DNA of 64,000 nucleotides from a virus. The notes beneath the pieces are model-generated. The model made no database searches, was not told the DNA's origin, and saw nothing but the letters and a program-made list of their open reading frames with translations. The stretch lies in the UHGV virus genome UHGV-0311442, one strand, 5' to 3'. Numbering within the stretch: position 1 is the first letter of the stretch; every line of letters begins with the position of its first letter. Both the position numbers and the translations under genes were made by a program. This document shows, piece after piece, positions 1 to 64,000 of the stretch.

Positions 1-2689
1 AGTTAATTGCACCCCAAACCATGTCTTGCGTCAGTTCGAACTTACGGTTACTGCCCGGTGCGTTATTGTAGTTACGCATCGCTCTGACCATCGCAGTATA
101 GATGTGGTAGGCAATCCTCTGATTTCCTAAGAACATCATTTCATCGCCGTTAATCTCTGGTAAAGAGTGGTCAGTTTGTAACAGTTCGTTAGAACGTTCC
201 AACAAGCCAATAAAGGTTTCCGGTTCACCCATTTTCCTGAGGATACGTGCGTGCATGTCGTCAACAAACGCGGACCGCATCTGTTTCAGCTCGTTGATGT
301 ACCGTGGTGTTAGGCCATCTGCATCACGTAATAAGTTCAGGTAAATGTCTTCACGGTCTGCTTCTGATTCGGTATAAGCAACCAGGTGTTTGAGATAGCG
401 ATCCAAACCATGCAGAATCATCTTCTGCTGATCGTTATCGCATGTAACTAAAAGTTTACAGTCTTGCAGTCGAATAATACTGTCGTAGGCATTCTTATCA
501 ACACGCTGCCCTGCGGGAACCAACTCGTACTGGATACCGAAATGTTTCAACATTCCCTGGAGTCCAAGGTAGAACGAGAAGATAAAACCAAGCGACAAAG
601 ATTTACCCATCAAAGACAGCTCGGTCATTTCGCGAGGCACTTTCTGGTTATTAAAGCCCAGTACCTCTGCGATAGTTCCCACCGGTTCAACTTTGTTTCC
701 GTTCACACCGTAAAGCATGGATTTGTCATCCATTGCCAGGATTGTTTCACTACGCGGACGTTTCGCCACTGGCAAAAGTTTGGCAGCATCGGCGTCTCTG
801 AGTTGTTCGTCGTTAAAGAAGTTAACGGCTTCTTTGTAGTCGAAGTTCCACATATAGCCGTTCGCATTAAAGCTGGCAATACGACGTGCAATCTCCGTAT
901 ACTGACGCGGCAGATGTTGCGTAGGATCGAACACATTTGCTAAACGTGCATCGGTGACTTCGGTGTTTGTCGGGTCAACAGCACGTGTGATAATCGCGTT
1001 GGTTAACCAACGACCGTAATCGTTCGCGACCTTATCACTACGACGGACAAAGTTTTTACCGTAAGCGGTAGTCAGTGCGACAGTATCCGGTGCAACCTTA
1101 CGAATCGGTAAGTCCACACGTTGCCGACGCATGGTGTATTCGACACCATTAGCTACCCAAGTACCGTCCTCGGTCAAGCCTGGGATAGAGAAGCGAACGG
1201 TTGTTGGCTCACCACCGACTGGCTGAACACGTAAAGTGTGGTGCTCGATAGTTCCTGTAACAGAAACTTCTTTTTCCACCGTGTGGTTGTGAACCGCCAG
1301 ACCCAAACGTTGCGAACTGGCGACCGCCGCCAGCACGTCTTTGGTCATCATGGTCTGGTTGTATTGTTTCACCATCTGGTCGGTGACGTTCTCGGCCCAC
1401 CCTTCGTCGGTAACAAGTCGCTGAACCTTTTTCGGCTCGGCTTTAACGACGACATCTTTCTCGTGAACAGTAAGCGCTTCCCCGTAGGTTTCTTTCGGGT
1501 TATACGGGTTAGGTAGCTGAACGAAACGTTTAGACGATTCTGACAGGAACTGATATGCTTTAGAACTTAAGCGGCCCGCTTCAGCTAAGCGTTGTGCTTC
1601 CTGTTTAATAATCTCGTCATGTGGGATGACTTTCTCGACAACAATTGTCGTCGGTTTGACGTCTTCCTTCGGTTCTTCAATAACGACGTCTTCTTTTTCA
1701 TCGAAGGCGTTATCGGATTCCACCACAGCGTCATTAACAACGTCGTCATCGTCGACAACATCAACGGTTTCTTCTTCGACGTCTTTAAGGAAAACACGCT
1801 CGTCGCCTTCAGGCGTTAGGAATTCCGCTTCGTACGCGTTAGACGGTGCTTGTGTCATTACACGCACCAGCGTACGGTAGAACATCCTGGCCATTTGGTC
1901 GTCACTTAAACGACCGCCGGACGACTTACGCATTTTCTCTACAACACCCATGTTCATGGACGTAAAGCCCGTGTTGTGGGTGAAGATAAAGTTCATTCGT
2001 GACAGCTGAGTTAAATCCATTCCCGCGAATAAGGAATCGGATTGTTTTCCATAAGCCCAAGCAAACAATTCTAATAACCACAGCAAGTTGAAGTCCTGGA
2101 ACTTCTCAATCTTGCTCTTAACACGGTCGTTATAGGTTGTTTGAAACTTCTGGAACGAAGGCAATGTCGAACCCAGTTCAATAACGAAATAGTTCTGACG
2201 CATGTATTCTTGCGTGTCGTATTTGAACTGGTTAATCATCAATAGTTGGATGTTACGCAATCTATCGTACCAGGCTAACTGGGTGTCAGGATAGTAGTAG
2301 TGCGACAACATCGGTGTGTAGTTCTCGATCAGGAGAACTTTTAAGTCTTTGCGAACCAGATCGTCTGAGGTAAGACGACGCATCGGGCGGTTTGCACGGT
2401 GGTAAGCAAAGATAGCACGTTCTTGCCCCTGAACAGGTTTGTTGCGCGGATGACCGCTAATACCGTCTTCCGGTAATTTAAAGTGGTGACGAACCTGTGC
2501 AGGTTTTTCTAACGGTTGAATAATCTCGAGTGTTGCAGGTGGCGCTAATACCACCTGGTCGAGATCAATGACATGGAGTACAGAACCACGTGGTATCTGT
2601 AGCTTCTCGAGCGGGATAATCCTCGGATTACCAAACTCGTCAGTTTTACGCACCGAGAAGCGTTGGTTAAACTGTTTAATGAGCAGCAT
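1..2689 (-). CDS. Large protein truncated by the window edge (at least 896 aa); probable RNA polymerase large-subunit fragment by synteny
   Basis: Uninterrupted minus-strand frame from ATG at 2687-2689 to position 1; absent from the ORF track because it has no in-window stop. Starts 10 nt after the stop of the beta-prime-like ORF. Product is inference from position only. Confidence 0.45.
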   Translation of the reverse strand, partial: MLLIKQFNQRFSVRKTDEFGNPRIIPLEKLQIPRGSVLHVIDLDQVVLAPPATLEIIQPLEKPAQVRHHFKLPEDGISGHPRNKPVQGQERAIFAYHRANRPMRRLTSDDLVRKDLKVLLIENYTPMLSHYYYPDTQLAWYDRLRNIQLLMINQFKYDTQEYMRQNYFVIELGSTLPSFQKFQTTYNDRVKSKIEKFQDFNLLWLLELFAWAYGKQSDSLFAGMDLTQLSRMNFIFTHNTGFTSMNMGVVEKMRKSSGGRLSDDQMARMFYRTLVRVMTQAPSNAYEAEFLTPEGDERVFLKDVEEETVDVVDDDDVVNDAVVESDNAFDEKEDVVIEEPKEDVKPTTIVVEKVIPHDEIIKQEAQRLAEAGRLSSKAYQFLSESSKRFVQLPNPYNPKETYGEALTVHEKDVVVKAEPKKVQRLVTDEGWAENVTDQMVKQYNQTMMTKDVLAAVASSQRLGLAVHNHTVEKEVSVTGTIEHHTLRVQPVGGEPTTVRFSIPGLTEDGTWVANGVEYTMRRQRVDLPIRKVAPDTVALTTAYGKNFVRRSDKVANDYGRWLTNAIITRAVDPTNTEVTDARLANVFDPTQHLPRQYTEIARRIASFNANGYMWNFDYKEAVNFFNDEQLRDADAAKLLPVAKRPRSETILAMDDKSMLYGVNGNKVEPVGTIAEVLGFNNQKVPREMTELSLMGKSLSLGFIFSFYLGLQGMLKHFGIQYELVPAGQRVDKNAYDSIIRLQDCKLLVTCDNDQQKMILHGLDRYLKHLVAYTESEADREDIYLNLLRDADGLTPRYINELKQMRSAFVDDMHARILRKMGEPETFIGLLERSNELLQTDHSLPEINGDEMMFLGNQRIAYHIYTAMVRAMRNYNNAPGSNRKFELTQDMVWGAIN

Positions 2690-2698
2690 TGCTTAGCC

Positions 2699-4318
2699 TT
2701 ATGGGTTCTTTAATAACGCTTGCGTTGCACGTTTAATCACGTTGTTGATAGGATTGATTTTAAAGTTCCCATCAGAATCGAACCAGTAGTTTTTCGAGTG
2801 TATCCAATTCCGGTTTTCCTCGAGCGCTTCCTGGGACATAGGCGCGTTAAACGACCCGGTATCGCCGTCGTAGTCACCCCCTAAGCCACCTAGACGTGAG
2901 GGGTGTGGTGCCATAGACTCAACGAAGGTAGGAACCGACCGGTCAGGGTAGCTGATAGCCCCTCGGGGTTTTTCAGTTTCCCAGTCATCTTCCAGTTCTT
3001 TTAAGTATAAAGATGACGTGGTGGTCTCCAATCTTATGGTCGATGAATACGTCGAGCCTCGGCCTGTAACGGGATAACGTGTAACGAAACCGAAATAATC
3101 GTTCCAAAGTTCGTAGCCCGACAAATAAAGCAATTCGACGAGCGTCATACCGTGGACGAATTTTCGGTCAAACGTTTTAGGAAGTTCTTCAATATCGTAG
3201 AACACCTTAAAATGTTTGGTGTCTTGGTAAACCAACGCAACGTAGTGGGTGTCGTCCAACATAATCGGTTGATGGCGAAGCTCGCGAGCTTCCATTCGGT
3301 TGATTAAGGATTCAATCCCATCGTCGGTGGTAAAGGTGTCGTATACACGACCACCTACTTCCAAGAATTCACGTTTAAGGGTTTTGGTGTTTACGCCGTA
3401 AAGGTTGCCGTCACCAGCACGGATGTTACCGAGGTAACGTTCACGTATCTGGTATTGGGCGACAGGGAGTAATGCTTTTAAACCCTGGTATAAACCAATT
3501 TTGGTGTCGGTGGGACGAATAGCGTCTTCACGACCCATGCACTTAGACCCCGTCGAGAACGAGGACAGTACGTTACGTGTCCCGTTCATTAATTTACGAG
3601 ACGTCACTTTACGACGTTGGAAACCCCCTTTACCGTCTTGGATGTTAAAGAAATACATCCAGATATCGTTGAAGGTTTGTTGCAGCTTCCAGCGTACGGG
3701 GTTAGTTAATTCAACACGGGTTGCTCGGTCAGGGATCGCTCTGGCGAGTGATACCAACCGACGATACATCCCGCCGATTTCTTCTTCCTGCTCTCTACCA
3801 TCTTGTCGAATTACTAAATCGCGTAAACCCGCGGGTAACACGAGAACGTATCGACTAAGACTAACGGGACGGAATTTCAAAAAGAAATCCACGGTTTCGT
3901 CACGTTGTAGGGACTCGTTACGCTTAGGTTTTAAATCGTTATAGTGACTGAGGAAGAAGTTAAAACCGGTATCTGCGCCTGGGTCTCCCGGCAAGGCCGG
4001 TTCGAAATCTTTTTCTTTTTCGCTCCACGTTGCGTAGCGTTTTCCAGAACAAATTTCTTCGTAGAGTTGTTTGAGTTGGAATAACGCCAAACACACCGTC
4101 GGCGAAATGATATCGAGTTTAATATCGATATAAGAGAAAGTAGAGTCTCGCGCTTCACTCCCCGTGAGTCCAAATATCTCTGTAGAGTAAAGACCTTCGG
4201 GGTGAAAGTTTTTTGTTAACCCCTGGAAAGTATCCGTGGTCGTGACGGGTCGTAATCGCGACACAAGAGACTTGTTTACATTGAGCAGATAAAAGTCAAC
4301 CCAATTAAGTTTATTCAC
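2699..4318 (-). CDS. Multisubunit RNA polymerase beta-prime-like subunit, N-terminal fragment (split gene)
   Basis: 539 aa, GTG start with AGGAG 8 nt upstream. Contains GGDYDGD (compare beta-prime NADFDGD catalytic loop), preceded by RYPVTGRGSTYSSTIRL and N-terminal EIFG...IDIKLDIISPTV resembling beta-prime regions. No zinc finger. Confidence 0.6.
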   Translation of the reverse strand: MNKLNWVDFYLLNVNKSLVSRLRPVTTTDTFQGLTKNFHPEGLYSTEIFGLTGSEARDSTFSYIDIKLDIISPTVCLALFQLKQLYEEICSGKRYATWSEKEKDFEPALPGDPGADTGFNFFLSHYNDLKPKRNESLQRDETVDFFLKFRPVSLSRYVLVLPAGLRDLVIRQDGREQEEEIGGMYRRLVSLARAIPDRATRVELTNPVRWKLQQTFNDIWMYFFNIQDGKGGFQRRKVTSRKLMNGTRNVLSSFSTGSKCMGREDAIRPTDTKIGLYQGLKALLPVAQYQIRERYLGNIRAGDGNLYGVNTKTLKREFLEVGGRVYDTFTTDDGIESLINRMEARELRHQPIMLDDTHYVALVYQDTKHFKVFYDIEELPKTFDRKFVHGMTLVELLYLSGYELWNDYFGFVTRYPVTGRGSTYSSTIRLETTTSSLYLKELEDDWETEKPRGAISYPDRSVPTFVESMAPHPSRLGGLGGDYDGDTGSFNAPMSQEALEENRNWIHSKNYWFDSDGNFKINPINNVIKRATQALLKNP

Positions 4319-4347
4319 GCTAAATCTCCTGATACGGATTAAACGTT

Positions 4348-7300
4348 ATGGCTAAAAAAGGTAAAGATGATTTCGATGAAATCGATCTTGATAACATGGA
4401 CGACTGGGACGATTTTGATGAGCCCCCTCGTCAACAAGACCAATCGCGTAACCCGGTCATGGACACATTTCGTGCTGCCCGTAAGTCGGCGTTGTCGACT
4501 ATCTGGCCCGAAAACAAACGTGATCAGGTTATTTTAAAAGGGATGCCTAAACCTGCGGCAGAAGCCTACGAAGGCTATCAAAACGTTAAAGCTGCAGGTC
4601 AAGACATTCTGGCCCATACGAAAGACGAGATTGAAAAGACGTCTCGCGTCGTCAAGATGCAAGCGAGACAGTTAGGTCCAACACTGAAACGGTATTTACC
4701 GGAATCCGTAACACGGAAAATCGACAAGTGGGCACGTAACGATCAAATCGACTATGGGAATTACGATCCTAAACAAGCGATGATGGATCGTGAGCTGGAC
4801 AGCGTGTTCTCAGGCGCACCGCAAACAGCGGACCAGCAACGTGAGGCGCAAGAGGGGATGGTTGAAGACCGCTTGCGCGACACGATTAAGGACATGAAGT
4901 CCGACGCACTGTTCCAGACCGTAATCGGTATTGCAAAAGACGTCAACTTAACGACTAGCCTAAGTCGTGGCGTGTTGTTGAATGTTCAGCGTAAGCAGTT
5001 AGAGCTGCAATATCGGACGCTGTTTGCTTTGCAGGATATTGCGAAACTCAAACAAGACGAGTTTGCACGCAACACCCCGGCATTAGAAGCCATCGTTAAG
5101 AACACGGCACTACCCGACTACGCGAAGGAAGAGTTTTCTGAAATTCGTTGGGCTAATGTAAAACGTAAAGCTGCGGAGTGGATGAACCCCTTACACTACG
5201 CAGATAATTTCATTGGCCAGATTCGCGAAAACGCGAAGAAGAAAATCTCGAACATCTTTAGTGATGGTCGTGGGATTCTAGAACAAGTTCTAGGGATGGC
5301 TCAGGAAGATGACTTTGACATGTCGGACAGCTCATCGTTGTCTCCTGACCGTCGTAACACAAACTCGCGCAATAAAGCGGCAGGTTTTGCAGGTGGTTGG
5401 TTAGCAAAACGTCTCCTACAACCACAGATCGAGCGACTTCAGAACTGGACGCGTGGCGAGCTAGAGAAAAACCCAGAAGTCATGAAACGCCTACAGTTGG
5501 CGAAGTATGGCTTTGGAAATTTGTCGTCTATTTCTAACTCGGCAATAGCGGGAGAAACAAGCGGCCCGTTAGCTGATCTGTTTCGACTAATGCACGATTT
5601 GGGGCTAGTTAACCCGCTACGTCGCGAAACGTTAGCATTAGACGATCGCTCTGCGGAATCTCTTTCTGCTGCGGCGAAGTTCGATCGTAAAGCTTACCTT
5701 AGTATCACAGAAGTTATTCCGACGTTACTGTCCGAGATTAACAAATCTATTCGTCGTGGGTATGGCGAACACCACGATCAGGTTTATGACTTGACCACGC
5801 GTGGTATGGTCGATCGTAAGGTTATTGGCAATCGTGTACGTAAGGCCGTTGCTAATGACGATCAGCGCAAACGTTTACAGACGTACATCAACGACACTGT
5901 CGACTTTATCGATAAAGATAAAACGCTTGATAGGAAAACACGTCAAGCGTTAGCGGACTACATCGAGTCTCGTGCCTCAGAAGGGAAAGCGTTCGATGTA
6001 GGGTCTTTATTGAAAGACCCGATGCACATGTATCGTTACATGAACGCAAACGCTGTGGAAGCGATTCAGGGTGTTTTAGAAGCCCGTTCTGCGGAACTGG
6101 TTGGTGGACACCATGAACTGAGTAACGCGATTTCAAACAAAATCGCCGCTATCCAGTCAACGATTCGCGCACGACAGGACACTGTTGATGCTGCGTCTGT
6201 GATTTACGGCGAGAATGCACTTCGTGATTCCGGTATTTTTAAATACGATGCGAAGAAAGACATTTTCGAGGTCGATAAGGACATTAACGATCCCTATACG
6301 TTATTTAATGACCTGTCGATGGGTAAGACCCGCTCTGGACGTTCGTTAACCCGTGAGCAAGAGATTCAGCGTAAATTGCAAAACGGTTCTGCGCTGGGTG
6401 ATTACTTGCGACGGATGGGTGCAGGCGCAGAGCCGAGCTTTGAAGACAAAGAACTGTCCAATGTACGTGGCGGTGGAAAAGGAGGTCGTGGTCGCGGTTT
6501 AAGCGCACGCCAACTCGCTGCGGTACTTTATGGAGAGAAATCCACTAACTTTGTTGAACTGTTAAGCAGTCGTCCAGACACGAACGCCGGGTTGGAACAG
6601 CAATTCGACCGTTTGATTGATGCTGTACGTAAACAGCCCGAATCTAGCATCGTGCAAGACATCCTCAAACACGTTAAGAACATGGATGAGGAAGGTATTC
6701 TTCTAGCCAGTTTAGGCGGTAGTCGTGATGACGGTGACGAACCTGAAAGTTCGGGTGAATCAGGCCGTAAACGTCGTCGTAAGCGCAAACGTATTGTACT
6801 AGGCGAGACAGGTTTGTTACGTCGCTGGGCTGGGGTGCTTTGGGATACCGGTTCTGGTGTAGGACGGTTTGGTAAGAATCTGTTCCTACGTGGGAAAGAT
6901 CGCCTACAAGCATTAGGTGGTTTTATTCGTGGGAAATTCTCAGGCGGTTCCTCCGAAGGTCCTGGCGTATTTAGCCGACTGAAAGGGTTAGTAACTGGTA
7001 CATTATCGACGGGTTGGAATTCTGCTGTAGCTTTCGGTAAAGGCGTTTTAGGCGTTCGCGACATCTACGATGAACGTGGTAACGTCGTATTACAAGGAAG
7101 TCGTTTAGAAGCTGGGGAATATTACCAGGCTGACCCGAAAACTGAGAAGCTGATTCAACTTAAAACTCTCGACGATATTAAACTGGGACGTGACATCGTC
7201 GACGAAGCGGGTAATTTAATCTTAGCTGCTGCTGATTTGGCTGCCGCAGGTAAACTGCGTTTCTACAAAGGCGGTAAAGTTCAAGCGCTTTTCCAGTACA

Positions 7301-10300
7301 TTTCTGGGAAGGCAGGAACGGCGGTAAACAAAGCTGTGACTTTACCGAAGAAACTTCTGGGTTTCATTTCGCCTAAAGCGGCTTCGTTGTTCGAGAAAGC
7401 ACGCGAGTGGTTAAATGAGGTTCCAGAGGGTGCAGAGAAAACCCGTTTACAAAGCATGATTTCCCGCGTAACGGGAATGCCAGCTCGTCTGTGGAACAAT
7501 GCAAAACGTGGGTTTGAGAAGCTCAAAGAGTTGGCTTCTGATAATCCGTTGACACGTTGGTGGCAGAACCGTAAGGAAGGGGGTTCTGGTGGTGGGTTTA
7601 GTGTGTTCTCATGGTCGAATGGCCGTAAAACTAACCACATCTTAATCCGTATCTACAAACTCCTTAACCGGAGATTGCCAGGTGAACCTGAAGATGACAC
7701 CTGGACAGAACAGATGGAGCGGAATACGGGGGCCAGTTCAGTTAAAGGATTATTCCAACGTGCTAAGGACATACGCGAAGGGTTCCGTGAACATTTTCAA
7801 GGGTTCCGGGATTGGCGTGGTCGGATGCGTGACAGAATGTCCCGTTACCGTAGTGCGGTAGGTGGTCGTCTTTCTCGTTGGGGTGGTGCAGCACGTGATT
7901 GGTTTGACCGTTTCCGTGGTCGTGCAAGCGATATGGTCGATACCTTCCGTGATCCGCGTTACGACATTGGAACACGTTATCGAATGGAGAGTCGTTTAGC
8001 AGGACGCGATGACGACGTTGCTGAGTTTTATCGTCAACACATCTACGCAAGAGGCAAGGTGTCTAAAACACGTATCATCGATGCGGCAAAAGAAGACTTG
8101 GATACCGTAACGGATAGCGCTGGACGTGTGATTAATAAAGGGAAACAGAAAGCCCGTAGCGTTGGGTCGGTTTTACTGGAACGCCTGAACCGAATGGTTA
8201 ATCTTCAGGAAATGTCGTGGTTTAATACCATGCGTGATTCTGCGGAAAAAGCAGGTGCTTCGGATGGTTTGTTAAGAACCATGTTCAGTAAGTTCGGTCA
8301 ACGTAACAAGCCACCTGCCAGTGATGAAAAACGCGATTACTTCCAGTTCTTCCGACGCCGTCGTCGCTCTAAGGAAGAGGAAAAGGCTAAGAAAGAGGCT
8401 GAGAAGAAAGGCGGTAAACGTGGGGTAATGGATTTCCTTAAAGGACTGCCGTTGGTAGGGCCGATTGTGAGTATTTTAGGCACAGTGGGTTCAATCTTAG
8501 GTAAAGTCGCAAAATGGGGAATCTTTAAGCCGGTTGGGTTTGCAGGTAAAGCGTTGTGGAACGTTGGTAAGTTTGCTGTGACCCGTTTGGCTGTTCCTGC
8601 GGTGAGTGCTGTCGCGACGGCAGCATCTGCAGTGGTAACTGCGGTTGGCTGGCCGATTATCGGTTTGGTCGCTGCAGGCGCTGCGCTGTCTTGGTTTGCG
8701 TATAAAACTGCAACCCGTGTGAATGCTCAGTATCTGGATAACATGCGATTGGCACAGTACGGATTTAGAGATCACGATGAGTGGTCTTCCGACGATGGCG
8801 CAAAAGCACGTTATTTAGAAGACAACTTGAAACCGTACATCTCTTATACAGAGAATGGCCAAGCACAGTTGCGTGGTTTGTCCGGTGACGACGTGAAGAA
8901 ACTGGCCGAAGGGTTTGGTACTAACGTAGAAGACAAAGGCGAAATGCTGGCGTTTACTGCGTTTATGTTACAACGTTTTGTGCCGATCTATTTACGTTGG
9001 ATTACGGCACTGAAATCCATGGATAATGATATCGCGTTAGCAGATGTCGGTAATCCTGCGAAAGTGTCGAAAGCGGACATGCTTACCATCTTTAACAAAA
9101 TGAAGATGACAAAAGATGCGCCTGCTTTTAAATCACTGACAGACCCCCGTAAAGTTAACCAAGGCTGGTTCTCTAAAGCGTGGGATTTCGTGACCTTCAC
9201 ACCGGCAGAATTTTTGTCAGGTGAAGAAGTTGTCGAAGCACAAGATCGTGTTTTCCGGTCTATCAACATGCGCCGTGACGATAAGCGTAAGGAAACAACT
9301 GGAGCCGGTGCTGTGCCTGAAGGACATAAAGTTGCTTCTGTGGCAGAATCTTCGCAGGTACTCGCGAAGAACGATACCGAGCGTAACGAAACTGTTGCTA
9401 AAGCTGAGGGTTGGGAAGACGGTACTGAACAGGTTCAAATTCAAGTTGACTGGAGAGCATTACCTGAGAAGAAAGATTTGGACGCGATGGAATCCGTCCG
9501 TTGGAAATCTTACGGTGTGAAATCTGTTAATGAGACAACACGTACCCTCTTTAGGTTGCTTGAGAAAGAAGTGTTGAAAGACACGGATATCAAAAATTGC
9601 ATTTATAAGGGCGATTGGAAGAAAGCAATTTCTGCGATTGCGCCTGATGCAATTGGTGGCCCAAAAGAGGAGCGTTACAAGAACTGGTTCTATAATCGAT
9701 TCTTACCTGTATTCATGACCTACGTTTATGGTGTAAAACGCTACGTACCTCATGCAGATCCGTTGGATTTGAAACTCACAGGGGGTTTCCTCTATGAGCT
9801 GGCACTGATGATGCGTGGTGCTTACAACATGAAAGGGGGTATCCGTCAGTCTGTGTGGGAAATCGCATTTAACCCGTTAGGAGGCGATGCGAATACCGAT
9901 GCAGGTTCAGTGAGGGAAGAATTAGCAACGCTGAAAGAGTTGTCTAAAGAACCCGATCTGGCTGTAAGGAACATGCTCAAAGAAACACCGAGCACACCTA
10001 AGCGTATGACATGGAAATCGCCAGCGACAAACTCCAGTGTCCATCAGACGAATGAAGATAACAAAGAGCGTTATAAGGGAATTAACAGCTATGGCGAAGC
10101 TTCAAACGACGGATACTTACCGAAAGGTGGTCAGTCCTACGGTACGCCAGGTGACTTATCACAAGTTGTTGGCGATATGGGTATAGGGAACTATGCGAAG
10201 TATTCCACTGGACAATCTGGCATCACCCTCGGTGAGTTACAAGACGGTGATTACAAATCGTTAGTGACTAAATACCCAAGGGAAATGCTTGGCAAACCGA

Positions 10301-11514
10301 TGCAGTCAAATACTGAAGCCATCAAGTCATTGATTATTGACGCGGCAAACATGGTGGGTGTTCCACCATCTGTTGCGATTGCAATGGCACAAGCAGAATC
10401 TGGCTTACAGTATGGCAACTATCCTGGCGCATCCTCTGGTAGACCGAGAAGTAATAAGATGTCTGCCGCTGGCCTGTTCCAATTTACCAATGGCACTTGG
10501 AATGGGGTTATGAAGCAGTACGCCCGAAGATACGGTATTCCACAAACCGACCAGTTCGACCCGTGGGCTAACGCAATCTTAGGTGTTAACTTCATTAGAG
10601 ACAACATCAAGACCGCACAAAAGGATCTGGGTGGAATTGCCCCACCTCCGGCAGTAGCGTACCTATACCACTTCTTAGGCCCAGGTGGTGGTGCTGAGTT
10701 CCTTAAAGCCTGGAAAACCAATCCTAACGGGTCGCCCGACAAAGTGAAGTACATCACACCTGCCGTTCTTAACGGTAATGAAGGTGTTTTCTATATCATG
10801 AACGGGAAGAAACGCGTTAGGATGCGTACGATCGGTGAGGTTGTCGAGGAACTGAACCGCCGTATGGGTGCGGTTGGAACCAACGAGATTGCAGCAAATC
10901 CTGCGTCTGCGAAAAACATGACGAAAGGGTTATCACCAGTTCCATCGTCTCCTGCAATTGCTGCTGGCGCAGCTAACGATCCGTCTATTGCTGGTCCGGC
11001 AGATAACCTGCCAGCCGCGAACGAGGCGAATCGTGACTCCGCTTTAGCAGACAAAGGTGCGATGGGCGCTGAAGATATTAAAGCTGCAACGGGTGGTGGT
11101 CCGGCTGTGCCGAGTCCTGGCGGTGACGTCACGCCAAGTGATGCGTCTGTCGTTGTTGAAACGGTGGGTCAAAATGCGCGTGCTGACGGTCTGGGCGAAG
11201 AGGAAGTTGCCAAAGTAAAAGAAGGTGCTAGACAGCAAATGGAGAAATCCGCACGTCCTGCACCAACGGTAACGTCTGATGCACAGACTACACCAACAGT
11301 GAACAGTGGTGATCCGATCAGCGTACAGCAGCTGGCGGTTGCAAAAGAGTCTGCGGGCTATCTGAGAGAGATTGTAACAATTCTTCGTCAGAGACCACAG
11401 GCTATGCAGCCATCCCCAGCGACCTCGGCAGCTTCTGCTCCGGGTTCAGCATCACGTAACATCGCGGTTGAACAACCTGCCCGCCAACTCGACGTTGGTC
11501 GTAAACGGGCGTAA
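4348..11514 (+). CDS. Giant virion/ejection protein with transmembrane segments and lytic transglycosylase (SLT) domain
   Basis: 2388 aa, ATG at 4348. Acidic N-terminus (DDFDEIDLDNMDDWDDFDE), poly-basic GRKRRRKRKR, hydrophobic segment cluster (about nt 8420-8710), SLT motif AMAQAESGLQYGN...AAGLFQF...YLYHF (about nt 10300-10790), Ala/Pro-rich tail. Confidence 0.85.
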   Translation: MAKKGKDDFDEIDLDNMDDWDDFDEPPRQQDQSRNPVMDTFRAARKSALSTIWPENKRDQVILKGMPKPAAEAYEGYQNVKAAGQDILAHTKDEIEKTSRVVKMQARQLGPTLKRYLPESVTRKIDKWARNDQIDYGNYDPKQAMMDRELDSVFSGAPQTADQQREAQEGMVEDRLRDTIKDMKSDALFQTVIGIAKDVNLTTSLSRGVLLNVQRKQLELQYRTLFALQDIAKLKQDEFARNTPALEAIVKNTALPDYAKEEFSEIRWANVKRKAAEWMNPLHYADNFIGQIRENAKKKISNIFSDGRGILEQVLGMAQEDDFDMSDSSSLSPDRRNTNSRNKAAGFAGGWLAKRLLQPQIERLQNWTRGELEKNPEVMKRLQLAKYGFGNLSSISNSAIAGETSGPLADLFRLMHDLGLVNPLRRETLALDDRSAESLSAAAKFDRKAYLSITEVIPTLLSEINKSIRRGYGEHHDQVYDLTTRGMVDRKVIGNRVRKAVANDDQRKRLQTYINDTVDFIDKDKTLDRKTRQALADYIESRASEGKAFDVGSLLKDPMHMYRYMNANAVEAIQGVLEARSAELVGGHHELSNAISNKIAAIQSTIRARQDTVDAASVIYGENALRDSGIFKYDAKKDIFEVDKDINDPYTLFNDLSMGKTRSGRSLTREQEIQRKLQNGSALGDYLRRMGAGAEPSFEDKELSNVRGGGKGGRGRGLSARQLAAVLYGEKSTNFVELLSSRPDTNAGLEQQFDRLIDAVRKQPESSIVQDILKHVKNMDEEGILLASLGGSRDDGDEPESSGESGRKRRRKRKRIVLGETGLLRRWAGVLWDTGSGVGRFGKNLFLRGKDRLQALGGFIRGKFSGGSSEGPGVFSRLKGLVTGTLSTGWNSAVAFGKGVLGVRDIYDERGNVVLQGSRLEAGEYYQADPKTEKLIQLKTLDDIKLGRDIVDEAGNLILAAADLAAAGKLRFYKGGKVQALFQYISGKAGTAVNKAVTLPKKLLGFISPKAASLFEKAREWLNEVPEGAEKTRLQSMISRVTGMPARLWNNAKRGFEKLKELASDNPLTRWWQNRKEGGSGGGFSVFSWSNGRKTNHILIRIYKLLNRRLPGEPEDDTWTEQMERNTGASSVKGLFQRAKDIREGFREHFQGFRDWRGRMRDRMSRYRSAVGGRLSRWGGAARDWFDRFRGRASDMVDTFRDPRYDIGTRYRMESRLAGRDDDVAEFYRQHIYARGKVSKTRIIDAAKEDLDTVTDSAGRVINKGKQKARSVGSVLLERLNRMVNLQEMSWFNTMRDSAEKAGASDGLLRTMFSKFGQRNKPPASDEKRDYFQFFRRRRRSKEEEKAKKEAEKKGGKRGVMDFLKGLPLVGPIVSILGTVGSILGKVAKWGIFKPVGFAGKALWNVGKFAVTRLAVPAVSAVATAASAVVTAVGWPIIGLVAAGAALSWFAYKTATRVNAQYLDNMRLAQYGFRDHDEWSSDDGAKARYLEDNLKPYISYTENGQAQLRGLSGDDVKKLAEGFGTNVEDKGEMLAFTAFMLQRFVPIYLRWITALKSMDNDIALADVGNPAKVSKADMLTIFNKMKMTKDAPAFKSLTDPRKVNQGWFSKAWDFVTFTPAEFLSGEEVVEAQDRVFRSINMRRDDKRKETTGAGAVPEGHKVASVAESSQVLAKNDTERNETVAKAEGWEDGTEQVQIQVDWRALPEKKDLDAMESVRWKSYGVKSVNETTRTLFRLLEKEVLKDTDIKNCIYKGDWKKAISAIAPDAIGGPKEERYKNWFYNRFLPVFMTYVYGVKRYVPHADPLDLKLTGGFLYELALMMRGAYNMKGGIRQSVWEIAFNPLGGDANTDAGSVREELATLKELSKEPDLAVRNMLKETPSTPKRMTWKSPATNSSVHQTNEDNKERYKGINSYGEASNDGYLPKGGQSYGTPGDLSQVVGDMGIGNYAKYSTGQSGITLGELQDGDYKSLVTKYPREMLGKPMQSNTEAIKSLIIDAANMVGVPPSVAIAMAQAESGLQYGNYPGASSGRPRSNKMSAAGLFQFTNGTWNGVMKQYARRYGIPQTDQFDPWANAILGVNFIRDNIKTAQKDLGGIAPPPAVAYLYHFLGPGGGAEFLKAWKTNPNGSPDKVKYITPAVLNGNEGVFYIMNGKKRVRMRTIGEVVEELNRRMGAVGTNEIAANPASAKNMTKGLSPVPSSPAIAAGAANDPSIAGPADNLPAANEANRDSALADKGAMGAEDIKAATGGGPAVPSPGGDVTPSDASVVVETVGQNARADGLGEEEVAKVKEGARQQMEKSARPAPTVTSDAQTTPTVNSGDPISVQQLAVAKESAGYLREIVTILRQRPQAMQPSPATSAASAPGSASRNIAVEQPARQLDVGRKRA

Positions 11515-11521
11515 CAGTAAT

Positions 11522-11551
11522 CGGGGGTAGTTACCTACCCCCTACTTTTTT
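11522..11551 (+). terminator. Rho-independent terminator-like hairpin after the giant gene
   Basis: Stem GGGGGTAG/CTACCCCC, loop TTAC, followed by TACTTTTTT. Confidence 0.5.
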
Positions 11552-11562
11552 AGAGGTATAAA

Positions 11563-13734
11563 GTGGACGCTAGAACAGCTAACGACTCAAGCTGGGTCAA
11601 AAGCCTCTTTAACGGCGTGTTGGATGGCCGAGATGAACGTTTCCTGGCCTTGCGACGCTACTCCAACGGTATGTTATCGTTCGAGGACACCACGTTAGGT
11701 GGCAGTAAAGCGATTAACACACCGCCCCAATTTACATGGTTTGCAGATCCGCCATCGACTGGCGCATTTGCACAACCCGACAACCCGAGAGCCGAAACCA
11801 AAACATTCTCTAATAACCGAGAAACAGGTTCGTATAAACTCGGTACTTATTTCTACGAAAGTATTAATCAGAATTCGTTTTATGTTCACTGTCGGTTCGG
11901 TAAACCGAAATATCTGGGTATGGCCGCATTCTTTGCGAACATGTACGACTCCAACCTAGCGTACTTGGCCCGCACTGGTGACTATCCAGGTATGATGAGA
12001 ACGATGGTTTCGTATTTAGGTGCAGCCGCAATATGGGCCACTGTAGGCACCGTTGCTTTTGCAGTTATTCTCATCACGCCACGAATTCTAAAAGCGGTGT
12101 TGAACAAACAAACATCGCGTTACTATTACGTCAAGCCAACGATGCATTTGTATTTACGTGCCGTGCAAAACATTCTAAACACGCAACTCATTTATCGTCG
12201 TTTGGTTCCCACAGGCGTGCTCGGTAATTTCAAACTACAAGAAAATACCGATGATGGTACAAATTCATACAGCAATGATAAACAAGACTGGTATGCTTCG
12301 TTACCTACTATCTGGAAAGATAACGGGGAGTTTGACGTCTACCGAATGATAAACCGCTATCAAACATTAGCGAATTATCAGACCAAAGCCATAGAGCAAA
12401 TGCGCGTTGAAAGCGGTGGGGACGAAGAAGCATTTGCAAGAAAACTACGTGCGTTTTATAACGAAGGGATGTACTCCAAACGCGTTATTAATGATGCGGG
12501 TAGTTTCGAAGTTTCATTGCATGACTTAGAAACGGTTGCTCAAAAAGACAACGCTTATAAAGCGCCTTTTGAAAATATTAACGATCAAGAGTCTAAGTTG
12601 GTTGAAGGGATCACTGGCACACTGACCGCTGGCGGTACCGCAGATGAAATCGATGCGAACACAAAGAAACTTCGAGAATCGATGGCAGCAAACATGGCTG
12701 CTGCGGAAAAGGCTGAAAACGAAATCGGTGGTGAGGATGTCCCTGATATAGCTAAGATACAAGAATGGGCAGATGCGGGTTCTAAAGAAAACGTAGGGAC
12801 CTTCTTTAAAGATTTCGTCGAAATGGGTAAAAACTATATCGATGGTATTAAGGAAAATGCGCTTTCTGAAATCCGTAACGGCTCACAATGGGTGTCGTGG
12901 CGTATCGACGCTAAAGACACGGTTTCTCGTTCGTTCTCCAACTCTACAAAAGAGCCAGAGATTTCAGGCACCGTTAACTCGTTAACCGCGAAAGCACGTT
13001 CGTTAGAGGTCAACCTTTCCGGCGGTCAAACGGGTTTCAGCGCCGTAGATGCTTTAGTTTCCGGGATTAAGTCCGCGATGCGTGGCGTTGCCGACACCTT
13101 ACATTTGACAGGGATCATGTCGTTGTACAACTCTTCGGTAATTGACTTTCCGGAGGTGTGGGATAGTTCGGATGCATCGGGAGATGACATTACGTTAACG
13201 ATACCGTTACGTTGTTGGTCTGGCAACGACTTGGATATCTTCCAAGACTTGCTCGTTCCACTGTCATTCTGGATCGCTGCGGTTTGTCCGCTGGCTACAG
13301 GTAAACAATCTTTTACTCACCCGTTCTATTTAGAGTGTTACTCACAAGGACGCTTTTCTTTCCGTAATGCGATGGTGACGTCAATGTCACTGCAATTCGG
13401 TGTGGGTGGTTTAGGTTGGCGGCCAGGTGATTCCGTTCCGCTGTCTTGCGACATCTCTGTTACTATTCGTGACTTGACTCGCGTTATGTACATGCCCATT
13501 GTTACCGACACAGGTGTGTGGGATGATGATAACAAATTCAGTGAATTTATGGCGTGTTTAGGTGGTGCTACGTTGTACGAGCGTACTAACGGTATTGCAC
13601 GTGCCAAGATTAATGCGAGCATCTGGGCACAAAACTGGGCATCTGCGTGGTCACAGGGTAGTTTTATTAACTCGGCACTGGATGTTATCCCAGCACGCCA
13701 GATCGCGAACATCTTCTTGCCGCAAGCACGTTAA
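11563..13734 (+). CDS. Hypothetical protein, probable virion component (723 aa)
   Basis: Long ORF with GTG start and AGAGG upstream, directly after the giant virion gene; one hydrophobic segment (AAAIWATVGTVAFAVILI). Product unknown. Confidence 0.6.
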   Translation: MDARTANDSSWVKSLFNGVLDGRDERFLALRRYSNGMLSFEDTTLGGSKAINTPPQFTWFADPPSTGAFAQPDNPRAETKTFSNNRETGSYKLGTYFYESINQNSFYVHCRFGKPKYLGMAAFFANMYDSNLAYLARTGDYPGMMRTMVSYLGAAAIWATVGTVAFAVILITPRILKAVLNKQTSRYYYVKPTMHLYLRAVQNILNTQLIYRRLVPTGVLGNFKLQENTDDGTNSYSNDKQDWYASLPTIWKDNGEFDVYRMINRYQTLANYQTKAIEQMRVESGGDEEAFARKLRAFYNEGMYSKRVINDAGSFEVSLHDLETVAQKDNAYKAPFENINDQESKLVEGITGTLTAGGTADEIDANTKKLRESMAANMAAAEKAENEIGGEDVPDIAKIQEWADAGSKENVGTFFKDFVEMGKNYIDGIKENALSEIRNGSQWVSWRIDAKDTVSRSFSNSTKEPEISGTVNSLTAKARSLEVNLSGGQTGFSAVDALVSGIKSAMRGVADTLHLTGIMSLYNSSVIDFPEVWDSSDASGDDITLTIPLRCWSGNDLDIFQDLLVPLSFWIAAVCPLATGKQSFTHPFYLECYSQGRFSFRNAMVTSMSLQFGVGGLGWRPGDSVPLSCDISVTIRDLTRVMYMPIVTDTGVWDDDNKFSEFMACLGGATLYERTNGIARAKINASIWAQNWASAWSQGSFINSALDVIPARQIANIFLPQAR

Positions 13735-13750
13735 TGTTTGAGAGGAAATA

Positions 13751-14314
13751 ATGGCTAATACGCTATTAGGTAAATCAGGAAAACAACTGGTTTATGAGTT
13801 ATTAGTAAAAAAGAATCCTGGTTTGGTAGAGAAAGGTATTACAATCGATAAGTTGAATTTTGGCACACCGTCACATATTCCTGCGGTAGAAACACCAGAA
13901 ACTCAATTTACGCGATTAAATACCCAACTTAGCGTCCAGGGAATTATTGAACAGAAAACGTTTGGTAAAATTGACGTTATTTATCGTCGGTTGGATTTAG
14001 AGCACCTCTTAGGTGACTTTGTAGTTTCTGTTGCGGGTATTAATGCGGCTACGGTATCTGAGGTACTACAGCTTTTTCGCACTAAGTACAATTTGCAGAT
14101 TACCGACGATGAAGTTGAGAACCCAACAGCTGCACCAGACAGCAAAGATAAAACCATCATTATCATGAATGGGAGATCTTTGGCGTGGACAGGTCGGCTG
14201 GAGGTGTACTTAACAGAGCTGCCGTCCGACGGTAAGGATATTTCGAAGTTGATTAAAGTCACCGAACTTGACGGCTTGACGTATATCTCTTCTGGAATTG
14301 TTCCAGGCGCTTAA
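13751..14314 (+). CDS. Hypothetical protein (187 aa)
   Basis: ATG with GAGAGG upstream; followed by a bidirectional terminator. Confidence 0.55.
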   Translation: MANTLLGKSGKQLVYELLVKKNPGLVEKGITIDKLNFGTPSHIPAVETPETQFTRLNTQLSVQGIIEQKTFGKIDVIYRRLDLEHLLGDFVVSVAGINAATVSEVLQLFRTKYNLQITDDEVENPTAAPDSKDKTIIIMNGRSLAWTGRLEVYLTELPSDGKDISKLIKVTELDGLTYISSGIVPGA

Positions 14315-14337
14315 AAAAAGAAAAAAAAATAAGAAAG

Positions 14338-14378
14338 TTAACCTACCTCCGAAAGGAGGTAGGTGCTTTTATTTATTT
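14338..14378. terminator. Bidirectional rho-independent terminator between convergent genes
   Basis: Stem ACCTACCTCC/GGAGGTAGGT, loop GAAA, A-run upstream and T-rich run downstream. Confidence 0.7.
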
Positions 14379-15203
14379 CGCCAAGTCTGCTTCTTTTACA
14401 AAGATGCCGTCGGCGTTCAGGTAACCTTTACGGTCTTTGATTTCGTGCCACGCCAAAGAGAAACAATGGCGAATGTTAAGACGGTAGTAAAGAGCCAGTT
14501 TTGCAAGACGGTGCAAAGCCCAACTTAACGTAACGGTGTCCAGTTCAGTACATAAGAACGCAGTAGCGAAGATTTCAGTAGCCTCTAAATACAACTGGTG
14601 TGGATATTTGGTATCGTTTAAACGTTCTTCAACGTCAGCGACATCGTCTACCTGCAACTGTAAACCGTGATCGATGACTTCACCGGTTGACATTCCGCAA
14701 GTCTCTCTGTCTTTATCCAGTTCCAGGATGTTTACCAGAACCACCAATGCATCCCCGATACCGTCCATGATCAGTTCAGGTTTGTTTTTACTGATACCTG
14801 TTGCGATTTCACCAAACTCTTCAAAGAACTTCGTGATTTGTGTTTCCACTTTACCGTTGTCGAGGATACCACGTTCCTTAGACCAACCTTTAACACGCTC
14901 TACACAGTTCTCGATAGAATAGACCGGAACCGCTACGGTGTGCATTACCGTACCGTTAAATTCGGCACCTGTAAGTTTAAGCGGCGCTTCAATCGTTTCA
15001 ATATCCAGTTCCTGATTGCCGGTGTGGCGTTTACCTTCTACACGAACACGGTTAGTACCAGGATTTACTCCGATGGTGTAGATAGCATCAAACTGAATCG
15101 CTTTCTCGTCCATAGCGCGTAGTTGTGTGTTAACTTCTTCCAGGAAGTTACCTGGGTTAAGAACGATGTTGTAGATAGCGTTGATGTTAAAACGTTCGCC
15201 CAT
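14373..15203 (-). CDS. MazG-like nucleoside triphosphate pyrophosphohydrolase domain protein with unknown N-terminal domain
   Basis: 276 aa; FFEEFGEIA...ELIMDGIGDALVVLVNILEL matches the MazG EExxE / D-x4-L pattern; ATG with GGAG upstream. Confidence 0.45.
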   Translation of the reverse strand: MGERFNINAIYNIVLNPGNFLEEVNTQLRAMDEKAIQFDAIYTIGVNPGTNRVRVEGKRHTGNQELDIETIEAPLKLTGAEFNGTVMHTVAVPVYSIENCVERVKGWSKERGILDNGKVETQITKFFEEFGEIATGISKNKPELIMDGIGDALVVLVNILELDKDRETCGMSTGEVIDHGLQLQVDDVADVEERLNDTKYPHQLYLEATEIFATAFLCTELDTVTLSWALHRLAKLALYYRLNIRHCFSLAWHEIKDRKGYLNADGIFVKEADLAK

Positions 15204-15214
15204 TTTAAATCTCC

Positions 15215-15262
15215 TAACAAAAAAATAATAAAGTAAAAAAGGGTGCTTGCATAAGCACCCCA
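15215..15262 (-). terminator. Rho-independent terminator (minus strand)
   Basis: Stem GGGTGCTT/AAGCACCC, loop GCAT, at 15241-15260; A-run on the plus strand just upstream gives a T-run on the minus-strand transcript. Confidence 0.6.
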
Positions 15263-15269
15263 GGAACTG

Positions 15270-15632
15270 TTAAATTTTGCAAGCCCCGCCTGAGCAGTTA
15301 TCGTCTTCCGTGGTCGGGTCGGCTCCCTTCTCTACGGTTGCTTCCGGGTCTAAGCCAGGGATTGCAAATTCGTCAGTTTCTTTAACGGTTTCTACTTTAA
15401 CTTCTTCGGTCATTTTAGTTCCCAATTTTCTTACAAAGGAGTTAGCAATTTCGATTTTAAGATTGGCAAAAGGTGATAGTAGCATTGCCAACCGTGGTAG
15501 ACTTGGCGGTGCCTCTTTATATTGTACAACGCGCACCTTCGACCTACCAGGACCCTTACGTACACGGTTGTAGCCAATAAAATATACAGTACCTGTAAAG
15601 TATCTCAGGCTGTGAAAGCGTGGTTTCTTCAT
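15270..15632 (-). CDS. Hypothetical protein (120 aa)
   Basis: ATG with AAGGAAG upstream. Confidence 0.5.
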   Translation of the reverse strand: MKKPRFHSLRYFTGTVYFIGYNRVRKGPGRSKVRVVQYKEAPPSLPRLAMLLSPFANLKIEIANSFVRKLGTKMTEEVKVETVKETDEFAIPGLDPEATVEKGADPTTEDDNCSGGACKI

Positions 15633-15821
15633 CGCACTTCCTTTTCGAACGGGTTAGTTTCAAGGAACTTGGAATAATCAAGTTGGATTACTTGGAAACG
15701 TTTACGCCCTTTGTTCGGCCCTTTACAATAACGTGTGTTAAAAGTACGGAACTTCTTCGGCTCGAAATACGCTATTGTGAAATTAAGAACATCGTCCAAC
15801 ATAAATTTTCCTTATCGTTAA

Positions 15822-16268
15822 CTAACCCATTAAATGTATTACAACGTCTTTAGTTACTGAGTTTGCTAGTAAGCGGAAAAACTTCATGTAACGGAACATG
15901 CTAAAGAAAACCCCAGCGTCGTCTACAATGACAAGACTGTATTTTTCTTTTTCTGTACCCATCTGATAACCAATGATTTGCGTGATATTCTCAGGCAAGT
16001 CTTCGAGACCCAAACGGAATAGCACATCGTCCTCTAAGAACCCTTTTGGGTTAACGAATAACACTTTCCCTTTATGGTTCTTAGCTAACTCGACACCGAA
16101 GTCTGTAAGTCCTGTCTGCCTGCCTGTACCGTAGCGGATAGTACGAAATTCAGATAAGGCATTGGGACCATAACGATCGGTAAACGGATTATCTTTAGAA
16201 TCCAGATCGGTTAAACCTTTTGATAATTCTTCTACTACGATGTTATAGTTAACATGAGTTTTAGACAT
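15822..16268 (-). CDS. Hypothetical protein (148 aa)
   Basis: ORF with ATG start in the minus-strand gene block; no motif recognised. Confidence 0.5.
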   Translation of the reverse strand: MSKTHVNYNIVVEELSKGLTDLDSKDNPFTDRYGPNALSEFRTIRYGTGRQTGLTDFGVELAKNHKGKVLFVNPKGFLEDDVLFRLGLEDLPENITQIIGYQMGTEKEKYSLVIVDDAGVFFSMFRYMKFFRLLANSVTKDVVIHLMG

Positions 16269-16297
16269 TTTATCGTTCCTTTTAGTTAAGTGGTAGT

Positions 16298-17332
16298 TTA
16301 CACCGCGACAGGCATGGCGATGTGCGGGTGTGATTGGTAACCGACTACTTCAAAGTCCTCGTATTTGTAGTCGAAGATAGATTCGGGTTTACGTTTAATA
16401 ACCAATTTAGGTAACGGGTACGGCTCACGAGTCAGCTGGAGTTTTATTTGATCGAGGTGGTTCAGATATAAATGCACATCGACTCCACTATAAACTAACT
16501 CATCGGGAACCATATTCAATTGTTGGGCAACCATATGAGTTAGCAGAGCGTATGACGCGATGTTGAACGGTTTTCCTAATGCGACATCGTTGCTCCGCAT
16601 CATGTAAAAACATGAAAGCTTACGGCGTGGAATACCTTCACGATCTAAAGTTTCATGAAGACGTTCTTCATCATCAATATCTTCGTGATTAATAAGTGGT
16701 GCGTTCGCAAATTTTTCCGGTTCATTTGCTTCGTACCAATCCAGTCGCTCAAGCAGTGTCATTTCCGTTGTGTAGAATTGGAAATAGTTGTGGCATGGGT
16801 TAAGTGCCATATCGTCCAGGTCACCTACATTCCAGGCACTAACAATAATACGTCGGGAGTCAGGGTCTTCACGAAGTTGCTGGATAACTTTGCTGATCTG
16901 GTCATGTGCTTTCTCATAGACCAAATACGTCGTACCATCTTCCTTCATATTCCCAATATACTTGTAACCCCGCTGCATTAGTTGTTGTGTACGTCTTACG
17001 TCATGACACTCCACAACTTTACAGTCACGCCATTCGCGCCACTGTTTACCATAAACTGGTCCTAAGTTCCCCTCTTCGTCACTCCATTCGTTCCAAATTT
17101 TTACCCCGTTCTCTTGCAGGTACTTCACGTTAGTGTCACCATTTAAGAACCACAGCAGTTCATGAATGATACTTTTCAGGTGAACCTTTTTCGTAGTAAC
17201 TAATGGGAAACCTTCTTTTAGGTCGAAACGTAGTTGGCGACCAAATACAGAAAGTGTCCCTACGCCTGTACGGTCTTTCTTGACAACACCGTTATCCAGA
17301 ATGTCTTGCATTAATGCTAAATACTGTTTCAT
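16298..17332 (-). CDS. thyA: Thymidylate synthase (ThyA type) with two in-frame insertions
   Basis: 344 aa aligning along its length with enterobacterial ThyA: [42 protein letters not shown], active-site [29 protein letters not shown]. About 80 extra residues in two insertions. Confidence 0.9.
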
Positions 17333-17640
17333 TAGATTTTGTCCTTTTCGAGTTCAGTTAAAATTTCAAACAGGTCTGCGTTGGATTGCAGTACGATTTC
17401 ACTGCCTTCTGCTACAACGGTAATTGAAGGCTTCTTACCACGTAGTAAGAACTCCCAACGCATTGTTCTTACGTGGCTGTCAAGTAACTGTTTTAATTTG
17501 TGGTTAACTTCAACTTCCAATTTGCCCAGTAACTGTGGTGTAATGCTTTCACCTGAGTTTTTGTTATAAAGTGTACGCACTAAAGAACGTAAAGAATAGC
17601 CAATGCACTGCGAAATTGCCCAACCCGAATAGTTTTCCAT
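17332..17640 (-). CDS. Hypothetical protein (102 aa)
   Basis: ORF with ATG start; its stop overlaps the thyA start. Confidence 0.45.
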
Positions 17641-17641
17641 G

Positions 17642-18187
17642 TTAATCCTTCAAAATGTCTTTAAGTTTTAGTTTTGTATAGAACGGAGAACTACTTAGTT
17701 CTTCTGTCCAACTTATACGTCCGTTCTGTAGAACCCGGTCGAAGATTAGGCCGTTCATCTTTACAATTCTGGCCAATTGATAAAAGAGCGTCGCGAGATG
17801 TAGACGCCGCTCCATTTGTGCGCGAGCGGTACAACTTCGTACCGCTTTGATAGCAAGTACCGCTTCTGGCATCAACGTAACCGCGATTGACTCAGGATGT
17901 TCGTTTTTCCATTTCTTAATGGCTAGTAGTCGGTGTAGCGATTTTTCAAGGGGACGTAAATCCCCGTTATTCATCACGTAAACTAGAGCAGCAATATCCC
18001 ACAAGGCGATACCCACCGCTTTAGCAACAAACAACCCGTCGTGTGTTGTCGTGGACTCACAGACTTTGCCAATACTTCCATAAACACGTGCAGTCCATGC
18101 GTCTGTCTGTTCGCCAGGTTTTATACCCGCGTTATCCAGAAAGTGTTTAAATGCATTAACGTGATCAGTTAACTGTATTTGTTTCAT
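17642..18187 (-). CDS. Hypothetical protein (181 aa)
   Basis: ORF with ATG start, tightly packed with neighbours. Confidence 0.5.
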   Translation of the reverse strand: MKQIQLTDHVNAFKHFLDNAGIKPGEQTDAWTARVYGSIGKVCESTTTHDGLFVAKAVGIALWDIAALVYVMNNGDLRPLEKSLHRLLAIKKWKNEHPESIAVTLMPEAVLAIKAVRSCTARAQMERRLHLATLFYQLARIVKMNGLIFDRVLQNGRISWTEELSSSPFYTKLKLKDILKD

Positions 18188-18201
18188 TTCCGATACCCGA
18201 T

Positions 18202-18750
18202 TTAGTCACGAGACTTTATTTTAAGGTACGCAACCGCAGCTCCCATGATTGCAATACCGGCACCCCAACCTATCTTTTCTACTACAGTCAAATCAGACCA
18301 TTTCTTCTCTTCCGTAGTAGACGAGTCAGTATTCGCTGAGAAGGCTTGTGCCCTCATGCGTTCCGTCTCAACATTGTTACGTTCGGCTTCGTCTTCTACC
18401 TGTTTCAACAACGCTTCGCGGTTTAGGTACTTGGCGTTTATCTCCGCAGCTCTGGCATTCATTTCCGCAGCCTTTTGACGTTTCCGTTCTTCAATTTTCC
18501 TAATCAGATCTTCTAAATAGAGCCTCGTTTCTTCCACAGCCTGCTCATAGACGTCTATGCGATCGGGAAGAACTCTCCTGTGGTTGGATTTGTTGCGAAC
18601 GGAGGCAATCATGTGGAGTTTCCGTTCGTATTTTGGTTCGAGAAGATAGGCTATGCTTTTGGTCTTCTCATGAAGTCCGCGACCAGTACCGCCGAGTTTT
18701 TCCACAAGTTCTTCTACAGAAATTGCAAGATCGAGAATATATCCACGCAT
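18202..18750 (-). CDS. HEPN-like protein with coiled-coil and C-terminal transmembrane anchor
   Basis: Start refined to ATG at 18748-18750 (GGAGA upstream; track start is a non-ATG codon at 18801). R-x4-H motif in ASVRNKSNHRR, charged coiled-coil region, C-terminal hydrophobic segment GWGAGIAIMGAAVAYL. Confidence 0.4.
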   Translation of the reverse strand: MRGYILDLAISVEELVEKLGGTGRGLHEKTKSIAYLLEPKYERKLHMIASVRNKSNHRRVLPDRIDVYEQAVEETRLYLEDLIRKIEERKRQKAAEMNARAAEINAKYLNREALLKQVEDEAERNNVETERMRAQAFSANTDSSTTEEKKWSDLTVVEKIGWGAGIAIMGAAVAYLKIKSRD

Positions 18751-18810
18751 AATTGTTTCTCCGCTTAAACGTAGTCTTGGGAGACATAAGTCTGTTCCCA
18801 ACTGTAAAAA

Positions 18811-19164
18811 TCATTTCAACAAAACAAGATGAATTTGGTATTCGTCATCCGCAGGAGAAGAATAATCGCCGGTTTCAGGAAACGATAAATCCCCTAGTAG
18901 ACTGTGGAAGGATAATCCGTGTACAGCTTCAACTTTTCGTACAAGCGGAAAACCTGTTCTTTTAATCCAATTGTAATCGACAAACAAAACACCACCAGGA
19001 CTTCCCGAGCCTGACCATACGCGAATATCCACAGTCTTTCCTGAGAAGTTGGCAAGAACGGTGCGTAGTTTTAATAGCACACCGCGTGTGAGGGGTACTT
19101 CAATAACAGATTCAGGGAATCTAAAACCGAATCCGTTGGGAGTATTAAAGAACTGAGCTTGCAT
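18811..19164 (-). CDS. Hypothetical protein (117 aa)
   Basis: ATG with AAGGAG upstream. Confidence 0.5.
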   Translation of the reverse strand: MQAQFFNTPNGFGFRFPESVIEVPLTRGVLLKLRTVLANFSGKTVDIRVWSGSGSPGGVLFVDYNWIKRTGFPLVRKVEAVHGLSFHSLLGDLSFPETGDYSSPADDEYQIHLVLLK

Positions 19165-19180
19165 GGTAAATTCTCCTTTA

Positions 19181-19222
19181 GGGTAAAAAATGAAAATACC
19201 CTACTCCTGTCTAGGAGTAGGG
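19181..19222 (-). terminator. Rho-independent terminator (minus strand)
   Basis: Stem CCCTACTCC/GGAGTAGGG, loop TGTCTA, at 19199-19222; A-rich run on the plus strand just upstream. Confidence 0.65.
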
Positions 19223-19228
19223 TAGGTG

Positions 19229-19888
19229 TTACATACGGGTAACTGAATCCCAGTAATCGCGAAGATATTCTTGATCCTCAGGATCTTTCGGTGTAGCCGG
19301 AATGTGGCCGTCAAACTCAAACGGAATTACAGACAGAACATCCGCAATCTCGTAACGCTCGACTTCCAGTTCAACTTTCACCCAGTCACCGACGCTGGTA
19401 CTACTACGCATCTCGGTGAGGAGATCGTTAAAGTCACCCGAAACTTCAATTGCGGGGTGTCCGGTGGTGATACTGAAAATATCAATATCCCAATGCTTAG
19501 CACCTTTATCGGCTAATTCGCCCGGTTCTAAGTGGATACGCTTCACCAGGTGCGCCAAATAACCGTCCTTGTAAAAAGAGAGTGCAGAACTAATACCGAT
19601 ATCCGAATTCTCTTCAACCTTTCCGTCCAGGAATTTACGCTTAAGCGTTAGCTGTGCTGTACCGTCTTCTTTAATACGGATACGGCGACGCCCGCCTTCT
19701 ATCGGCATGAGGATGTCCATGAACATCTTAGTGGACTGTGCGTGTAGCCAATCCCATCCCGCTTGCGTAGGTTTAACCCAGACGCAATATTCCTTTTCCA
19801 CTTCGCGTTTAATGGATTCGCCCGCAACGCGAATAACCTCTTCTTCCTGCGCTTTTTCCAATTGCGCAAGGGTATCGAATAATCCCAT
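19229..19888 (-). CDS. CYTH-like (triphosphate tunnel metalloenzyme) domain protein
   Basis: 219 aa; N-terminal REVEKEY (ExExK-aromatic), then GGRRRIRIKEDG (RxR) and AQLTLKRK, the usual CYTH motif order. Confidence 0.4.
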   Translation of the reverse strand: MGLFDTLAQLEKAQEEEVIRVAGESIKREVEKEYCVWVKPTQAGWDWLHAQSTKMFMDILMPIEGGRRRIRIKEDGTAQLTLKRKFLDGKVEENSDIGISSALSFYKDGYLAHLVKRIHLEPGELADKGAKHWDIDIFSITTGHPAIEVSGDFNDLLTEMRSSTSVGDWVKVELEVERYEIADVLSVIPFEFDGHIPATPKDPEDQEYLRDYWDSVTRM

Positions 19889-20730
19889 TAGATTAATCCC
19901 ATACTTTCACTGACGCTCGTAATGTCGAACGTTGTGTCGTTAAAGTCGATGTTTTCTACAATAGAAACCACCAGATTAGGAAGCCATTCCGAATGGGGTG
20001 GTGTAATAACCCGGCCGTTCATAACGTAGTAATGCAAGAACGGTAATCCCATCGAATGGCAGTACGATAACACATTACCTAAGCAGCTTCCGTCAAACTT
20101 CAAGAGTCGGAGCTTACGCAATAATGCGTTTTGAAATGCACCGTTCGCGTAATTGCTAAACTCGCCAGGCCGATAATCCGTGCCCCCGTAGATACTCGCC
20201 TTTAATCGACGACCGTGTTGTATACATTCAGCCCCAGTCAGGGTGCGTAATAAACGGATGTCAGGATATTCAGTTTCCAAACGACCCAACGCGTTTATTC
20301 CGTAGCCCTTGTAGAACAGATAGTCTACGATCCTTAAATAATGATAGTAGCCTTCTAACGTTAAAAACTGACCATGTATCGTGTCGAATTTCGCACCGTT
20401 AGGTTGCGCGTAGAAGTTACTGATCATTTTCCCTACGGTAGTACGACCGTTAGAGTAAAGGTTAAGATGGTTGATACCATCGGTAAAAGGGAGTTTTTCG
20501 GGTAACGCACAAACGTAGCCTAAACGACGAAGGTATAGGACATAAACAAAGCGCTCATCAGGAGTAAGCACGATGTTTGACGCGTTAACGTATCCATTAG
20601 GATTATTTCGCCCAGGTTGATAACCCAGCGTTAATGCCAGAGCGTGATTGTCTTCGCCCTGACTTTTGATCTTCTTTAATACGGAACGCAGTAATTGTGG
20701 TTCGGACATAACCGGCCTCTTAAATAGCAA
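19888..20730 (-). CDS. Hypothetical protein (about 270-280 aa)
   Basis: ORF in the minus-strand block; true start may be an internal Met. Confidence 0.5.
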   Translation of the reverse strand: MLFKRPVMSEPQLLRSVLKKIKSQGEDNHALALTLGYQPGRNNPNGYVNASNIVLTPDERFVYVLYLRRLGYVCALPEKLPFTDGINHLNLYSNGRTTVGKMISNFYAQPNGAKFDTIHGQFLTLEGYYHYLRIVDYLFYKGYGINALGRLETEYPDIRLLRTLTGAECIQHGRRLKASIYGGTDYRPGEFSNYANGAFQNALLRKLRLLKFDGSCLGNVLSYCHSMGLPFLHYYVMNGRVITPPHSEWLPNLVVSIVENIDFNDTTFDITSVSESMGLI

Positions 20731-22021
20731 AATAGTCTTCCACGATTTTATCGGTAGACTGGTAACTTACACTGCCCGCAGCAATCACGTAATTACGTTT
20801 CTCAGTGGTCAGTAGCGCCTGAATCGCATTTACGCCTGCATAGGTGTAAAGTTTAAGTTCAGTCATTTCCGGCGTGATGTTTTTCGCTTTGTCCCACTTT
20901 GCATCTAATCCTTTAAATAGCGTTAATAGACGAGTACCATACGTTTTGAAACTGACACCAGGTTCAACCCGTAGGTTAGCCATGAGGTTCTGGATAACGG
21001 TGGCTGCGATCTGGGTCCCTTGTCCCGGTTGCAGTTTATCCAGATAGTATTCCGTTGAATCGAGATTACCTGTCGCTGCCGCCTGAATCATCAACTCGCC
21101 GTACAGTACCTCTTTCGCTTGTGCATCAGTAATCGCTTGAAGCATCGGCTCAATTTTAGCCGGTAAACCATAACTGTTCAGTTTGGTAGATAGGCCATAA
21201 ATCAGCGCTGAAGAGGTATTAATGTCTAACGTGGAGAAACTGTCGCTGCCTTTAAAGCTGTTAATCAGGTTATCGATGGCTAAGAAGTCGTCTAAGTCTT
21301 TGTAGCTGTCGAAAGTATGTTGTACGTCATCAACGATCGAGGTGATTTGATAACGCATACTGTTGACTTCAGACATAAACCCGTTGACTTCTTGGCTAAC
21401 TTCCGAGGGGAGTTTAGCCAGTTGCCCAGCAATGTTCATCGTCCCTTCGAGACGTTTTTTCACCGAGTTAAAGTCAGTACCGATACCTGATAAAACAGAG
21501 TCGGTTAAGCTGCCGATGCTGTCCCACCCTTTACCTAACAGCTTCCCCATTCCACCTGGACTTAGGTAGTCTAACGCCTTTAGACCATCTTCATCCTTTT
21601 TCTTAAAGGGTTCAGAAACGTCACGCTTTTGTGGGTCGAGGACAGGAAGCGTTTCTTTGGTGTTAGATGCAAAACCGGGAACCTTTTGTCCTGGCGACAC
21701 CCCCGAGGCTGAACTCCCCGCAGTCTTAGTTCCCCCAACACTGGCGGTATCACTACCGCCAAAAAGGTTACCAATTTTGCTGGTCAGCTCGTTACCACCG
21801 CTAAGCAGTTTGTTGAATGTTTCACCAGCACGTTCTGATAATCGGTTGACGTTATCGACCGTGTTCTTAATACCACGCTCCGCATTTTCCACCGTTGTTT
21901 GTACGCGGTTTGCGGCGTTCTTTGCCGTATTAACGGAATTATCGATTGCCGACTGACCTTTATTTATCTGACTGGTTATTTGGTCGATTTTCATTCTGGT
22001 CTCCAATTTGGTATTCGTCAA
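20720..22021 (-). CDS. Hypothetical protein with coiled-coil N-terminus (433 aa)
   Basis: Long ORF; N-terminal 100 aa rich in Q/N/K/E heptad-like sequence, Gly/Ser-rich linker. Confidence 0.55.
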   Translation of the reverse strand: MTNTKLETRMKIDQITSQINKGQSAIDNSVNTAKNAANRVQTTVENAERGIKNTVDNVNRLSERAGETFNKLLSGGNELTSKIGNLFGGSDTASVGGTKTAGSSASGVSPGQKVPGFASNTKETLPVLDPQKRDVSEPFKKKDEDGLKALDYLSPGGMGKLLGKGWDSIGSLTDSVLSGIGTDFNSVKKRLEGTMNIAGQLAKLPSEVSQEVNGFMSEVNSMRYQITSIVDDVQHTFDSYKDLDDFLAIDNLINSFKGSDSFSTLDINTSSALIYGLSTKLNSYGLPAKIEPMLQAITDAQAKEVLYGELMIQAAATGNLDSTEYYLDKLQPGQGTQIAATVIQNLMANLRVEPGVSFKTYGTRLLTLFKGLDAKWDKAKNITPEMTELKLYTYAGVNAIQALLTTEKRNYVIAAGSVSYQSTDKIVEDYFAI

Positions 22022-22805
22022 GGTTTACCGTGACCTGAACTTCGTAGATTTTATTGTCTTTCTGACGCCTTAAAGTCAAAAGGATTTCGAAACTACGAAC
22101 ATCAATTGCCTTGAGTACCCTCATAAACCATTTCCAGGAAAACTTCTTTTTTAACCTTAGATTGTGCTGCATGTTGTGTCGCAAATCATTTCGTTTCGAC
22201 GGTGTTTGCTCACAGTTAGCAGGATCGTTAACGAAGTTTGTGGAAAGACGGTACCACCAGTCCGCATTCATTTTCATGTTTGCGAAGATAGTCCAAGTTA
22301 ACCGAGATAACGGATGTACCATCATCTTTGCGGTCTCACCACAGTTCTGGAAATAACGGTTCAGTTGCGCAGTTGCAGACTCTTTAGGTCGTTCGTCGTT
22401 ATCTTCGAACAAATCCCGAGCGAGATCTTCACGCACGCGTGTGGTAATTTCAGATACGGTTTTTGTTTTGAAGTGTCCTCGGTAAGTGGTTACACAAATC
22501 CGCAGTGTCTCCACTCCGGTAATCACCAACCCTTCTGTAAAACCTCGCCAGGTAAGATCGACAGGTAGTGCAGGGATGTTACCTGAACTCAGCTTCGTGG
22601 AGATACGTTGTATTCGATCGTCCATCGTTGCTTTTGAACGTGTTTTAAATTCTGGAGACAGAATATGTTTGGCGACGGCGAGTTTATAATCCGAAGGCTT
22701 CCATCCGATCAATTCTTTATAATTCCAATATAGTGTTTGAAGTGGTCCGCCTGCACGTTCGTCTTCAGCGTCCACGACCACACTTACTTTTTTGCTATCC
22801 ATCAC
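21960..22805 (-). CDS. Hypothetical protein (281 aa)
   Basis: ORF with ATG start. Confidence 0.5.
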   Translation of the reverse strand: MMDSKKVSVVVDAEDERAGGPLQTLYWNYKELIGWKPSDYKLAVAKHILSPEFKTRSKATMDDRIQRISTKLSSGNIPALPVDLTWRGFTEGLVITGVETLRICVTTYRGHFKTKTVSEITTRVREDLARDLFEDNDERPKESATAQLNRYFQNCGETAKMMVHPLSRLTWTIFANMKMNADWWYRLSTNFVNDPANCEQTPSKRNDLRHNMQHNLRLKKKFSWKWFMRVLKAIDVRSFEILLTLRRQKDNKIYEVQVTVNLDEYQIGDQNENRPNNQSDK

Positions 22806-22835
22806 ATCACCTTGTTACAAGGGGTTACTGGTTTA

Positions 22836-23384
22836 TTAAATAGGACGTTCTAAAAGGTAGTGTTCAATCAACGTTTCCAACTCCCGGAATAAATGCGCAG
22901 TTTGATTTACCAGCGCTTTGTCTTCGTCGGACTCCGGTTTAAGGAACGCCGATTCATAGGGTTGAATTAGCGCGAGTAATTTACCCAGCTTATAAGCGGC
23001 AACCTCAGGACTGGACGTCCCAAAATAAGTGTCTAGCCATCGGTATTCCGCCAAGTCGTTTCGTTTATTTAAAGCGTCAGGTAATGGTAGCCATTCGATT
23101 GAACTCCTGTTAATTGCTCGTTGGTATTCATTAATGAGAAATGCCAAACGTTGATAAACGAGATCAATGTTATTAATACGCAATTCGAGGAAACCGCGAA
23201 GGCTGGGACGAAAGGGTTCTTCATTTATGTTTAAAGGCAACGTAAGCAATTGTAAGCCGGTAAAGACTCTGACATAGGGGTTGTGGGTGTTCTTATGGAA
23301 CTCCTGCTTCAGAGACTCTCTGAGGGCTTTTAAACGATTATTCTCTAACCGTTGTTTAAAACGAGTTATTATTCCTGTTAACAT
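22836..23384 (-). CDS. Hypothetical protein (182 aa)
   Basis: First gene of a minus-strand run; divergent from the plus-strand gene at 23456. Confidence 0.5.
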   Translation of the reverse strand: MLTGIITRFKQRLENNRLKALRESLKQEFHKNTHNPYVRVFTGLQLLTLPLNINEEPFRPSLRGFLELRINNIDLVYQRLAFLINEYQRAINRSSIEWLPLPDALNKRNDLAEYRWLDTYFGTSSPEVAAYKLGKLLALIQPYESAFLKPESDEDKALVNQTAHLFRELETLIEHYLLERPI

Positions 23385-23412
23385 AATTCACTCCTAAAGA
23401 ATGTCTCACGTA

Positions 23413-23423
23413 GATAATATCTG
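23413..23423. promoter_or_regulatory. Copy of recurrent AT-rich motif GATAATATCTG in a divergent intergenic region
   Basis: Same motif recurs at 32529-32539, 42021-42031, 50241-50257 and 54527-54543, always in non-coding or gene-end positions. Confidence 0.3.
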
Positions 23424-23455
23424 TCTGACTTCTTTTTGAAATTGAGGTAGTAAGA

Positions 23456-23920
23456 ATGGCTGACGAAGAAGTGAAATATCAGGCGTTTGATGGAGATGTG
23501 GACGACGAAGAATCGCTTCTCCGCCAAACGCAACAAGCCCGTGTACGGATTGTGAATCTCATCTTAGACGATCCACAAGCACACAAAGACTTGAAAACGG
23601 TAGACCGGTTAGGGTCTTTGCTTAACGACGTTGATAAACAAATCATTTCCAAACGTCGCGTCGCCGCTGCACAGAAAAACAGCGAAGCTAACCAAGATTT
23701 GGCGAATGCACTTAATAGCATCCTCATGCAACGTGGCAACATCAAAATACGTCGTCACGATGAGGAAATCGAAGAAACCCAGGGCTACCAGCCCCCCGTT
23801 CCTGTTATTCCTGATGTTGAAGTAACAGAAGGGGAGCTGGCACCAGTAGGTGAACAAATCGATGTTAAGTCCATTATGACGGCGGCGTTTGCACGTCCTG
23901 AGCAGGGCGAGCAAGACTAA
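23456..23920 (+). CDS. Hypothetical acidic protein (154 aa)
   Basis: Isolated plus-strand ORF with ATG start, D/E-rich. Confidence 0.5.
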   Translation: MADEEVKYQAFDGDVDDEESLLRQTQQARVRIVNLILDDPQAHKDLKTVDRLGSLLNDVDKQIISKRRVAAAQKNSEANQDLANALNSILMQRGNIKIRRHDEEIEETQGYQPPVPVIPDVEVTEGELAPVGEQIDVKSIMTAAFARPEQGEQD

Positions 23921-24596
23921 ATAAAGCGGCATCTCGTGGGTCGACACCGACCCACTCTGCCATAAACCGGATATGTTCCTTAAACGGGTTAACCCCGTCT
24001 TGTTTGATTTGTTCAACCAACACTCCGGTCAGTTCTGGTGTGAGCATGGCAGGGTGTGTGATGGTAAAGCTCGGAATCGGTTTTTTCAAGTGTGTGGCGT
24101 TAAGCTTAATCCACTCGAACCAATCGTACATTATCCAGCAATCCCACGCCAATGACAATCTCCCCGGTGTGAGATCTTCTAACGACCAAGACACTAATTC
24201 AACTTGTACGTTATTGTAGTACATCCGAAACAGATTCAAAAAGGCTTGAAGTTCTTCGCCCGTTAAATCCGTATAAGGCCACGTATTGATGGTCAGAGTG
24301 GGTTTTTCAATTGGCGAATGCATTTCGATTTCAAGCAACATACACTCGAATTCGTTTTTCATTGTTGCCAATAATTCAGTAGGCTGCGCATTAATCAACG
24401 CGCGCTTATCCCGCTTCCGCCACTCTTCATCCCATTTTTCAAATCCAAGTACGCCAGCCCAAGCTTCTGTATAGCGACGACGATAAACGTCGTAGTCTAG
24501 CAATGTTAAGCTTTCAGGCTTAACGGCTTTTACCCAACCTAAACGCGTATCAAATAACGTATCAATATCGATTAAGAAACGCCGAGATAATCTCAT
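23874..24596 (-). CDS. Hypothetical protein (240 aa)
   Basis: ORF in the minus-strand block. Confidence 0.5.
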   Translation of the reverse strand: MRLSRRFLIDIDTLFDTRLGWVKAVKPESLTLLDYDVYRRRYTEAWAGVLGFEKWDEEWRKRDKRALINAQPTELLATMKNEFECMLLEIEMHSPIEKPTLTINTWPYTDLTGEELQAFLNLFRMYYNNVQVELVSWSLEDLTPGRLSLAWDCWIMYDWFEWIKLNATHLKKPIPSFTITHPAMLTPELTGVLVEQIKQDGVNPFKEHIRFMAEWVGVDPRDAALFSLARPAQDVQTPPS

Positions 24597-25261
24597 GACG
24601 GATGGCCTATGTTGTTACCGATATGCATCGCTTTTAGGTACGCCGACCACGTACGCGTTGCTTTAGAACTCGTTCGCTCCGCCCCAGGCAAATCAATACG
24701 CCCTTTACCGGTTTGGCGCAACGATTGATAGAAAGCACGTTGTAGTGCGTCGTTACCACCACGCGCCCACAAGAACTCTTTCAGTGTCCAGTCGTGACCA
24801 TCGGAGTACATGATGTATGCCTCTGGGAAGGACACCCCGGATGCTTTAGAAGGTCCGACGACTTGACCGGAGAGTTTATCGCGAACTTTGTCGTTTTTCG
24901 CAACCGCCATTTTCTTTTCTTGCATCTGTGTCTGACGACGGACAGGCAAGCGTAAGACTAAGTGAGGGTAACGAGTACGGTGATAGACACCCGTTTTTGG
25001 TTCTGTTAGCCAGAGTCGTTGTTCCAGGTTTACCCCGAGAATTTTGCACACCTCGATATTGCGCAGGTGGTCAATTTCGACTTTACTTCCCACCGGGTTG
25101 TAAATAGGTAAACCGTTACGAAGTCGGTTAAACTGTTCGTCGGTCATTCGTGCGAAGGCTTTCTTCGCGGCTTCGGCATTAATGCCAGAAGGGTCTACCA
25201 ACTTTAAGATTTGTAAGGCGTAGGCTTCCGCCTTTTTACGCCGTGCTGGTTCGAGTTTCAT
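24593..25261 (-). CDS. Hypothetical protein (222 aa)
   Basis: ORF; its stop overlaps the downstream gene start. Confidence 0.5.
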   Translation of the reverse strand: MKLEPARRKKAEAYALQILKLVDPSGINAEAAKKAFARMTDEQFNRLRNGLPIYNPVGSKVEIDHLRNIEVCKILGVNLEQRLWLTEPKTGVYHRTRYPHLVLRLPVRRQTQMQEKKMAVAKNDKVRDKLSGQVVGPSKASGVSFPEAYIMYSDGHDWTLKEFLWARGGNDALQRAFYQSLRQTGKGRIDLPGAERTSSKATRTWSAYLKAMHIGNNIGHPS

Positions 25262-25535
25262 TGTCTACCGCCTTACGTAAATTGGATAACGTTTCTGCTT
25301 CAAGCAGGTCAATCCAGTAGCTAATAGCTTCCGTGTTTTCAGGAAGTTCGGAACGTACTGGCGCATACCCGTAACGCACTAATAGATTCGAGTAATACTC
25401 AGCGACCTTTAAACAAAAAGATTCCAGATCGGGAAACGGAAGAGTGAAGGCTTCACGAAATTCGGCCGCTGTTTCTAAATTAACACTTGCCAATCCTTCA
25501 CTTAAGCGTTCCACAATCTCCGTTTGATAACGCAT
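25236..25535 (-). CDS. Hypothetical protein (99 aa)
   Basis: ORF with ATG start and GGAG upstream. Confidence 0.45.
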   Translation of the reverse strand: MRYQTEIVERLSEGLASVNLETAAEFREAFTLPFPDLESFCLKVAEYYSNLLVRYGYAPVRSELPENTEAISYWIDLLEAETLSNLRKAVDNETRTSTA

Positions 25536-25546
25536 GATGACTCCTT

Positions 25547-25593
25547 AGGTCGGGTAGGGTAATCCCTACCCGAGCCTATTTATTTCTTTTTCG
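25547..25593. terminator. GC-rich hairpin with plus-strand T-run; orientation atypical for the surrounding minus-strand genes
   Basis: Stem CGGGTAGGG/CCCTACCCG, loop TAAT, followed on the plus strand by GCCTATTTATTTCTTTTT; overlaps the 3-prime end of the 498-aa gene. Confidence 0.4.
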
Positions 25594-27076
25594 TCAGGAA
25601 CTTCGGTTCTAGCCCATCGACAGCCATACCCAGAATAGTACGTGCAGTCAATGTACGTTTACCACCTTTGGTTTCCTGGTCTTTAAACATCCAGTATTCT
25701 ACCGTGTTGTCCAGAATTTCATTCCAGTCCCACTTCTCGTCAATCATTTTGTAAATCTCACCCATGCTGAGATGATACTTCATTTCAAGACGATGGTAGT
25801 TGTTTTGCATATAAGCAATTGCCGCCGTGATCTCTAAAGCGCGACGTAAGCGTGCGTTATCAGAAATCATATCACGGATCGTCGTGCGTTGGAATTTCAC
25901 ACCAGGTAGAATGTCCAGTTCTTTGATGGAACCGCCACTACCGCTTGATGTGAAACCAAAGTCTGACTTCTTCAGCGTGTCACTTAAATAGTGCCACAGG
26001 CTCAGGTGATATAACAGACCCATTTCCTGAGAGAAGATCATCTGAAATTTCACACCGGTGTGACCACCCTTCGCACGATACTGGGTAAAGGTGATAATCT
26101 TCAAGTCGTTTACCGACGCATTCATCGCTTTAGAACGTGACGTCGGATAAAGTTCTTCGTTAACACCCGTCTGCGCGTTATAGCTCTGGTCTTTTTTCAG
26201 CTCCCCTGATTTCGTCGCGACGATAAAAGAGTTTGTTAAAAAGCTAAGCTGACGGCGAGGAATACCTGCGAATTTTAAATCGTCGTTGGCATCGTCAAGA
26301 ATTTTCGCATTTGCTTTTTGTGCCTGACGACCACCTGCCATCGCTTTCCCAGAGTCATCGGCCATCTGTGCCACGAAGCCCATGTAAAAACCACCGCGTG
26401 CAAACGCAGACGGCCAGCGGCTCATCATATTCGATTTTTGCAACGCGTCGTGGGCGTTCAGGATGTTCTGATCAGAATCCCCAATATCCGTTTTTGCGTG
26501 CTTGTCTTCCAGCGAACTGGAATGCCACTCTGACAGGGAGTCGATAGAATAAAGCCAGGGGTCCAGGATTTCTTTTAACTTACGACGAACCGGATCGGGG
26601 AACGGTGTTACGCGGGTTTTACCAGACATATACTGTTTGAAGCGTTTTTCAACTTCATCACGAATATAATCACTGTAATACTGTTCCCCAGGCATTACGT
26701 CAGAACCGACCAGGTTATAACGACCTTCGTGGATAAGCTCCAGTACGGATGTTCCGTCGTCGATACCGTTGGCGTTCATGGCAGAGATGTACCCAGTTTC
26801 TAAACGATCGAGGGCAGCGGACACTTCTGTATCGTACTTAGAACCCCACTCTGCTTTATAACGTTGCAGGATTTGGAAGATACAGAAATCTAACAAGGTG
26901 GATTTAAAGGTGTTACCGCGACCTGCGAAACCCATGATGTGGGCAAAACCACCGTTAAGGTAGTACAAACCATCTTCACCTTTTTCGTAGTTACCTAAGG
27001 CATGATCCATGATGGTGTAAACGTTAAAACGTGGACGAATTACTTCACCGATAACTTGCTTAGTTGGGCCTGCCAT
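25580..27076 (-). CDS. Hypothetical protein (498 aa)
   Basis: Long ORF with ATG start; AGRGNTFKST resembles a P-loop but is not a canonical Walker A. Confidence 0.6.
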   Translation of the reverse strand: MAGPTKQVIGEVIRPRFNVYTIMDHALGNYEKGEDGLYYLNGGFAHIMGFAGRGNTFKSTLLDFCIFQILQRYKAEWGSKYDTEVSAALDRLETGYISAMNANGIDDGTSVLELIHEGRYNLVGSDVMPGEQYYSDYIRDEVEKRFKQYMSGKTRVTPFPDPVRRKLKEILDPWLYSIDSLSEWHSSSLEDKHAKTDIGDSDQNILNAHDALQKSNMMSRWPSAFARGGFYMGFVAQMADDSGKAMAGGRQAQKANAKILDDANDDLKFAGIPRRQLSFLTNSFIVATKSGELKKDQSYNAQTGVNEELYPTSRSKAMNASVNDLKIITFTQYRAKGGHTGVKFQMIFSQEMGLLYHLSLWHYLSDTLKKSDFGFTSSGSGGSIKELDILPGVKFQRTTIRDMISDNARLRRALEITAAIAYMQNNYHRLEMKYHLSMGEIYKMIDEKWDWNEILDNTVEYWMFKDQETKGGKRTLTARTILGMAVDGLEPKFLTKKK

Positions 27077-27091
27077 TTAGCGCTCCGATAA

Positions 27092-27391
27092 TTAACGATT
27101 CTTGGTCGGAAGAAGGAGACGGCGGTTGTGCCAGAATTCAAAGTAGGTTTCTACCCACTCAGTAACTTCTTCCGCATTTTCAGGATAAGGGTTTTCAATA
27201 GACTCGAAACGGCGTTTGTTACGCTCGTCAATTTCCAGTTCCATAACACGTTTACCGCTCGGGCACGACGTTACGCTCAAGACTTTTCCAACTTGAATAG
27301 GCTTACCGTTCTGACCTTTTTTAACTGGGGACAGATAAATTTCCGGTTCTAAACGCGGTGTGGTGTTTCGAGTCAGTAATTTGATTTTCAT
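27092..27391 (-). CDS. Hypothetical protein (99 aa)
   Basis: ORF in the minus-strand block. Confidence 0.45.
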   Translation of the reverse strand: MKIKLLTRNTTPRLEPEIYLSPVKKGQNGKPIQVGKVLSVTSCPSGKRVMELEIDERNKRRFESIENPYPENAEEVTEWVETYFEFWHNRRLLLPTKNR

Positions 27392-27489
27392 CGAGCTTTA
27401 CCTTTATGGAAGAGTCTCGGTCATAAGGTTTGGGTGAACTGTAAAAAGACTTTACTATGTAACCCTGACTTATAATCCGAGGTTTTAGA

Positions 27490-28245
27490 ATGAATGTAAA
27501 TCCACTTGCAGCGTTATCTAGCTTCGCCGCTAAAGCGTCTGCAATCTTACCGAAAGGGTTTAGCGGCCCTCAACAAGAGATTGCATTAACCACTTATGAC
27601 GAGATGTCGGACGTTTCCAAGTGGATGCAACAAGAAAAATTCCTACACTTTGCGGGAATGTTGGTTATCGTTCCACCAGGGTTTAATACCTACGTGATGG
27701 ATCATTTGAACCGCTTAGAATCTGTATGGAGTTCACTACAAAACATCTATACGGGTATTCTGCTACCGGTCGATAAACAACTTTCGGCCCTTACACATGA
27801 TGTGGGGGTACTGTCATTACCGATTGGTTTCCGTTACAAAAACGTTAATTTGCCGTTACGTAATGTTAACCCGAAAGACCTGGTTAACTTATTAGCGAAA
27901 TCGTACACTAATAACGTTATTGACCAGCGACCAATTGAGAAGACGTACCACAGCGCGTCTGAGATTGACGTTGCGTTCAATCGTGCTAAAGCCCTGAACG
28001 TTGAAATCACAAAACGTCTACGGACGAACATCGACAAGTCAATCGAGTCCATTCGCACTACGTCAGAAATCTTGTCCGAACAAAACATTCATCCGAATGT
28101 AGCAAAAGAACTGACGATGATGTTAGATTTTGCATCCGATTGGGTGGAGCTGTTTGGTTTGTTCATGAAACAGGTTAACGAGTTAATCGAATGTCTGAAC
28201 GTTACTGCCGAACGCTTAAAAGCGCTTAAGGCAAACAAAAAATAA
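27490..28245 (+). CDS. Hypothetical protein (251 aa)
   Basis: Isolated plus-strand ORF with ATG start, followed by a bidirectional terminator. Confidence 0.55.
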   Translation: MNVNPLAALSSFAAKASAILPKGFSGPQQEIALTTYDEMSDVSKWMQQEKFLHFAGMLVIVPPGFNTYVMDHLNRLESVWSSLQNIYTGILLPVDKQLSALTHDVGVLSLPIGFRYKNVNLPLRNVNPKDLVNLLAKSYTNNVIDQRPIEKTYHSASEIDVAFNRAKALNVEITKRLRTNIDKSIESIRTTSEILSEQNIHPNVAKELTMMLDFASDWVELFGLFMKQVNELIECLNVTAERLKALKANKK

Positions 28246-28298
28246 AAAAGTAAAGTTACCCCTAGACCACACGGTCTAGGGGTAAACTATTTATTTCC
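28236..28298. terminator. Bidirectional rho-independent terminator
   Basis: Stem CCCCTAGACC/GGTCTAGGGG, loop ACAC, A-run upstream and TAAACTATTTATTT downstream. Confidence 0.7.
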
Positions 28299-29190
28299 CA
28301 CGATAAAATCCAGAAATGTAACTCGGCGCTATCCATCGCCATTCGCGCCAGCGCATTTCTGACATTTTACCACACCATACACGCTTCCAATGCGCACGAC
28401 GGATATGTGCGGCGCAATAAATCGCCAAACAAACCTCGTGTCCTTCCTTGCGTTGCTGCTCTATATCTTCCCATTGTACCGGACTTACGTCTAAAACGAC
28501 TGCTTCACTACGTGGGCGAATTTCTGTATCAGGAACATAACGAATGGACCTTCCGCGAAATTCTTTTTTCTCGCGCTCAGTTCGTTTAATTCGTGATGAA
28601 AGATATAACCCGATGTAGACGGCGTCGAGTAGTCGCTGATTCTCCTTAACCGAAGTAAGGAGCGGCTTTAACTCCACGAAATCATCATTACTTTTATCGA
28701 TCGTGTAAATCTCAAACTCCATGTATACCGACTCGTCATGTTCTTCGCATGACATCACAAAGAGAACTTCTTCACCTTCGTAAAGACGTCTTCCGATAAA
28801 TAACGTGATCGGACATTCGTCGAGATTTACGGTAACCGAGAAAGTAAATGAAGGGATGGTTTCTATCCAGAAGTACGGGATATTTTTTAGTCTCTCAGTT
28901 TTTGCTAAGAGTGCCATCAGTTCTTCATCCGAGATGATTTCAACAGCAGCGTATTGCCATCCTAGTCCCAGGGACTGCTTAATCAGTCTGGGAATCTGTT
29001 CGGTAACGCCATACTCACGATAGGTCGGATCTTTAACTGGCATAAACGTTACAGGTATTTGACGTTTATGCTCGTTAATGAACCGAATAAAGCGGCACTG
29101 ATCCAATCCGTGAATTGTTTGGTGTGCCTTTTCTATCTGTTCGCTCATGCGTCTTAGCGCTTTCCCGTAAAGTCTATTATTCGTTGTCAT
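28291..29190 (-). CDS. Hypothetical protein, paralog A of a tandem pair sharing a C-terminal AHIRRAHW motif
   Basis: Start refined to ATG at 29188-29190 (AGGAGC upstream), about 300 aa. C-terminus CAAHIRRAHWKRVWCG...WREWRWIAPSYISGFY matches the neighbour's AAHIRRAHWRRYWVGP...LYWIPPTFVRGYV. Confidence 0.6.
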   Translation of the reverse strand: MTTNNRLYGKALRRMSEQIEKAHQTIHGLDQCRFIRFINEHKRQIPVTFMPVKDPTYREYGVTEQIPRLIKQSLGLGWQYAAVEIISDEELMALLAKTERLKNIPYFWIETIPSFTFSVTVNLDECPITLFIGRRLYEGEEVLFVMSCEEHDESVYMEFEIYTIDKSNDDFVELKPLLTSVKENQRLLDAVYIGLYLSSRIKRTEREKKEFRGRSIRYVPDTEIRPRSEAVVLDVSPVQWEDIEQQRKEGHEVCLAIYCAAHIRRAHWKRVWCGKMSEMRWREWRWIAPSYISGFYRGK

Positions 29191-29215
29191 TTTAATGCTC
29201 CTAAACACTTTTAGC

Positions 29216-30142
29216 TTAATTGTGGGGTACGTAGCCACGGACAAATGTCGGTGGAATCCAGTAAAGTTTTCTCTTCCTTTCACCATTTCTAGGACCGACC
29301 CAATATCTGCGCCAGTGCGCGCGACGAATATGTGCGGCCTTGGCGTGTTTGATACCTTCCATGGTTTTCAAGTCAGTGTTAAACCCTTTTAGATAATTCA
29401 CTTGTCCTGGCGTGATATCTATCTTAACATCGCGTTCACGAGGTTTAACGTCGTAACTAATACTACCGTTCTTTTTGATTTCCTTGAACTTAATATCATT
29501 AAAAGACTCCCTGTAATTAGGCGGGATTAGCGTACAGAGAAATATCAACGATATGGCGGTTTTGGCCAGTGATAGCCATAACGTCTTCTCTTGTTCGGTC
29601 TGTACGCCAGTTGTATAATCGATTTCAACAAGCCCGTTTCCAACACTACATATCTCTAACGAGCAGGTGGCGATCGTGGTAACGCCTTCTGTTAACCCGT
29701 AATCAGTATTTGTAGCAATTATAATAAACCTTCTATTCCCATTTTTTCGATAACCGAGAAAGAAAGTCTCATCTTCTTTACCTACATCGATTGCTACAGT
29801 CCAAGTAGGTATAAAGTCTAACCACTCTTCAGGGAATTTACTGGGCATCTCAGTCTCGAAAACAAGTTCTCTAAGTGCTCGATTGGATATTAAGGAAGCG
29901 CCCCCGTATAGCCATCCAATTGCCAATGTTTGTGCGTGAAGGGAACGGGGATCTTTGAGACCTAACTCAGCGTCGTATGGTATAAAGGCATTAGTTAAAT
30001 GCTTACGATTCTTTTTTATCCATTTCGAGACGGGATTTTCTTTTGTTTGATTTTCTTCCATGACATTTTCTAGATGCTGACTCCCCATTTGTCTAAGGCA
30101 GTCTTTAATACCTTTTACTTTTTTACTTTTGTACAAATACAT
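29216..30142 (-). CDS. Hypothetical protein, paralog B of the same pair
   Basis: 308 aa, ATG with AGGAGA upstream; shares an internal LGWQY/IGWLY segment and the C-terminal motif with paralog A. Confidence 0.6.
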   Translation of the reverse strand: MYLYKSKKVKGIKDCLRQMGSQHLENVMEENQTKENPVSKWIKKNRKHLTNAFIPYDAELGLKDPRSLHAQTLAIGWLYGGASLISNRALRELVFETEMPSKFPEEWLDFIPTWTVAIDVGKEDETFFLGYRKNGNRRFIIIATNTDYGLTEGVTTIATCSLEICSVGNGLVEIDYTTGVQTEQEKTLWLSLAKTAISLIFLCTLIPPNYRESFNDIKFKEIKKNGSISYDVKPRERDVKIDITPGQVNYLKGFNTDLKTMEGIKHAKAAHIRRAHWRRYWVGPRNGERKRKLYWIPPTFVRGYVPHN

Positions 30143-30159
30143 GGTATATTCTCCTAAAA

Positions 30160-30195
30160 TGGTTAAAAATAAAGTTACCCTAGCCGAAGCTAGGG
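30160..30195 (-). terminator. Rho-independent terminator (minus strand)
   Basis: Stem CCCTAGC/GCTAGGG, loop CGAA; A-rich run on the plus strand upstream. Confidence 0.55.
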
Positions 30196-30201
30196 TGTCT
30201 A

Positions 30202-30690
30202 TTAGTCGATTTTGACGTAATCAGGATAATTAGCTTTTAGCCACTCCCACAGGTGCAGCGCGAGCATACCCTGGTCGTAACTAATGATTTCCACAATACC
30301 GTGTGAGTGTGCTTCATTACTCCAAATTTGACTATAGAAACGACGCCACTCACCTTCTGCATAAGGTAGCACAGTTCCTGGGATAAAACCGTTGTGGTAT
30401 TCGTTAATTAGCGATTGTAAAGTTTCAATGCGGATTCCGTATAATCGGCTATCGATGAACGATTTTGTAATCCCACCAAAGAAACCAACAAAGAAATTAT
30501 CCAGATTCATCATAAGTCTGGATCTGTAATTACCTACAATGTAGTCGGCGGCTGCCGCAGCCATCCACGGAGTATCGACGACTCTTGGCGTCAGTTTATC
30601 GTGGATTGTTGTACGTACACGGACGGTGTGGTTAAGAAATTCATGAATCATGTCGGAGTTTTTCAAAGCGATTATCTGATTTAAGTTCAT
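30202..30690 (-). CDS. Hypothetical protein (162 aa)
   Basis: ORF with ATG start. Confidence 0.5.
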   Translation of the reverse strand: MNLNQIIALKNSDMIHEFLNHTVRVRTTIHDKLTPRVVDTPWMAAAAADYIVGNYRSRLMMNLDNFFVGFFGGITKSFIDSRLYGIRIETLQSLINEYHNGFIPGTVLPYAEGEWRRFYSQIWSNEAHSHGIVEIISYDQGMLALHLWEWLKANYPDYVKID

Positions 30691-30691
30691 T

Positions 30692-31216
30692 TTATTGTCC
30701 TAATATTGGGGTGAGTCTGTCTGCGGTGTTTAACAACGCTTTTGTAATTTCGTAGTCGGTTTCTTTCAGGATGGCGATACAAACGGTGATGTAAACTTCG
30801 ATTGCTAACATGATTTCTTGTTCGGACAGCAACGGTTCGGTACCGCCAATCCCGTAACGCTGCGCCGCATACTCAATTTCAAGTTTCAAACGTTTCCATA
30901 ATGCCTTGTCGTCGGTTAAACGTGCACAGGCACGATCAAAACGTCTTTTATAAACGCCGATCTTGTGGTCAATTTCACGACGCAGTTGGTCGGCTGCTAC
31001 GCCATCATCAAGAGTGATGGTGACATTGTCAACTAAACAGTAATGCACTGTGTGTCGTAAGTTGTGTAATGTGGCGACAGTAACGACCCGCTCCTGATGG
31101 TCGCTAAAGCCGTGAGCACCACAGAGCTTGCGTGCAACCGCGCCAGAGATTTTCTCCTCTAGCGCTATCGGTGTGGCAATGGTTGTTTTCTTACGAAGCT
31201 GAATTAAAATATCCAC
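30692..31216 (-). CDS. Hypothetical protein (174 aa)
   Basis: ORF separated by 1 nt from the upstream gene. Confidence 0.5.
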   Translation of the reverse strand: MDILIQLRKKTTIATPIALEEKISGAVARKLCGAHGFSDHQERVVTVATLHNLRHTVHYCLVDNVTITLDDGVAADQLRREIDHKIGVYKRRFDRACARLTDDKALWKRLKLEIEYAAQRYGIGGTEPLLSEQEIMLAIEVYITVCIAILKETDYEITKALLNTADRLTPILGQ

Positions 31217-31218
31217 GA

Positions 31219-31791
31219 TTATACTCCTTTAGGTTGACCGTATTTTGATGACAGGTAGATGAGCTCAGCATGGCAGACTTTCTCAACTAACCCGAGTGTC
31301 TCAAGGAAAATATCCCGGATACGGGACATTGTTTCGTTGGTAAGAATATCGCTCCAACACGTTGTGTCTATTATATCCGTCGTTGAAGATTGTCGCTGCA
31401 ATATGGCGACATATACCTCGTCGAGGGTATCTGGAGCATTATTCTGTAAGTAATGCGCGGCATGTAGAAAGGCTTTCTCAAGAATCAGGTGAATATCCGT
31501 ATCAGGATCAGTTACCCGCACTAAATGTGGGTATGTCATGGCCGAATGGATTTTTCGTTCTAACTGTTCAATGAGATTATTCACCATCGCTTCTGAATCC
31601 AGGATAGTAATTTCGGCCCCACTGTGTTCTTCAGAAATCTTGTTCTCATGTACTGCTATCGCGTCGTGCAGTTCAAACGCAACGCGGCTACGCATCTCAC
31701 TTAACAGTTTGTTTAATTTACCCCGTGACTCGCTGAGTGAGAAATCGATAAGTATTTTCATGTTAATAGCCCTGATAAATGATGTCGTCAC
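31219..31791 (-). CDS. Hypothetical protein (about 180-190 aa)
   Basis: ORF; start may be the internal Met (MKILIDFS). Confidence 0.5.
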   Translation of the reverse strand: MTTSFIRAINMKILIDFSLSESRGKLNKLLSEMRSRVAFELHDAIAVHENKISEEHSGAEITILDSEAMVNNLIEQLERKIHSAMTYPHLVRVTDPDTDIHLILEKAFLHAAHYLQNNAPDTLDEVYVAILQRQSSTTDIIDTTCWSDILTNETMSRIRDIFLETLGLVEKVCHAELIYLSSKYGQPKGV

Positions 31792-32500
31792 GGTCTTTAC
31801 GTAACTGGCAGTATGTTACGTCAGCACCGTTAGGGATTTGTACGCCAGCGTCTTCAAGATAAATAACACCAGTCTGATTACAGAAATAAAAAGACCACAA
31901 GTACGGATTGCCTTGACAACTGTTTTCACGATGATCGAAGGGCCAATAACCGCGATACAATTCGTCGTAATCGCCGCGCTCGATACCAAAAGCAATCATT
32001 TCTTTTTCCCACAATCTGCTTTCGGCGTCGTAAATCGAAAACCAGAAACCGACGAGGTTCTTTGTCCGTTTAACGTTCATTAAGTCGTTATAAATGGGGA
32101 AGAGTGCTTTATTGAAACTTTCTAACATCTCTGGAGAGAGTAGAAAGTTCACGTAGTATTCTAGCCATTGATAAACGGCTTCCCAGACATCTTCAGAAGA
32201 GAAATGCTCGAATACGGCGTCATCACAATCGTAGTTATCGAAGACCCCTGAGAGATCTATTATGACGTCGCGAAGGTCAAAGTTTCGGTTGGTATTGACA
32301 GCCTCAATAACTTCGGAGATAAGACGAGTAAAGACGTTTGTGCAGGCAGTCTGTGCGGTATAAAAGAATTCTCCTTGTGCGGTTGACCACTTCGGGTCCT
32401 TCAAATGTTCATTGAAGTATTGTGGCCAAATTTTATAAAAGATTCCCTCGAACAACGAGGGATTGATACGTTGTAATTGAGGGACATAAACTTTTAGCAT
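31763..32500 (-). CDS. Hypothetical protein (245 aa)
   Basis: ORF with ATG start. Confidence 0.5.
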   Translation of the reverse strand: MLKVYVPQLQRINPSLFEGIFYKIWPQYFNEHLKDPKWSTAQGEFFYTAQTACTNVFTRLISEVIEAVNTNRNFDLRDVIIDLSGVFDNYDCDDAVFEHFSSEDVWEAVYQWLEYYVNFLLSPEMLESFNKALFPIYNDLMNVKRTKNLVGFWFSIYDAESRLWEKEMIAFGIERGDYDELYRGYWPFDHRENSCQGNPYLWSFYFCNQTGVIYLEDAGVQIPNGADVTYCQLRKDRDDIIYQGY

Positions 32501-32536
32501 TTTAATAACTCCAATGGTGTTACACCTGGATAATAT

Positions 32537-33205
32537 CTATCTAAGAATATTTTTAGCGAAAAAAGGATCGACTGTAAACTCCTTCACCTGTGAGTCATAA
32601 CCCGAATGTATTTGATCGCTACTGAGCAAATACTGGTCTAAATCGTGCGGAAGAATCCAAGAATCGCCTTGCTTAAAAATACCATAATCTGCTGTTCCTG
32701 CGGAAAAAATGATTTCCTCTGGAAACGAATAGATGTGGCGTAAGGCAAGATCGGATGGCTTTAACACGATTAATCGAACGGGATGTTGACTGACTGCCTC
32801 TTTAATAAACTGTTCACGATTAAACCAAATTATTTTTTCGGGGTAAGTTTCGAATTCAGCCCATGTCCGCGTGATAACTAATTTGGAAATCTTTCTCAAT
32901 TCTTCAGAATGCTCTGCGTAGCCAATACACTCCTTGCGTACTTCATGATTTTCTACCGATGCTGTGAATTTTTGGAATAGGTGTTGTTGGAAAAAGCCGT
33001 TCTCCGGGATATCACAACCCGCGTTGTATAGTGCAATGATCTCCCACAACAACGAAAGAGAAAACACAAATGCTAACTTTTCCACCACTTCCCAATCTTC
33101 GGAGTAAGGGGCTTTAAAGCCCCAATACTGCCGTGCGTTATACATAAAGTGAGTTTGTAAAAACCGGGGGGCTTTTGACAAGACCTCACTATAAACGATC
33201 AGCAT
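32537..33205 (-). CDS. Hypothetical protein (222 aa)
   Basis: ORF overlapping the upstream RNase H fusion gene by a few nt. Confidence 0.5.
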   Translation of the reverse strand: MLIVYSEVLSKAPRFLQTHFMYNARQYWGFKAPYSEDWEVVEKLAFVFSLSLLWEIIALYNAGCDIPENGFFQQHLFQKFTASVENHEVRKECIGYAEHSEELRKISKLVITRTWAEFETYPEKIIWFNREQFIKEAVSQHPVRLIVLKPSDLALRHIYSFPEEIIFSAGTADYGIFKQGDSWILPHDLDQYLLSSDQIHSGYDSQVKEFTVDPFFAKNILR

Positions 33206-34719
33206 TCAAGCTCCTTATCCGTCAGTATTCGTTTGTTTGAATAATAGCCGCACCACAACCCATGATATTTTTCCCCGATATAAACCAACGCATATTCGAT
33301 ATACTGCCGTTCTGGACGCCGTACCGCCACGTAGAAACGCCCTTCTGGTTCTTTCATACGGTTGATTTCCGTACGCGTCGGTATGTCGATACCACGAGTA
33401 AGGATAGTTTTAACCTTGTTTTTGCTACCAGGGATATGGATAGTTACGTCAAAACCTTTATCTACATTACGATAAAAGTCTTTCTTCGGCTTACCCTTCT
33501 CATCGTAAAGCAGGTCAGTAATGTCGTTCATTACGACTGAGTTTTTCCCCTCCATGGCATCGCGTAACCAACCTGCAAGCTCATCACGAATCGTAATGCA
33601 GCGATAAGACAATAACGCGGGACGAAGAATTCGTGTAATCGAAAGATCTTCAAACATCCATAGGTTTTTGTCTTCGCTAAAATGCATCCGATCGACAGGA
33701 ATACCGTTAGCTGCGGCTTCTGCGAACTTCTTACGTTTTACGAATAAGTTAAAAACAACGGCGATGGGATCAAACTGACGTAAACGGGGCACCCCTTCCC
33801 ATGCTTTCGCAGAGTGGGTATTTACCAACTCGTATACGTTGTTCCATGGTTCTTTGGTAAACATTACGCAGAATTGTGCGTCTGGAATGTACTTACCAAC
33901 GAAGACGATATCGTCCTTCTGTTTTGCATGGTTCCCACCGAACATGTAATAAAGTTTATTACCGTTAACTGTAACCGTGGGATGCGGTTCGTTCACCATC
34001 GGGTAACAGAACTTCGTAACACAGATATCGGGAAAAGCAGACAAATTGACACCTTCACCAACAACTTCTGGTTGCTGTTCTTCCTCAGGCATCTCGTCTT
34101 TTGACCAATACGGTGTATAGTCTAGCCCCTCACCTCGAGCCGAGATACTTGAACCTTTCCGTGCTAACTCGTCGGCACGCTCGTTTCCATAACGCCCTGA
34201 GTGACCTTTAATTTTAAGGACACGAACGCCTTTCCCTTCTTTCTTTAACCGCTGTTTAACCTCCCACATCCGTTGGATTAATTCCAAATTCGCAATGGGT
34301 GTGCCGTCCGCACGACGCCAGCCGCGTGCTGCCCAACCATCAATCCAATCGTTATACGTGTTGACAACGTAAGATGCGTCGATATAGATAACATAGTTTT
34401 TGGCAACGAAAGGGGCGTGTTCGAAGACGGTCAGGAAAGCCACGAGTTCTGCAACGTCGGAGTGTGACATTTTTGGTACAGGCACAACACCGTCAATAAA
34501 CTCCACGGTTTCTGGTAAAGGTGGAAGTTTTTCATCCTTGTTTATCTGGCGGTATCCTGACGTCGTAATCCCCTCGGGAATAGAGGGATGGCGGTAAACC
34601 CGACCATCCTCAATCGTTTCACGATTAAATAAGTATCCATGAATCCCCGCTCCTGTACCGAGCGGGGAGGTCAAATGGCTACCATCCGTGTAAATTACTG
34701 CAACATCAACGTTCTTCAT
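33199..34719 (-). CDS. Ribonuclease HI domain fused to a 300-aa C-terminal domain of unknown function
   Basis: 506 aa. N-terminal about 200 aa carry RNase HI motifs in order: AVIYTDGS, SDVAELVAFLTVFE, IYIDASYV, WIDGWAARGWRRADGTP, IKGHSGRYGNERADELA. Remaining 300 aa unassigned. Confidence 0.75.
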   Translation of the reverse strand: MKNVDVAVIYTDGSHLTSPLGTGAGIHGYLFNRETIEDGRVYRHPSIPEGITTSGYRQINKDEKLPPLPETVEFIDGVVPVPKMSHSDVAELVAFLTVFEHAPFVAKNYVIYIDASYVVNTYNDWIDGWAARGWRRADGTPIANLELIQRMWEVKQRLKKEGKGVRVLKIKGHSGRYGNERADELARKGSSISARGEGLDYTPYWSKDEMPEEEQQPEVVGEGVNLSAFPDICVTKFCYPMVNEPHPTVTVNGNKLYYMFGGNHAKQKDDIVFVGKYIPDAQFCVMFTKEPWNNVYELVNTHSAKAWEGVPRLRQFDPIAVVFNLFVKRKKFAEAAANGIPVDRMHFSEDKNLWMFEDLSITRILRPALLSYRCITIRDELAGWLRDAMEGKNSVVMNDITDLLYDEKGKPKKDFYRNVDKGFDVTIHIPGSKNKVKTILTRGIDIPTRTEINRMKEPEGRFYVAVRRPERQYIEYALVYIGEKYHGLWCGYYSNKRILTDKELEC

Positions 34720-34721
34720 TC

Positions 34722-35456
34722 TTAATCCCTGGTTAATTGATCACGAATCTGCGGCGCAACATACTCGCCAGTTTTCAGTTCTTCGTGACAGGCTTTGGCG
34801 CGTTCAAACCCGTATTGGCGGGTGACCAAAGCGAGGTGATAAATACGTGCCGTAGTGTAGGCTTCTTTTGCTGCATCCCACATTGCGTGGTGCTCAAAAG
34901 CGGGCTTACCGCGCGTCCAATAAACTTGCTCTACCGTTAAGTCGGGTTCGAAACCAAACGCAAAAGCTAAACGCTCTGCGGTACGATCGCTATCTAACGC
35001 GCTAAATTTACGGAACTTCCCTGGCGGGATATCGCATTGTGCGAATGCGTTCATGAAAACCGGCGCATCGAAGTCGGGACCGCGCATGGTAATAACAAAC
35101 TCATGCTTTGCGGTGATCTCTCCGAGCCATTTTTGCATCGCCCACAGCGCGTCTGGCAATGCTGTTGTTCCACCCCAGGCTTCTTCATACGCTTCACGAG
35201 ATGGTGCGTATTCGGGTTCACCTTTACCTTCCCACCAACCAACGGTTTGTGGGTCTTCGTGGAAAATGGCTTTTGCTTTAGGATCGTTAGGATCAATACG
35301 GATGTATGAAGAACCGACCATTTTCAAGGTAGGGACGTCAAAAGCCACTAAACCTGCACTCAACAGATAAGCATCAGGACGTAACGATTTGGTTTCTGCA
35401 TCAGCACCAATAACCAGTGTCGGTGTGTACGGGGTGACAATTTTTGGGTAGGTCAT
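34722..35456 (-). CDS. DEDDh 3-prime to 5-prime exonuclease, oligoribonuclease-like
   Basis: 244 aa; Exo I LVIGADAETKSL (DxE), Exo II PDFDAPVF, Exo III HHAMWDAAKEAY (H-x4-D), resembling Orn/RNase T family. Confidence 0.6.
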   Translation of the reverse strand: MTYPKIVTPYTPTLVIGADAETKSLRPDAYLLSAGLVAFDVPTLKMVGSSYIRIDPNDPKAKAIFHEDPQTVGWWEGKGEPEYAPSREAYEEAWGGTTALPDALWAMQKWLGEITAKHEFVITMRGPDFDAPVFMNAFAQCDIPPGKFRKFSALDSDRTAERLAFAFGFEPDLTVEQVYWTRGKPAFEHHAMWDAAKEAYTTARIYHLALVTRQYGFERAKACHEELKTGEYVAPQIRDQLTRD

Positions 35457-35495
35457 GTTGAATTCTCCTGTTAGTCTACATTAAAATAGTCGTAA

Positions 35496-35542
35496 ACGTT
35501 AAAAAGAAAGACCCTCCTGTACCACGAAAGGGTACAGGAGGG
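35496..35542 (-). terminator. Rho-independent terminator (minus strand)
   Basis: Stem CCCTCCTGTACC/GGTACAGGAGGG, loop ACGAAA; A-rich run on the plus strand upstream. Confidence 0.6.
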
Positions 35543-35546
35543 AGTG

Positions 35547-36005
35547 TCAGTACAAACACGATGTCAAGTATTGGTTATACGAATCGAGCAGTGTCTGACG
35601 GTCGGAACGGTAATTCCACAACAAATTATTGAGTTTACGCGATAAATCACGGCTAATCTCTTGGGGCGTTAAAGAACTTTCATCAAGAGATAAGCGTTCA
35701 GGTACAACATGTAACTTCGGTAACTCATAACGTTCACAAAGTGGAGCCAGCATTGGTGGGCTCCAGCCACGTTTAACGGCTTGTTGGTTTAAATTTCGGG
35801 TGTAGACATAAACGTAGTAAGCATAGGTGTTGACATCCGCAACATACTCACGCATTGCATTATTGTCAATTTTCCAATTCACCATTATTGGCGGTGTAGG
35901 AGGAAGTTCCAGTGGCCTATAAGCTGGACGTTTAACTTCGTCGCCGTAGCTATTACTCACCAACCCCACGAACACCATCATGATGAATAACAGCATTTTC
36001 ATCAA
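35547..36005 (-). CDS. Secreted Pro-rich protein with N-terminal signal peptide (152 aa)
   Basis: N-terminus MMKMLLFIMMVFVGLVSNSYG then PAYRPLELPPTPP; no lipobox Cys. Confidence 0.5.
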   Translation of the reverse strand: MMKMLLFIMMVFVGLVSNSYGDEVKRPAYRPLELPPTPPIMVNWKIDNNAMREYVADVNTYAYYVYVYTRNLNQQAVKRGWSPPMLAPLCERYELPKLHVVPERLSLDESSLTPQEISRDLSRKLNNLLWNYRSDRQTLLDSYNQYLTSCLY

Positions 36006-36509
36006 TCACTCCTTAGAAGACGTTAGCGTCTTTATGATCTCCTGTCGAAAACTGTTCGCATTTAAATTGCCAACAGGTCTCGCCGAAGCCTCTTTACGTT
36101 GTTCTGGTGTTGAAGCTGGATTAACAGGAGTTTCTGGTTTTGTCGAAGACAGATCCTTCGCCGTACCGCTCGCTTTCGATGAATTAAACGTGCTTTCATA
36201 TGGCGGTTTCTGGCCGAGGCAAACGAAGAGCCTGTCGTATAACTTCCCATTATCTTCTTTTAGTTTATCTCGATCTTGTTTCATCTCTTGGTAAGACTGC
36301 GACATATAAGTGTCATGAGACTGCACTGCAACGAGCGCGTGAAACTGTTGTACATAGGCGTAGGAGACGAAGCCAGAATACGACAACAAGATCGTGATGA
36401 TTAAAGTCATTATCTTGCTTGCTCTTGATACGTTTTCTCCTTCTCCTGGTTTAAATGCTTCCATTAACATCTGAAGGAAGAACGGAAGCACTTTAAAAAA
36501 TGAACCCAT
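36006..36509 (-). CDS. Membrane protein with one internal TM helix and coiled-coil region (167 aa)
   Basis: Hydrophobic segment IMTLIITILLSYSGFVSYAYV then charged heptad-like segment; abuts the downstream secreted protein gene. Confidence 0.5.
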   Translation of the reverse strand: MGSFFKVLPFFLQMLMEAFKPGEGENVSRASKIMTLIITILLSYSGFVSYAYVQQFHALVAVQSHDTYMSQSYQEMKQDRDKLKEDNGKLYDRLFVCLGQKPPYESTFNSSKASGTAKDLSSTKPETPVNPASTPEQRKEASARPVGNLNANSFRQEIIKTLTSSKE

Positions 36510-36534
36510 TGCTCACCTCGGAGTATTTTTAATT

Positions 36535-37908
36535 ATGTTAGACTTACAAGGTTTTATTCAGATACCGGCACTGTTTGACAATCAGGACGGCGTCACCGCT
36601 CCGGTGGGCGAGCTGTCGGATTTGACACTCTCGTACGCGAAGAGTAAACAGACGTTTACTAAAACCAATTTGCAAGTTCAATTGGTGACTTTTACGTCTA
36701 AACGAGAAAAACAGACGGTTGTTGTGCCAGCCGAGTTTTCTGATCATATTCTAACCGTTTCTCAATGGATTTACCAGCAAGCCATCTTGGGGAATCTGAG
36801 AAATGACGAACTCGAATTCCAGCGCCTGTTATTAGGCCAATTCCAATCAACCATTTCTGGTGTTCAGTCTGGTGCGATGATACAGACGAACAGTAACTGG
36901 TTCCCACGTTGGGTGAGCTGGAAATATGAAGTAACGGCAGATCAAGTACAAGATGACACTGATGTAGATAATCAGATCATTGTTTGGTTCTCGGATGAAG
37001 ACTTCGATCAAGATTACACAGGGTTCGAAATCGAAGTACAGATGCCGATTTCACCAATCGACACATTTTTGTCGACCAAGTCAGTCGTTGAAAAGGCGAT
37101 GGAAGGGTTTAACCTTACCGAACACCATAAGAAAATCAATGAGTTAATGGCAGGGTTTCCTTACACCGCTATCCAAACCAACTACTATACTTGGCACGAT
37201 CAAGAAAACTACGAGTCCACCCTAGTTGTCCCAATGTCGGTTATTATTTACGGACGTGCGGGGAAAAACCCAACGAAAATAAAGCAGGCGTTGCGAGAAC
37301 ATATTCTCGCTAATTCCAGCTTTACTGTCCCTGTCGGGGTAAAAGTATTTCCCGAGATTTTCACTACCACGAAATTTACAATTGTTCCCGGATGGAAAAT
37401 TCGTGGAATACCCAATGAGGAAGATGTGGCGGCGCTTTATTCCCCCATCCTTCCATATGATTTCTGGGTCAAAGCTATCAGTCGGTTTGGAGAATGGGCA
37501 GACCTGACGGTAGCAGAAAGAAATACTAAAACGATCAGTAAACCTACAACAGACGTAACTGACTTACCAACAGTTTATAAATCATTAAACTGTGTTGTAA
37601 TCAGTGGGCCGGAAAACGATACACGGAAAGCGACCTTACACGAAACTATCCCGGATTATGCGTTAATTGCGACGACTAACCCTGATATTGCGCGTATGTC
37701 GAAAACAACGACCGAATGGTTGGCGTTATTCTTCCAGGCACTTATTGCTGCGGAAGAATACCACCCGTATCAAACCAGCTTAGATGTTGTAAAACTGGTC
37801 GATGAGGCCGACCCTGATAACTACTTCTGGGTGTTTGAATACGACAACGTAGAATATCGTATCCTGTCTCGGAAAGCGAAATGGTACACCGAGTTAGACG
37901 AGGAGTAA
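36535..37908 (+). CDS. Hypothetical protein (457 aa), plus-strand island
   Basis: ATG at 36535, 25 bp from the divergent minus-strand gene start. Confidence 0.6.
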   Translation: MLDLQGFIQIPALFDNQDGVTAPVGELSDLTLSYAKSKQTFTKTNLQVQLVTFTSKREKQTVVVPAEFSDHILTVSQWIYQQAILGNLRNDELEFQRLLLGQFQSTISGVQSGAMIQTNSNWFPRWVSWKYEVTADQVQDDTDVDNQIIVWFSDEDFDQDYTGFEIEVQMPISPIDTFLSTKSVVEKAMEGFNLTEHHKKINELMAGFPYTAIQTNYYTWHDQENYESTLVVPMSVIIYGRAGKNPTKIKQALREHILANSSFTVPVGVKVFPEIFTTTKFTIVPGWKIRGIPNEEDVAALYSPILPYDFWVKAISRFGEWADLTVAERNTKTISKPTTDVTDLPTVYKSLNCVVISGPENDTRKATLHETIPDYALIATTNPDIARMSKTTTEWLALFFQALIAAEEYHPYQTSLDVVKLVDEADPDNYFWVFEYDNVEYRILSRKAKWYTELDEE

Positions 37909-37911
37909 TGA

Positions 37912-38535
37912 ATGGCTACGCGTTTACCACTCCAGGTACCGGTCAACACCACGGGACTGTTCAAAGTAAAAACACCATTTACTTTGGCCGAGACGGTCAT
38001 TTATACGGTAGAAGCGTCACGTACCTTCCCAGATTTAGTACGTCAGAATATTGACGTTTATAACTCGTATTACCAGCCAGTAGGGCTAGGACGTGAAGAA
38101 TATTTAGCAGATGCGAATGTTAGTGCGTCGATTCTGACATTTAAATCTCGGGACGGTCAAGTTGTATATATACCTGACACCTACCTGGAATCATACCCAG
38201 GTTTATCCGGGATCACGTATCAACGAAATGTGTTAGTGGTAGATTTGGCACTGGTACCGGATTACGTGAAAGTGTCGTCTATAACAAAAGACGTTTCAGA
38301 TATTCTCACGCATACACTAGGGATTGAGCCGAAAGTTGAAATTACAACACTCGAGTATGAGGGGAAGGTAACGGAGGAACAACACTTGCAGATGGAAGCG
38401 GCACGAAAAAATAAAATTCGTGAATCTATTCCATTAGGTGAGAAAGTTGCTGCGTTGACAGAAGAGAACAAAAAATTAAAAGAGTTAAACAACCAAATGT
38501 TAGAGATTCTTAAAGCTAACGGGTTAGTTAATTAA
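37912..38535 (+). CDS. Hypothetical protein with C-terminal coiled coil (207 aa)
   Basis: ORF 3 nt after the previous gene; C-terminus EENKKLKELNNQMLEILK. Confidence 0.55.
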   Translation: MATRLPLQVPVNTTGLFKVKTPFTLAETVIYTVEASRTFPDLVRQNIDVYNSYYQPVGLGREEYLADANVSASILTFKSRDGQVVYIPDTYLESYPGLSGITYQRNVLVVDLALVPDYVKVSSITKDVSDILTHTLGIEPKVEITTLEYEGKVTEEQHLQMEAARKNKIRESIPLGEKVAALTEENKKLKELNNQMLEILKANGLVN

Positions 38536-38580
38536 AAAAGATTACCCTACTCCTTCGGGAGTAGGGTAGCTTTTATTTTA
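38534..38580. terminator. Bidirectional rho-independent terminator
   Basis: Stem CCCTACTCC/GGAGTAGGG, loop TTCG, A-run upstream and T-run downstream. Confidence 0.75.
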
Positions 38581-39129
38581 AATGTCGACTTCTAGTTTAC
38601 GGTAATCGATGACGCCTTGAGCAATCATAGCAGCAACATCGTTCCAAGTACGAAAAATGAAGTAAACGGTATCCCCGTTTAAATAGATATTGGATTCTTT
38701 ATCCGGGAAATCATCTTCACTGAGGTAGTAGTAGGGTTTGTCGAATGGGAAGTCACGTTCATCAGAGGAACCAAGTACCGCATAACGATTGCCACAATCA
38801 AACAGAATCTTCCAACCAGACATTTCACTATTAGCGTCAATACGATCGTCGATTTCAACGGTAATAGGAGAATGATCAAGAAAGCTGATTGTAACCTCCC
38901 CGTTATGTTGTCGTTTGAATCGATGAATATCTGTAGGCACAATTTCAGATGCTGCTATAAGGGAATAAAGTTGCGTTACGGTGATCTTTTTGTAAACACT
39001 ATCGCCATCCCACAAACGATCAAATAAGAAATTAGCCAGGAAATTTATATCCTTTAAACGTGAACGGAAAACAGAGCCACGACGAATACCGTAAGCCAGA
39101 TGAGTTAAATATTCAGACGATGGAAACAT
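38578..39129 (-). CDS. Hypothetical protein, member of a tandem paralog pair (183 aa)
   Basis: N-terminus MFPSSEYLTHLAYGIRR and internal GDTVYFIFRTWNDV match the neighbour's MTFPSEVIYELANTLRR and GGVVYFILSNWSHV. Confidence 0.55.
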   Translation of the reverse strand: MFPSSEYLTHLAYGIRRGSVFRSRLKDINFLANFLFDRLWDGDSVYKKITVTQLYSLIAASEIVPTDIHRFKRQHNGEVTISFLDHSPITVEIDDRIDANSEMSGWKILFDCGNRYAVLGSSDERDFPFDKPYYYLSEDDFPDKESNIYLNGDTVYFIFRTWNDVAAMIAQGVIDYRKLEVDI

Positions 39130-39145
39130 TTTAATACTCCTAAGG

Positions 39146-39184
39146 TGGAAAAAAGAATTAACCCTACTCCCGGAGGAGTAGGGG
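39146..39184 (-). terminator. Rho-independent terminator (minus strand)
   Basis: Stem CCCTACTCC/GGAGTAGGG, loop CGGA; A-run on the plus strand upstream. Confidence 0.65.
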
Positions 39185-39191
39185 ATTTAAA

Positions 39192-40124
39192 TTACTTTTT
39201 GGTTTGACCCAGGTTTTCAAGAACCAGCTCACGAATGTACTTCTGAGTACGTTTCTTCGGTGGTAAAGCCATAAGGGTGTCAACGATTCCCTGGCCGCCG
39301 ATAACCTTGCTGACGAGTTGTTGAACTTGGAAGAGTTCTGCTTCTTCGTCGCTAATTTCGTTAGCTTGGTCTTTCTGACACAATGCTTCTACCAGGTCAG
39401 CTACGGATATTTCATTTTCGTCACCAGGGAAATCCAGGTTTAACGATTCGAAAACATCACGCTTAACGAGCACAGATTTCAGATCATCGTAGTTTTCACA
39501 AACGGCGACTTCTGTGCCAGGTACCGTTTCTTCTTCGTCTTGATCTTCATTCTCAGCGGAGAGGTAACTTACTTCTGTTGCGTGGAATGTTGCGTCAGCT
39601 TTTCTCAGGACGTAGCTCACATGCGACCAATTGCTCAGGATGAAGTAGACAACACCCCCATTTAATCCGATATTGCCCTGGCGAAGTTCGAGAGCAATTT
39701 CCAGGCGGCGTGAAATCTGCCCCAAGTCAAAGAAAGACTCGTCGCGTGCCGCAACAACTTCGTACTGATTCACCCCTTGTTCTACAACAACGAACCAGTT
39801 ATCCGGGAGAGGATACGGGTTGCGCATGAAAGAAAGTTCGTTCCCTACGCCTGGGTCAACAGTAACGGATGTATGGCGCATTCCCATGGAGAAGTTGAAC
39901 GTATCCCCATTTAGAACCGCAATTGCACCGTCAATCGGAAGAATTTTGGTGGTACGATCAATAGAGAAAATCTCTTTCTGCGCAATTGAAGGCTGATTAC
40001 TGCCTAGGAAATGGTTACGCAGAAAAGCAGCGGTTGGGCCTAAGCTGGCTTGCAGTATATGGTAGTTATAACGACGACGCAGCGTGTTAGCCAGTTCGTA
40101 AATTACTTCAGATGGAAAAGTCAT
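39192..40124 (-). CDS. Hypothetical protein, larger paralog of the pair, acidic C-terminal half (310 aa)
   Basis: Shares N-terminal and central segments with the 183-aa neighbour; D/E-rich C-terminal region. Confidence 0.55.
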   Translation of the reverse strand: MTFPSEVIYELANTLRRRYNYHILQASLGPTAAFLRNHFLGSNQPSIAQKEIFSIDRTTKILPIDGAIAVLNGDTFNFSMGMRHTSVTVDPGVGNELSFMRNPYPLPDNWFVVVEQGVNQYEVVAARDESFFDLGQISRRLEIALELRQGNIGLNGGVVYFILSNWSHVSYVLRKADATFHATEVSYLSAENEDQDEEETVPGTEVAVCENYDDLKSVLVKRDVFESLNLDFPGDENEISVADLVEALCQKDQANEISDEEAELFQVQQLVSKVIGGQGIVDTLMALPPKKRTQKYIRELVLENLGQTKK

Positions 40125-40177
40125 TTTAATAGTCCTCTTTTAGGTTTGTTCAAATCAACTAAGGGTTATGTAAAAAG

Positions 40178-40657
40178 TTAAAATAATGGCAAGTTACGCC
40201 ATTGCCCTACCGAGTAAAAAGCTTTTGGATGTTTACGGATATACGCTTTCGCTTCTTCTGGCAACCAACGATCGCCTACCAGTTTTTGTTGTGCAACAAT
40301 TACCGCCATCAACAAATACGGATTTTTCGCACCGGGGAACTTTGCATTGGTTTCTAGCGCAATATCCAACATTGACGACCAGCCCAATAATTTATGTTGC
40401 GCCGGTAAACGTTCTTCAATATACATCAGCCATTTCATGATTTGTTTAGGCTTATACGGACAGGTATAATTCGCCCAACAGACCATGACGAACTTAATAG
40501 CCTTCGCAATCACCCATACAGGGACAGTCACGAAAAGGCAGAAAATGGCCAACTGCGAGGCGGGCGCTTCGACAAAAGTAATCGCCACAAGGACCATAAA
40601 CAATTCAAGTACCACAAACCAAAAACGCGTTGGATAACGCCAAATGAATTTTATCAT
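40178..40657 (-). CDS. Integral membrane protein with multiple hydrophobic segments; holin candidate
   Basis: 159 aa with at least three hydrophobic stretches; two genes downstream of the secreted lytic transglycosylase in the same transcriptional direction. Confidence 0.35.
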   Translation of the reverse strand: MIKFIWRYPTRFWFVVLELFMVLVAITFVEAPASQLAIFCLFVTVPVWVIAKAIKFVMVCWANYTCPYKPKQIMKWLMYIEERLPAQHKLLGWSSMLDIALETNAKFPGAKNPYLLMAVIVAQQKLVGDRWLPEEAKAYIRKHPKAFYSVGQWRNLPLF

Positions 40658-40680
40658 AACTCTGTTCCTTTAGGGAATGA

Positions 40681-40718
40681 AAATAAAAGTACCCCTTACT
40701 CCGTATAGGGTAAGGGGT
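40681..40718 (-). terminator. Rho-independent terminator (minus strand)
   Basis: Stem CCCCTTAC/GTAAGGGG with 10-nt loop; A-rich run on the plus strand upstream. Confidence 0.5.
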
Positions 40719-40723
40719 AGAGG

Positions 40724-41233
40724 TTAGAAGAACGGCTGGTTTGGAATGACAGCGTACTCTAAAATGAACATGTGTTCTGGGGCGTCTTCTTTACGCCAGA
40801 CTTTGTGCGTCGTCACAAGTTTTTCCAGAATCGTTAAAAAACTACGCTGGCAGTATGTGTTTTCACCAAGCAGTAGATTTTGAAGTTCTACAGTAGCGTC
40901 CATATACGCCTGTTTAAAGACTAAACTACGATTATACTGTCCGGTAAAATTCCAAAGCAAGACTTTCCCTTCTTCGGTTTCTTTTACCGTTGGCCGTAAA
41001 CCACAAATCCACAACAAGGCAAGGTTGACGTTCCAGTCAAACTCTAAACCTTCTTCTTCGTCATCACCGAATGCTGTGGGTAAAGCATCGTAAAATTCGT
41101 GTTTCTCTGCGAATTCTTCATCTGACTTAATCTCGTCTTCGATGCTGCTTCGGACGATACTGTAAACGTCTTTCGCGGTCAATTGTGCGGCTTTTGTAAT
41201 GCCTTTATACCAATCGGTTACTACGATGCTCAA
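40724..41233 (-). CDS. Hypothetical protein (169 aa)
   Basis: ORF between the lytic transglycosylase and the membrane protein. Confidence 0.5.
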   Translation of the reverse strand: MSIVVTDWYKGITKAAQLTAKDVYSIVRSSIEDEIKSDEEFAEKHEFYDALPTAFGDDEEEGLEFDWNVNLALLWICGLRPTVKETEEGKVLLWNFTGQYNRSLVFKQAYMDATVELQNLLLGENTYCQRSFLTILEKLVTTHKVWRKEDAPEHMFILEYAVIPNQPFF

Positions 41234-41955
41234 AGGGTAACTCCTCTATTGATTGGAAAACTCGTGTTTATCGTATCCCAAATTTTACTAACTTCCGCCA
41301 ATTGAATCTGACGTGGTGTTTTCTTCGCAAACGCAAGCTGACGTGGGGCCGAGCCCACAACAACAGGCACATCGATTTTCGCGCTATAGAACGCGGCGTC
41401 TTTCATAAAGCCTGCCATTTCTCGTTGTGCTGCTCGAGATTTGCTTTTGATTCGCGTGTGAGCGCCACTTTCACCCCAGTGGTAAGCTAACGCAACTTCA
41501 GCCATGGTGGGCTTGCGTTTGAGTCGTTTGGTTAACCCCTTTTCAAGATGTTTAACATACGCGGCAGCCAGCAAAACAGCATTACGCGGATTATACAAAT
41601 CGGCGTTCTGACTAAGACCTAATTCTTTTCCATAAAGCCTTAGCAGATTACGCTTGGTACTTGGAAGCATCTGTACCAGGCTGTGTGCTCGTGAGCTTTT
41701 GTTGTAAGCCTTGGGATCAAAACGCGATTCACGATAAATCAGCGTAATCATCAGCTTAGGATCAACGCCTTGCTTTCGAGAGATTTCCACAATTAACGGG
41801 CTGACTTTTTCGAACCGATGTTGGATTTGTGTAAACTCACGCTGATGCTTAGATTGCGGCGTTGATGTTGACGCCTGTGCGTTAAACGCGAAAAGTGTTA
41901 CCAGTAAAAGAAAGAAGATACGAAACATTTTGTTTCTCCAGTTGGATTTATACAT
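41230..41955 (-). CDS. Secreted or signal-anchored soluble lytic transglycosylase; endolysin candidate
   Basis: N-terminal hydrophobic segment MFRIFFLLLVTLFAFNAQA, then SLT motif LIYRESRFDPKAYNKSSRAHSLVQMLPST. Start may be the internal Met at about 41928. Confidence 0.6.
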   Translation of the reverse strand: MYKSNWRNKMFRIFFLLLVTLFAFNAQASTSTPQSKHQREFTQIQHRFEKVSPLIVEISRKQGVDPKLMITLIYRESRFDPKAYNKSSRAHSLVQMLPSTKRNLLRLYGKELGLSQNADLYNPRNAVLLAAAYVKHLEKGLTKRLKRKPTMAEVALAYHWGESGAHTRIKSKSRAAQREMAGFMKDAAFYSAKIDVPVVVGSAPRQLAFAKKTPRQIQLAEVSKIWDTINTSFPINRGVTL

Positions 41956-42020
41956 TTCCGTATTCCGTAAGACGAAATGACGGCGCGGACAGCTAATACT
42001 CCTTTGTTGTGTGCCCTAAT

Positions 42021-42031
42021 GATAATATCTA
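42021..42031. promoter_or_regulatory. Copy of recurrent motif GATAATATCTA
   Basis: Overlaps the stop of the macro-like gene, upstream (in minus orientation) of the lytic transglycosylase gene. Confidence 0.3.
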
Positions 42032-42589
42032 TTTAAAAGAGTTTGGAATTAATGACTCTGCTTCTCGGTACAGCTTATCGGGTAAGTATAACGTGTAGTG
42101 TTGTCTCCTCGGTTCAAGTTTTTTGTAAAGCCACAAAAAGATTTCTTGTCTTTCCCAGGAATCTAACCACCCATTTGCCATCCCCAGTGGAGGGATAGCA
42201 ACGCTGGTATCCAGTTCCTCAACACAATCTGCTAATGCGGTAATGCCCGCAGTAACATAAGAAACCTGGGACTTTAAACGCCAATGTGTTTTCGTTGGGA
42301 GCAAGATGCACTTTTCATCAGGGTAAACGTAAACGCTTCCAATCTTAATTTCGTCTTCGCGACACCGCTTACGGTAATCTTGATAAAGGTTGGGGTAGCG
42401 TTCACGGCACGCCAGTGCAATACCGCGACCCATCGCTCCTACGCAGTTAATGGTAACGACTTTATAGTCTTCGGGCGCATTAAAAAGATCGTTACCAATT
42501 TCAGATTCTTTACGTACCGTTAACATAACGAAACGCCCGGAGTTGATGTGTAGTATTAAAACGTGTACCGCCGATTGATAACTCGACAA
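42029..42589 (-). CDS. Macro-domain-like protein (putative ADP-ribose binding or processing)
   Basis: YKVVTINCVGAMGRGIALA fits the Gly-rich macro loop pattern and SVAIPPLGMANGWLD fits the second macro motif; probable start at internal Met near 42526. Confidence 0.4.
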   Translation of the reverse strand: MSSYQSAVHVLILHINSGRFVMLTVRKESEIGNDLFNAPEDYKVVTINCVGAMGRGIALACRERYPNLYQDYRKRCREDEIKIGSVYVYPDEKCILLPTKTHWRLKSQVSYVTAGITALADCVEELDTSVAIPPLGMANGWLDSWERQEIFLWLYKKLEPRRQHYTLYLPDKLYREAESLIPNSFK

Positions 42590-42613
42590 GTATAGCGATA
42601 TATGTTTTACCCA

Positions 42614-42982
42614 TTAGCGATTTTTCGTAATCCATTGTTTGACCGCCGCTTCTAAACCTTCGTGTTGTAAGCCCAGGCGTTGCATAGTCAGCGCCAAGTT
42701 GAGCGTGTGCACAACCTGTTCACGGAACTGATGATCGTTCATGCGGTCCCAGACCTTCTCTACCGAAATATTGTGTTTCCAGAGCAAATAAGCTTCGCGA
42801 CACGATGCGCGACGAACCAAGCTGGGTTTAACAAAAGGCAACTCGATTTCAGGCAAGTAACCTAAAAGCTTAACTAGCGGCGTTACCTGCGTCTTACCGA
42901 AGTCACCGCACTGATAACAAATTTGTAGAATATCAATTTCATTCAACGGTATACCGTAAATTGATGGGTTCTCTGTGAACAT
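42614..42982 (-). CDS. Hypothetical protein (122 aa)
   Basis: ORF with ATG start. Confidence 0.45.
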   Translation of the reverse strand: MFTENPSIYGIPLNEIDILQICYQCGDFGKTQVTPLVKLLGYLPEIELPFVKPSLVRRASCREAYLLWKHNISVEKVWDRMNDHQFREQVVHTLNLALTMQRLGLQHEGLEAAVKQWITKNR

Positions 42983-43250
42983 TCATATTCTCCTCAGGCT
43001 CGAAATGTGTTTCGGGTGGCAACGTCCCTAAAGCCCCTTGGATACAAGCTGTCAGCGTAGGTTTGCCGAAACAGACCTTACCTATTGTCCCCACATTGGG
43101 ATGCTGTAAGAACGCTTTTGCACGTTCGTATTCCTTCCAACAAATACTCGTATCCAAACCACCCACTCCGTACGATTTTAACATAATTAGCTCTCTTGAC
43201 GTAAATTTCTCACACTCATAGTGAGGTACGTCAAGAGAGCTTGATTGTTT

Positions 43251-43700
43251 TTAGAATGTTTTGCTAAAATCGACCCACTCACGATCGTGCGAGTAAACCG
43301 CCTGATAGCCGCGTCGGATGAAATACTCTTTTGCTTCTTTACATTTCGCATACATGCCAGTAACAATCTCGCCGAAAACTTCATCAGCTGCAATTGCTTT
43401 GAAAATCTCTTTCATTACACCCCGTTGACGGTAGTCTGGGAGCACGTATACTGAACGTATCTTAAGTGAACCGTTACGATTCCGATAACTACAGTATCCT
43501 ACCGCGACGTCATCCTGATACACCAGAACTATGCAGTTACCTTCGATCAGTTGCCGAGCTTTTAATTTCGGTACCGACGTTTTGATTTTCAGTAACGTGG
43601 CCTGGTGGTCTAAGTAACGGTAGTGCAGTTTGAGTAAATCGGCAGCTTGTCGCTCACCGACTTTAGAAGATGCGTTCAACAAATAAATTTCCATTTGCAA
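43251..43700 (-). CDS. GNAT-family N-acetyltransferase
   Basis: 149 aa; VAVGYCSY...IRSVYVLPDYRQRGVMKEIF matches the GNAT acetyl-CoA-binding motif A. Confidence 0.65.
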   Translation of the reverse strand: MQMEIYLLNASSKVGERQAADLLKLHYRYLDHQATLLKIKTSVPKLKARQLIEGNCIVLVYQDDVAVGYCSYRNRNGSLKIRSVYVLPDYRQRGVMKEIFKAIAADEVFGEIVTGMYAKCKEAKEYFIRRGYQAVYSHDREWVDFSKTF

Positions 43701-43725
43701 ACCTTAGAGACGCAAAAAAGTAAAA

Positions 43726-43854
43726 TTAAAACCAACGCGCGATGACGAAAGCCGCAGCGGCTAATATGGCTGTGGTGATTATTAACCCACCCCATGAAAG
43801 TTCCGCGTCGTATAGTGCGGATATCGCTACATTCGTAGCGTTTATCGTGGTCAT
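43726..43854 (-). CDS. Small hydrophobic peptide (42 aa)
   Basis: ATG with GGAGCAGAAA upstream; MTTINATNVAISALYDAELSWGGLIITTAILAAAAFVIARWF; below ORF-track size cutoff. Confidence 0.3.
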   Translation of the reverse strand: MTTINATNVAISALYDAELSWGGLIITTAILAAAAFVIARWF

Positions 43855-43911
43855 TTTCTGCTCCTATCAATACCCTCACACCGGAGGGTATCTTCTGGAT
43901 TATTTGGGTGG

Positions 43912-44010
43912 TTAATCTTCGAACGCCCAACGGTGTCGTTTAATCAGCCAGTTTAAACCTTTACCAATTAACCACAACGAGCCAAGTGTTAACAGAACCC
44001 CTACAACCAT
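43912..44010 (-). CDS. Small hydrophobic peptide (32 aa)
   Basis: ATG with AGGAGAGG upstream; MVVGVLLTLGSLWLIGKGLNWLIKRHRWAFED. Confidence 0.3.
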   Translation of the reverse strand: MVVGVLLTLGSLWLIGKGLNWLIKRHRWAFED

Positions 44011-44020
44011 ATTCCCTCTC

Positions 44021-44200
44021 CTAATTCCGCCATTCGCATTCGCGTTGACGCCAAATTGAACCCCACGATAGTTTAATCAGATAAGATGAAACTACCCATA
44101 AAATCATCACCACACAAAACATGACATAAAGAACCGCTAGAATGGACATGAAGCCAAACCCTGCCGCATCCACAATACGACGGAACCAATCAGTTTGCAT
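44021..44200 (-). CDS. Small membrane protein (59 aa)
   Basis: ATG at 44198-44200 with AAGGAG upstream; hydrophobic core FGFMSILAVLYVMFCVVMILWVVSSYLI. Confidence 0.4.
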   Translation of the reverse strand: MQTDWFRRIVDAAGFGFMSILAVLYVMFCVVMILWVVSSYLIKLSWGSIWRQRECEWRN

Positions 44201-46694
44201 AAACAATTTTTACTCCTTCGTTATACACCGCAGGCAATGTCACCCCTTCCGGTTCGATGACACAGTACGATGCTTCATTAAGTTTAGAATGAACCTCGGC
44301 TTCGTGGGAGACTACCAACAGTTGTGAAAATTCTCCTGAGTTTGCTAACGTTTTAATAAAGCCGACCAGGTTGTTACGGTGCTCCTCATCCATGCCCTCC
44401 GAAGGTTCATCCAAAAGCAACGGAAACTGATGCAACTTCAGCGCTTTGTACGCAGTCAGTCTGAACATCAGATTAAATATCGCACGCTGCGCCTTTGACC
44501 CTTTACGCACGTCAGGAACAGGCTCAGGATGCGTTTTTAGCTGGACAGGAAAAGTATAATCCAAATCGCCGTCAGTGAGATCACAAGGCATAACACGCAT
44601 GGGGTACGTCCAGACCTGTTCGATATAACGCGTCATTAACTCTGTGATTCTAACGATAGCGTTGTAAAAATACTTTCTAAGTACACCCTTTTCTGGCGAG
44701 AAGGCTTGAATCATCAGTTTGTTATTGAACTGCTGGGCTTGTAAGTCAGCAAGTTCGCGTTCCAAACTGTTGAGCTGGTTCAATTCATTTTCCATCTGAC
44801 GATAACGTTCGCGTGCGGTTGTAAAAGCATCCAGCTTCCCTTCTCGTGTACGTAAGAGTTCCTCGACGACCGTATTTGTCAACGTAACCTTAACGTCACT
44901 CTCTAACCGTTCGAATAACGCACTGAAATCATCTACAGCACGTTTAACATTCACTAGATAGGTAAGTGTCGTGTTAGCCAGTTCGTGCTCTCTACGACGC
45001 ATTGAGAGCATCTCTGTGGCTTTACCTAATCGCGACTGTTGGAAGGCGATCTTTTGTTGTAAAGCACCATCGACGTTACCAACGGCCGCTACGGCATCCT
45101 GCCATTCTTTTTCCGCCTTCACTAACCGTTGTCTGGTTTCATGGTACTCAATAGCAGAGTACAACTCACCGTCAAACGCTGCGCATAGACTCCCGAACTG
45201 CTCGCGAGACTCTGTGAAAACGTTACGTTCTTGCAAACGCTTAAAGAACATACTCAAAACAGGGTCCTTTGAATACGTCAGTACAATCTCACGAACCTGC
45301 CGCATATAAGTTACATCAGATTCTAATTCAACACGATCGCGTAATAAGGTCTCTAACTGCGTTTGCAGTTCCGTGCGCTGCTGTTGCTGTCCACGAATCG
45401 AAGACTCAAGTTCAGGCAAAGAACGCGTAACGCCTGGTCGAAACTTAAACCGACACTGCGGACAATCCACTTCCGCTGTTTCTAAGTAGTGGTTACGTTC
45501 GTGATTTAAATTCTGTAAAACGTTCTCCACTCGCTGGAGTCTATCCCGCAACCCGGCGGTTTTTTGATCCATCACCAGAAGCCGTTCTTCCAAAACATTG
45601 AGTTTTTCGGTCGAATGAATTGCGTCCAGCGTTGTTCCTAACCGTTGTCCCCAAACACGCGCGTCGGTAGCCGCACGAAGTTGGTCTAAATTGACGTTAT
45701 CGTTAAATAGACCCGGAAAGAGATGTTCAGTGTCCCATTTGGTAAGTAACTCACGTAAACGTGCCAGCGTATTCTTGAGACCTTCGTGATTCCGCATCAG
45801 GTAGTCCTGTCGTGTCGACTCATCCATCAATAACGACAAGTCTTTATTCAACATCGATACCTCTGTTTCAGTAGACACGACAGCTTCGCGGGCGGTCGCC
45901 TCGTTTTGTCGTGCGACCTGTATCTGTTCATCAGTAGGCAGACCACCACGATGTTGTAATATTGCGTCGATGGTTGGACCCAAGCTGTTTAATGACGCTT
46001 GGATTGTTTCGATGGTGACGCCGCGATTTAATCCTGGCAACTGTTCGATTTCTCGGTTCAGTTCACGTAAATCCGATTCCAAACCTTTTAATCTCGTCGC
46101 TAACTGCTGCCGTTCTTCCTCGTTCTCAATAACACGCGTCCGTAATTCGGCGATCTTACGGCTGGTGATTTCAATACCCCCATTTAAGGCAGTAAGGTTT
46201 TTACGTAAACGTTGATAAAACCCTAACGCGTAAGTGAGGTCAGAGGTGCTTAAACGGTAAAACCACTTGCGACGTAATTCGGTTCCCGCATCGGTTAACA
46301 AGACCTCACCATTTAATAGTTCTTTAATTTCTTTCGTAATACCCGTGATTTCTTCAACACGGGAGTTGTAGACTTTCGCATTACCTTGCTCGACGATCTT
46401 TGCCCCCGTGGTCAGGTTCTCAATATCACAAACCAAAGAGTTGCCTTTACGGGCAACTTTGAATCGATAGCGTTGATCGCCGACTAAACAGTAATTCGTG
46501 TAAGAACCGCCGTCCCTGAATTCAGTTTTAGCTGGTGCTAAGGGTAAGAACACAGACAGTAGACTGGTTTTCCCGCAGCCGTTCCCACCCAGGATAATTG
46601 TTGTTGGAGACTGGATAGTGAAATCGAAGGTTTCAATTTCATGTAACCCCATCCCCGTAAAACCTTTGAGTATAATGCGTTCAACTTTTAGCAT
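44190..46694 (-). CDS. Rad50/SbcC-like ATPase with coiled coil and CxxC zinc hook
   Basis: Start refined to ATG at 46692-46694 (GGAGGTG upstream; track start is TTG at 46769). Walker A GGNGCGKTS, long coiled coil with central CPQC, C-terminal LLLDEPSEGMDEEH and VVSHE. Confidence 0.75.
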   Translation of the reverse strand: MLKVERIILKGFTGMGLHEIETFDFTIQSPTTIILGGNGCGKTSLLSVFLPLAPAKTEFRDGGSYTNYCLVGDQRYRFKVARKGNSLVCDIENLTTGAKIVEQGNAKVYNSRVEEITGITKEIKELLNGEVLLTDAGTELRRKWFYRLSTSDLTYALGFYQRLRKNLTALNGGIEITSRKIAELRTRVIENEEERQQLATRLKGLESDLRELNREIEQLPGLNRGVTIETIQASLNSLGPTIDAILQHRGGLPTDEQIQVARQNEATAREAVVSTETEVSMLNKDLSLLMDESTRQDYLMRNHEGLKNTLARLRELLTKWDTEHLFPGLFNDNVNLDQLRAATDARVWGQRLGTTLDAIHSTEKLNVLEERLLVMDQKTAGLRDRLQRVENVLQNLNHERNHYLETAEVDCPQCRFKFRPGVTRSLPELESSIRGQQQQRTELQTQLETLLRDRVELESDVTYMRQVREIVLTYSKDPVLSMFFKRLQERNVFTESREQFGSLCAAFDGELYSAIEYHETRQRLVKAEKEWQDAVAAVGNVDGALQQKIAFQQSRLGKATEMLSMRRREHELANTTLTYLVNVKRAVDDFSALFERLESDVKVTLTNTVVEELLRTREGKLDAFTTARERYRQMENELNQLNSLERELADLQAQQFNNKLMIQAFSPEKGVLRKYFYNAIVRITELMTRYIEQVWTYPMRVMPCDLTDGDLDYTFPVQLKTHPEPVPDVRKGSKAQRAIFNLMFRLTAYKALKLHQFPLLLDEPSEGMDEEHRNNLVGFIKTLANSGEFSQLLVVSHEAEVHSKLNEASYCVIEPEGVTLPAVYNEGVKIVYAN

Positions 46695-46772
46695 ACCCAC
46701 CTCCATAAAGACGGAGTGTGGTGTAAAAAGAAAAAAATAAAGAAAGGGAGAACCCGAAGGTTCTCCCAAACG

Positions 46773-47381
46773 TTATTTGGTGTACAGGTGATAACCCATT
46801 GAAGTCCAATAATCGACGTTCTTCGTGTTTTCTACCCAAACCTGTCCCGCCTTTGTGGCTAAGACTTCCATTGTCAATGTACAGATCAGATTTGTTACCG
46901 GGATACAATTTCCAGGTGTAACATCATCCAGATAAACCGGATATAAAAACGGCGATTTAATGGATTGGTACGGGTAAGAATAGTGGCTACCGACCTTCCA
47001 CCCTTCTTCTACAGGACAGAGATTAAAAGTGCGTGTTTCAGGAACTGCGTTTTCAGAGATCCAGTTAACAACATCGGCTTTAATTCGATCGTGGTCGATA
47101 TAGTAGAACACAACACGTTGTGGGATACTTGTGGTACCAGCCGGGTCTAAAGCCTCCAACGCCTTAAAAGGCGACGTTAACAATGTTGTACTGTTCTCAA
47201 GCGCGTAAACCAACTTTTCGTAAGCAGTCGGTGTTTTACGTTTAAAATATTCCCGTAAGCGAGGGTATGCCAGGAAGCCCTCTACTTCTTCTTCCATTAA
47301 GTCAATGAATAAAGGCGTATGCGAAAAGCGTTCTGCATTTTGCATCGCTTCAAGAAAACGAACTAATGTAATTTCGTTCAT
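46773..47381 (-). CDS. Hypothetical protein (202 aa)
   Basis: ORF upstream of the Rad50-like gene; no metallophosphatase motifs. Confidence 0.5.
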   Translation of the reverse strand: MNEITLVRFLEAMQNAERFSHTPLFIDLMEEEVEGFLAYPRLREYFKRKTPTAYEKLVYALENSTTLLTSPFKALEALDPAGTTSIPQRVVFYYIDHDRIKADVVNWISENAVPETRTFNLCPVEEGWKVGSHYSYPYQSIKSPFLYPVYLDDVTPGNCIPVTNLICTLTMEVLATKAGQVWVENTKNVDYWTSMGYHLYTK

Positions 47382-47401
47382 CTGGTCTTTCCTTTTAGAT
47401 C

Positions 47402-47430
47402 AAAAAAAGAAGCCCCGAGTAAACGGGGCC
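47402..47430 (-). terminator. Rho-independent terminator (minus strand)
   Basis: Stem GCCCCG/CGGGGC, loop AGTAAA; A-run on the plus strand upstream. Confidence 0.55.
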
Positions 47431-47437
47431 GGGCTAA

Positions 47438-47914
47438 TTACAGCCCTAAGTGCGTGAGTGATAAAATAGGTTGTGTTTCACCTTTAATCGTCGCGAAGGA
47501 ACGATACATTTCTGCGTTACTTGAAAAAACTTCGTTAGCAACGATACATTCACCCGTCTCTAAAGAAAGGAGATAAATGTAGTCGCTCCATACGCTTTGT
47601 ACCAACACCCACTCAAGTGCGGTATCATTTTCGCGTGTTGTTCGCAGGTGGTGAAAGTAAGGACGGATTGCATCAACTGCCGCATTAAAACGACGGTGAT
47701 AAATTCGGGTTAAATCAAAGGTCCAGATTGTTTCCAGGTCGACTGGATGTAGTGTGCGCACCGTTTCGATAATTGTCGACTGATCATTAAGGCGCGAGGC
47801 TTCGGCGATACGCAGCAGTTTCCAGGCCACCGTTAAGTTGTGGCGAATTTGTTCAGGTTTAGCCGACAGGTCATGATGAAATTGCGCAGCTTGGTAAACG
47901 TTAGATAATTGCAT
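47438..47914 (-). CDS. Hypothetical protein (158 aa)
   Basis: ATG with AAAGGAG upstream. Confidence 0.5.
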   Translation of the reverse strand: MQLSNVYQAAQFHHDLSAKPEQIRHNLTVAWKLLRIAEASRLNDQSTIIETVRTLHPVDLETIWTFDLTRIYHRRFNAAVDAIRPYFHHLRTTRENDTALEWVLVQSVWSDYIYLLSLETGECIVANEVFSSNAEMYRSFATIKGETQPILSLTHLGL

Positions 47915-47942
47915 TTTAATACTCCTTTAGGTAAACATGTCG

Positions 47943-47971
47943 TAAAAAGGACCCCGGACGTACCGGGGTCA
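47943..47971 (-). terminator. Rho-independent terminator (minus strand)
   Basis: Stem GACCCCGG/CCGGGGTC, loop ACGTA; A-run on the plus strand upstream. Confidence 0.55.
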
Positions 47972-47980
47972 AGACTACAC

Positions 47981-48370
47981 TCAATGATCTAATTCAATAG
48001 CACCAGCCATCTTGCCCCGTTCTTCGATAACAATCAGATAACGGTCGCGAGATTTGCTTTTAGCGAGAGTTAAGACAACAGTAGGGTCGCATGTTTTCGT
48101 GGTGATAGGAAGAACCTCTCTTTCGACGGAATCGAGCAGAAAGTAATAACCTGCGGGACACATTGTGCCACCGTCAGCTTTTACCAGAATATAGCGCCCG
48201 TCTGCGCCGACTTCTTGGCAGATTGTTTCACCGACTTCGCAAACTTCAAACCCCGGAGGATTGTACTGATAATCGGTATTGTTGTTTGGGGTTAGCAGTA
48301 AATCGTTAACTTGAGTAGATGCTGCTACACTCAGGGAGAAGAAGAATGCTAAAACGCAGACGAGACGCAT
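47981..48370 (-). CDS. Secreted Cys-containing protein S1 (129 aa)
   Basis: Signal peptide MRLVCVLAFFFSLSVAAS; CEVGETICQE and GRYILVKADGGTMC match S2. Confidence 0.55.
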   Translation of the reverse strand: MRLVCVLAFFFSLSVAASTQVNDLLLTPNNNTDYQYNPPGFEVCEVGETICQEVGADGRYILVKADGGTMCPAGYYFLLDSVEREVLPITTKTCDPTVVLTLAKSKSRDRYLIVIEERGKMAGAIELDH

Positions 48371-48380
48371 GAGTTACTCC

Positions 48381-48791
48381 TTAAATTTTAAGTTTATCCA
48401 TAGCTACAACGATAGGTTTTTCCGAAGTGTCTAATATCCCTACCATTGGCACACCATCTACGACTTCGAAGAATGGTTTGTTATTACCAGAGCATAGACG
48501 TTTGTCGTTGTATTCGAGACGTTGGGCCTTCCACGTTTCGAGGTTGAGTACAGACATTGGGCTGTCGTAGCACCAGGCACCACCTTGCTCAACGATGAAT
48601 ACGTATCTGCTACCTTTGTATTTAAACAGACTCTTCGCCTGACAGTACAACCCGTCAATTTCCGTACAATAGAAATCATCGGTGCTATTGACGTATTTAA
48701 TATTGTCTGGCAACTGAATCGTCTTTGCTGTAGCGTTGACAGAGAACAGAACAGCCATTGCAATGAGAAGAGTGTTGATGATAGTTTTCAT
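48381..48791 (-). CDS. Secreted Cys-containing protein S2 (136 aa), paralog of S1
   Basis: Signal peptide MKTIINTLLIAMAVLFSVNATA; CTEIDGLYCQA and SRYVFIVEQGGAWC match S1. Confidence 0.55.
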   Translation of the reverse strand: MKTIINTLLIAMAVLFSVNATAKTIQLPDNIKYVNSTDDFYCTEIDGLYCQAKSLFKYKGSRYVFIVEQGGAWCYDSPMSVLNLETWKAQRLEYNDKRLCSGNNKPFFEVVDGVPMVGILDTSEKPIVVAMDKLKI

Positions 48792-48802
48792 GATAAAAGT
48801 CC

Positions 48803-49288
48803 TTAGTATTTAGATTGTTCTACGTATTTCTTAACCAGGTAAGCGAATTCAGCAACACCGATATCACCGAACCAAATCAGGTAACCGGGGTCGATGTTGT
48901 AGTAATAGCCGACGAGTTTCTTGGTGTGTGGGTTGTATAGCGTTACGATGTATTCCCAACCACAAGCGTTAGCTTTACAACCGCCGCTTTCAATCCAGAT
49001 TTTGTTGTTGATATTTACCGGATACATGTTACCGCCAGGGCCATCCATGTAACCTTTAGAGCCGAACATACCATCCAGTCCCACAGGGTCTAGTGTTTTA
49101 TCAACAACGGCTTTAAACGACTTATCGGTATCGTACAAGTCGTTGATGTTTGGGCACGCATTTGGCTGACCTTCCCAAGCGTTTCCATCGCAGGTAAGCA
49201 ATTCGTCTACGGAGGCCGCATCTACAGTTGGCGTGGCACCGATAAACAAGAAAACCAGAAAGAACATCAGTGTATGTAAACGTTTCAT
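48803..49288 (-). CDS. Secreted protein S3 (161 aa) with CKxxxC disulfide-loop motif
   Basis: Signal peptide MKRLHTLMFFLVFLFIGATPTVDA; GGCKANACGWEYIV weakly recalls the Ivy CKPHDC loop context. Confidence 0.5.
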   Translation of the reverse strand: MKRLHTLMFFLVFLFIGATPTVDAASVDELLTCDGNAWEGQPNACPNINDLYDTDKSFKAVVDKTLDPVGLDGMFGSKGYMDGPGGNMYPVNINNKIWIESGGCKANACGWEYIVTLYNPHTKKLVGYYYNIDPGYLIWFGDIGVAEFAYLVKKYVEQSKY

Positions 49289-49306
49289 TGTAACTACTCC
49301 TTTAGA

Positions 49307-49699
49307 TTATTCGGCAGGACGATTTAAGGTAACGCGTCCGATTAATTCGGCGTTGTGAAAGAAGTCCACAGCGGTATAATTACCAACGGATAATGGGTGA
49401 ATACTAACTGACATTACTTTCGGTTGTTCGCAAGCAATATCGGTTAGACGTTGGTAGACTTGCGCACGGGTGTCAGCAATGAGTAACCCCGTACACGCTT
49501 CACCACGCACTAAACGATAAACTTGCAGTTTACCGAAACTGCGCATTAACGTAGGCGTCTCATCCGGGTTGATAATCGGTGAGTCAGGAGCCGGTTCGTA
49601 ATAGCGGACATCCGAATCACCGAAAGCATAAGTGCCAGTAATTCCGACCGCACAGAAAATAATGATAGTATAAAGTATAGTTCTGATATTCATTTTCAC
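49307..49699 (-). CDS. Secreted protein S4 (130 aa)
   Basis: Signal-peptide-like N-terminus MKMNIRTILYTIIIFCAVGITGTYA; two Cys in mature part. Confidence 0.5.
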   Translation of the reverse strand: MKMNIRTILYTIIIFCAVGITGTYAFGDSDVRYYEPAPDSPIINPDETPTLMRSFGKLQVYRLVRGEACTGLLIADTRAQVYQRLTDIACEQPKVMSVSIHPLSVGNYTAVDFFHNAELIGRVTLNRPAE

Positions 49700-49721
49700 G
49701 CACTCTAAAAAAGATTAATAG

Positions 49722-50183
49722 TTATTTGTTAGGACGGGTGTGCCCACAGTTTTGGAAGAAAGTTTCAGATAAACGATCGCCTTCTACGGTAAAGTTAGCG
49801 GCATCGTTACCATTGATACTCACACTGAAAGTTTTGGCATTACCGATAGCATTAACGAAAGCAACCCAAGCGTGTTCTGCCTTGTCACTACCGTCCACGG
49901 TAGGGATGTTATAGGTTTTGCCGTTTACGACAATATCCATCGTGTTATCTTCAGCGTTAGTTGCACCTACGGGTTCCCCGTAATACCAAACCATGCGACC
50001 GTAAAATTTGCGATTCGCAGTTTCAGTGTCACAGTTGATAGACAGTCCGTTTCCGGCGGTGTCTTCAATTTCGTAAACTGCCTGGCCAGGGTTTTGTATT
50101 TGTTCCCAGCTGTTGATAGCGGCGTGTGCAGTATTGAAACCGATTACGAAAAGGGCGATTAAAAAGGAAGTGAAGATTTTCAT
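49722..50183 (-). CDS. Secreted protein S5 (153 aa)
   Basis: Signal peptide MKIFTSFLIALFVIGFNTAHAA; first gene of the secreted-protein run. Confidence 0.5.
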   Translation of the reverse strand: MKIFTSFLIALFVIGFNTAHAAINSWEQIQNPGQAVYEIEDTAGNGLSINCDTETANRKFYGRMVWYYGEPVGATNAEDNTMDIVVNGKTYNIPTVDGSDKAEHAWVAFVNAIGNAKTFSVSINGNDAANFTVEGDRLSETFFQNCGHTRPNK

Positions 50184-50232
50184 TGTTTTGCTCCTTTATG
50201 GCGTTAATGTATAAAGAGTTAATCGTAACTCT

Positions 50233-50257
50233 CACCTAAGTAATATATATCTGAAAT
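50233..50257. promoter_or_regulatory. Conserved 25-mer CACCTAAGTAATATATATCTGAAAT upstream of the secreted-protein operon
   Basis: 23 of 25 positions identical to CACTTAAGTAAAATATATCTGAAAT at 54519-54543; reverse complement contains TATATTAC. Confidence 0.4.
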
Positions 50258-50277
50258 TATTTTTAATATTAACGAAC

Positions 50278-50310
50278 AAAAAATAAAAGGTGGGGGTAAA
50301 CCCCCACCGA
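50278..50310 (-). terminator. Rho-independent terminator (minus strand)
   Basis: Stem GGTGGGGG/CCCCCACC, loop TAAA; A-run on the plus strand upstream. Confidence 0.65.
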
Positions 50311-50312
50311 TG

Positions 50313-50891
50313 TTATACATCGAACCGGTACTGCCGGGAGTTAATGAGGAACTCGGTATTCAGCTCAATCCATTCGAGTAAATCACCCAACGGTAATCGG
50401 TTTGGGTTTTCTAACTCAATAGACGCTACCGGATAAGAGTTTACTAATTCCGTAATTGCCTCAATACCCTCTTGCGTTCCGTCGTCTTCTAAGGTGATTG
50501 TAAACGGCATATCGGTACGATCCGCATTAGGATTGTACAAACTGACTTTCGTTGCTTGGACAAACGCAGTCAGGTCGTCACGTATAATGCGTGTATCAGG
50601 CGCTAGAACTACCCAGAGATGTTGTCCTGGCTGGAGTTTACGTTTTGCGTAGTTTAAGAACGGGTTAGCCGGTAAGCTTTCCAAACCACTGCAAATGTTC
50701 CGTAAATGAATCCCTCGTGGGTCTTTATAGTCCACGCTGAAGATTCCTACCGGTTCCTTCGCTGCCTGTTTTATCAGAAAGACCAATACCGTGTCCGCTC
50801 TTTCTGGTAAGGAAAGCTCTATTCCCTCAAGCTCCCCATCGACGAGGTTTTCCAACCAAACGTCTTTTCGCATTTCTATTAATCGGTACAC
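50313..50891 (-). CDS. Hypothetical protein (192 aa)
   Basis: ORF with ATG start. Confidence 0.5.
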   Translation of the reverse strand: MYRLIEMRKDVWLENLVDGELEGIELSLPERADTVLVFLIKQAAKEPVGIFSVDYKDPRGIHLRNICSGLESLPANPFLNYAKRKLQPGQHLWVVLAPDTRIIRDDLTAFVQATKVSLYNPNADRTDMPFTITLEDDGTQEGIEAITELVNSYPVASIELENPNRLPLGDLLEWIELNTEFLINSRQYRFDV

Positions 50892-50903
50892 GGTACCACC
50901 TCA

Positions 50904-51677
50904 CTATTGATTAAGTTTTACATCGGCAATAAACAGCAATTGTTTACCATGTTGCTGCACTTCTTTCCAACCTAGTTTCATAGCAGCGTCAACAACATCT
51001 AACATGCTGTAACGGGACATCAACGCGGTTGATTTTGTTCCTGACATTAAATAAAGCGGCTCATTAGGGCAACGGTCTCGAGCATCAGGAAGTTCTCGAA
51101 TAACCGCTGAGCCTTCGGGTGCGGTAACAACGTGAATCACGGTAAATGGTCTCTTATGCGTTAAATAGATACGAAATCCAACGTGTTCAGATTCATGAAA
51201 GATTTTCTTCACAACCACATCTTTTAGTGTTGTCTGAACATCATCCCCAGGTAATATCGTGGATTCACGAGAAACGAAACAACGACTATTTTCAATCGTG
51301 GAGAAATAATTACGTATCGGCAAACTGGCGTTATGATCGCGCAGTTTTTTGCTCAATAGATCGAAGTTCAGTTCTTTAACTTTTTCTAACCACTCTTTGG
51401 CTTGTTGAATGTAATAACTACCAACAGCGCGATAAGTTAATACCTTACCTGTGCTCACTTTCCAAAGCTTGATGCTTAGTGAATTTGGCTTATAGCGACG
51501 ATACTCACCCTGCGTATGGTTGATGCGCTCGTAACGCTCTACATCATCAACTGGTGCAGATTCGACCGATTGTAATTGCAGCGTACGATCTAATCTATCG
51601 GCAAATAGTAGTGATGATAGCGGGCCTTCGATCATATACGGTTCGGTTTTAAAGATATCGTCTAAATGGACTTTCAT
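50904..51677 (-). CDS. Paralog family member 1 (257 aa) with C-terminal GW...QLLF(I/V)AD module
   Basis: C-terminus AAMKLGWKEVQQHGKQLLFIADV; N-terminus MKVHLDDIF matches member 4 (MKELLDDIF). Confidence 0.55.
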   Translation of the reverse strand: MKVHLDDIFKTEPYMIEGPLSSLLFADRLDRTLQLQSVESAPVDDVERYERINHTQGEYRRYKPNSLSIKLWKVSTGKVLTYRAVGSYYIQQAKEWLEKVKELNFDLLSKKLRDHNASLPIRNYFSTIENSRCFVSRESTILPGDDVQTTLKDVVVKKIFHESEHVGFRIYLTHKRPFTVIHVVTAPEGSAVIRELPDARDRCPNEPLYLMSGTKSTALMSRYSMLDVVDAAMKLGWKEVQQHGKQLLFIADVKLNQ

Positions 51678-51689
51678 TTCTATTTCCTT

Positions 51690-51720
51690 CTTAACAAAAG
51701 CCGCGACTAAAGCGCGGCAG
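51690..51720 (-). terminator. Rho-independent terminator (minus strand)
   Basis: Stem GCCGCG/CGCGGC, loop ACTAAA; A-rich run on the plus strand upstream. Confidence 0.5.
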
Positions 51721-51744
51721 TTAGAGAAAGTGTAGTTTCACTTA

Positions 51745-52896
51745 TTAAAGGTCAGCAACAAACAGCAGCTGACTGCCGTACGGTTCGACAGATTTCCAAC
51801 CGTAATCTTTACCGATCGTCGTTAGATGGCCGGTATTTAACTTTTTGTCAACCATCCGCAGACGCATCATTAGCGTATTGGATTCTGCCGCATCGAGTAA
51901 CAACGCAGGTTCTTTTTCAGTGCGGTCATCCGCTTTCGGGAAGAAACTGTAATACTGACTTTTGGGCAGTTCGATTGTCAACGTATAGTTTTTCTTTGTA
52001 ATGAATAACGCCATCCCTTCGAAATTACAATCGAAACGATATTCCCAACCCGCCTCGGCTAAAACGTCTTTTAGCATTTCCATGACTTTAAGCTGGTTAA
52101 CGCTAGGCAGTCGGTAAGCTGCAAGGTTACTTGGAAATATGCGTATACCGTCGACGACACTATCGGTGGTTTCGTCAATAAGTTCAGGATAACGTTGCGA
52201 GAAAATATGATCGCTCTTGCTTTTCTCTTCGATGTCACGAATGAATTGGGCTATTTCGTCTCTTAAGCCAGACACTTGATTTTCTCCTTCGACTTCAATA
52301 ATCTGGTGGGGTTCGCCGCTAATTAAAATGTGGTAAACGATGTCGTCGGTAGAACGGTAAGTGAGTTTGATAGCTTTATCACTTAACATTTCGTAGCGGA
52401 AGAAACTTTCGTACCAAGTTGACCCGAAATCGTTTCGTGTAAGTTCCTGCTCAACTTTGATGGTTTTTGCTTCAAAACCAATTAACCCACTTAATAACGC
52501 GTGTTCTGGTTTAGTTAAAATGTTCGCACCGTGAAAGGGCACTTTCTCAAGCTGAAAACATAAATTACTGACTTTACCACTTGGGAAGACCTTAAACATA
52601 ATCTTCCGGCTGCTACTCTTTTCCCTAACAACGAGTTTACGGTAATTTAGTCCACAATTTGTGTAAACCGCGAACTTGTAACCTTCAATTTCTTCATCGT
52701 AAGTACAGACATCGACAGGTGCGATAATCTCATTGTATTCAGTAAGTACACAGCAGCCCAAGTTATAACCAAACAACTCACGTTGTAATGAAGATTCGAT
52801 GGTTAAGCTTGGTAGTGACCAAGTCCGATTATAGCATCTGTCCATCAGTTCTTTTAGGATCTTGGCATGTCCTGGCTTAGAAATAATATTTCGCAT
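51745..52896 (-). CDS. Paralog family member 2 (383 aa), module present twice
   Basis: C-terminus GKDYGWKSVEPYGSQLLFVADL plus internal AEAGWEYRFDCNFEGMALFITKK. Confidence 0.55.
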   Translation of the reverse strand: MRNIISKPGHAKILKELMDRCYNRTWSLPSLTIESSLQRELFGYNLGCCVLTEYNEIIAPVDVCTYDEEIEGYKFAVYTNCGLNYRKLVVREKSSSRKIMFKVFPSGKVSNLCFQLEKVPFHGANILTKPEHALLSGLIGFEAKTIKVEQELTRNDFGSTWYESFFRYEMLSDKAIKLTYRSTDDIVYHILISGEPHQIIEVEGENQVSGLRDEIAQFIRDIEEKSKSDHIFSQRYPELIDETTDSVVDGIRIFPSNLAAYRLPSVNQLKVMEMLKDVLAEAGWEYRFDCNFEGMALFITKKNYTLTIELPKSQYYSFFPKADDRTEKEPALLLDAAESNTLMMRLRMVDKKLNTGHLTTIGKDYGWKSVEPYGSQLLFVADL

Positions 52897-52926
52897 TTTT
52901 ACTCTCCTTTAGGGTTTTTTTGTTAC

Positions 52927-53481
52927 TTAAGCAGGGTAAGCTAAAAACAACAACTGCTGGCCGAGTTTACGTACAGTATACCAACCGTGGGCTTTAGCGA
53001 CCGCGATCAACGTTTCCCAGTCATCAACATCACACTGCTCATTCCGAAGTCTTGTAAAGAGTGCCTCGGCTTCGCTTTGGTTTAATAACTTACCTGGGTT
53101 GTCTGGGGTGCAGTCAGTAGGGGTTGGAAAGAAAGTATACTGACGCGCTAGGAGAAAATCGACCAGATACTTGGTATTTTCTTTATAAACCAGCGTGGAA
53201 GACTTTCCTTCGTGGAAGAAGCTGCCTGTTTTCCAAGCGCTATCCCCCAGTAAGCTCTGAAGGTAATCTGTAAAGCCCGTTCTGAAAGGGATATGGTTTT
53301 TACGTGTGATGTTACGACGCAGCGGGGTTTCCTCTACAGCTTGTACACCCACCCCTACTATCATCGCACCTGGCTGAATAATGCTATTGGTCAGTACGGT
53401 ATAAGGACGGACAAAGAAATGTTCGCCTACGCCTTTTTCAAGGGTTTGGATAATTTCATTTTTCAGTTCAGTTTGAAACAT
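52927..53481 (-). CDS. Paralog family member 3 (184 aa)
   Basis: C-terminus AVAKAHGWYTVRKLGQQLLFLAYPA. Confidence 0.55.
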   Translation of the reverse strand: MFQTELKNEIIQTLEKGVGEHFFVRPYTVLTNSIIQPGAMIVGVGVQAVEETPLRRNITRKNHIPFRTGFTDYLQSLLGDSAWKTGSFFHEGKSSTLVYKENTKYLVDFLLARQYTFFPTPTDCTPDNPGKLLNQSEAEALFTRLRNEQCDVDDWETLIAVAKAHGWYTVRKLGQQLLFLAYPA

Positions 53482-53510
53482 GGTATATTCTCCTTTTTCG
53501 GTTTTCTTAA

Positions 53511-54248
53511 TTACGCGGTTTTAATTAACAGCAGATAGTCCTTCGTAATCTCAGCACAACCCCACCCTCTCATCGCGGCGATTTTACGAAGATCAATTTT
53601 CTCGTGATATCTCAATAAGGGATCGCCTGAGTTAATCTCAACCAGGTGTGTGGCTTTAGAAATCGTTTCTACATCAGGGATCTGTTTTGCTAAGTCGGAT
53701 GCAATTAACTCGATGATACGGTATCCCTCTAACACAGAAACATAGATGCGCAAACCATATAGCGTGCCTTCGTCTTCTAATGGACAAAGATCGATGCCGG
53801 GTCCAAGCAGTGATAACTCGACGTTATCGGGAAGGTTTTCTGCATTTCGGAGTAACCCTATCCCATTTCTAAACAGAGGGAAGTAAGAGAATAGTGGTGG
53901 TAAAGCCCAACCGTTCCCAATAAGCACATCAGCGATACTCGTAGGTGTGTTCGCAAGAAGACGAATGTGGTCAGCCACAACTTCAAGTTCGGCGTCACTG
54001 ATCAACTTATAGATTAACATGACACTGGTTTCGGTATTAATAACAAAGAAGACGCGGTTGGCGTAACTGCCTATCACGTATTCGTCAATCATACAGTCGA
54101 TAACGTCACTGTCTGGATAATCTTCAGGTTTAATTGTTCCAGCATCGATTAACTTAGCAGGTTGCGATTGTTTTATTAGTTCGTTAACCACCGTAGAAGA
54201 AAGTTCTAAACTGGTGTTGGTAAAGATATCGTCTAATAATTCTTTCAT
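53511..54248 (-). CDS. Paralog family member 4 (245 aa), degenerate module
   Basis: C-terminus AAMRGWGCAEITKDYLLLIKTA; N-terminus MKELLDDIF matches member 1. Confidence 0.5.
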   Translation of the reverse strand: MKELLDDIFTNTSLELSSTVVNELIKQSQPAKLIDAGTIKPEDYPDSDVIDCMIDEYVIGSYANRVFFVINTETSVMLIYKLISDAELEVVADHIRLLANTPTSIADVLIGNGWALPPLFSYFPLFRNGIGLLRNAENLPDNVELSLLGPGIDLCPLEDEGTLYGLRIYVSVLEGYRIIELIASDLAKQIPDVETISKATHLVEINSGDPLLRYHEKIDLRKIAAMRGWGCAEITKDYLLLIKTA

Positions 54249-54340
54249 GATTTACTCGCTAATCCCAATGAAGGGAAGGCTATTATTATGGATTGTAAAA
54301 GAGGTATAAGGAAGTCACTACGTTCCTCTGGGAAGAGTAT

Positions 54341-54410
54341 GTCGGTATACTCCGTATACCTCCGCTATTTATATCCGTATACATAATGCCCCCTACCCCC
54401 TACCGGTATC
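54341..54410. promoter_or_regulatory. Cluster of GTATAC-containing palindromic repeats in a 320-bp divergent intergenic region
   Basis: CGGTATAC (54343-54350), CCGTATAC (54352-54359 and 54375-54382), CCGGTATC (54403-54410); ACATAATG occurs twice (54381-54388, 54431-54438). Confidence 0.4.
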
Positions 54411-54487
54411 CCGAGTAGCAGAATAAAGGGACATAATGTAATTTTTAGTAACCTTTAACGAAAGGTACTAAAAGGGTAACGTGTCCG

Positions 54488-54517
54488 TAGGGACTGAACT
54501 GGTACTTCAGTCCCTAT
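54488..54517. promoter_or_regulatory. Stem-loop in the divergent intergenic region
   Basis: Inverted repeat GGGACTGAA/TTCAGTCCC with 7-nt loop, just upstream of the conserved 25-mer. Confidence 0.35.
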
Positions 54518-54518
54518 T

Positions 54519-54543
54519 CACTTAAGTAAAATATATCTGAAAT
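54519..54543 (+). promoter_or_regulatory. Conserved 25-mer CACTTAAGTAAAATATATCTGAAAT, candidate promoter element for the plus-strand gene at 54569
   Basis: Near-identical copy of the element at 50233-50257; ends 25 nt before the ATG at 54569. Confidence 0.4.
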
Positions 54544-54568
54544 CAATTCCGATCTAAGGAACGTCCCG

Positions 54569-55534
54569 ATGGAGAAATCCAGTGTTGATTTTTTCTCAAT
54601 TGGTATCGTCGCGGAAGACAAACCCCGTGGTACAGATCGGGTAAAAGTGATACCAATTGAAACTAACTTTGCTAACCCTACCGTGGTGCAATCTGTTTCT
54701 TCAGCAACTGAAAAGACGCATGAAACGTCTGGTGCAACAGATAACCTAACCATTAAGACGGGTAACACGATAACAGCAAAGTGGTGGAAGTTTAACTCCA
54801 ACCGAATTAATTCCCCTGACGTTAAACGAGAAGACTACGTTATCTTGTTACGTTTGGGGAAAACCGATATTTATTTTTGGATTGATCTGAACTTCGCTAA
54901 CGTTAAGCGATTAGAAGATGCGGTTTATGCGTGGTCGGCTGACCCTGAAAACCAAATGGCGGATGACTTGTCCAATGCGTATGTGTTGAACGTTTCGACG
55001 ATTGACAAACATATCACGCTAAGAACAAGTATGGTGAATGGCGAGAAAGCGGCGTGGTTGTTTCAGTTTGATAATGCAAACGGTACGTGGCAGTGCGTTG
55101 ACCATAAAGGAAACAAGTATTACATTAACTCGGTTGAAGATGATCTCGGGTTTGAGAATGCGATGCTTTCAAAAGTGAACATCAACAAAGAAGATGCGTT
55201 CATTTATTCAAAGCGTTCTATTAACCTGGAAACGAAAACGATTAATGAAAAATGCGAAGTTCGCAATACAGAAGCAGCGAAATCCGTTACGTTTAAAACA
55301 CAAACCTGGTTAACGGAAGCGGGAAGTTCGACAACGTTTAAAACGCCGAACTTTAAACAAGAAGGGAAGGAAGCGATGTTCACCGGTAATTTGGAAATCG
55401 CTAAGAACTTCAAATACGGTGGTACGGGTGAAGGTGTGGGTGTCTTTACGGTTAAAGATGCTGTTATTTCCGGTATTACCTTTAGCGTTCACATTCACCA
55501 AGGTAAACATGGTCCGACATCACCTCCGCAATAA
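54569..55534 (+). CDS. Hypothetical protein, probable tail-module component (321 aa)
   Basis: Plus-strand ORF with ATG start and AAGGAACG upstream, at the edge of the tail-fibre gene block. Product unknown. Confidence 0.5.
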   Translation: MEKSSVDFFSIGIVAEDKPRGTDRVKVIPIETNFANPTVVQSVSSATEKTHETSGATDNLTIKTGNTITAKWWKFNSNRINSPDVKREDYVILLRLGKTDIYFWIDLNFANVKRLEDAVYAWSADPENQMADDLSNAYVLNVSTIDKHITLRTSMVNGEKAAWLFQFDNANGTWQCVDHKGNKYYINSVEDDLGFENAMLSKVNINKEDAFIYSKRSINLETKTINEKCEVRNTEAAKSVTFKTQTWLTEAGSSTTFKTPNFKQEGKEAMFTGNLEIAKNFKYGGTGEGVGVFTVKDAVISGITFSVHIHQGKHGPTSPPQ

Positions 55535-55740
55535 TTCCCCTTTTTCTTACGTTGTTTTTATATATTGTGACCTGACGTTGGTAAAACTTTTTATCAACAC
55601 TTTTCTTAAACCCATCGTTTAGTTAAGCAGGCCACTTTTTTCGCGCACTCTACTCCTCCCTACGGGGAGGAGCTATCTTATGCTTCGGTTGTAACACACG
55701 TCGGTCTTAGACCACCTTCCTTTTGAAATGGAGAGCTGTT

Positions 55741-55950
55741 ATGTCTATTAAAGAGTTCTCTTCTGCTGAGCATATTCCAGAAGAGTTTAAGAAAATCGGT
55801 AACGTTAGCGCCTTCGGCGATACCGTTGATCATGTAACTGGTAAGCTGGCTGCTGAAGCCGAAAAAATTGGCGGCGACGCATTCAAAGTTATCGGTATTT
55901 CCGGCAACAACAAACTGCACGGTAACGCGATTGTCTACAAAAAAGACTAA
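55741..55950 (+). CDS. BhsA/YcfR-like (DUF1471 family) small protein lacking a signal peptide
   Basis: 69 aa, ATG at 55741 (track start 55723 is TTG). GGDAFKVIGISGNNKLHGNAIVYK closely resembles the BhsA C-terminus GAKSFRITSVTGPNTLHGTAVIYK; in-frame stop 30 nt upstream excludes a leader. Confidence 0.55.
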   Translation: MSIKEFSSAEHIPEEFKKIGNVSAFGDTVDHVTGKLAAEAEKIGGDAFKVIGISGNNKLHGNAIVYKKD

Positions 55951-55951
55951 G

Positions 55952-56010
55952 CGAAAAAAAAACGTGCTACTCCTACCCTCTAAGAGGGTAGGAGGTTACT
56001 TTATTTTTTT
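55952..56010. terminator. Bidirectional rho-independent terminator
   Basis: Stem CTCCTACCCTC/GAGGGTAGGAG, loop TAA, A-run upstream and T-run downstream. Confidence 0.75.
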
Positions 56011-57263
56011 CGTGCTCTAAAGCGATGCATTTCTAAATACACTTTTTCCCAGGGACCGAATGGACCAACGATTGCTTGAGCATCGTTAATCTTCTTCTGA
56101 TTATACCACCGGGCTTCACGAAAGACGTAGTTTTGACTGTCGAATTCGGTGGTGTTAAATACCCACTCACCTTCCTCCCACGTAGGCCAATAACCTACCG
56201 TCTTACCAAATCGATTATTTAAGTACCCTAATGGTTTTTCAGAATCAGGATCGTTAGGGTCCTTGAGATAACAACGTCCCCAAACTGCGTTATGGGATAC
56301 ACCCACAACCTCTTCTTCTAAATACGGATTATCTACCGTAAAGATAAAAGAGGATTCGTGGAGTAAAAGTGCCTTTAATGTTTCGGGGTTGCGAATACGT
56401 TGGACATTAGTAGGTGTTGATAAATCCCCCACACCGATGGCGTCCCAGTCGTAATAGCGACGGGTTTCCAGAACGGTCCGTGCAAGATCAAAATTCGGTA
56501 AAGAAATCATGATAGCACGGTCGGAGAAATAACCGCCCGGGGGCAACCAACGTAACATCCCGCCTATGACGAAACCCACGGTTTTTCCCGTAATAGATTC
56601 GGGCAGCGATATCATTAACGTAGAGTAATAGTCGCGTGTAGTGTCGAGCTTGTTTAGGGTAAGGTTGGCAATGGGGTAAGTTTTAACATTCCCTAACTGA
56701 CCAAAAACCATACAACCAATATCTGGCGTACAGGCTCTCCGTACGATTTTACCGGCCCCGGGTAATCGCACACCTACGGTATCCGTCTGGTGTGGTACCC
56801 ACTGACCGTTGATGTTGTAGAGCACACTATTACGGTATTTGTCCTTCCACTTGTCCTCACAAACGACGACAACGTCATCAGCATCGTCTAAGCTGAAATC
56901 TTGACTGTGATGGTACCCCGGCGGACACAGATATGTCTCGACAGGCACATCGGCATTAATTGATTGGTAGTGTGCCCAACTGAATTCCAGTTTCGGCAAT
57001 CCGGCCTTTAGAGTGGGGATGACGTTTCCGGCTTTTTCATTTAACCAATCTTGTAAAGTGTCTGTTCGGTTTTGTAGTTCGGCAAGATGGTATTGACTGA
57101 CTAACGTATAGTCTTTACCAAGTGCACTTAAACCGATCTCAAAGGTGTGGTAGTCTGAACACAACGTATTTAAGGGTTGCGTGACATCGATGGCTCCCCA
57201 GGTACGGGACTCTCGAGAGAAGCCAAAAGCGCTGTCGGGCCGCACTTGATAAGCAGTAGTCAC
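56001..57263 (-). CDS. Hypothetical protein, possible baseplate or tail component (420 aa)
   Basis: Long ORF divergent from the tail-fibre-like genes. Product unknown. Confidence 0.55.
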   Translation of the reverse strand: MTTAYQVRPDSAFGFSRESRTWGAIDVTQPLNTLCSDYHTFEIGLSALGKDYTLVSQYHLAELQNRTDTLQDWLNEKAGNVIPTLKAGLPKLEFSWAHYQSINADVPVETYLCPPGYHHSQDFSLDDADDVVVVCEDKWKDKYRNSVLYNINGQWVPHQTDTVGVRLPGAGKIVRRACTPDIGCMVFGQLGNVKTYPIANLTLNKLDTTRDYYSTLMISLPESITGKTVGFVIGGMLRWLPPGGYFSDRAIMISLPNFDLARTVLETRRYYDWDAIGVGDLSTPTNVQRIRNPETLKALLLHESSFIFTVDNPYLEEEVVGVSHNAVWGRCYLKDPNDPDSEKPLGYLNNRFGKTVGYWPTWEEGEWVFNTTEFDSQNYVFREARWYNQKKINDAQAIVGPFGPWEKVYLEMHRFRARKK

Positions 57264-57331
57264 AGCTCTTTTCCTCTATAGATTCAAGTCATAGTATGAA
57301 CTTCGACGCCCACGGACTATAGGAGTAGAGA

Positions 57332-60300
57332 ATGGCTGTCGTCCTAGACCCACACTTCAAAAAACCGGGGAATAAAATAACCGGTGAAGCGGTCGCCGTC
57401 TTTGGTACGAAATACCGAATGTTGGTACCTGCCCACGCCCCTTTTTTCACCACATCCCTGGTGGTCAAGAGCGGCGGCAAAACACTGACCATAGGCGACG
57501 ATTACGTTATTACGCACCCGTACGAGACCGGTATGTTGCGCACAGCCTATCTCATTCACGGGATGATTTGGATTGTTAATGACAAATACAAATCGAATTT
57601 TACGGTAGATTACCACGCCGTTGGTTGTGGTCAGGCTACCCAACAACAGATTACCGCAGAACGCGAACTCAATAAAGATAAATACCCGTCTGCGTGTCAG
57701 TGGGACACCGTCATCGGGGACGTTTACTTTCCACCGGTCGATATCCAGTTCGATTGGGAGAATTGGAAAGGTGAACTGGAATTAATGCAGGCTATTGCTG
57801 GATTAGGCGATTCGTTAGGGGAAGTCGTGAGTCGGCTTAACCCCATCGCACGCAATACCCTGGATTTAGAATACCGTGCTAATAGCAAGGTTATCACTTC
57901 CGAGCAGTATGCCGTATACGACAATAAAGGTGGCTTCACCTACAACACTGCCCGTCATCGTTATAGCTTGAGTTATAAAACTGCAACCTTTAACGACTAC
58001 GCCCTGTCAGTGAAACACAGAATTCCTGCTATTCTGCCAGACATGACGAAATTGAATCCAAACGAACAGATCGATTGGATGCTCTGTTATGCTAACGGCG
58101 GTGCAAGTATTCTACGGCTGCAGCTAAAACAGCGCAAAATCTCACTGGTCTTAACGGTCGCTATTGGTAGCGGTTCAACAAACTACGATTATACGTTAAT
58201 CAACGGCTTAACTGACGATGAGTTAAAAAACGATATCGATTTTAGTGTAACCCGACAACCCGGAAACGGTGTTTACGTCATCGTAGTAAAAACAAATAAA
58301 CAGACCATGGATTACACATTCAATGTCGATACGCCGCCTGATGAGTTCTCGGCAGGGTATTCGAAAACGGATGTTGCTAAATGGTTGAAGTTTAAAACGA
58401 ACATTAATTTAAACTGGTATGCGGCCGAAAACGATTATATTCAAATTCGTTCTTTACCCGGCGCACCAGAACCTGACATCGATAACGATGTTTACCAGTT
58501 AATAGTCAAATACCATCAGTTAGTTGAGCAGCTGTATCGTAACGCGCCTGCACACGAACACGTTACACGTAAGGACAACCCGCACACCGATACGTGGGGT
58601 CCGATCCGTGCGTTAGAGCTGAATGGTATTGCGACAGATGCCGCGTTAGCTTACGGGAAGACGAAACAGCAGTTAACGGATTATGTTAATGCTAAGTACC
58701 CAACACAAGCAACGTTAACCGCACAGAAAAAACTGCTTCGTGAATCGCCGAGCAAGAACGTTAACGGCACGATTACCACACTTCCGGGTTTTACTTCGTT
58801 CACGACGGAAGTTGATCCGGTCTCGATGTCGAAATACGTGAGTCCTTATTTTAGCGAAAGCTATGTTAGTAGTGGTCACAGATATCACGGCGCGCTTCGT
58901 TATACAGGAGCGAAAAGCGGTTTCAGTGCTAACTTTAATGCAGTGCCTGCCAACCTGCAAGATATTGACTTTATTGTTACTGGACGTAAAACAGCGTCTG
59001 GTAATGAAGCGGTCGGTAGGGTTGGTTTACGTTTCTACGAAAATCCTGGTAGTAACTCCGGTAAGTACGTAGAGATTACCGGTGAAGTCTGGTCCGGTAC
59101 TCTTACTATCGAACTGGCGTTGCACGGTTACGGTAGTCCGGTACCGGCAGTTCGGTATATTTCACAAGCTCCTAACCCGGCAATACCGGATGGGGATTTT
59201 ACGCTACGTTTTCAACTGAAGCGTACAGGGAATGTGTTTGACGTCGTTATTACCGTAAACAGTAAAACGTATAGCGGTAGGATTAACTTCAATAACATGG
59301 ACGCTGCGTTAGAAGCATTAGAGAATCAGCACCACTTTAAATCGCTGATCAATAATGTTGCCGACGCCGTTACCATTAGTTCGCAAAACAAAGGTAACAC
59401 GGTTACCATTAAGAAAGCACCGGATGTTGTTGACGAGACACGTTTAGGTGCCCAGTTTGTTGTTGATCCGAAATCCATCAAGTTTATTGGCCAAGGTTCA
59501 ACTGATGTTAACGTGGCTAACAACCCCGTAACGTTCCAAGCAGGTACTAACCAGCTTGTGCTATACCCCGATGACCGAGGATTGTTGTGGCGTGGTAAAA
59601 AACTCTTAGACCCCACCACCGTAGCCCCGTATCTGCCAGGCAATACCGCAGGTGGCACAGGTTTATTCTACGCAAGTTCGACAACAACGGTTACGATCAC
59701 CGGTAGCGGGATAAAAGCCTCGCCGTTCGTAGCGACCTTTATTCTTCCTACCGCGACCGATACAACAGCTCTGGCAGCTTGGCAGTTGACCGATGAGTTC
59801 GGTACCGCTGAAAACCTTGCAGCAACGCCAGCACTGATTGAAAAACTCGATGCGGAGTTCACCGGTAAGTTAGTTGCAGTTAAATCGTACATTAACGACA
59901 TGCAACTTACCAGCTCGGTTACTATCGATAAGATTACCTTTGGTTTAGGTAACGTTGCGAATACGCCTGATGTCGATTTACCGATTTCTACAGCACAACG
60001 TGCGGAGTTAGATAAATACTCGCCTAAAGTTCACCAACACCCGTTTACCGCTTTTGGTACAGGGAACGCAACCACAGCGCAACGTGGTCTGATTAAATTT
60101 GGTCTGGATGTGGATGATGCGACTTTAGCACTCGATGGGAGTGTGGTAATGGCGCAGACTTCCCAGATTGAAAAATTGGAGCGCGCTGTCAGCGGTGTTG
60201 ACTCGGAGGCACGTCTTGACATTATACGTTTTGGTGAGTCTGGTAACGACTTAATAGACGTTACGGTCAAAGACAAAATTCTGGTCACGCTTCCAGCTTC

Positions 60301-61654
60301 AACGTATTTTATCGGTGGTGAAACATACGACGTTCCGTTGATGACGATTAACGTCAGTGAACGTTTTCCGAAATTGAATACAGAAATCTACGCAGGGATT
60401 TTTGTTGATATTGTTGACAACAAAGCGAAGTATATTGTCCACGACAGCTACAGTCAGGCTGAAACGGATACCATGACGCGTGTAGGGTTGATTGGTGTTA
60501 ACGACATTTCTGAGGTGTTCGTTACGGAGATGCGTAATGTCACACGGTTGGGCGATTTCCGTGAACTGAAAGATCATAAAGCCGATGACAACGCACACAT
60601 TCAACGCTCCGCGTCACGTGCAGCGCTTGGGTTAGCTAACTTAACCGTAGGTGCGCCTTGCTGGGCTTCTGGACTCCAGGCAGTAGTACGCGGTGAAGCA
60701 GATTGGCGTTATGTTGTCGATGGGCAGTATAAAGCCTTAGACGGGGTGAAATACGACCAGCTCGCATCCAAGTGGATTTTTGACGCGAAAGGGGTAAGCG
60801 ATAACCTGCACGGGTTTATCCACAGCATGTTCCCAGCTTTTAAGAACGCAGGAATGCGGGTAAGTTGGGAAACAGAAAGTAACGCAAAAACCGGTACGGT
60901 GCTAGAAACTGTTTTAGGATGCTGGAAAAACACCGACGGCGAGTTTATGCGGTTGTCGTTACTTATCACTCGTGGTTATCGTTTAACTGACAGCAACGGT
61001 GAATATTGTTACGCAGGGTTCGGTTTGAACTTCGGTAGCGGGAAATCGGTAGTGTTAGGTTTCACACCAACGAAGCGTGTTACGCCTGCACCGTGGAATA
61101 CGTTACAACCTGACGTAACGTTTACCCACACCCGTGCTGCAAATAACGCAATAACGTTTAACGCAACATTGACCTTAGCGGGCACTACGTATACCATCGT
61201 GGTGTTTTTATCTGCGACTGATAAATACGTAAGTTGCACGGCAGCAGGGGGAGCTACGCAGAAAATCCCTCTAACTGACCGTTTAACTGGGTTCAATATC
61301 GCACCTATCGTTAACGATCCGTATACCCCTATTTACTACGGTTTAGGGGGACTTTATGAGGATGAAGTTCGTGCCAACATCCGTTCTACGGCAGATAGCG
61401 CAACCGCGAATAAAGTCTATGGTACGTTGTTAGACTATATTAGCAACTATTCCTCATTAAATCGTGTGCGCGTTATGGAATTGACCGGTGTCAGTTCAGA
61501 CCCCGAAACGCTTAATGCGTTAGTGGCAACTGAATTTAATAACAACCTGGCGGATTACGCTGCGTTACCGATACCTCCTTATCTTAACAAGGAGCGCGTA
61601 ATGTCGTTTATCGACACCAACAATAAAGTGCAGGCGGTAATCATTCGCGATTAA
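57332..61654 (+). CDS. Large tail-fibre-like structural protein (1440 aa)
   Basis: ATG with AGGAG upstream; PDVDLPISTAQRAELDKYSPKVHQHPF resembles the conserved phage tail-fibre motif (DKP.ST...H.H). Confidence 0.6.
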   Translation: MAVVLDPHFKKPGNKITGEAVAVFGTKYRMLVPAHAPFFTTSLVVKSGGKTLTIGDDYVITHPYETGMLRTAYLIHGMIWIVNDKYKSNFTVDYHAVGCGQATQQQITAERELNKDKYPSACQWDTVIGDVYFPPVDIQFDWENWKGELELMQAIAGLGDSLGEVVSRLNPIARNTLDLEYRANSKVITSEQYAVYDNKGGFTYNTARHRYSLSYKTATFNDYALSVKHRIPAILPDMTKLNPNEQIDWMLCYANGGASILRLQLKQRKISLVLTVAIGSGSTNYDYTLINGLTDDELKNDIDFSVTRQPGNGVYVIVVKTNKQTMDYTFNVDTPPDEFSAGYSKTDVAKWLKFKTNINLNWYAAENDYIQIRSLPGAPEPDIDNDVYQLIVKYHQLVEQLYRNAPAHEHVTRKDNPHTDTWGPIRALELNGIATDAALAYGKTKQQLTDYVNAKYPTQATLTAQKKLLRESPSKNVNGTITTLPGFTSFTTEVDPVSMSKYVSPYFSESYVSSGHRYHGALRYTGAKSGFSANFNAVPANLQDIDFIVTGRKTASGNEAVGRVGLRFYENPGSNSGKYVEITGEVWSGTLTIELALHGYGSPVPAVRYISQAPNPAIPDGDFTLRFQLKRTGNVFDVVITVNSKTYSGRINFNNMDAALEALENQHHFKSLINNVADAVTISSQNKGNTVTIKKAPDVVDETRLGAQFVVDPKSIKFIGQGSTDVNVANNPVTFQAGTNQLVLYPDDRGLLWRGKKLLDPTTVAPYLPGNTAGGTGLFYASSTTTVTITGSGIKASPFVATFILPTATDTTALAAWQLTDEFGTAENLAATPALIEKLDAEFTGKLVAVKSYINDMQLTSSVTIDKITFGLGNVANTPDVDLPISTAQRAELDKYSPKVHQHPFTAFGTGNATTAQRGLIKFGLDVDDATLALDGSVVMAQTSQIEKLERAVSGVDSEARLDIIRFGESGNDLIDVTVKDKILVTLPASTYFIGGETYDVPLMTINVSERFPKLNTEIYAGIFVDIVDNKAKYIVHDSYSQAETDTMTRVGLIGVNDISEVFVTEMRNVTRLGDFRELKDHKADDNAHIQRSASRAALGLANLTVGAPCWASGLQAVVRGEADWRYVVDGQYKALDGVKYDQLASKWIFDAKGVSDNLHGFIHSMFPAFKNAGMRVSWETESNAKTGTVLETVLGCWKNTDGEFMRLSLLITRGYRLTDSNGEYCYAGFGLNFGSGKSVVLGFTPTKRVTPAPWNTLQPDVTFTHTRAANNAITFNATLTLAGTTYTIVVFLSATDKYVSCTAAGGATQKIPLTDRLTGFNIAPIVNDPYTPIYYGLGGLYEDEVRANIRSTADSATANKVYGTLLDYISNYSSLNRVRVMELTGVSSDPETLNALVATEFNNNLADYAALPIPPYLNKERVMSFIDTNNKVQAVIIRD

Positions 61655-61667
61655 GGAGATTTTTTTG

Positions 61668-64000
61668 ATGAAAGCGTATCCTTACGATCCTCGGGGGACG
61701 AAAGCCGAGAATCACTTCTTAGAGGAGCGTATCATCGGGTCAGAAAATAACAACGATCGGGTGGTGATTTTAGACCATCGCCCGTTCTTTGAAGATTTAG
61801 TCGTCAGACAACCAGGTTCAACCACCCCACTGAGTCGTGGGGTGGACTACGAACTGCAATATCAGCTGACGGAACTGGATGACTCGGTAGCAGCCAACGT
61901 GTATTGTGGGGTACACCTTATCAACCCATCCATCAAAGGCATCGTAACCTTTGAAGGGCAAATGCTCGGCGGTACGTTCTACGACCCGTTTGTTGATATT
62001 CTCGATGAACTGGTGAAATATTTGAATAACCCAGTCAGTGCTGACTGGCTGTTATTAGACGGTAGACCATCGTTATATCCAGCGACGCCAGCAGCAACGT
62101 CCTGGGCGGATTTGCTGAACAAAAAATATTTAGCGTCGGCAGTTCACGATATTGAATTGAAAACCGACGACGCTAACCAGCTAATTAAAGACAAATTAGC
62201 TGAAGTTAAAGCGTTAGTGACTGCGTTGGGTAAAGAAATCGAAGCATTTAACTACCCGGCACATATCGCAGCGAAGAACCCGCACGAAACCACATCCGCG
62301 CAGATTAACGCGCATCCTGTTAACTTGAAAACACCCGACACCTTTATGGCGTACGGGTTAAAGTTGAAAGCACTGACGGATGAGCTGAAAGCGTTTCGTT
62401 TACCGCAGTCGGTTATCGATACGTATATCTCTCACTGGATTTCTTCGGAAGTGCGGGGCGTGTTTAACTGTACGGTGTCAGGAAACCGCGCACAGTTCCG
62501 TTCGAAAAACGGTGAGTCCGAAATCATTTTTGCCAACGATGGTTTTACGTTAAAATCCAACGGTTCTGTGGTGTTAGCGGTAGGGCATCTGGAAGGCACA
62601 GGTGCAGGACGCTATATCAACTGGCGTGCCGGTAAAAACACATTACGCATCGAGTCAACAGGCGATGCTTTAGGGATGAACAAACTCACCCTGAACGGTA
62701 ACCCGTTACTGACTACCACGGCGTTGATGGAATACCAACAAGATCCAGATGCGGGTTCTGGTGGCGGTGGCGACCCTGATGACTCGAAGGTGTACATTGA
62801 AGGTCGTAATGGGATTAGCTTTACCGGTAAAGGTTCTCGCGCCGACCCTATCGTGGGGACTATCGACCCAACAAAAGCGACAACCGCCGAAAAAGGCGTC
62901 GCTAAACTTAAAACAGGTAAAGGTACAGAAACGACTGGGGTTGCTGCAACACCGGCTTCGTTAGCACCATACTCGACCGACCTATCGGGGTATGTGGCTA
63001 AAACGACCATGATTAACGGTAAGCCGATGAACGACGGCTCCAGGACAATCACGAAAGCTGATCTGGGGTTAGGGCGAGCGGATAACACCGCAGACGTTGA
63101 CAAGCCGTTGTCTACCGAGTTAAATACGGCGCTTAGTGGTTTAGCGGATGCAGGTCACCACCACGATTGGTCGGAACTAGGCATTTATAAAGCCTCGCAA
63201 ACCGTTTACGGTATCGGTCGTTACGCAACTAACCAGAACGGTTTGGTTGAAAACCGTGCAGTGGTGCCGAACGTCTTAAAAGAACTTTCGGCGCGTTTAG
63301 ATGTGGTCGCCGCGGCGATTGCAAACGCGAAAGAAGGGTCGGTAACAGATTTCGCTGCGGTAAAAGGCGCAGACTGGCGCTTTAATAGCCAGGGTACGGC
63401 AATCTCCGTTCAAGATTTGAAATATTTCTATTTGCTGAACGGTGCGAAAGCTGATAGCGCCGTTACAGGTTCGATTGACCTGCAAACTACGCCGATGTTT
63501 AACTGGTTCTCACCGAACAACCAAATTGAGACGACCTGGCCTACGGGGAAAGTGAGTGCTGGTAAGGGCATTAGCTGGACAGGTATTGAAGAACCACCAC
63601 TAATGGGTTTCCAATCTGTTCCGGTAGGTAAAACTGCCTCACAGATGGGCGACCAGTCAGTTGTTACTGTGTTGGCCAAAACGCGGGTAAGAGCACGCCA
63701 GCCGAAGCTTTGGGTTTATGCCGCTGGAGGTGGCCCGGTTACAGTTTACATTAACGGTATCCAGGCAGCCACAGGCCAGTCTCCGCTCGTTGCAGTGTAC
63801 GAAACATCAGCGGACGTTGAAAACTACACCGTAGCGGTTAAAGCTGAGTGTAGCGACACGGCTAAATCCGCAGCGGTGCAATTCGAAATTTACGACGGTG
63901 ACTACCCCGTTTATTTCAGTGGCCCTGAAACGCACGTAGAGCTTCTCCAAGAGTTTGTTACAACACACGTAGGCATTCGTCATTATCTGTACGTTAACAT
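61668..64000 (+). CDS. Tail-fibre protein, truncated by the window edge (at least 777 aa)
   Basis: ATG at 61668 with AAGGAG upstream, open to the window end; NTADVDKPLSTELNTALSGLADAGHHHDW (about nt 63090-63175) and TKATTAEKGVAKLKTGKG are typical tail-fibre motifs. Confidence 0.65.
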   Translation, partial: MKAYPYDPRGTKAENHFLEERIIGSENNNDRVVILDHRPFFEDLVVRQPGSTTPLSRGVDYELQYQLTELDDSVAANVYCGVHLINPSIKGIVTFEGQMLGGTFYDPFVDILDELVKYLNNPVSADWLLLDGRPSLYPATPAATSWADLLNKKYLASAVHDIELKTDDANQLIKDKLAEVKALVTALGKEIEAFNYPAHIAAKNPHETTSAQINAHPVNLKTPDTFMAYGLKLKALTDELKAFRLPQSVIDTYISHWISSEVRGVFNCTVSGNRAQFRSKNGESEIIFANDGFTLKSNGSVVLAVGHLEGTGAGRYINWRAGKNTLRIESTGDALGMNKLTLNGNPLLTTTALMEYQQDPDAGSGGGGDPDDSKVYIEGRNGISFTGKGSRADPIVGTIDPTKATTAEKGVAKLKTGKGTETTGVAATPASLAPYSTDLSGYVAKTTMINGKPMNDGSRTITKADLGLGRADNTADVDKPLSTELNTALSGLADAGHHHDWSELGIYKASQTVYGIGRYATNQNGLVENRAVVPNVLKELSARLDVVAAAIANAKEGSVTDFAAVKGADWRFNSQGTAISVQDLKYFYLLNGAKADSAVTGSIDLQTTPMFNWFSPNNQIETTWPTGKVSAGKGISWTGIEEPPLMGFQSVPVGKTASQMGDQSVVTVLAKTRVRARQPKLWVYAAGGGPVTVYINGIQAATGQSPLVAVYETSADVENYTVAVKAECSDTAKSAAVQFEIYDGDYPVYFSGPETHVELLQEFVTTHVGIRHYLYVN

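Follow-up and report, generated by a model that had tools for sequence, protein, structure and literature searches.

Two loci in the 64-kb stretch of DNA analyzed here (the window) may together form a dispersed envelope-disruption module of a jumbo phage, a reading that, with all its mechanistic steps, we regard as an even bet (probability roughly 0.5). The source phage is Seoulvirus-like and nucleus-forming and belongs to the proposed 'Bapsvirus' lineage, which is uncultured and known from bacterial assemblies only, with Salmonella, E. coli, and Shigella as hosts. In the first locus, a soluble SLT transglycosylase would be exported by Sec and cut by signal peptidase I, so that no holin hole would be needed for it to reach the murein, as with e-endolysins such as Lys44 of phage fOg44. 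By analogy, its activity may be restrained until the membrane is depolarized, the trigger being a membrane protein, either the 2-TMD product of 40178-40657 or one of the small ORFs of 43726-44206. The second locus would be a bicistronic, self-terminated unit for a coiled-coil inner-membrane i-spanin-like protein and the ortholog of an outer-membrane lipoprotein partner, and orthology with the catalogued spanins of phage CR5 suggests that the pair disrupts the outer membrane once the wall is cut. Such a dispersed lysis module appears plausible, and its annotation in relatives largely existed already. The outer partner encoded in the window no longer has the lipid anchor, which is found in its relatives and is the hallmark of o-spanins, and on sequence grounds this anchorless o-spanin ortholog is both real and new.

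All four ORFs singled out in a preliminary description of this DNA are present on the minus strand, and the features ascribed to them were borne out, with two start codons corrected. The two loci flank two tail genes, a layout also found in SPN3US, Asesino, and CR5, and the synteny of both is kept in these phages (gp198-205 in SPN3US). Both loci are conserved (about 60 to 137 phage records), and chance is excluded as the source of the ORF features.

The predicted secreted transglycosylase and other muralytic enzymes

The minus-strand gene at 41230-41928 encodes an SLT-family lytic transglycosylase of 232 aa, a candidate Sec-exported endolysin by Pfam, phrog, and signal-peptide evidence. The SLT domain of its ORF, originally delimited as 41230-41955 (Pfam PF01464, family 1, E = 1.1e-14, 54.5 bits, cutoff 21.3), carries the catalytic E-S motif as E76-S77, which is invariant among orthologs, and the protein matches the transglycosylase family phrog_4067 (1e-47). 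Translation almost certainly starts at the ATG at 41928 (M10) rather than at 41955, because GGAG lies 7 nt upstream and all orthologs begin there. From this start the N terminus reads MFRIFFLLLVTLFAFNAQA|S, corresponding to a predicted signal peptide (aa 1-19, 41872-41928, minus strand) that ends in NAQA|S. Its hydrophobic core, IFFLLLVTLFAF, is 12 residues long and F/L-rich (2/12 residues weakly hydrophobic), the n-h-c organization with AxA is kept in six orthologs, and the AxA|S site after the core is conserved. The entire protein has no Cys.

Of the earlier proposal that this enzyme carries a signal peptide or a signal anchor, the export signal and the SLT domain stand, while the start has moved and the anchor falls away. 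SAR domains are uncleaved TMDs rich in Gly and Ala. To be recognized as one, a TMD should lie at the N terminus, stay uncleaved, span about 20 residues, and be rich in Gly, Ala, Ser, and Thr (PMC6116005 and general background), whereas the window signal, compared with the SAR endolysins P1 Lyz and R21, is short and rich in Phe and Leu, with AxA at its end. A SAR domain was rejected on account of this core and the conserved AxA|S site, and the suggested check of cleavable signal against SAR domain comes out in favor of the former, the conserved n-h-c/AxA features predicting a classical cleavable Sec signal peptide.

The conserved n-h-c signal peptide and (-3,-1) site give the protein the sequence features of an e-endolysin, and Sec-exported, PMF-restrained endolysins are an established class (PMC6116005). 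With fOg44 Lys44, P1 Lyz, and R21 of phage 21 it would share an N-terminal export signal and holin-independent access to the wall, and for Lys44 and SAR endolysins activation is expected upon membrane depolarization. Lys44 itself is another enzyme, from a phage of the Gram-positive Oenococcus, with a cleavable signal peptide. Orthologs in SPN3US, Asesino, and CR5 carry the annotation 'putative endolysin', and the CR5 curators remark 'Endolysin is at 178'. The closest solved structures are MltC, gp144 of phiKZ, and EmtA, with identity to gp144 (29%) confined to the catalytic domain.

The lysis cassette of phiKZ comprises gp141/141.1/142/143/144 (Manohar et al. 2026, PMC12894885). Like the window phage, phiKZ is a nucleus-forming jumbo phage that has an SLT-type endolysin catalytic domain, spanins (spanin-like proteins in the window), and a gene for a cytoplasmic protein beside its lysis genes. 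Its genes form one contiguous cassette, whereas those of the window are divided by tail genes; its endolysin is cytoplasmic, has a PG-binding domain, and is released by a class III holin, whereas the window SLT protein lacks such a domain and has a predicted signal peptide; and its o-spanin is a lipoprotein, unlike the window o-partner as predicted. BLASTP against the phiKZ lysis proteins matched the SLT domain only (E = 4e-11; none other at E < 0.03), with no sequence similarity to the proven holin, regulator, and spanins (gp141, 141.1, 142, 143), and a phiKZ-type cassette was rejected for lack of contiguous homologs of these four.

The virion transglycosylase claimed in the preliminary description is a tail-associated protein of 2388 aa encoded on the plus strand (4348-11514; Pfam; phrog_3201 'tail', E = 0), which harbors an SLT domain in its interior (aa 1995-2093, 10330-10626, plus strand; Pfam SLT, 2.6e-8). 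Together with the domain at 41230-41928, two SLT domains are encoded, in agreement with the prediction of at least two muralytic activities. The same lineage also has, outside the window, a cytoplasmic GH108+PG_binding_3 muramidase (E = 1.4e-21 and 1.6e-16), so either the SLT protein or the GH108 enzyme could be the lysis endolysin. It is possible, if doubtful, that the SLT protein is an accessory periplasmic murein remodeler, for example one that lets infected cells swell or that aids lysis, and that the GH108+PG_binding_3 enzyme serves as lysis endolysin via a canonical holin. A constitutively exported, cleaved transglycosylase would indeed need further restraint for timed lysis, and GH108 orthologs in Machinavirus and other relatives (Machina, Huxley, CR3/CR9) bear the RefSeq name 'endolysin'. 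In the complete relative NZ_CP173450.1 the GH108 gene is grouped with genes for DUF1353 and an M15-like peptidase, and a same-assembly link (ID964) assigns this region to the window-type lineage; yet its neighbors there are tail-fiber-like (DUF7941), radical-SAM, and DUF1353 genes, and neither a membrane protein nor a spanin adjoins it. The SLT protein, on the other hand, is the one most closely related to the catalytic domain of the proven phiKZ endolysin, about 4.7 kb separate its gene from the spanin-like pair, and Sec export would place it in a class of endolysins that already exists.

Genes downstream of the transglycosylase and the holin question

The next gene downstream (40724-41233, minus strand) encodes an acidic cytoplasmic conserved protein of 169 aa, p8114 (phrog_8114), which is translationally coupled to the SLT gene, the two genes sharing TTGA and a GAGGAG lying 6 nt upstream. 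A BFVD structure search with the p8114 model found no gp143-like structure. Between p8114 and the following gene lies a terminator-like minus-strand hairpin with a subsequent U-tract (40690-40719; folding energy, MFE -18.6 kcal/mol, z = -3.9), which splits that gene from the SLT-p8114 pair. This second gene downstream of the SLT gene (40178-40657, minus strand) is the multi-pass membrane protein that had been placed two genes from the transglycosylase, and its position and topology were both upheld. By hydropathy, its product of 159 aa has a single hydrophobic block at residues 8-62, resolving to two TMDs at about 12-29 and 36-57, followed by some 95 aa that form a soluble C-terminal domain, and a predicted N-in/C-in topology, an architecture common to P0055, P0056, and two Machinavirus paralogs.

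Of the endolysin-holin arrangement proposed earlier, the endolysin half gains from the annotation of the SLT orthologs, while the evidence for the holin half is topology. The 2-TMD protein has no holin-family match in Pfam, PHROGs, NCBIfam, or PADLOC; Pfam, NCBIfam, and PADLOC give no match of any kind, and the matching phrog_20030 (9e-8) has no assigned function. Its family is tiny (5 matches in 1.8 billion representatives), the protein is missing from the corresponding slot in Asesino and CR5, and the hairpin stands in front of its gene. These points weaken the holin call, and the protein is a weak holin or pinholin-like candidate.

A TMD scan found three small membrane ORFs on the minus strand just downstream of an SMC-like gene, at 44021-44206 (61 aa), 43912-44010 (32 aa), and 43726-43854 (42 aa), which are alternative holin or antiholin candidates; phrog_16515 (no assigned function) is matched among them. 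We entertain only tentatively the idea that one of these is the holin or membrane trigger, leaving the 159-aa protein to some unrelated task specific to the lineage. Homologs of the small ORFs, similar in sequence, sit at the same place in SPN3US, Asesino, and L006; the ORFs share the orientation of the SLT gene and lie about 2 kb upstream of it, and they have holin-like size and charged C termini. The small family of the 159-aa protein and its absence from Asesino and CR5 point the same way, but poor conservation is notoriously typical of holins. Furthermore, its slot is occupied in SPN3US by an unrelated 86-aa 2-TMD protein (gp200) and in Machinavirus by the two paralogs, so that membrane proteins are found there in 3/5 lineages, and a holin-family match is absent for every candidate, small ORFs and 159-aa protein alike.

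The gene 3' of the 2-TMD gene (39192-40124, minus strand; phrog_11818) encodes a 310-aa protein related to SPN3US gp201 and Asesino gp220 that is probably not a lysis protein, and hairpin prediction places a strong bidirectional terminator after it (39162-39183, both strands).

A spanin-like pair with an anchorless outer partner

The second locus had been described as a membrane protein with a periplasmic coiled coil abutting a secreted Pro-rich protein, and we find the TMD, the charged helical segment, and a partner with 12 Pro. The i-spanin-like protein (36006-36509, minus strand, 167 aa; phrog_8719, 1.2e-58; CR5_183 homolog) consists of an N-terminal amphipathic helix, a TMD (aa 33-53, 36351-36413, minus strand, by hydropathy), a charged helical coiled-coil region, a Pro/Ser/Thr linker, and a C-terminal helix, which is conserved together with Cys97. 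It thus has the anatomy of an i-spanin, a type II TMD at the N terminus and a helical coiled-coil periplasmic domain (for CR5_183 one coiled coil is listed, at 66-99). The amphipathic helix is an extra that is atypical for an i-spanin, and the curators asked of CR5 'Too long N-terminus?'.

The stop codon of this gene (TGA, 36006-36008) is separated by 3 nt from the most likely start of the partner, an ATG at 36002 within the 35547-36005 ORF with AAGGAG 6 nt upstream. Directly 3' of the pair lies a strong intrinsic-terminator-like hairpin (35512-35542, minus strand; 12-bp stem, 8 GC pairs, T-run; MFE -23.6 kcal/mol, z = -6.0), which thereby defines a bicistronic unit. The pair is found in 58-62 phage records, its adjacency is kept in all relatives, and both partners hold conserved Cys.

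The resemblance to a spanin pair proved to be one of orthology, since CR5_183/CR5_184 is listed as a 'separated' two-component spanin (Kongari et al. 2018, PMC6139136), having been catalogued computationally as an i-/o-spanin pair by the Young laboratory, whose curators word the call as 'best candidates' and 'very long'. CR5_183/184, SPN3US gp204/gp205, and Asesino gp223/gp224 are each adjacent, orthologous to the window pair, and set beside the same tail-gene neighbors. Their i-partners likewise have a TMD, coiled coil, Cys, and Pro-rich linker, and their o-partners the aromatic helix and two Cys. The o-partners differ in that the relatives have a lipobox Cys, LxG|C (listed as MLTG|C for CR5_184), which is replaced in the window lineage by FVG-L-VSNSYG|D.

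This o-spanin ortholog without a lipobox (35547-36002, minus strand, 151 aa; phrog_8165, 1.7e-41; CR5_184 homolog) has the signal region MKMLLFIMMVFVGLVSNSYGDE, a predicted SPase-I-type signal peptide (aa 1-20, 35943-36002, minus strand) ending in VSNSYG|DE. The mature protein of 131 residues has 12 Pro in a Pro-rich linker region, conserved Cys89 and Cys149, and an invariant aromatic helix, VADVNxYAYYVYxY, in a two-helix hairpin; in an AF2 model the two helices are 31 and 35 residues long (pLDDT about 85-90). The preliminary description was right that a lipobox is missing, because the first Cys of the 151-aa form is at residue 89, and this is the most interesting point of the locus because orthologs do carry one. 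The lipobox Cys is present in 17/19 full-length ortholog clusters, SPN3US, Asesino, and Machinavirus included, with no Asp at +2, and the clusters without it are those of the window clade only. All 28 examined members of this clade, drawn from two clusters of 272 member sequences in all, lack a valid lipobox, and the new c-region VSN[SG]YG is conserved over the 28 variants. From these alignments the loss is judged real and fixed in the clade, and the gene for the anchorless protein (dN 0.14, dS saturated) is under strong purifying selection.

With lambda Rz/Rz1 the pair shares a type II coiled-coil inner-membrane protein, a partner encoded directly downstream, periplasmic Cys, and a proposed periplasm-spanning complex, while there is no sequence similarity and the lambda genes are embedded rather than separated. 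Lambda Rz1 is a proline-rich lipoprotein of 40 aa (PMC6139136), whereas the window o-partner is helical, has about 130 aa, and is predicted not to be a lipoprotein.

Other roles for the pair

The pair might instead serve a different purpose in the envelope, such as superinfection exclusion or periplasmic murein-hydrolase control, although we consider this unlikely. For superinfection exclusion the comparison is T4 imm/sp, two adjacent genes, one for a membrane protein and the other for a secreted periplasmic product. If the lipid anchor were dispensable, the whole lineage could lose it, and the protein is nonetheless strongly conserved after the loss; an OM-type lipobox is, however, retained in 17/19 clusters, which have the outer-membrane lipoprotein expected of an o-spanin where the window clade does not. 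Canonical o-spanins are short, proline-rich, and largely unstructured, whereas the window partner is large and helical, and even in relatives where the partner is lipidated its about 130 mature residues and two long predicted helices are atypical; a PDB fold comparison, on the other hand, gave no match to a lysozyme inhibitor or any solved protein, and PADLOC gave no match. The spanin assignment in CR5 is worded cautiously, and the pair opens a run of nucleic-acid-metabolism genes away from the SLT gene, which is not its neighbor. Nevertheless, all the elements of an i-spanin are present in the i-partner, a periplasmic Cys included, the partner gene lies directly downstream, and no other spanin candidate emerged: a scan of the 64-kb window found no lipobox ORF, the scanner having recovered the lipoboxes of the orthologs as a positive control, the complete 221.9-kb relative genome yielded no second spanin-like pair, and the CR5 curators had no alternative candidate either.

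That the lipobox loss is a loss of function, a crippled spanin step aiding carrier-like persistence in bacterial isolates, is very improbable: lambda Rz1 needs its lipid anchor for function, and isolate assemblies, hundreds of them from Salmonella, Shigella, and E. coli, are the sole source of the lineage, for which persistence that spares the host has been proposed, but the strong purifying selection and the conserved VSN[SG]YG speak against decay, lipobox-intact Seoulviruses are equally common in isolate assemblies, and the i-partner is intact.

Under the favored reading of a dispersed lysis module, the predicted form of the anchorless partner is a helical hairpin that is cleaved and soluble in the periplasm. 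More speculatively, it may dock on the C terminus of the i-spanin-like protein and use its invariant aromatic helix, in place of a lipid anchor, to contact the outer membrane; the interfacial free energy of this helix is favorable (-2.4 to -3.6 kcal/mol).

Gene order and lineage of the locus

The putative lysis module is for the most part an ordinary addition to an arrangement that had been annotated before, and its new element is a real one, the fixed and selected loss of a lipid anchor from a secreted protein. The four ORFs of the preliminary description are all present on the minus strand, and what it observed is confirmed while its interpretation is partly supported. The minus-strand order starts with a macro-domain protein and continues with a secreted lytic transglycosylase (SLT, 41230–41928), a 169-aa protein (p8114, 40724–41233), a 159-aa membrane protein (40178–40657), a 310-aa protein (39192–40124), and a 183-aa protein (38578–39129). 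Two plus-strand tail genes follow, encoding a DUF7194 protein and the orthologue of SPN3US gp203, an essential tail protein (PMC5105663), and then the membrane/secreted pair (36006–36509 and 35547–36002, minus strand), an exonuclease, and RNase H. This order is common to SPN3US gp196–207, Asesino gp217–226, and CR5_177–186, and is kept in L006, a relative with 77–95% identity. We corrected two starts, that of SLT to the ATG at 41928 (GGAG 7 nt upstream), which is the start of all orthologues, and that of the secreted protein to the ATG at 36002 (AAGGAG 6 nt upstream).

Strong bidirectional terminators lie 3′ of the 310-aa gene and 3′ of the 183-aa gene. One GC-rich hairpin, CCCTACTCC-loop-GGAGTAGGG, terminator-like and partly bidirectional, recurs intergenically at 38542–38569, 39162–39183, and ~19170–19225. 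Matches in a sigma-70 promoter scan were rarer than in shuffled sequence, and the scan is uninformative because the phage has its own RNA polymerases. The 183-aa and 310-aa proteins have alike N-termini (MFPSSEYLTHLAYGIRR and MTFPSEVIYELANTLRR), which also resemble those of SPN3US gp201 and Asesino gp220; the likeness between the two points to gene duplication or splitting in the window lineage. Elsewhere in the window, five successive minus-strand genes (47981–50183) encode a block of secreted 129–161-aa proteins, each with a typical signal peptide, with PHROG matches (function unknown) for 4/5 and Pfam matches for 0/5. Two L006 genes (15852–17682) carry a precomputed "AcrVA2-like" label (PF26125) that was not reproduced for the orthologous window proteins (28291–30142, minus strand), which had no Pfam match by hmmscan at E < 0.01.

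Megablast against 50,697 phage records returned no near-identical DNA for the region. The window shares 50–84% protein identity with two Erwinia phages, phiEaH2 and Asesino, and with Salmonella phage SPN3US; all three are nucleus-forming jumbo phages of the Chimalliviridae type. Exact and 90% cluster look-ups placed window proteins on hundreds of ~222–228-kb contigs in assemblies of Salmonella enterica, Shigella, and E. coli isolates. The lineage fits the proposed "Bapsvirus", a genus put forward from bacterial-assembly-associated phage sequences that are ~226 kb long, Seoulvirus-syntenic, and never cultured (PMC12768965). As a proxy for its whole genome we used NZ_CP173450.1, a complete, circular "plasmid" of 221,873 bp from the urinary strain E. 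coli 98232, 82% identical across 35000–42600. Our literature search turned up no publication that treats lysis in either Bapsvirus or Seoulvirus-like phages; to our knowledge, lysis has never been dissected in SPN3US-like nucleus-forming jumbo phages, only in phiKZ.

The spanin-like pair and loss of its lipid anchor

The membrane protein (i-partner, 36006–36509) and the secreted protein (o-partner, 35547–36002) are 51% and 42% identical to their SPN3US counterparts. Both belong to PHROGs without assigned function, and the pair is present and always adjacent in 58–62 SPN3US-, Erskine-, Machina-, and CR5-like records. The i-partner alignment conserves the amphipathic N-terminus, TMD, coiled-coil segment, Pro-rich linker, and C-terminal helix, and one Cys is invariant. 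Five nt 3′ of the pair lies a GC-rich 12-bp terminator (−23.6 kcal/mol), and the two genes are thus a self-contained bicistronic unit. The proposal that the pair is spanin-like gains independent backing from earlier computational curation of phage CR5: the orthologues CR5_183 and CR5_184 were catalogued as a "separated" i-spanin/o-spanin pair in the supplement to the Young laboratory's spanin census (PMC6139136). CR5_178 is the SLT orthologue. By orthology, the window pair belongs to this family, and we class it as descended from a putative spanin and probably working like one. We do not class it as a canonical two-component spanin, as the secreted partner is not the lipoprotein by which o-spanins are defined. 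Other identities fared poorly: PADLOC gave no match to a known defence or exclusion family, and the secreted partner, considered as an inhibitor of lysozyme or transglycosylase (Ivy/MliC/PliC or Spackle-like), had no PDB fold match at E < 1.

The preliminary description correctly noted that the secreted protein has no lipobox, and we find that most orthologues carry one, including SPN3US gp205 (LLTG↓C), Asesino gp224 (LLVG↓C), CR5_184 (MLTG↓C), and pEa_SNUABM_6 (LLAA↓C). Among 19 full-length representatives of 90%-identity clusters, drawn from 5.8 billion proteins, 17 have a lipobox cysteine at position 15 or 16 and none has Asp at +2; one of the 17, P0019 (LCS↓C), was scored by eye because the lipobox pattern disallowed Cys at −2. 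The remaining two clusters, the window's own and a 77%-identical sister (272 sequences in total), have the anchorless N-termini MKMLLFIMMVFVG-L-VSNSYG↓DE and MKLLLFIMILCVG-L-VSNSYG↓EP, and G-L-VSN[SG]YG occurs in 28/28 members examined (15 distinct N-termini). Cys11 of the sister cluster has Leu at −1 and so is not part of a lipobox. Ser and Gly at (−3,−1) fit possible processing by signal peptidase I. In several Salmonella SPFM phage records (P0008, P0021–P0023, P0050, P0051), a number of proteins look like gp199 and gp205 with segments in shuffled order, which suggests artefacts of assembly or annotation.

Three other accounts of the missing anchor were rejected. Between the window and L006 the o-partner gene has a dN of 0.14 with saturated dS, much as its neighbours do; it is therefore maintained by selection, which rules out a pseudogene. 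A sequencing error or frameshift masking the lipobox is rejected by DNA that reads cleanly and by 28 independent variants in two diverged clusters that share the same anchorless N-terminus. Finally, a lipobox scanner, which picked up the lipoboxes of all orthologues used as positive controls, returned no credible lipoprotein ORF across the window's 64 kb. Nor does the complete relative genome offer a substitute o-spanin: it has just two unrelated, lone lipoproteins without an i-spanin-like neighbour, one of 159 aa (LAS↓C) in the region of L012 33248–35713, on the strand opposite a cluster of cell-wall enzymes, and one of 47 aa at L013 40722–40865 (L012, from NZ_CP173450.1, and L013 are both relatives of the window).

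An AF2 model of the o-partner (pLDDT 76 overall, ~85–90 in helices) comprises a signal helix, then a Pro-rich tether that is disordered (aa 17–46), and two long helices (47–77 and 113–147), and matches no solved fold. In the model a bridge joins the residues next to Cys89 to those next to Cys149, which suggests a disulfide-stapled hairpin. For the invariant segment VADVNxYAYYVYxY, the Wimley–White interfacial scale gives a free energy between −2.4 and −3.6 kcal/mol per 19-mer, on which basis we speculate that this aromatic segment could contact the outer membrane in place of lipid. We give a chance of about one in five to the full proposal that the "Bapsvirus" o-spanin is anchor-free, a soluble disulfide-stapled helical hairpin that would be captured by its inner-membrane partner and attack the outer membrane via an aromatic interfacial helix.

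The locus bears on whether an o-spanin orthologue functions without a lipid anchor. If the anchor-free proposal is true, two-component spanins can function without lipoylation; alternatively, the whole SPN3US-like "spanin" family does something else. The lipidated SPN3US orthologues provide a natural control pair for complementation of lambda Rz/Rz1. Anchor loss may also serve to tune lysis during carrier-like phage persistence. The lineage in which the loss is fixed, known from hundreds of ~225-kb contigs in clinical Salmonella, Shigella, and E. coli assemblies, has never been cultured, and its exit from the cell, or failure to exit, bears on the carrier-state hypothesis.

Transglycosylases and a rival endolysin candidate

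SLT has a strong Pfam match (54.5 bits, E = 1.1e-14) and an E-S catalytic motif that is invariant in orthologues, and its closest solved relatives are MltC, phiKZ gp144, and EmtA. Similarity to phiKZ gp144 (29%) covers the catalytic domain only, and where gp144 has a peptidoglycan-binding domain, SLT instead has an N-terminal signal. The N-terminus had been described as either a cleavable signal or a SAR domain, and its sequence fits the former: six orthologues share M-[FKL]-R, a 12-residue Phe/Leu-rich core, and [NH]-[AS]-x-[AS]↓[SI] (NAQA↓S in the window). Sec signal peptides of the cleavable type are built in this way, whereas a SAR domain is a longer, Gly/Ala-rich, uncleaved anchor (PMC6116005 and, in part, general knowledge). 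SLT has no cysteine and is therefore not a lipoprotein. From the Sec anatomy we infer with fair confidence that SLT is exported and cleaved. The sole precedent class for its regulation is the PMF-restrained "e-endolysins" (PMC6116005), and the locus bears on whether, in a Gram-negative host, a transglycosylase with a cleaved signal peptide can serve as a timed endolysin, and under what restraint. By comparison, the phiKZ cassette is contiguous and has a class III holin and a lipoprotein o-spanin, with a regulator and an endolysin that are both cytoplasmic (PMC12894885); the SLT fold is the only element in common, and a search for synteny via tail genes gave no matches.

An endolysin role for SLT is plausible but contested, and a serious rival lies outside the window. 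The region L012 33248–35713 (NZ_CP173450.1) encodes a cytoplasmic GH108+PG_binding_3 muramidase, a DUF1353 protein, and an M15-like peptidase (HxxxxxxD...H motif read by eye in a protein without a Pfam match), and a common assembly, ID964, ties the GH108 region to the window-type lineage. Orthologues of the muramidase (65% identity) in Machinavirus and other relatives are named "endolysin" in RefSeq; their neighbours are radical-SAM, DUF4376, and tail-chaperone-like genes, with no adjoining holins or spanins. The virion does have a transglycosylase of its own, as previously described, in the SLT domain of a 2388-aa tail protein (4348–11514).

Candidate holins

The 159-aa protein (40178–40657) has two TMDs with positive residues flanking both sides, predicting an N-in/C-in topology, followed by a ~95-residue soluble domain. 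This topology is what speaks for the endolysin–holin arrangement of the preliminary description, and the other features count against it. HMMER, run exhaustively against 1.84 billion representatives, yielded five matches, of which the only real relatives are the direct orthologue, its truncated copy, and two proteins of 161 aa with this architecture. The gene's slot holds two paralogues in Machinavirus, an unrelated 86-aa 2-TMD protein (gp200) in SPN3US, and no membrane protein in Asesino and CR5. A stable hairpin with a U-tract (−18.6 kcal/mol) separates it from SLT–p8114. The holin reading of its sequence is accordingly weak. Equally good or better candidates are three small minus-strand membrane ORFs directly 3′ of an SMC-like gene, at 44021–44206 (61 aa), 43912–44010 (32 aa), and 43726–43854 (42 aa), all three with conserved counterparts in SPN3US, Asesino, and L006. 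The 61-aa ORF overlaps the end of the SMC-like gene.

Follow-up and report, generated by a model that had tools for sequence, protein, structure and literature searches.

To our knowledge, very little is known about the accessory, non-core genes of SPN3US-like nucleus-forming phages. These phages are considered for therapy, and have been reported to persist in Salmonella, E. coli and Shigella isolates. Among jumbo phages in general, tandem paralogs are routine: the 17-member head paralog family of SPN3US and the phiKZ gp131-like family (PMC5105663) likewise arose by local tandem duplication followed by strong divergence, and the gene pair described here is ordinary in kind. Yet those families consist of virion proteins, whereas the SPN3US ortholog of our pair, gp201, has not been detected in virions, and, unlike theirs, the duplication reported here was coupled to the loss of a whole domain. 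Our literature search found no paper mentioning gp201, its sole trace being R68C, a tolerated missense change in a mutant table. The SPN3US virion proteome of 83 proteins (Table S4, PMC5105663) lists gp193, gp202, gp203 and gp214 but not gp201, which is therefore a non-virion protein in SPN3US, this absence being known for the SPN3US ortholog and not for the phage studied here.

The stretch of DNA that we analysed (the window, 64,000 nucleotides of the virus genome UHGV-0311442) belongs to a jumbo phage, with a split multisubunit RNA polymerase beta subunit, SbcC, UvsX, RNase H and giant virion proteins, and is shown by sequence comparison to be SPN3US-like. Megablast against the phage collection gave no isolate near-identical to the window, and tblastn with the smaller gene of the pair gave no close relative in the same collection. 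The comparisons below cover the ~222-kb clade of the window, seven genomes from E. coli, Shigella and Salmonella assemblies and from metagenomes, a clade that probably belongs to the persistent jumbo phages termed 'Seoul-like', which have been reported from assemblies of bacterial isolates. ChrisDB, SPAsTU, SPN3US and the window share a conserved gene order: a macro-domain protein, an SLT enzyme, a phrog_8114 protein, a small membrane protein, a gp201-type gene and, convergent with it, the tail genes DUF7194 (gp202) and gp203. In the window, the SLT muramidase has a Pfam SLT match and is of the signal/SAR type, the 159-aa neighbour has two TM segments and is holin-like, and beyond the inserted tail-gene pair lie a one-TM 167-aa protein and a signal-bearing 152-aa protein, both spanin-like. 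Conservation is high in the adjacent tail proteins, the DUF7194/gp202 and gp203 homologs (pN ≤ 0.08). The syntenic gp201 slot holds an additional gene here, ORF183, which lies beside the larger ORF310; both belong to a long run of non-structural genes on the minus strand and converge with the tail genes. Tandem paralog sets number at least three in the window.

Both genes lie on the minus strand where the first-pass annotation had placed them. ORF310 (39192..40124, 310 aa) is a full-length two-domain protein of ancestral architecture, and ORF183 (38578..39129, 183 aa) is a derived paralog reduced to the N-domain, its linker and C-domain lost. The shared strings from which that annotation had proposed paralogy are present in the translations, at the N-terminus (MFPSSEYLTHLAYGIRR / MTFPSEVIYELANTLRR) and in a central segment (GDTVYFIFRTW / GGVVYFILSNW), and the similarity does not stop there. 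BLASTP aligns residues 2-181 of ORF183 with residues 3-185 of ORF310 (25% identity, E 2e-7), and hhalign joins the two family alignments, A2 for the 183-aa protein (8 sequences) and A1 for the 310-aa protein (13 sequences), over 165 columns with a probability of 98% (E 1.6e-13). The AlphaFold model of ORF183 (pLDDT 83, pTM 0.82) comprises three N-terminal helices, a beta-rich module and a closing helix, in an order of helices and strands common to residues 1-177 of the 310-aa model. Searched with Foldseek, the 183-aa model matches only the N-domains of family orthologs from Erwinia phages (E 8e-9, TM 0.67). Since the alignment is significant well past the first residues, and pairwise alignment, hhalign and AlphaFold/Foldseek all agree, the paralogy is real; a chance similarity confined to the N-terminal motif is ruled out by BLASTP, hhalign and Foldseek.

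The paralogs have nonetheless diverged to ~21-25% identity. Invariant across both paralog families are M1, P3/4, A12, R16, P65, F83, W106, F127, V155 and W162, mostly an aromatic, aliphatic and proline core, and the positions invariant family-wide (M1, F3, P4, A12, R16, P63, F78, W110, F132, V159, W166 and similar ones) are again mostly of the core type, with no catalytic-type constellation conserved among them. Neither ORF183 nor ORF310 contains a hydrophobic segment. Among all 410 stop-to-stop ORFs of the window, an HMM search found no additional paralog of either domain.

ORF310 adds a new, divergent member to the catalogued phrog_11818 / SPN3US gp201 family. It matches the phrog_11818 profile over nearly its full length (E 2e-30, residues 3-307 on profile positions 2-293 of 295), and its syntenic orthologs are ChrisDB gp222, SPAsTU _00239 and SPN3US gp201 (SPN3US_0201). 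Its relatives, 22-26% identical, come from Salmonella Seoulvirus and Erwinia Machinavirus-type phages, the 377-aa SPN3US gp201 being reached via profile search. SPN3US gp201, ChrisDB gp222 and phrog_11818 resemble ORF310 in the full-length match, the syntenic slot, the MxFP N-terminus, the N-domain core and a C-terminal LPxKKRT motif; they differ in that identity between SPN3US gp201-type orthologs and ORF310 is only 20-26%, and in that the SPN3US-type proteins have a ~70-aa interdomain insert. ORF183, in turn, matches phrog_11818 weakly and with the N-terminal half of the profile only (E 0.012), while hhalign connects it to the family alignment as given above (98%, E 1.6e-13). ORF310 has the two-domain architecture ending in LPxKKRT, whereas ORF183 does not and stops at the domain boundary. 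The family is very small: when 1.84 billion representative proteins were searched exhaustively with an HMM, 18 matched, of which ~13 are genuine; all of these are two-domain proteins of 290-401 aa except the cluster containing ORF183, the sole N-domain-only cluster among the 1.84e9 representatives. The two longest of the 18 matches, considered as remote relatives (P0067 and P0068, 1,600-1,800 aa), proved spurious, being Chlamydia-PMP/Ig-repeat adhesins matched via their repeats. ORF183 is thus a truncated derivative rather than a canonical phrog_11818 member. It is unique to the clade: compared with the phages carrying SPN3US gp201-type genes, the window's clade alone has a second, N-domain-only copy.

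Three parts can be told apart in ORF310. The N-domain (residues 1-177, 39594..40124, minus strand), of three helices and a beta-rich module, is modelled by AF2 with pLDDT 72-92, is near-neutral in charge, and forms a fast-evolving, exchangeable cassette. It is followed by a linker (residues ~178-212, 39489..39593, minus strand) that is predicted to be disordered (pLDDT <40) and is strongly acidic, with 10 D/E and 0 K/R and a pI of 4.05; this region carries indels in the orthologs, and it is between the domains that the SPN3US-type proteins carry their extra ~70 aa. The C-domain (residues ~213-310, 39195..39488, minus strand) comprises ~100 aa, helical in an AlphaFold model of low confidence (pLDDT 50-62), and hardly varies among clade members; Pfam and PDB searches gave no match for it. 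Its sole near-invariant stretch across all orthologs is LPxKKRT, present in ORF310 as ALPPKKRT (residues 286-293, 39246..39269, minus strand). In alignment A5 the C-domain positions invariant across all orthologs are one V and the K-K-R-T of this motif, in which L and P are near-invariant; the motif is also found in alignments A1 and A3. The 'acidic C-terminal tail' of the first-pass annotation is therefore only partly right: ORF310 has an overall pI of 4.65 and the linker is indeed acidic, but what follows is no plain tail, since it is a conserved helical domain, itself acidic, whose last 25 residues are basic (pI 10.3) and contain the conserved motif.

We compared rates of evolution along the locus in the seven clade genomes. 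Median pairwise dN/dS was 0.27 for the N-domain of ORF310, 0.18 for ORF183, 0.11 for the C-domain and ~1.06 for the linker; seven neighbouring genes gave medians of 0.03-0.14. From the values of the two paralogs it follows that both are functional genes, and both are kept intact under purifying selection. The N-domain of ORF310 is the fastest-evolving folded module in the locus. Its dN/dS of 0.27 shows relaxed or faster evolution; it does not demonstrate gene-wide positive selection on this domain, and recombination complicates the estimate. In the C-domain, pN was 0.01-0.05 and pS 0.08-0.27 among the seven genomes, and its pS of ~0.17, against 0.4-0.5 for the neighbours, may reflect a recent recombinational sweep as much as constraint.

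The allele distribution points to repeated exchange. By their flanking genes, the backbones fall into three groups (the window with L009 and L011; L003 with L008 and L010; and L005 by itself), and the N-domain alleles into three others (the window with L008 and L009; L010 with L011; L003 with L005) that are discordant with the flanking genes. The alleles of ORF183 are all alike except that of L005. C-domain DNA identity stays at 92-98% where the N-domains are 50-65% identical. L011, for example, matches the window at 98-100% identity as far as the start codon, at 47-83% across the N-domain (~40100-39560), and at 93-98% from the linker on, while L008, whose backbone is ~75% identical to that of the window, reaches 87-100% over the whole pair (~40190-38500). 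These patterns show that both the N-domain alone and the pair as a unit have been exchanged by recombination. The breakpoints of N-domain exchange lie at ~40130 and ~39550. The conserved leader, the C-domain and the terminators serve as anchors for these exchanges. The leader of ORF310 (40125..40190, minus strand), an intergenic segment that includes the RBS GGACTATTAAAATG and marks the 5' edge of the exchanged cassette, is 97-100% identical in all clade members, whatever their backbone.

As the first-pass annotation had it, each copy has its own predicted terminator, our scan finding a terminator-like hairpin and T-run after each gene. The one after ORF310 (39162..39183, minus strand) has the stem CCCTACTCC/GGAGTAGGG followed by a T-run and is present in all clade loci; the one between ORF183 and the convergent DUF7194 tail gene (38543..38568; scored on both strands at 38545-38566) has the same stem and T-run and would act bidirectionally. 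Both are GC-rich stem-loops directly past the stop codon, and among the seven clade loci the stem is conserved and the loop varies. SPN3US and SPAsTU carry the ORF183 hairpin too, between their gp201 and gp202 homologs and within the same surrounding AAATAAAAGC, and in ChrisDB it shows a compensatory stem change (CCCACTCC/GGAGTGGG); it is a putative ancestral bidirectional terminator. We considered whether the shared stem, together with the shared RBS context GGA(C/G)TATTAAAATG, could serve as proof that regulatory DNA was duplicated along with the gene, and rejected this, as each is found at unrelated genes too: the hairpin a third time at 19199-19222 and the same RBS context at 47912-47925. 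Being genome-wide motifs, hairpin and RBS are no proof that the terminator was copied with the gene. Only ~30 nt separate the first hairpin from the RBS of ORF183, so that this gene may need read-through or a very compact promoter.

How the second copy arose can be reconstructed from the comparison with related phages. SPN3US, SPAsTU and ChrisDB have one two-domain gene in the slot, with the convergent tail gene directly after it and no second copy, while both genes are present in 7/7 clade genomes, ORF183 being intact in all seven. In a tree of the N-domains the 183-aa family is sister to the clade's own 310-aa family with 86% bootstrap, apart from all other orthologs; this is a simple NJ tree on very diverged sequences (~20-25% identity), in which long-branch effects are possible. 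The local duplication that the first-pass annotation had proposed is thus borne out by the adjacency of the genes, by the tree and by the single copy of the three related phages. Its direction has to be reversed. The larger protein was said to add a C-terminal tail, but every ortholog outside the clade has the linker and C-domain, so ORF310 gained no tail and ORF183 lost it: the two-domain form is ancestral, and ORF183 ends ~10 residues past the last N-domain helix, where the acidic linker of ORF310 starts. Taken together, these comparisons show a gene tandemly duplicated in the clade ancestor, its downstream copy having lost linker and C-domain to become ORF183. The same arrangement could in principle have come about horizontally, if the N-domain fragment of another phage's gp201-type gene had been inserted beside the resident copy. 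The locus is a demonstrable recombination hot-spot, and the paralogs, at ~21-25% identity, are about as distant as orthologs of other genera. Against this stand the tree, which joins the ORF183 family with the resident ORF310 family, the lack of any donor-like relative in the 1.84e9 representatives or the phage collection, and the tandem head-to-tail arrangement with a hairpin and RBS of the same type, and we regard horizontal acquisition as quite unlikely.

Function is harder to approach. Pfam, NCBIfam, PADLOC and PDB sequence searches gave no match for the pair, and in NCBIfam and PADLOC not a single family was hit at E ≤ 1 by ORF183, ORF310 or the SPN3US-type ortholog. The gene neighbourhood suggests that the proteins could be lysis-timing regulators: as soluble gp201-type proteins they would bind the cytoplasmic part of the holin-like 159-aa protein and delay or tune lysis in an antiholin-like manner. 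The pair adjoins the SLT muramidase and this two-TM protein, with the spanin-like 167-aa and 152-aa proteins nearby, and the order SLT, phrog_8114, small membrane protein and gp201 homolog is kept in SPN3US, ChrisDB and SPAsTU. Moreover, the clade is found in bacterial isolate assemblies, the paper on persistent phages discusses lysis inhibition, and a role in lysis timing would bear on the persistent, non-lytic lifestyle reported for Seoul-like phages. However, no neighbour is experimentally defined as a holin or spanin, PHROGs lists the neighbours as of unknown function, the 152-aa protein has no lipobox cysteine, and there is no similarity to known antiholins. Our search for literature on the SPN3US lysis cassette found nothing specific. 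Given also that the N-domain alleles do not co-vary with the adjacent 159-aa gene, we hold this role to be unlikely.

The tail genes on the other side raise a further option: without entering the virion, the proteins could serve as chaperones or scaffolds for the products of these genes (the DUF7194/gp202 and gp203 homologs) or for fibres, and a variable N-domain would fit a variable client. ORF310 and ORF183 are acidic, assembly chaperones are typically absent from virions, and the locus directly adjoins two proven SPN3US tail proteins. Its genes are nevertheless convergent with the tail genes, in another transcription unit within the non-structural minus-strand block, and the neighbouring tail proteins are conserved (pN ≤ 0.08), with groupings discordant with the N-domain alleles, which makes a tail-assembly factor very unlikely in our view. 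Least credible of all is the DNA mimicry that the first-pass annotation had suggested for the acidic region, i.e. an Ocr/ArdA-like anti-restriction protein or a decoy for nucleic-acid-binding proteins. Such phages do face host nucleases, and the acidic composition (overall pI 4.65; 10 acidic and 0 basic residues in the 35 aa of the linker) is common to ORF310, Ocr and ArdA. Yet there is no sequence or fold similarity to these proteins, nor any Pfam or PDB match to known mimics (Ocr PF08684, ArdA PF07275). The most acidic part varies in length and content among orthologs; that it is predicted to be disordered (pLDDT <40) and evolves neutrally (dN/dS ~1.06) speaks, short of structural proof, against the rigid surface with evenly spaced carboxylates by which a mimic would copy the DNA backbone. 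The C-region, in its conserved part, closes with a basic motif. Finally, nucleus-forming phages already shield their DNA from nucleases.

We therefore prefer duplication with domain loss together with a soluble, adaptor-type mode of binding, a reading that we consider probable as a whole and whose mechanistic part is much less certain than the origin of the pair. From the lack of a conserved catalytic constellation, we infer a binding role over an enzymatic one, and ORF310 and ORF183 would be soluble, cytoplasmic, non-enzymatic binding proteins. The C-domain with its LPxKKRT end would tether ORF310 to a partner that is itself conserved, in the phage machinery or in the host, the flexible acidic linker would act as a spacer between this C-terminal anchor and the N-domain, and the variable N-domain would confer specificity for a partner that varies too. 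A host factor is the most plausible candidate for the latter, on the pattern of proteins for host takeover or counter-defence. ORF183 could then be a free N-module of diverged specificity that acts untethered, or as a competitor or modulator of ORF310.

A conserved anchor combined with an exchangeable specificity domain is the general pattern of tail-fibre and receptor-binding proteins and of several counter-defence proteins. These modular host-interaction proteins of phages also pair a near-invariant domain with a fast-evolving one, and the N-domain of ORF310 is swapped by recombination exactly at the domain boundary, as in them. The likeness is one of analogy: ORF310 has no sequence or structural relationship to any such protein, and because the gp201 ortholog is non-virion it is not a receptor-binding protein. 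A more specific version, in which the N-domain has a fold not seen before and works as an exchangeable module for targeting the host (in counter-defence or host range), tethered through the C-domain and LPxKKRT to conserved phage machinery, with ORF183 as a second, untethered specificity or a decoy, is a tentative idea that we consider rather doubtful.

Whatever their partners, an ORFan pair can now be annotated as SPN3US gp201-family proteins. With its sharply drawn domain boundary, its naturally occurring series of alleles and its natural N-only paralog, the locus is experimentally tractable. The pair illustrates how jumbo phages build gene families, by tandem duplication, domain loss and then recombinational shuffling of one module. 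The finding would gain weight if the variable N-domain were truly a host-interaction or counter-defence module: under the host-targeting reading, the locus would be an arms-race cassette site in the nucleus-forming, persistently infecting phages of the Chimalliviridae type.

Synonymous divergence (pS) was compared between the window and six loci of its own clade (L003, L005 and L008-L011). For the C-domain (39192-39570) of ORF310, the gp201 homolog, and for most alleles of its tandem paralog ORF183 (38578-39129), pS was 0.08-0.27, far below the 0.5-0.77 of flanking genes between backbone groups. These low values suggest that the C-domain/ORF183 segment spread recently through the clade by recombination. 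The genome is rich in local duplications: all-vs-all BLASTP recovered two more tandem paralog sets in the window, a pair (28291-29286 and 29216-30142; E 6e-19) and a triple (50904-51677, 51745-52896 and 52927-53481; E 1e-10 to 1e-4).

SPN3US-type orthologs of ORF310 (377 aa; SPN3US gp201, at 3501-4634 of its locus L007, and P0026-P0054) carry an extra, well conserved insert of ~70 aa (…NIDWVKVFTANPGFRGQTINPGEVTWEGF…) between the N- and C-domains, which may represent a third module within the linker and is missing from the window's clade and from the SPAsTU and ChrisDB types. The motif ALPxKKRT (ORF310 residues 286-293; 39246-39269) is invariant. On the surface it looks like a basic motif for localisation or a phospho-acceptor site, a curious likeness in a nucleus-forming phage lineage, but any such role is pure speculation.

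Terminator-like hairpins built on one common stem, CCCTACTCC/GGAGTAGGG, form a family of which the 64 kb hold three copies (19199-19222, 38545-38566 and 39162-39183) versus 0 expected; sites outside the window are about 4640-4690 of L007, the SPN3US locus, and about 5945-5990 of L001. SPN3US and SPAsTU have the same hairpin at the orthologous position, and the ChrisDB hairpin has a compensatory stem change. Many window genes show the order hairpin, T-run (often TTTTTAC) and CCTAAAGGAG..ATG, a layout that may form combined terminator/promoter units.

Four genes between 35547 and 41955, all labelled 'unknown function' in PHROGs, possibly constitute a lysis neighbourhood in two parts. They encode an SLT enzyme whose N-terminus carries a hydrophobic, signal/SAR-like segment (41230-41955), a protein of 159 aa that has two TM helices (40178-40657), one of 167 aa that combines a single TM helix with a coiled-coil-like tail (36006-36509), and one of 152 aa whose N-terminus is signal-like (35547-36005). 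The convergent tail-gene pair, homologs of gp202 (DUF7194) and gp203, splits this group.

Megablast of the whole locus (36500-42600) against 50,697 phage records gave no match. Closely related contigs of ~222 kb came from metagenomes and from assemblies of E. coli, Shigella and Salmonella isolates, an origin that fits the 'persistent Seoul-like jumbo phages' reported in bioRxiv 10.1101/2024.12.31.630880. Shortly upstream, the same strand block encodes a macro-domain protein (42029-42589; Pfam Macro, phrog_335) and, at 43251-43700, a GNAT acetyltransferase. ChrisDB also keeps both genes, which are candidates for a role in host modification or counter-defence.

What the first reader, a model, noticed from the sequence alone, without database searches (positions are those of the whole stretch)
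42029..43700. Macro-like domain protein near a GNAT acetyltransferase: candidate ADP-ribosylation or acetylation counter-defence
The protein at 42029-42589 shows a Gly-rich loop (NCVGAMGRGIA) and a second motif (SVAIPPLGMANG) that fit the macro-domain pattern. Macro domains bind or hydrolyse ADP-ribose derivatives, and a GNAT acetyltransferase lies two genes away. Such enzymes could reverse host ADP-ribosylation-based defences or consume NAD-derived signals; no such role is established for this gene.
Basis: partly seen in the sequence, partly recalled or inferred. Interest (0 to 1): 0.6.

Follow-up and report, generated by a model that had tools for sequence, protein, structure and literature searches.

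The report
Jumbo-phage AdfM macrodomain, anti-DarT2 enzyme
The gene is a real macrodomain enzyme, the counterpart of the recently described jumbo-phage protein AdfM that strips a host defence's ADP-ribose marks off phage DNA, so it is a valid but already explained finding, and the nearby acetyltransferase shows no sign of working with it.

Summary
A minus-strand ORF at 42029-42589 encodes a macrodomain protein. Its real start is most likely the ATG at 42526, giving 165 aa. A GNAT gene (43251-43694) lies two genes upstream.

The macrodomain is specifically of the DarG2 type:
- PDB sequence matches to the M. tuberculosis and T. aquaticus DarG macrodomains have E 5e-26 and 5e-21.
- The PADLOC DarG profile scores 5e-37.
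- The AlphaFold model (pLDDT 93.6) matches 5M3E, 5M3I and 5M31 best.
- The catalytic Asn27 and Lys79 are invariant.

It lacks DarG's C-terminal DarT-binding domain, and the window holds no DarT.

The window comes from an uncultivated phage of about 225 kb, related to SPN3US and Asesino (Chimalliviridae). The protein is 62% identical to, and syntenic with, Asesino gp217. Morgan et al. (Cell Rep 2026) name that protein AdfM. They showed that PhiKZ AdfM removes DarT2 ADP-ribose from ssDNA and is needed on DarTG2 hosts.

The most likely function is therefore an orphan-antitoxin DNA ADP-ribosylglycohydrolase, inferred by orthology.

The GNAT link is not supported. GNAT orthologues are confined to one clade, while the macrodomain is widespread, and PhiKZ AdfM neutralises DarT2 with no other phage protein present.

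This is a new member of a known kind and of low interest. One side note: the GNAT's constant neighbour is an 81-aa protein that resembles the N-terminus of EF-Tu.

The parts
42029..42526 (-). adfM-like gene: a stand-alone DarG2-type macrodomain of 165 aa. The stop codon is at 42029-42031. The catalytic Asn27 lies in TINCVGAMGRG and the catalytic Lys79 in LLPTKTHWR.
   Evidence: Family and structure matches: Pfam Macro; PADLOC DarG, E 5e-37 over profile positions 7-151 of 329; NCBIfam DarG, 124.8 bits over positions 7-155 of 338; PDB 5m3i and 5m31, E 5e-26 and 5e-21. The AF2 model has pLDDT 93.6 and its best Foldseek matches are 5m3e, 5m3i and 5m31. Identity is 62% to Asesino gp217 (AdfM) and 37% to PhiKZ gp104. 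N27 and K79 are invariant in a 30-sequence alignment.
42527..42589 (-). In-frame stretch from the first TTG to the real ATG. It is probably the untranslated leader or intergenic region and not part of the protein.
   Evidence: Homologues and gene calls are 165 aa. SPN3US has a stop codon immediately upstream of its Met. There is no DNA or amino-acid conservation upstream.
42614..42982 (-). Conserved hypothetical gene of 122 aa (phrog_11720) lying between the GNAT and the macrodomain. Context only; function unknown.
   Evidence: PHROG hit, E 9e-31. Homologues at about 42% identity sit at the same place in SPN3US and Asesino. There is no Pfam or PDB hit. dN/dS is 0.08.
42939..43184 (-). Small 81-aa gene directly downstream of the GNAT. 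Residues 14-53 resemble the first ~37 residues of EF-Tu, but the P-loop is degenerate. Context only.
   Evidence: NCBIfam EF-Tu models score E 1e-4. BLASTP against the E. coli EF-Tu N-terminus gives 19/40 identities. All 59 PDB hits at E<=1 are EF-Tu. The motif H-x-NVGTIG-x-V is invariant in the SPN3US and Asesino homologues. The gene always follows the GNAT, in 48 phage records.
43251..43694 (-). GNAT-family N-acetyltransferase gene of 147 aa, substrate unknown. It is a neighbour of the macrodomain gene, not a demonstrated partner.
   Evidence: Pfam Acetyltransf_1, _7 and _10 all score above their cut-offs, and phrog_3810 matches. Orthologues at 33-39% identity occur only in SPN3US/Erwinia-type phages of about 240 kb. 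The AF2 model was unusable (pLDDT 51).

Best explanation
The gene at 42029-42526 (minus strand) encodes a stand-alone DarG2-type macrodomain. It is the orthologue, in an uncultivated enteric chimallivirus related to SPN3US and Asesino, of the anti-DarT factor AdfM.

Proposed mechanism:
1. On infection of a host that carries a DarTG2 toxin-antitoxin defence, the DarT2 toxin ADP-ribosylates thymidines in single-stranded phage DNA at TNTC motifs. This blocks replication and packaging.
2. The phage macrodomain binds the ADP-ribose moiety through its two glycine-rich loops (N27-x-x-G-x-M-G-x-G and P-P-L-G-x-x-x-G).
3. Using the conserved Asn27/Lys79 pair, it hydrolyses the ADP-ribose-thymidine bond and restores unmodified DNA.

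It acts as an orphan enzymatic antitoxin. It lacks DarG's C-terminal DarT-binding domain, so neutralisation would be purely catalytic.

Shown here: the fold, the subfamily, the catalytic residues, orthology and synteny, the absence of DarT and of the C-terminal domain, and purifying selection.

Inferred from published work on orthologues: the substrate (DarT2-modified ssDNA), the counter-defence role and import into the phage nucleus.

The GNAT two genes upstream is a lineage-specific neighbour and is not part of this mechanism.
For: Sequence:
- Pfam Macro scores above its gathering cut-off.
- PADLOC DarG gives E 5e-37. DarG is the only NCBIfam hit for this protein.
- The PDB sequence search returns the Mtb and Taq DarG macrodomains (E 4.9e-26 and 5.2e-21), then the Thermosipho DarTG.

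Structure:
- The AF2 model has pLDDT 93.6 and pTM 0.90.
- Foldseek ranks 5M3E, 5M3I and 5M31 first (E ~4e-13, TM 0.78-0.85, rmsd 2.0-2.2 A). 7OMU and TARG1 also rank in the top six.

Catalytic residues:
- N27 and K79 align with Taq DarG N22/K80 and PhiKZ AdfM N23/K78.
- Both are invariant across 30 homologues.

Orthology:
- 62% identity (E 3e-73) to Asesino gp217, YP_009290835.1. Morgan et al. list that protein as an AdfM and show that it localises to the phage nucleus.
- The gene order SMC - small ORFs - GNAT - hypotheticals - macro - SLT transglycosylase is shared with Asesino and SPN3US.
- Both of those genera belong to Chimalliviridae.
- The window also carries phiKZ-type genes, an RNAP beta fragment and a PHIKZ182-like protein.

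Function in the family, for PhiKZ AdfM, which is 37% identical:
- It removes DarT2 ADP-ribose from an ssDNA oligonucleotide, and the N23A mutation reduces this activity.
- It rescues DarT2 toxicity.
- Its deletion costs 3-6 logs of titre on DarTG2 hosts.

Orphan status:
- No DarT2 homologue is found by tblastn in the 64 kb.
- The adjacent ORFs have no Pfam hit.
- The window holds only one macrodomain ORF.

dN/dS is 0.08.
Against: - No activity, substrate or phenotype has been measured for this protein or for any member of its SPN3US-type subclade. For Asesino gp217 only localisation was shown.
- Identity to the biochemically tested PhiKZ AdfM is only 37%.
- In my NJ bootstrap the SPN3US-type clade (78/100) never groups with PhiKZ gp104 (0-1/100). 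Functional transfer therefore rests partly on shared descent from DarG2-type macrodomains rather than on strict orthology with the tested protein.
- DarG-type macrodomains also occur in other architectures, for example fused to SLOG/DprA-like domains or placed at the C-terminus. The fold class is therefore not exclusively tied to DarT2.
- The host is unknown; relatives occur in Salmonella assemblies. Whether it carries DarTG2 was not tested.
- Chimallin and PicA were not seen in this 64-kb window.
Confidence: 0.75

Rival explanations
1. The macrodomain is an ADP-ribosylhydrolase, but its natural substrate is not DarT2-modified DNA. It would instead remove ADP-ribose from proteins or RNA. Possible sources are other host ADP-ribosyltransferase defences or toxins (mRNA- or EF-Tu-targeting ARTs) or the phage's own ARTs.
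For: - The structurally next-closest characterised enzyme outside the DarG/DarTG entries is TARG1. By my background knowledge, TARG1 is a lysine-dependent protein de-ADP-ribosylase.
- DarG-type macrodomains occur in architectures other than DarTG.
- The SPN3US-type clade is phylogenetically separate from the tested PhiKZ AdfM.
- Iyer et al. report macrodomains in 56% and ARTs in over 40% of jumbo phages.
- A neighbouring gene mimics the EF-Tu P-loop region, which the Salmonella toxin TreTu ADP-ribosylates.
Against: - Sequence similarity to DarG macrodomains (E 1e-26) is far stronger than to any protein-targeting macrodomain. TARG1 is not detected by sequence at E<=1.
- Morgan et al. describe DarG2 macrodomains as acting only on DNA ADP-ribosylation.
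- The Asesino orthologue localises to the phage nucleus, where the DNA is.
- The residue equivalent to EF-Tu D21 is not conserved in the neighbouring mini-protein: Cys, Ala or Asp.
Confidence: 0.15
2. The macrodomain acts on small molecules. Candidates are O-acetyl-ADP-ribose, ADP-ribose-1''-phosphate ('Appr-1-p processing', 'phosphatase') or NAD-derived immune signals such as the Thoeris cyclic ADP-ribose isomers. The effect would be to blunt SIR2/TIR-type defences.
For: - Database annotations of homologues read 'phosphatase', 'Appr-1-p processing protein' and 'O-acetyl-ADP-ribose deacetylase'.
- There are weak PDB sequence hits to an ADP-ribose 1''-phosphate phosphatase (E 0.02-0.06).
Against: - Those names are generic, inherited macrodomain labels.
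- The hits to small-molecule-processing macrodomains are more than 20 orders of magnitude weaker than the hits to DarG.
- No MacroD/YmdB-type entry appears in the sequence search.
- The protein carries the DarG/TARG1-type catalytic Lys in PTKxHW rather than MacroD-type motifs.
- NCBIfam returns only DarG for this protein.
Confidence: 0.05
3. The macrodomain and the GNAT form one functional module, a coupled acetylation and ADP-ribose counter-defence.
For: - The two genes lie on the same strand, 0.7 kb apart.
- No strong predicted terminator lies between them.
- Both are present in the same order in SPN3US- and Asesino-type phages.
Against: - GNAT orthologues are confined to 49 records of one clade. 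Macrodomain homologues occur in 263-276 records across many phage groups.
- The AdfM neighbourhood of a PhiKZ-like phage (Churi) has no annotated acetyltransferase.
- PhiKZ AdfM neutralises DarT2 on its own in E. coli.
- The number of intervening genes varies: 2 here, 4 in SPN3US and Asesino.
- The GNAT diverges much faster (33-39% against 58-66% identity).
- The GNAT's constant neighbour is the 81-aa EF-Tu-like gene, not the macrodomain.
- O-acetyl-ADP-ribose is made by sirtuins, not by GNATs (background knowledge), so there is no biochemical reason for a link.
Confidence: 0.03

Closest known systems
Chimallivirus AdfM (anti-DarT factor macro): PhiKZ gp104, PhiPA3 gp108, Goslar gp83, Asesino gp217 (Morgan et al., Cell Rep 2026, PMC13309987)
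   Same: - A stand-alone DarG2-like macrodomain of about 160 aa encoded by a Chimalliviridae-type jumbo phage.
- The catalytic Asn and Lys are conserved.
- 62% identity and conserved gene order with Asesino gp217.
- 37% identity to PhiKZ gp104.
   Different: - It comes from a different, uncultivated phage lineage, with no megablast match in the phage collection.
- The SPN3US/Asesino-type proteins form their own clade, which does not join PhiKZ gp104 in my NJ bootstrap.
- The genomic neighbourhood differs from that of PhiKZ-type phages.
- Enzymology and genetics exist only for the Pseudomonas phage proteins.
DarG (DarG2) antitoxin of DarTG2 systems: T. aquaticus and M. tuberculosis DarG macrodomains (PDB 5M3E, 5M31, 5M3I); NCBIfam NF048014; PADLOC DarG
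   Same: - They give the best sequence and structure matches.
- The protein has the same macrodomain subclass, with equivalents of N22 and K80.
- Identity over the domain is 33-43%.
   Different: - Only the N-terminal half of the DarG profile is covered (positions 7-155 of 338). The NCBIfam score of 124.8 is below the 250-bit cut-off.
- There is no C-terminal DarT-binding domain.
- There is no adjacent or nearby darT.
- The gene is phage-encoded rather than part of a bacterial toxin-antitoxin operon.
T4 AdfM (Tk.4), the anti-DarTG2 macrodomain found by HIDEN-SEQ (bioRxiv 10.1101/2025.11.20.689424)
   Same: A stand-alone phage macrodomain that is required on DarTG2 hosts. It has the same proposed mechanism and the same name.
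   Different: - It is only distantly related: 19-26% identity, BLASTP E 2e-4.
- In the alignment Tk.4 has FNLYTQF where the DarG-type proteins have FPTKxHW, so the catalytic Lys is not conserved.
- It is therefore a different macrodomain subfamily and not an orthologue.
AdfN, the orphan DarG1-like NADAR proteins of T-even and other phages (Johannesman et al., Nat Commun 2025, PMC11825919)
   Same: The same strategy: a phage carries an orphan antitoxin-like enzyme that removes DarT-installed ADP-ribose from DNA.
   Different: A different fold (NADAR rather than macro), a different modified base (guanosine rather than thymidine) and a different system (DarTG1 rather than DarTG2).
Human TARG1 (C6orf130), PDB 4J5Q/4J5S
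   Same: It is the closest characterised structural neighbour outside the DarG/DarTG entries (TM 0.71-0.84). By my background knowledge it is also a lysine-dependent macrodomain hydrolase.
   Different: Identity is only about 19%. It is not detectable by sequence search. It is a eukaryotic enzyme that acts mainly on protein-linked ADP-ribose.

Membership tests
Macro domain superfamily (Pfam PF01661) | Profile match above the curated gathering score | tested here: met
   26.8 bits against a cut-off of 22, E 5.4e-6. The long relatives score 58-79 bits.
Macro domain superfamily (Pfam PF01661) | Three-layer alpha/beta/alpha macro fold | tested here: met
   AF2 model with pLDDT 93.6 and pTM 0.90. 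The top Foldseek PDB hits are overwhelmingly macrodomain structures; the remainder are designed serine hydrolases and one uncharacterised protein (2dx6). No LOG or other Rossmann family appears.
Macro domain superfamily (Pfam PF01661) | Binds ADP-ribose | not testable with these tools
   The residues of the two glycine-rich binding loops are invariant in the alignment. Binding itself needs ITC or a crystal structure.
DarG antitoxin (DarTG2; NCBIfam NF048014) | DarG-type macrodomain with catalytic Asn22/Lys80 (Taq numbering) | tested here: met
   N27 and K79 align with them and are invariant. PADLOC DarG gives E 5e-37.
DarG antitoxin (DarTG2; NCBIfam NF048014) | C-terminal DarT-binding domain, i.e. 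a full-length match above the curated cut-off | tested here: not met
   The protein is 165 aa. Only profile positions 7-155 of 338 are matched, and the score of 124.8 bits is below the 250-bit cut-off. The PADLOC match covers positions 7-151 of 329.
DarG antitoxin (DarTG2; NCBIfam NF048014) | Encoded next to a darT (DUF4433) toxin gene | tested here: not met
   The adjacent ORFs have no Pfam hit. tblastn with a P. aeruginosa DarT2 finds nothing in the 64-kb window (best E 3.9).
AdfM (chimallivirus anti-DarT factor macro) | Stand-alone DarG2-like macrodomain of about 160 aa with the conserved catalytic Asn (PhiKZ N23) and Lys (K78) | tested here: met
   The paper's figure legend gives N23 and K78.
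AdfM (chimallivirus anti-DarT factor macro) | Orthology to a named AdfM, by sequence and conserved gene order | tested here: met
   62% identity over 159 aa, E 3e-73, to Asesino gp217. There is a single matching place per genome. The order SMC...GNAT...macro-SLT is shared. gp217 is listed as an AdfM in the paper.
AdfM (chimallivirus anti-DarT factor macro) | Encoded by a nucleus-forming chimallivirus | tested here: inconclusive
   The window is syntenic with Seoulvirus and Erskinevirus, both in Chimalliviridae, at 50-68% amino-acid identity. It also carries phiKZ-type RNAP beta and virion genes. However, chimallin and PicA were not found among the large ORFs examined in this 64-kb window.
AdfM (chimallivirus anti-DarT factor macro) | Removes DarT2-installed ADP-ribose from ssDNA thymidine, and protects the phage on DarTG2 hosts | not testable with these tools
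   Shown only for PhiKZ AdfM, with genetic evidence also for PhiPA3 AdfM.
AdfM (chimallivirus anti-DarT factor macro) | PicA-dependent import into the phage nucleus | not testable with these tools
   Nuclear localisation was shown by GFP fusions for the Asesino, PhiKZ and PhiPA3 proteins, and PicA-dependent import for PhiKZ gp104. No import signal is defined that could be scanned for.
MacroD/YmdB-type O-acetyl-ADP-ribose deacetylases | Closest similarity to MacroD-type macrodomains | tested here: not met
   No MacroD or YmdB entry appears in the PDB sequence search at E<=1. NCBIfam returns only DarG for this protein. The PTK-type catalytic Lys is present instead.
   None appears among the top 50 Foldseek PDB matches, and there is no Pfam LOG hit.
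GNAT acetyltransferases (gene 43251-43694) | Profile match above the curated cut-offs | tested here: met
   Acetyltransf_1 33.1 bits (cut-off 20.7), Acetyltransf_7 32.8 (27) and Acetyltransf_10 26.9 (23.6).
GNAT acetyltransferases (gene 43251-43694) | Assignable subfamily or substrate (RimI, ArsN2, AcrVA5-like, TacT-like) | tested here: inconclusive
   Only sub-threshold NCBIfam hits: ArsN2 28.6 bits against 125, RimI 17.3 against 86. There is no PDB sequence hit. The AF2 model was unusable (pLDDT 51).

The most novel reading that the evidence does not exclude
The SPN3US/Asesino-type stand-alone macrodomain may not be a strict orthologue of PhiKZ AdfM. It could be a separate capture of a DarG2-type macrodomain, possibly with its own substrate range. 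It sits in a small variable accessory island. The other clade-specific members of that island are a weakly RimI-like GNAT that is always followed by a mini-protein mimicking the EF-Tu N-terminus and P-loop region. These two could form a second, undescribed counter-defence or host-takeover module directed at processes that target EF-Tu.
Probability: 0.1. Interest if true: 0.55.

Novelty: new member of a known kind. Interest (0 to 1): 0.22.

Why it matters
The value of this result is confirmatory. It assigns a specific, testable function, enzymatic reversal of DarT2 DNA ADP-ribosylation, to a gene that most phage records label 'hypothetical', 'phosphatase' or 'Appr-1-p processing'.

It extends the AdfM family to an uncultivated lineage of enteric jumbo phages of about 225 kb, whose DNA turns up in Salmonella assemblies and in metagenomes. 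This implies that DarTG2 exerts real selective pressure on enteric chimalliviruses. It is also relevant to predicting the host range of jumbo phages considered for therapy.

It does not open a new question. The mechanism, the name and the biology were published in 2025-2026. The only open threads are whether the SPN3US-type and PhiKZ-type AdfM proteins were acquired independently, and what the adjacent pair of GNAT and EF-Tu-like mini-protein does.

Tried and rejected
- Megablast of 41000-45000 against the phage collection gave no match. The phage had to be placed by protein searches instead.
- The 186-aa reading from TTG 42589 was rejected. The tblastn alignment that seemed to extend upstream in SPN3US runs through a stop codon, and the upstream DNA is not conserved.
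- A phage-borne DarTG operon was rejected. There is no DarT in the window and no DarG C-terminal domain.
- GNAT subfamily assignment failed:
  - The protein search returned only homologues at 86% identity or more.
  - The AF2 model had pLDDT 51, so no fold search was run on it.
  - The PDB sequence search found nothing.
- The protein search for the 81-aa ORF returned only 2 close homologues, so no structure was attempted.
- The listing of cluster members for 10 representatives returned no names or taxa. The origin of the stand-alone clade members, phage or bacterium, could not be labelled except where they were already known phage proteins.
- The first bootstrap script timed out. It was redone with a faster distance routine.
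- The sigma-70 promoter scan found fewer sites than in shuffled sequence (6 against 9.0 expected). This is uninformative for a phage that uses its own RNA polymerases.
- No test was made of whether TNTC motifs are depleted, or of whether DarTG2 is present in the likely hosts.
Full report
**1. Observation**

The minus strand carries an ORF at 42029..42589 (186 aa counted from a TTG).

The match to macrodomains is not a chance resemblance:
- Pfam Macro (PF01661) scores 26.8 bits against a gathering cut-off of 22.
- PHROG 335 scores E 6e-36.
- The PADLOC DarG profile scores E 5e-37.

The real start is almost certainly the ATG at 42526, which gives 165 aa:
- Every close homologue, and every gene call on related contigs, is 165 aa.
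- SPN3US has a stop codon immediately before its own Met. The apparent upstream similarity in tblastn runs through that stop.
- The upstream DNA is not conserved.
- The predicted fold starts at residue 2 of the 165-aa form.

A GNAT gene lies at 43251..43694 (147 aa). It scores above the cut-offs of three Pfam GNAT families. Two same-strand ORFs of 122 aa and 81 aa separate it from the macrodomain gene. Against a relative with about 87% nucleotide identity, all four genes show dN/dS of 0.06-0.16. They are therefore real genes under selection.

**2. What kind of macrodomain it is**

The PDB sequence search puts the M. tuberculosis and T. aquaticus DarG macrodomains first (5m3i, E 4.9e-26; 5m31/5m3e, E 5.2e-21). 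The Thermosipho DarTG (7omu) follows. Small-molecule 'Appr-1-p phosphatase' macrodomains score only E 0.02-0.06.

NCBIfam returns a single family, the DarG antitoxin equivalog. Only profile positions 7-155 of 338 are matched, and the score of 124.8 bits is below the 250-bit cut-off. PADLOC likewise covers positions 7-151 of 329.

An AlphaFold2 model built on a 30-sequence alignment is confident (pLDDT 93.6, pTM 0.90). Foldseek against the PDB ranks 5M3E, 5M3I and 5M31 first (E ~4e-13, TM 0.78-0.85, rmsd 2.0-2.2 A). 7OMU is fourth and TARG1 is in the top six, followed by viral nsP3 macrodomains. No LOG or other Rossmann family appears in the top 50.

The residues Morgan et al. mark as catalytic are Taq DarG N22/K80 and PhiKZ N23/K78. 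They align with N27 and K79 here. Both are invariant across 30 homologues.

**3. It is an orphan, not a DarG antitoxin**

- The protein consists of the macrodomain alone.
- The neighbouring ORFs have no Pfam hit.
- tblastn with a P. aeruginosa DarT2, taken from the paper's methods, finds nothing in the 64 kb (best E 3.9).
- A six-frame scan finds only this one macrodomain ORF.

Two defining features of DarG are therefore tested and not met: the DarT-binding C-terminal domain and the adjacent darT gene. The protein works like the DarG macrodomain but is not a DarG.

**4. Genomic setting**

Megablast finds no phage record, but protein searches place the window clearly. The best tblastn hits, at 58-66% identity, are SPN3US-like Salmonella phages, Proteus phage 7 and Erwinia phages such as Asesino and phiEaH2.

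The gene order is SMC-like ATPase, small ORFs, acetyltransferase, hypotheticals, macrodomain, SLT transglycosylase. It is the same in SPN3US and Asesino.

Seoulvirus and Erskinevirus are genera of Chimalliviridae. The window also encodes a phiKZ-type RNA polymerase beta fragment, a UvsX-like recombinase and a PHIKZ182-like virion protein.

The exact 165-aa protein sits on metagenomic scaffolds of about 225 kb and on a contig of NCBI assembly GCA_013957665.1. Proteins 90% identical to it occur in Salmonella enterica assemblies. The window is 94-97% identical in DNA to those scaffolds.

It is therefore an uncultivated enteric jumbo phage, and Salmonella is a plausible host. Chimallin itself was not among the large ORFs I examined, so nucleus formation is inferred from relatedness.

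**5. Comparison with what is known**

Morgan et al. (Cell Rep 2026, PMC13309987) describe exactly this protein family as AdfM, 'anti-DarT factor macro'. The macrodomain is found in about half of chimalliviruses.

What they showed:
- PhiKZ gp104 removes DarT2-installed ADP-ribose from a TNTC ssDNA oligonucleotide, and the N23A mutation reduces this activity.
- PhiKZ gp104 rescues DarT2 toxicity in E. coli.
- The PhiKZ, PhiPA3 and Asesino proteins localise to the phage nucleus.
- PhiKZ and PhiPA3 deletion mutants lose titre on DarTG2 hosts, 3-6 logs in the case of PhiKZ.

Their alignment lists Asesino gp217 (YP_009290835.1) as an AdfM. The window protein is 62% identical to gp217 (E 3e-73), lies in the same gene order, and is 37% identical to PhiKZ gp104.

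Two further reports set the context:
- The HIDEN-SEQ preprint independently named T4 Tk.4 'AdfM' as an anti-DarTG2 macrodomain. Tk.4 is only 19-26% identical to the window protein and lacks the PTK lysine in the alignment. It is a different subfamily.
- The analogous orphan-antitoxin strategy against DarTG1 uses the NADAR proteins AdfN.

**6. Most likely mechanism**

The protein is a catalytic orphan antitoxin. DarT2, released on infection, ADP-ribosylates thymidines in single-stranded phage DNA. The macrodomain binds the ADP-ribose through its two glycine-rich loops and hydrolyses the linkage using Asn27 and Lys79, restoring replicable and packageable DNA.

- Shown here: the fold class, the catalytic residues, orthology and synteny, orphan status and purifying selection.
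- Inferred from orthologues: the substrate, the counter-defence role and the nuclear localisation.

I put this explanation at about 0.75.

Two caveats apply. First, no member of the SPN3US-type subclade has been assayed. Second, in my NJ tree of 170 macrodomain segments the window protein falls in a clade of 25 stand-alone proteins (78/100 bootstraps) that includes SPN3US gp070 and Asesino gp217. PhiKZ gp104 joins that clade in only 0-1 of 100 replicates. The window protein is also slightly more similar to bacterial DarG macrodomains (40-43%) than to PhiKZ gp104 (34%) in the joint alignment.

This tree is NJ only, rests on 154 columns and samples sequences biased towards the query. It hints at two AdfM lineages but does not prove them.

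DarG-type macrodomains also occur in other architectures:
- Among 1,933 representatives at E<=1e-10, many are proteins of 300-390 aa. Some match the full DarG profile.
- Others have the macrodomain at the C-terminus or fused to SLOG/DprA-like domains.

**7. The GNAT**

A functional link with the macrodomain is not supported:
- GNAT orthologues (33-39% identity) occur in only 49 phage records, all of them SPN3US/Erwinia-type phages of about 240 kb.
- Macrodomain homologues occur in 263-276 records, which include PhiKZ-like phages, coliphages of about 76 kb and others.
- The AdfM locus of a PhiKZ-like phage (Churi) has no annotated acetyltransferase.
- PhiKZ AdfM works alone in E. coli.
- The genes between the GNAT and the macrodomain number two here and four in SPN3US and Asesino.

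The GNAT's substrate could not be narrowed down. There are only sub-threshold NCBIfam hits to ArsN2 and RimI and no PDB sequence hit. The AlphaFold model was unusable (pLDDT 51) because only near-identical homologues were retrieved.

**8. Noticed in passing**

The 81-aa ORF directly downstream of the GNAT resembles the first ~37 residues of EF-Tu:
- BLASTP gives 19/40 identities.
- NCBIfam EF-Tu models score E ~1e-4.
- All 59 PDB hits at E<=1 are EF-Tu.
- The motif H-x-NVGTIG-x-V is invariant in the SPN3US and Asesino homologues, and Asesino carries the exact EF-Tu 12-mer HVNVGTIGHVDH.
- The P-loop lysine is not conserved, so the protein is not a GTPase.

It occurs in the same 48 phage records as the GNAT and always follows it. 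Some Erwinia phage records already call it 'putative elongation factor Tu'.

The Salmonella toxin TreTu ADP-ribosylates EF-Tu D21 in this very loop. The equivalent residue here is Cys, however, and it varies between phages. A decoy role is therefore only speculation.

**9. Verdict**

The macrodomain and counter-defence reading is right, and it can be sharpened to 'AdfM orthologue, anti-DarTG2'. The GNAT coupling, the NAD-signal role and the O-acetyl-ADP-ribose role are not supported.

Because the family was named and characterised in 2025-2026, this is a new member of a known kind and of low interest (0.22).

Noticed in passing
window 42939-43184 (-): An 81-aa ORF directly downstream of the GNAT has residues 14-53 that resemble the first ~37 residues of EF-Tu. 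The motif H-x-NVGTIG-x-V is invariant in the SPN3US gp074 and Asesino gp213 homologues, but the P-loop Lys is lost. It occurs only in the 48 phage records of the clade that also has the GNAT, and always immediately after the GNAT. Some Erwinia phage records annotate it as 'putative elongation factor Tu'. Its function is unknown; a decoy or mimic role is speculative.
   Followed up: partly
whole window; related loci L004-L009: The window belongs to an uncultivated jumbo-phage lineage of about 225 kb. It has no megablast match in the phage collection. It is 94-97% identical in DNA to ENA metagenome scaffolds and to a contig in NCBI assembly GCA_013957665.1. A relative with about 87% identity lies on a 226-kb contig of a Salmonella enterica assembly.
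   Followed up: partly
window 42029-42526 versus PhiKZ gp104 and T4 tk.4 (L010 6923-7390): The name 'AdfM' covers at least two, possibly three, unrelated or deeply split macrodomain lineages. T4 Tk.4 is only 19-26% identical and lacks the DarG-type PTK lysine in the alignment. The SPN3US/Asesino-type clade does not group with PhiKZ gp104 in an NJ bootstrap (0-1/100).
   Followed up: partly
proteins P0050, P0056, P0057, P0061, P0065, P0070 (representative library): DarG-type macrodomains scoring 200-232 bits on the NCBIfam DarG model occur in architectures other than the usual DarG one. In some the macrodomain is at the C-terminus of a protein of about 340 aa with an unannotated N-terminal half. 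In one it is fused to a DprA/SLOG-like domain.
   Followed up: no
window 49722-50183 (-): A 153-aa ORF corresponds to genes on related contigs that carry a precomputed Pfam PF27224 (YfjT family) hit. One relative (L008) has two tandem copies.
   Followed up: no
window 46746-46767 (-) and 44190-46769 (-): A strong terminator-like hairpin (9-bp stem with 6 GC pairs, followed by a T-run) lies just downstream of gene 46773-47381. It falls inside the mechanically listed 859-aa SbcC/SMC-like ORF. Gene calls on relatives give 834 aa, so the true start of the ATPase is probably near 46694 and the hairpin is intergenic.
   Followed up: no
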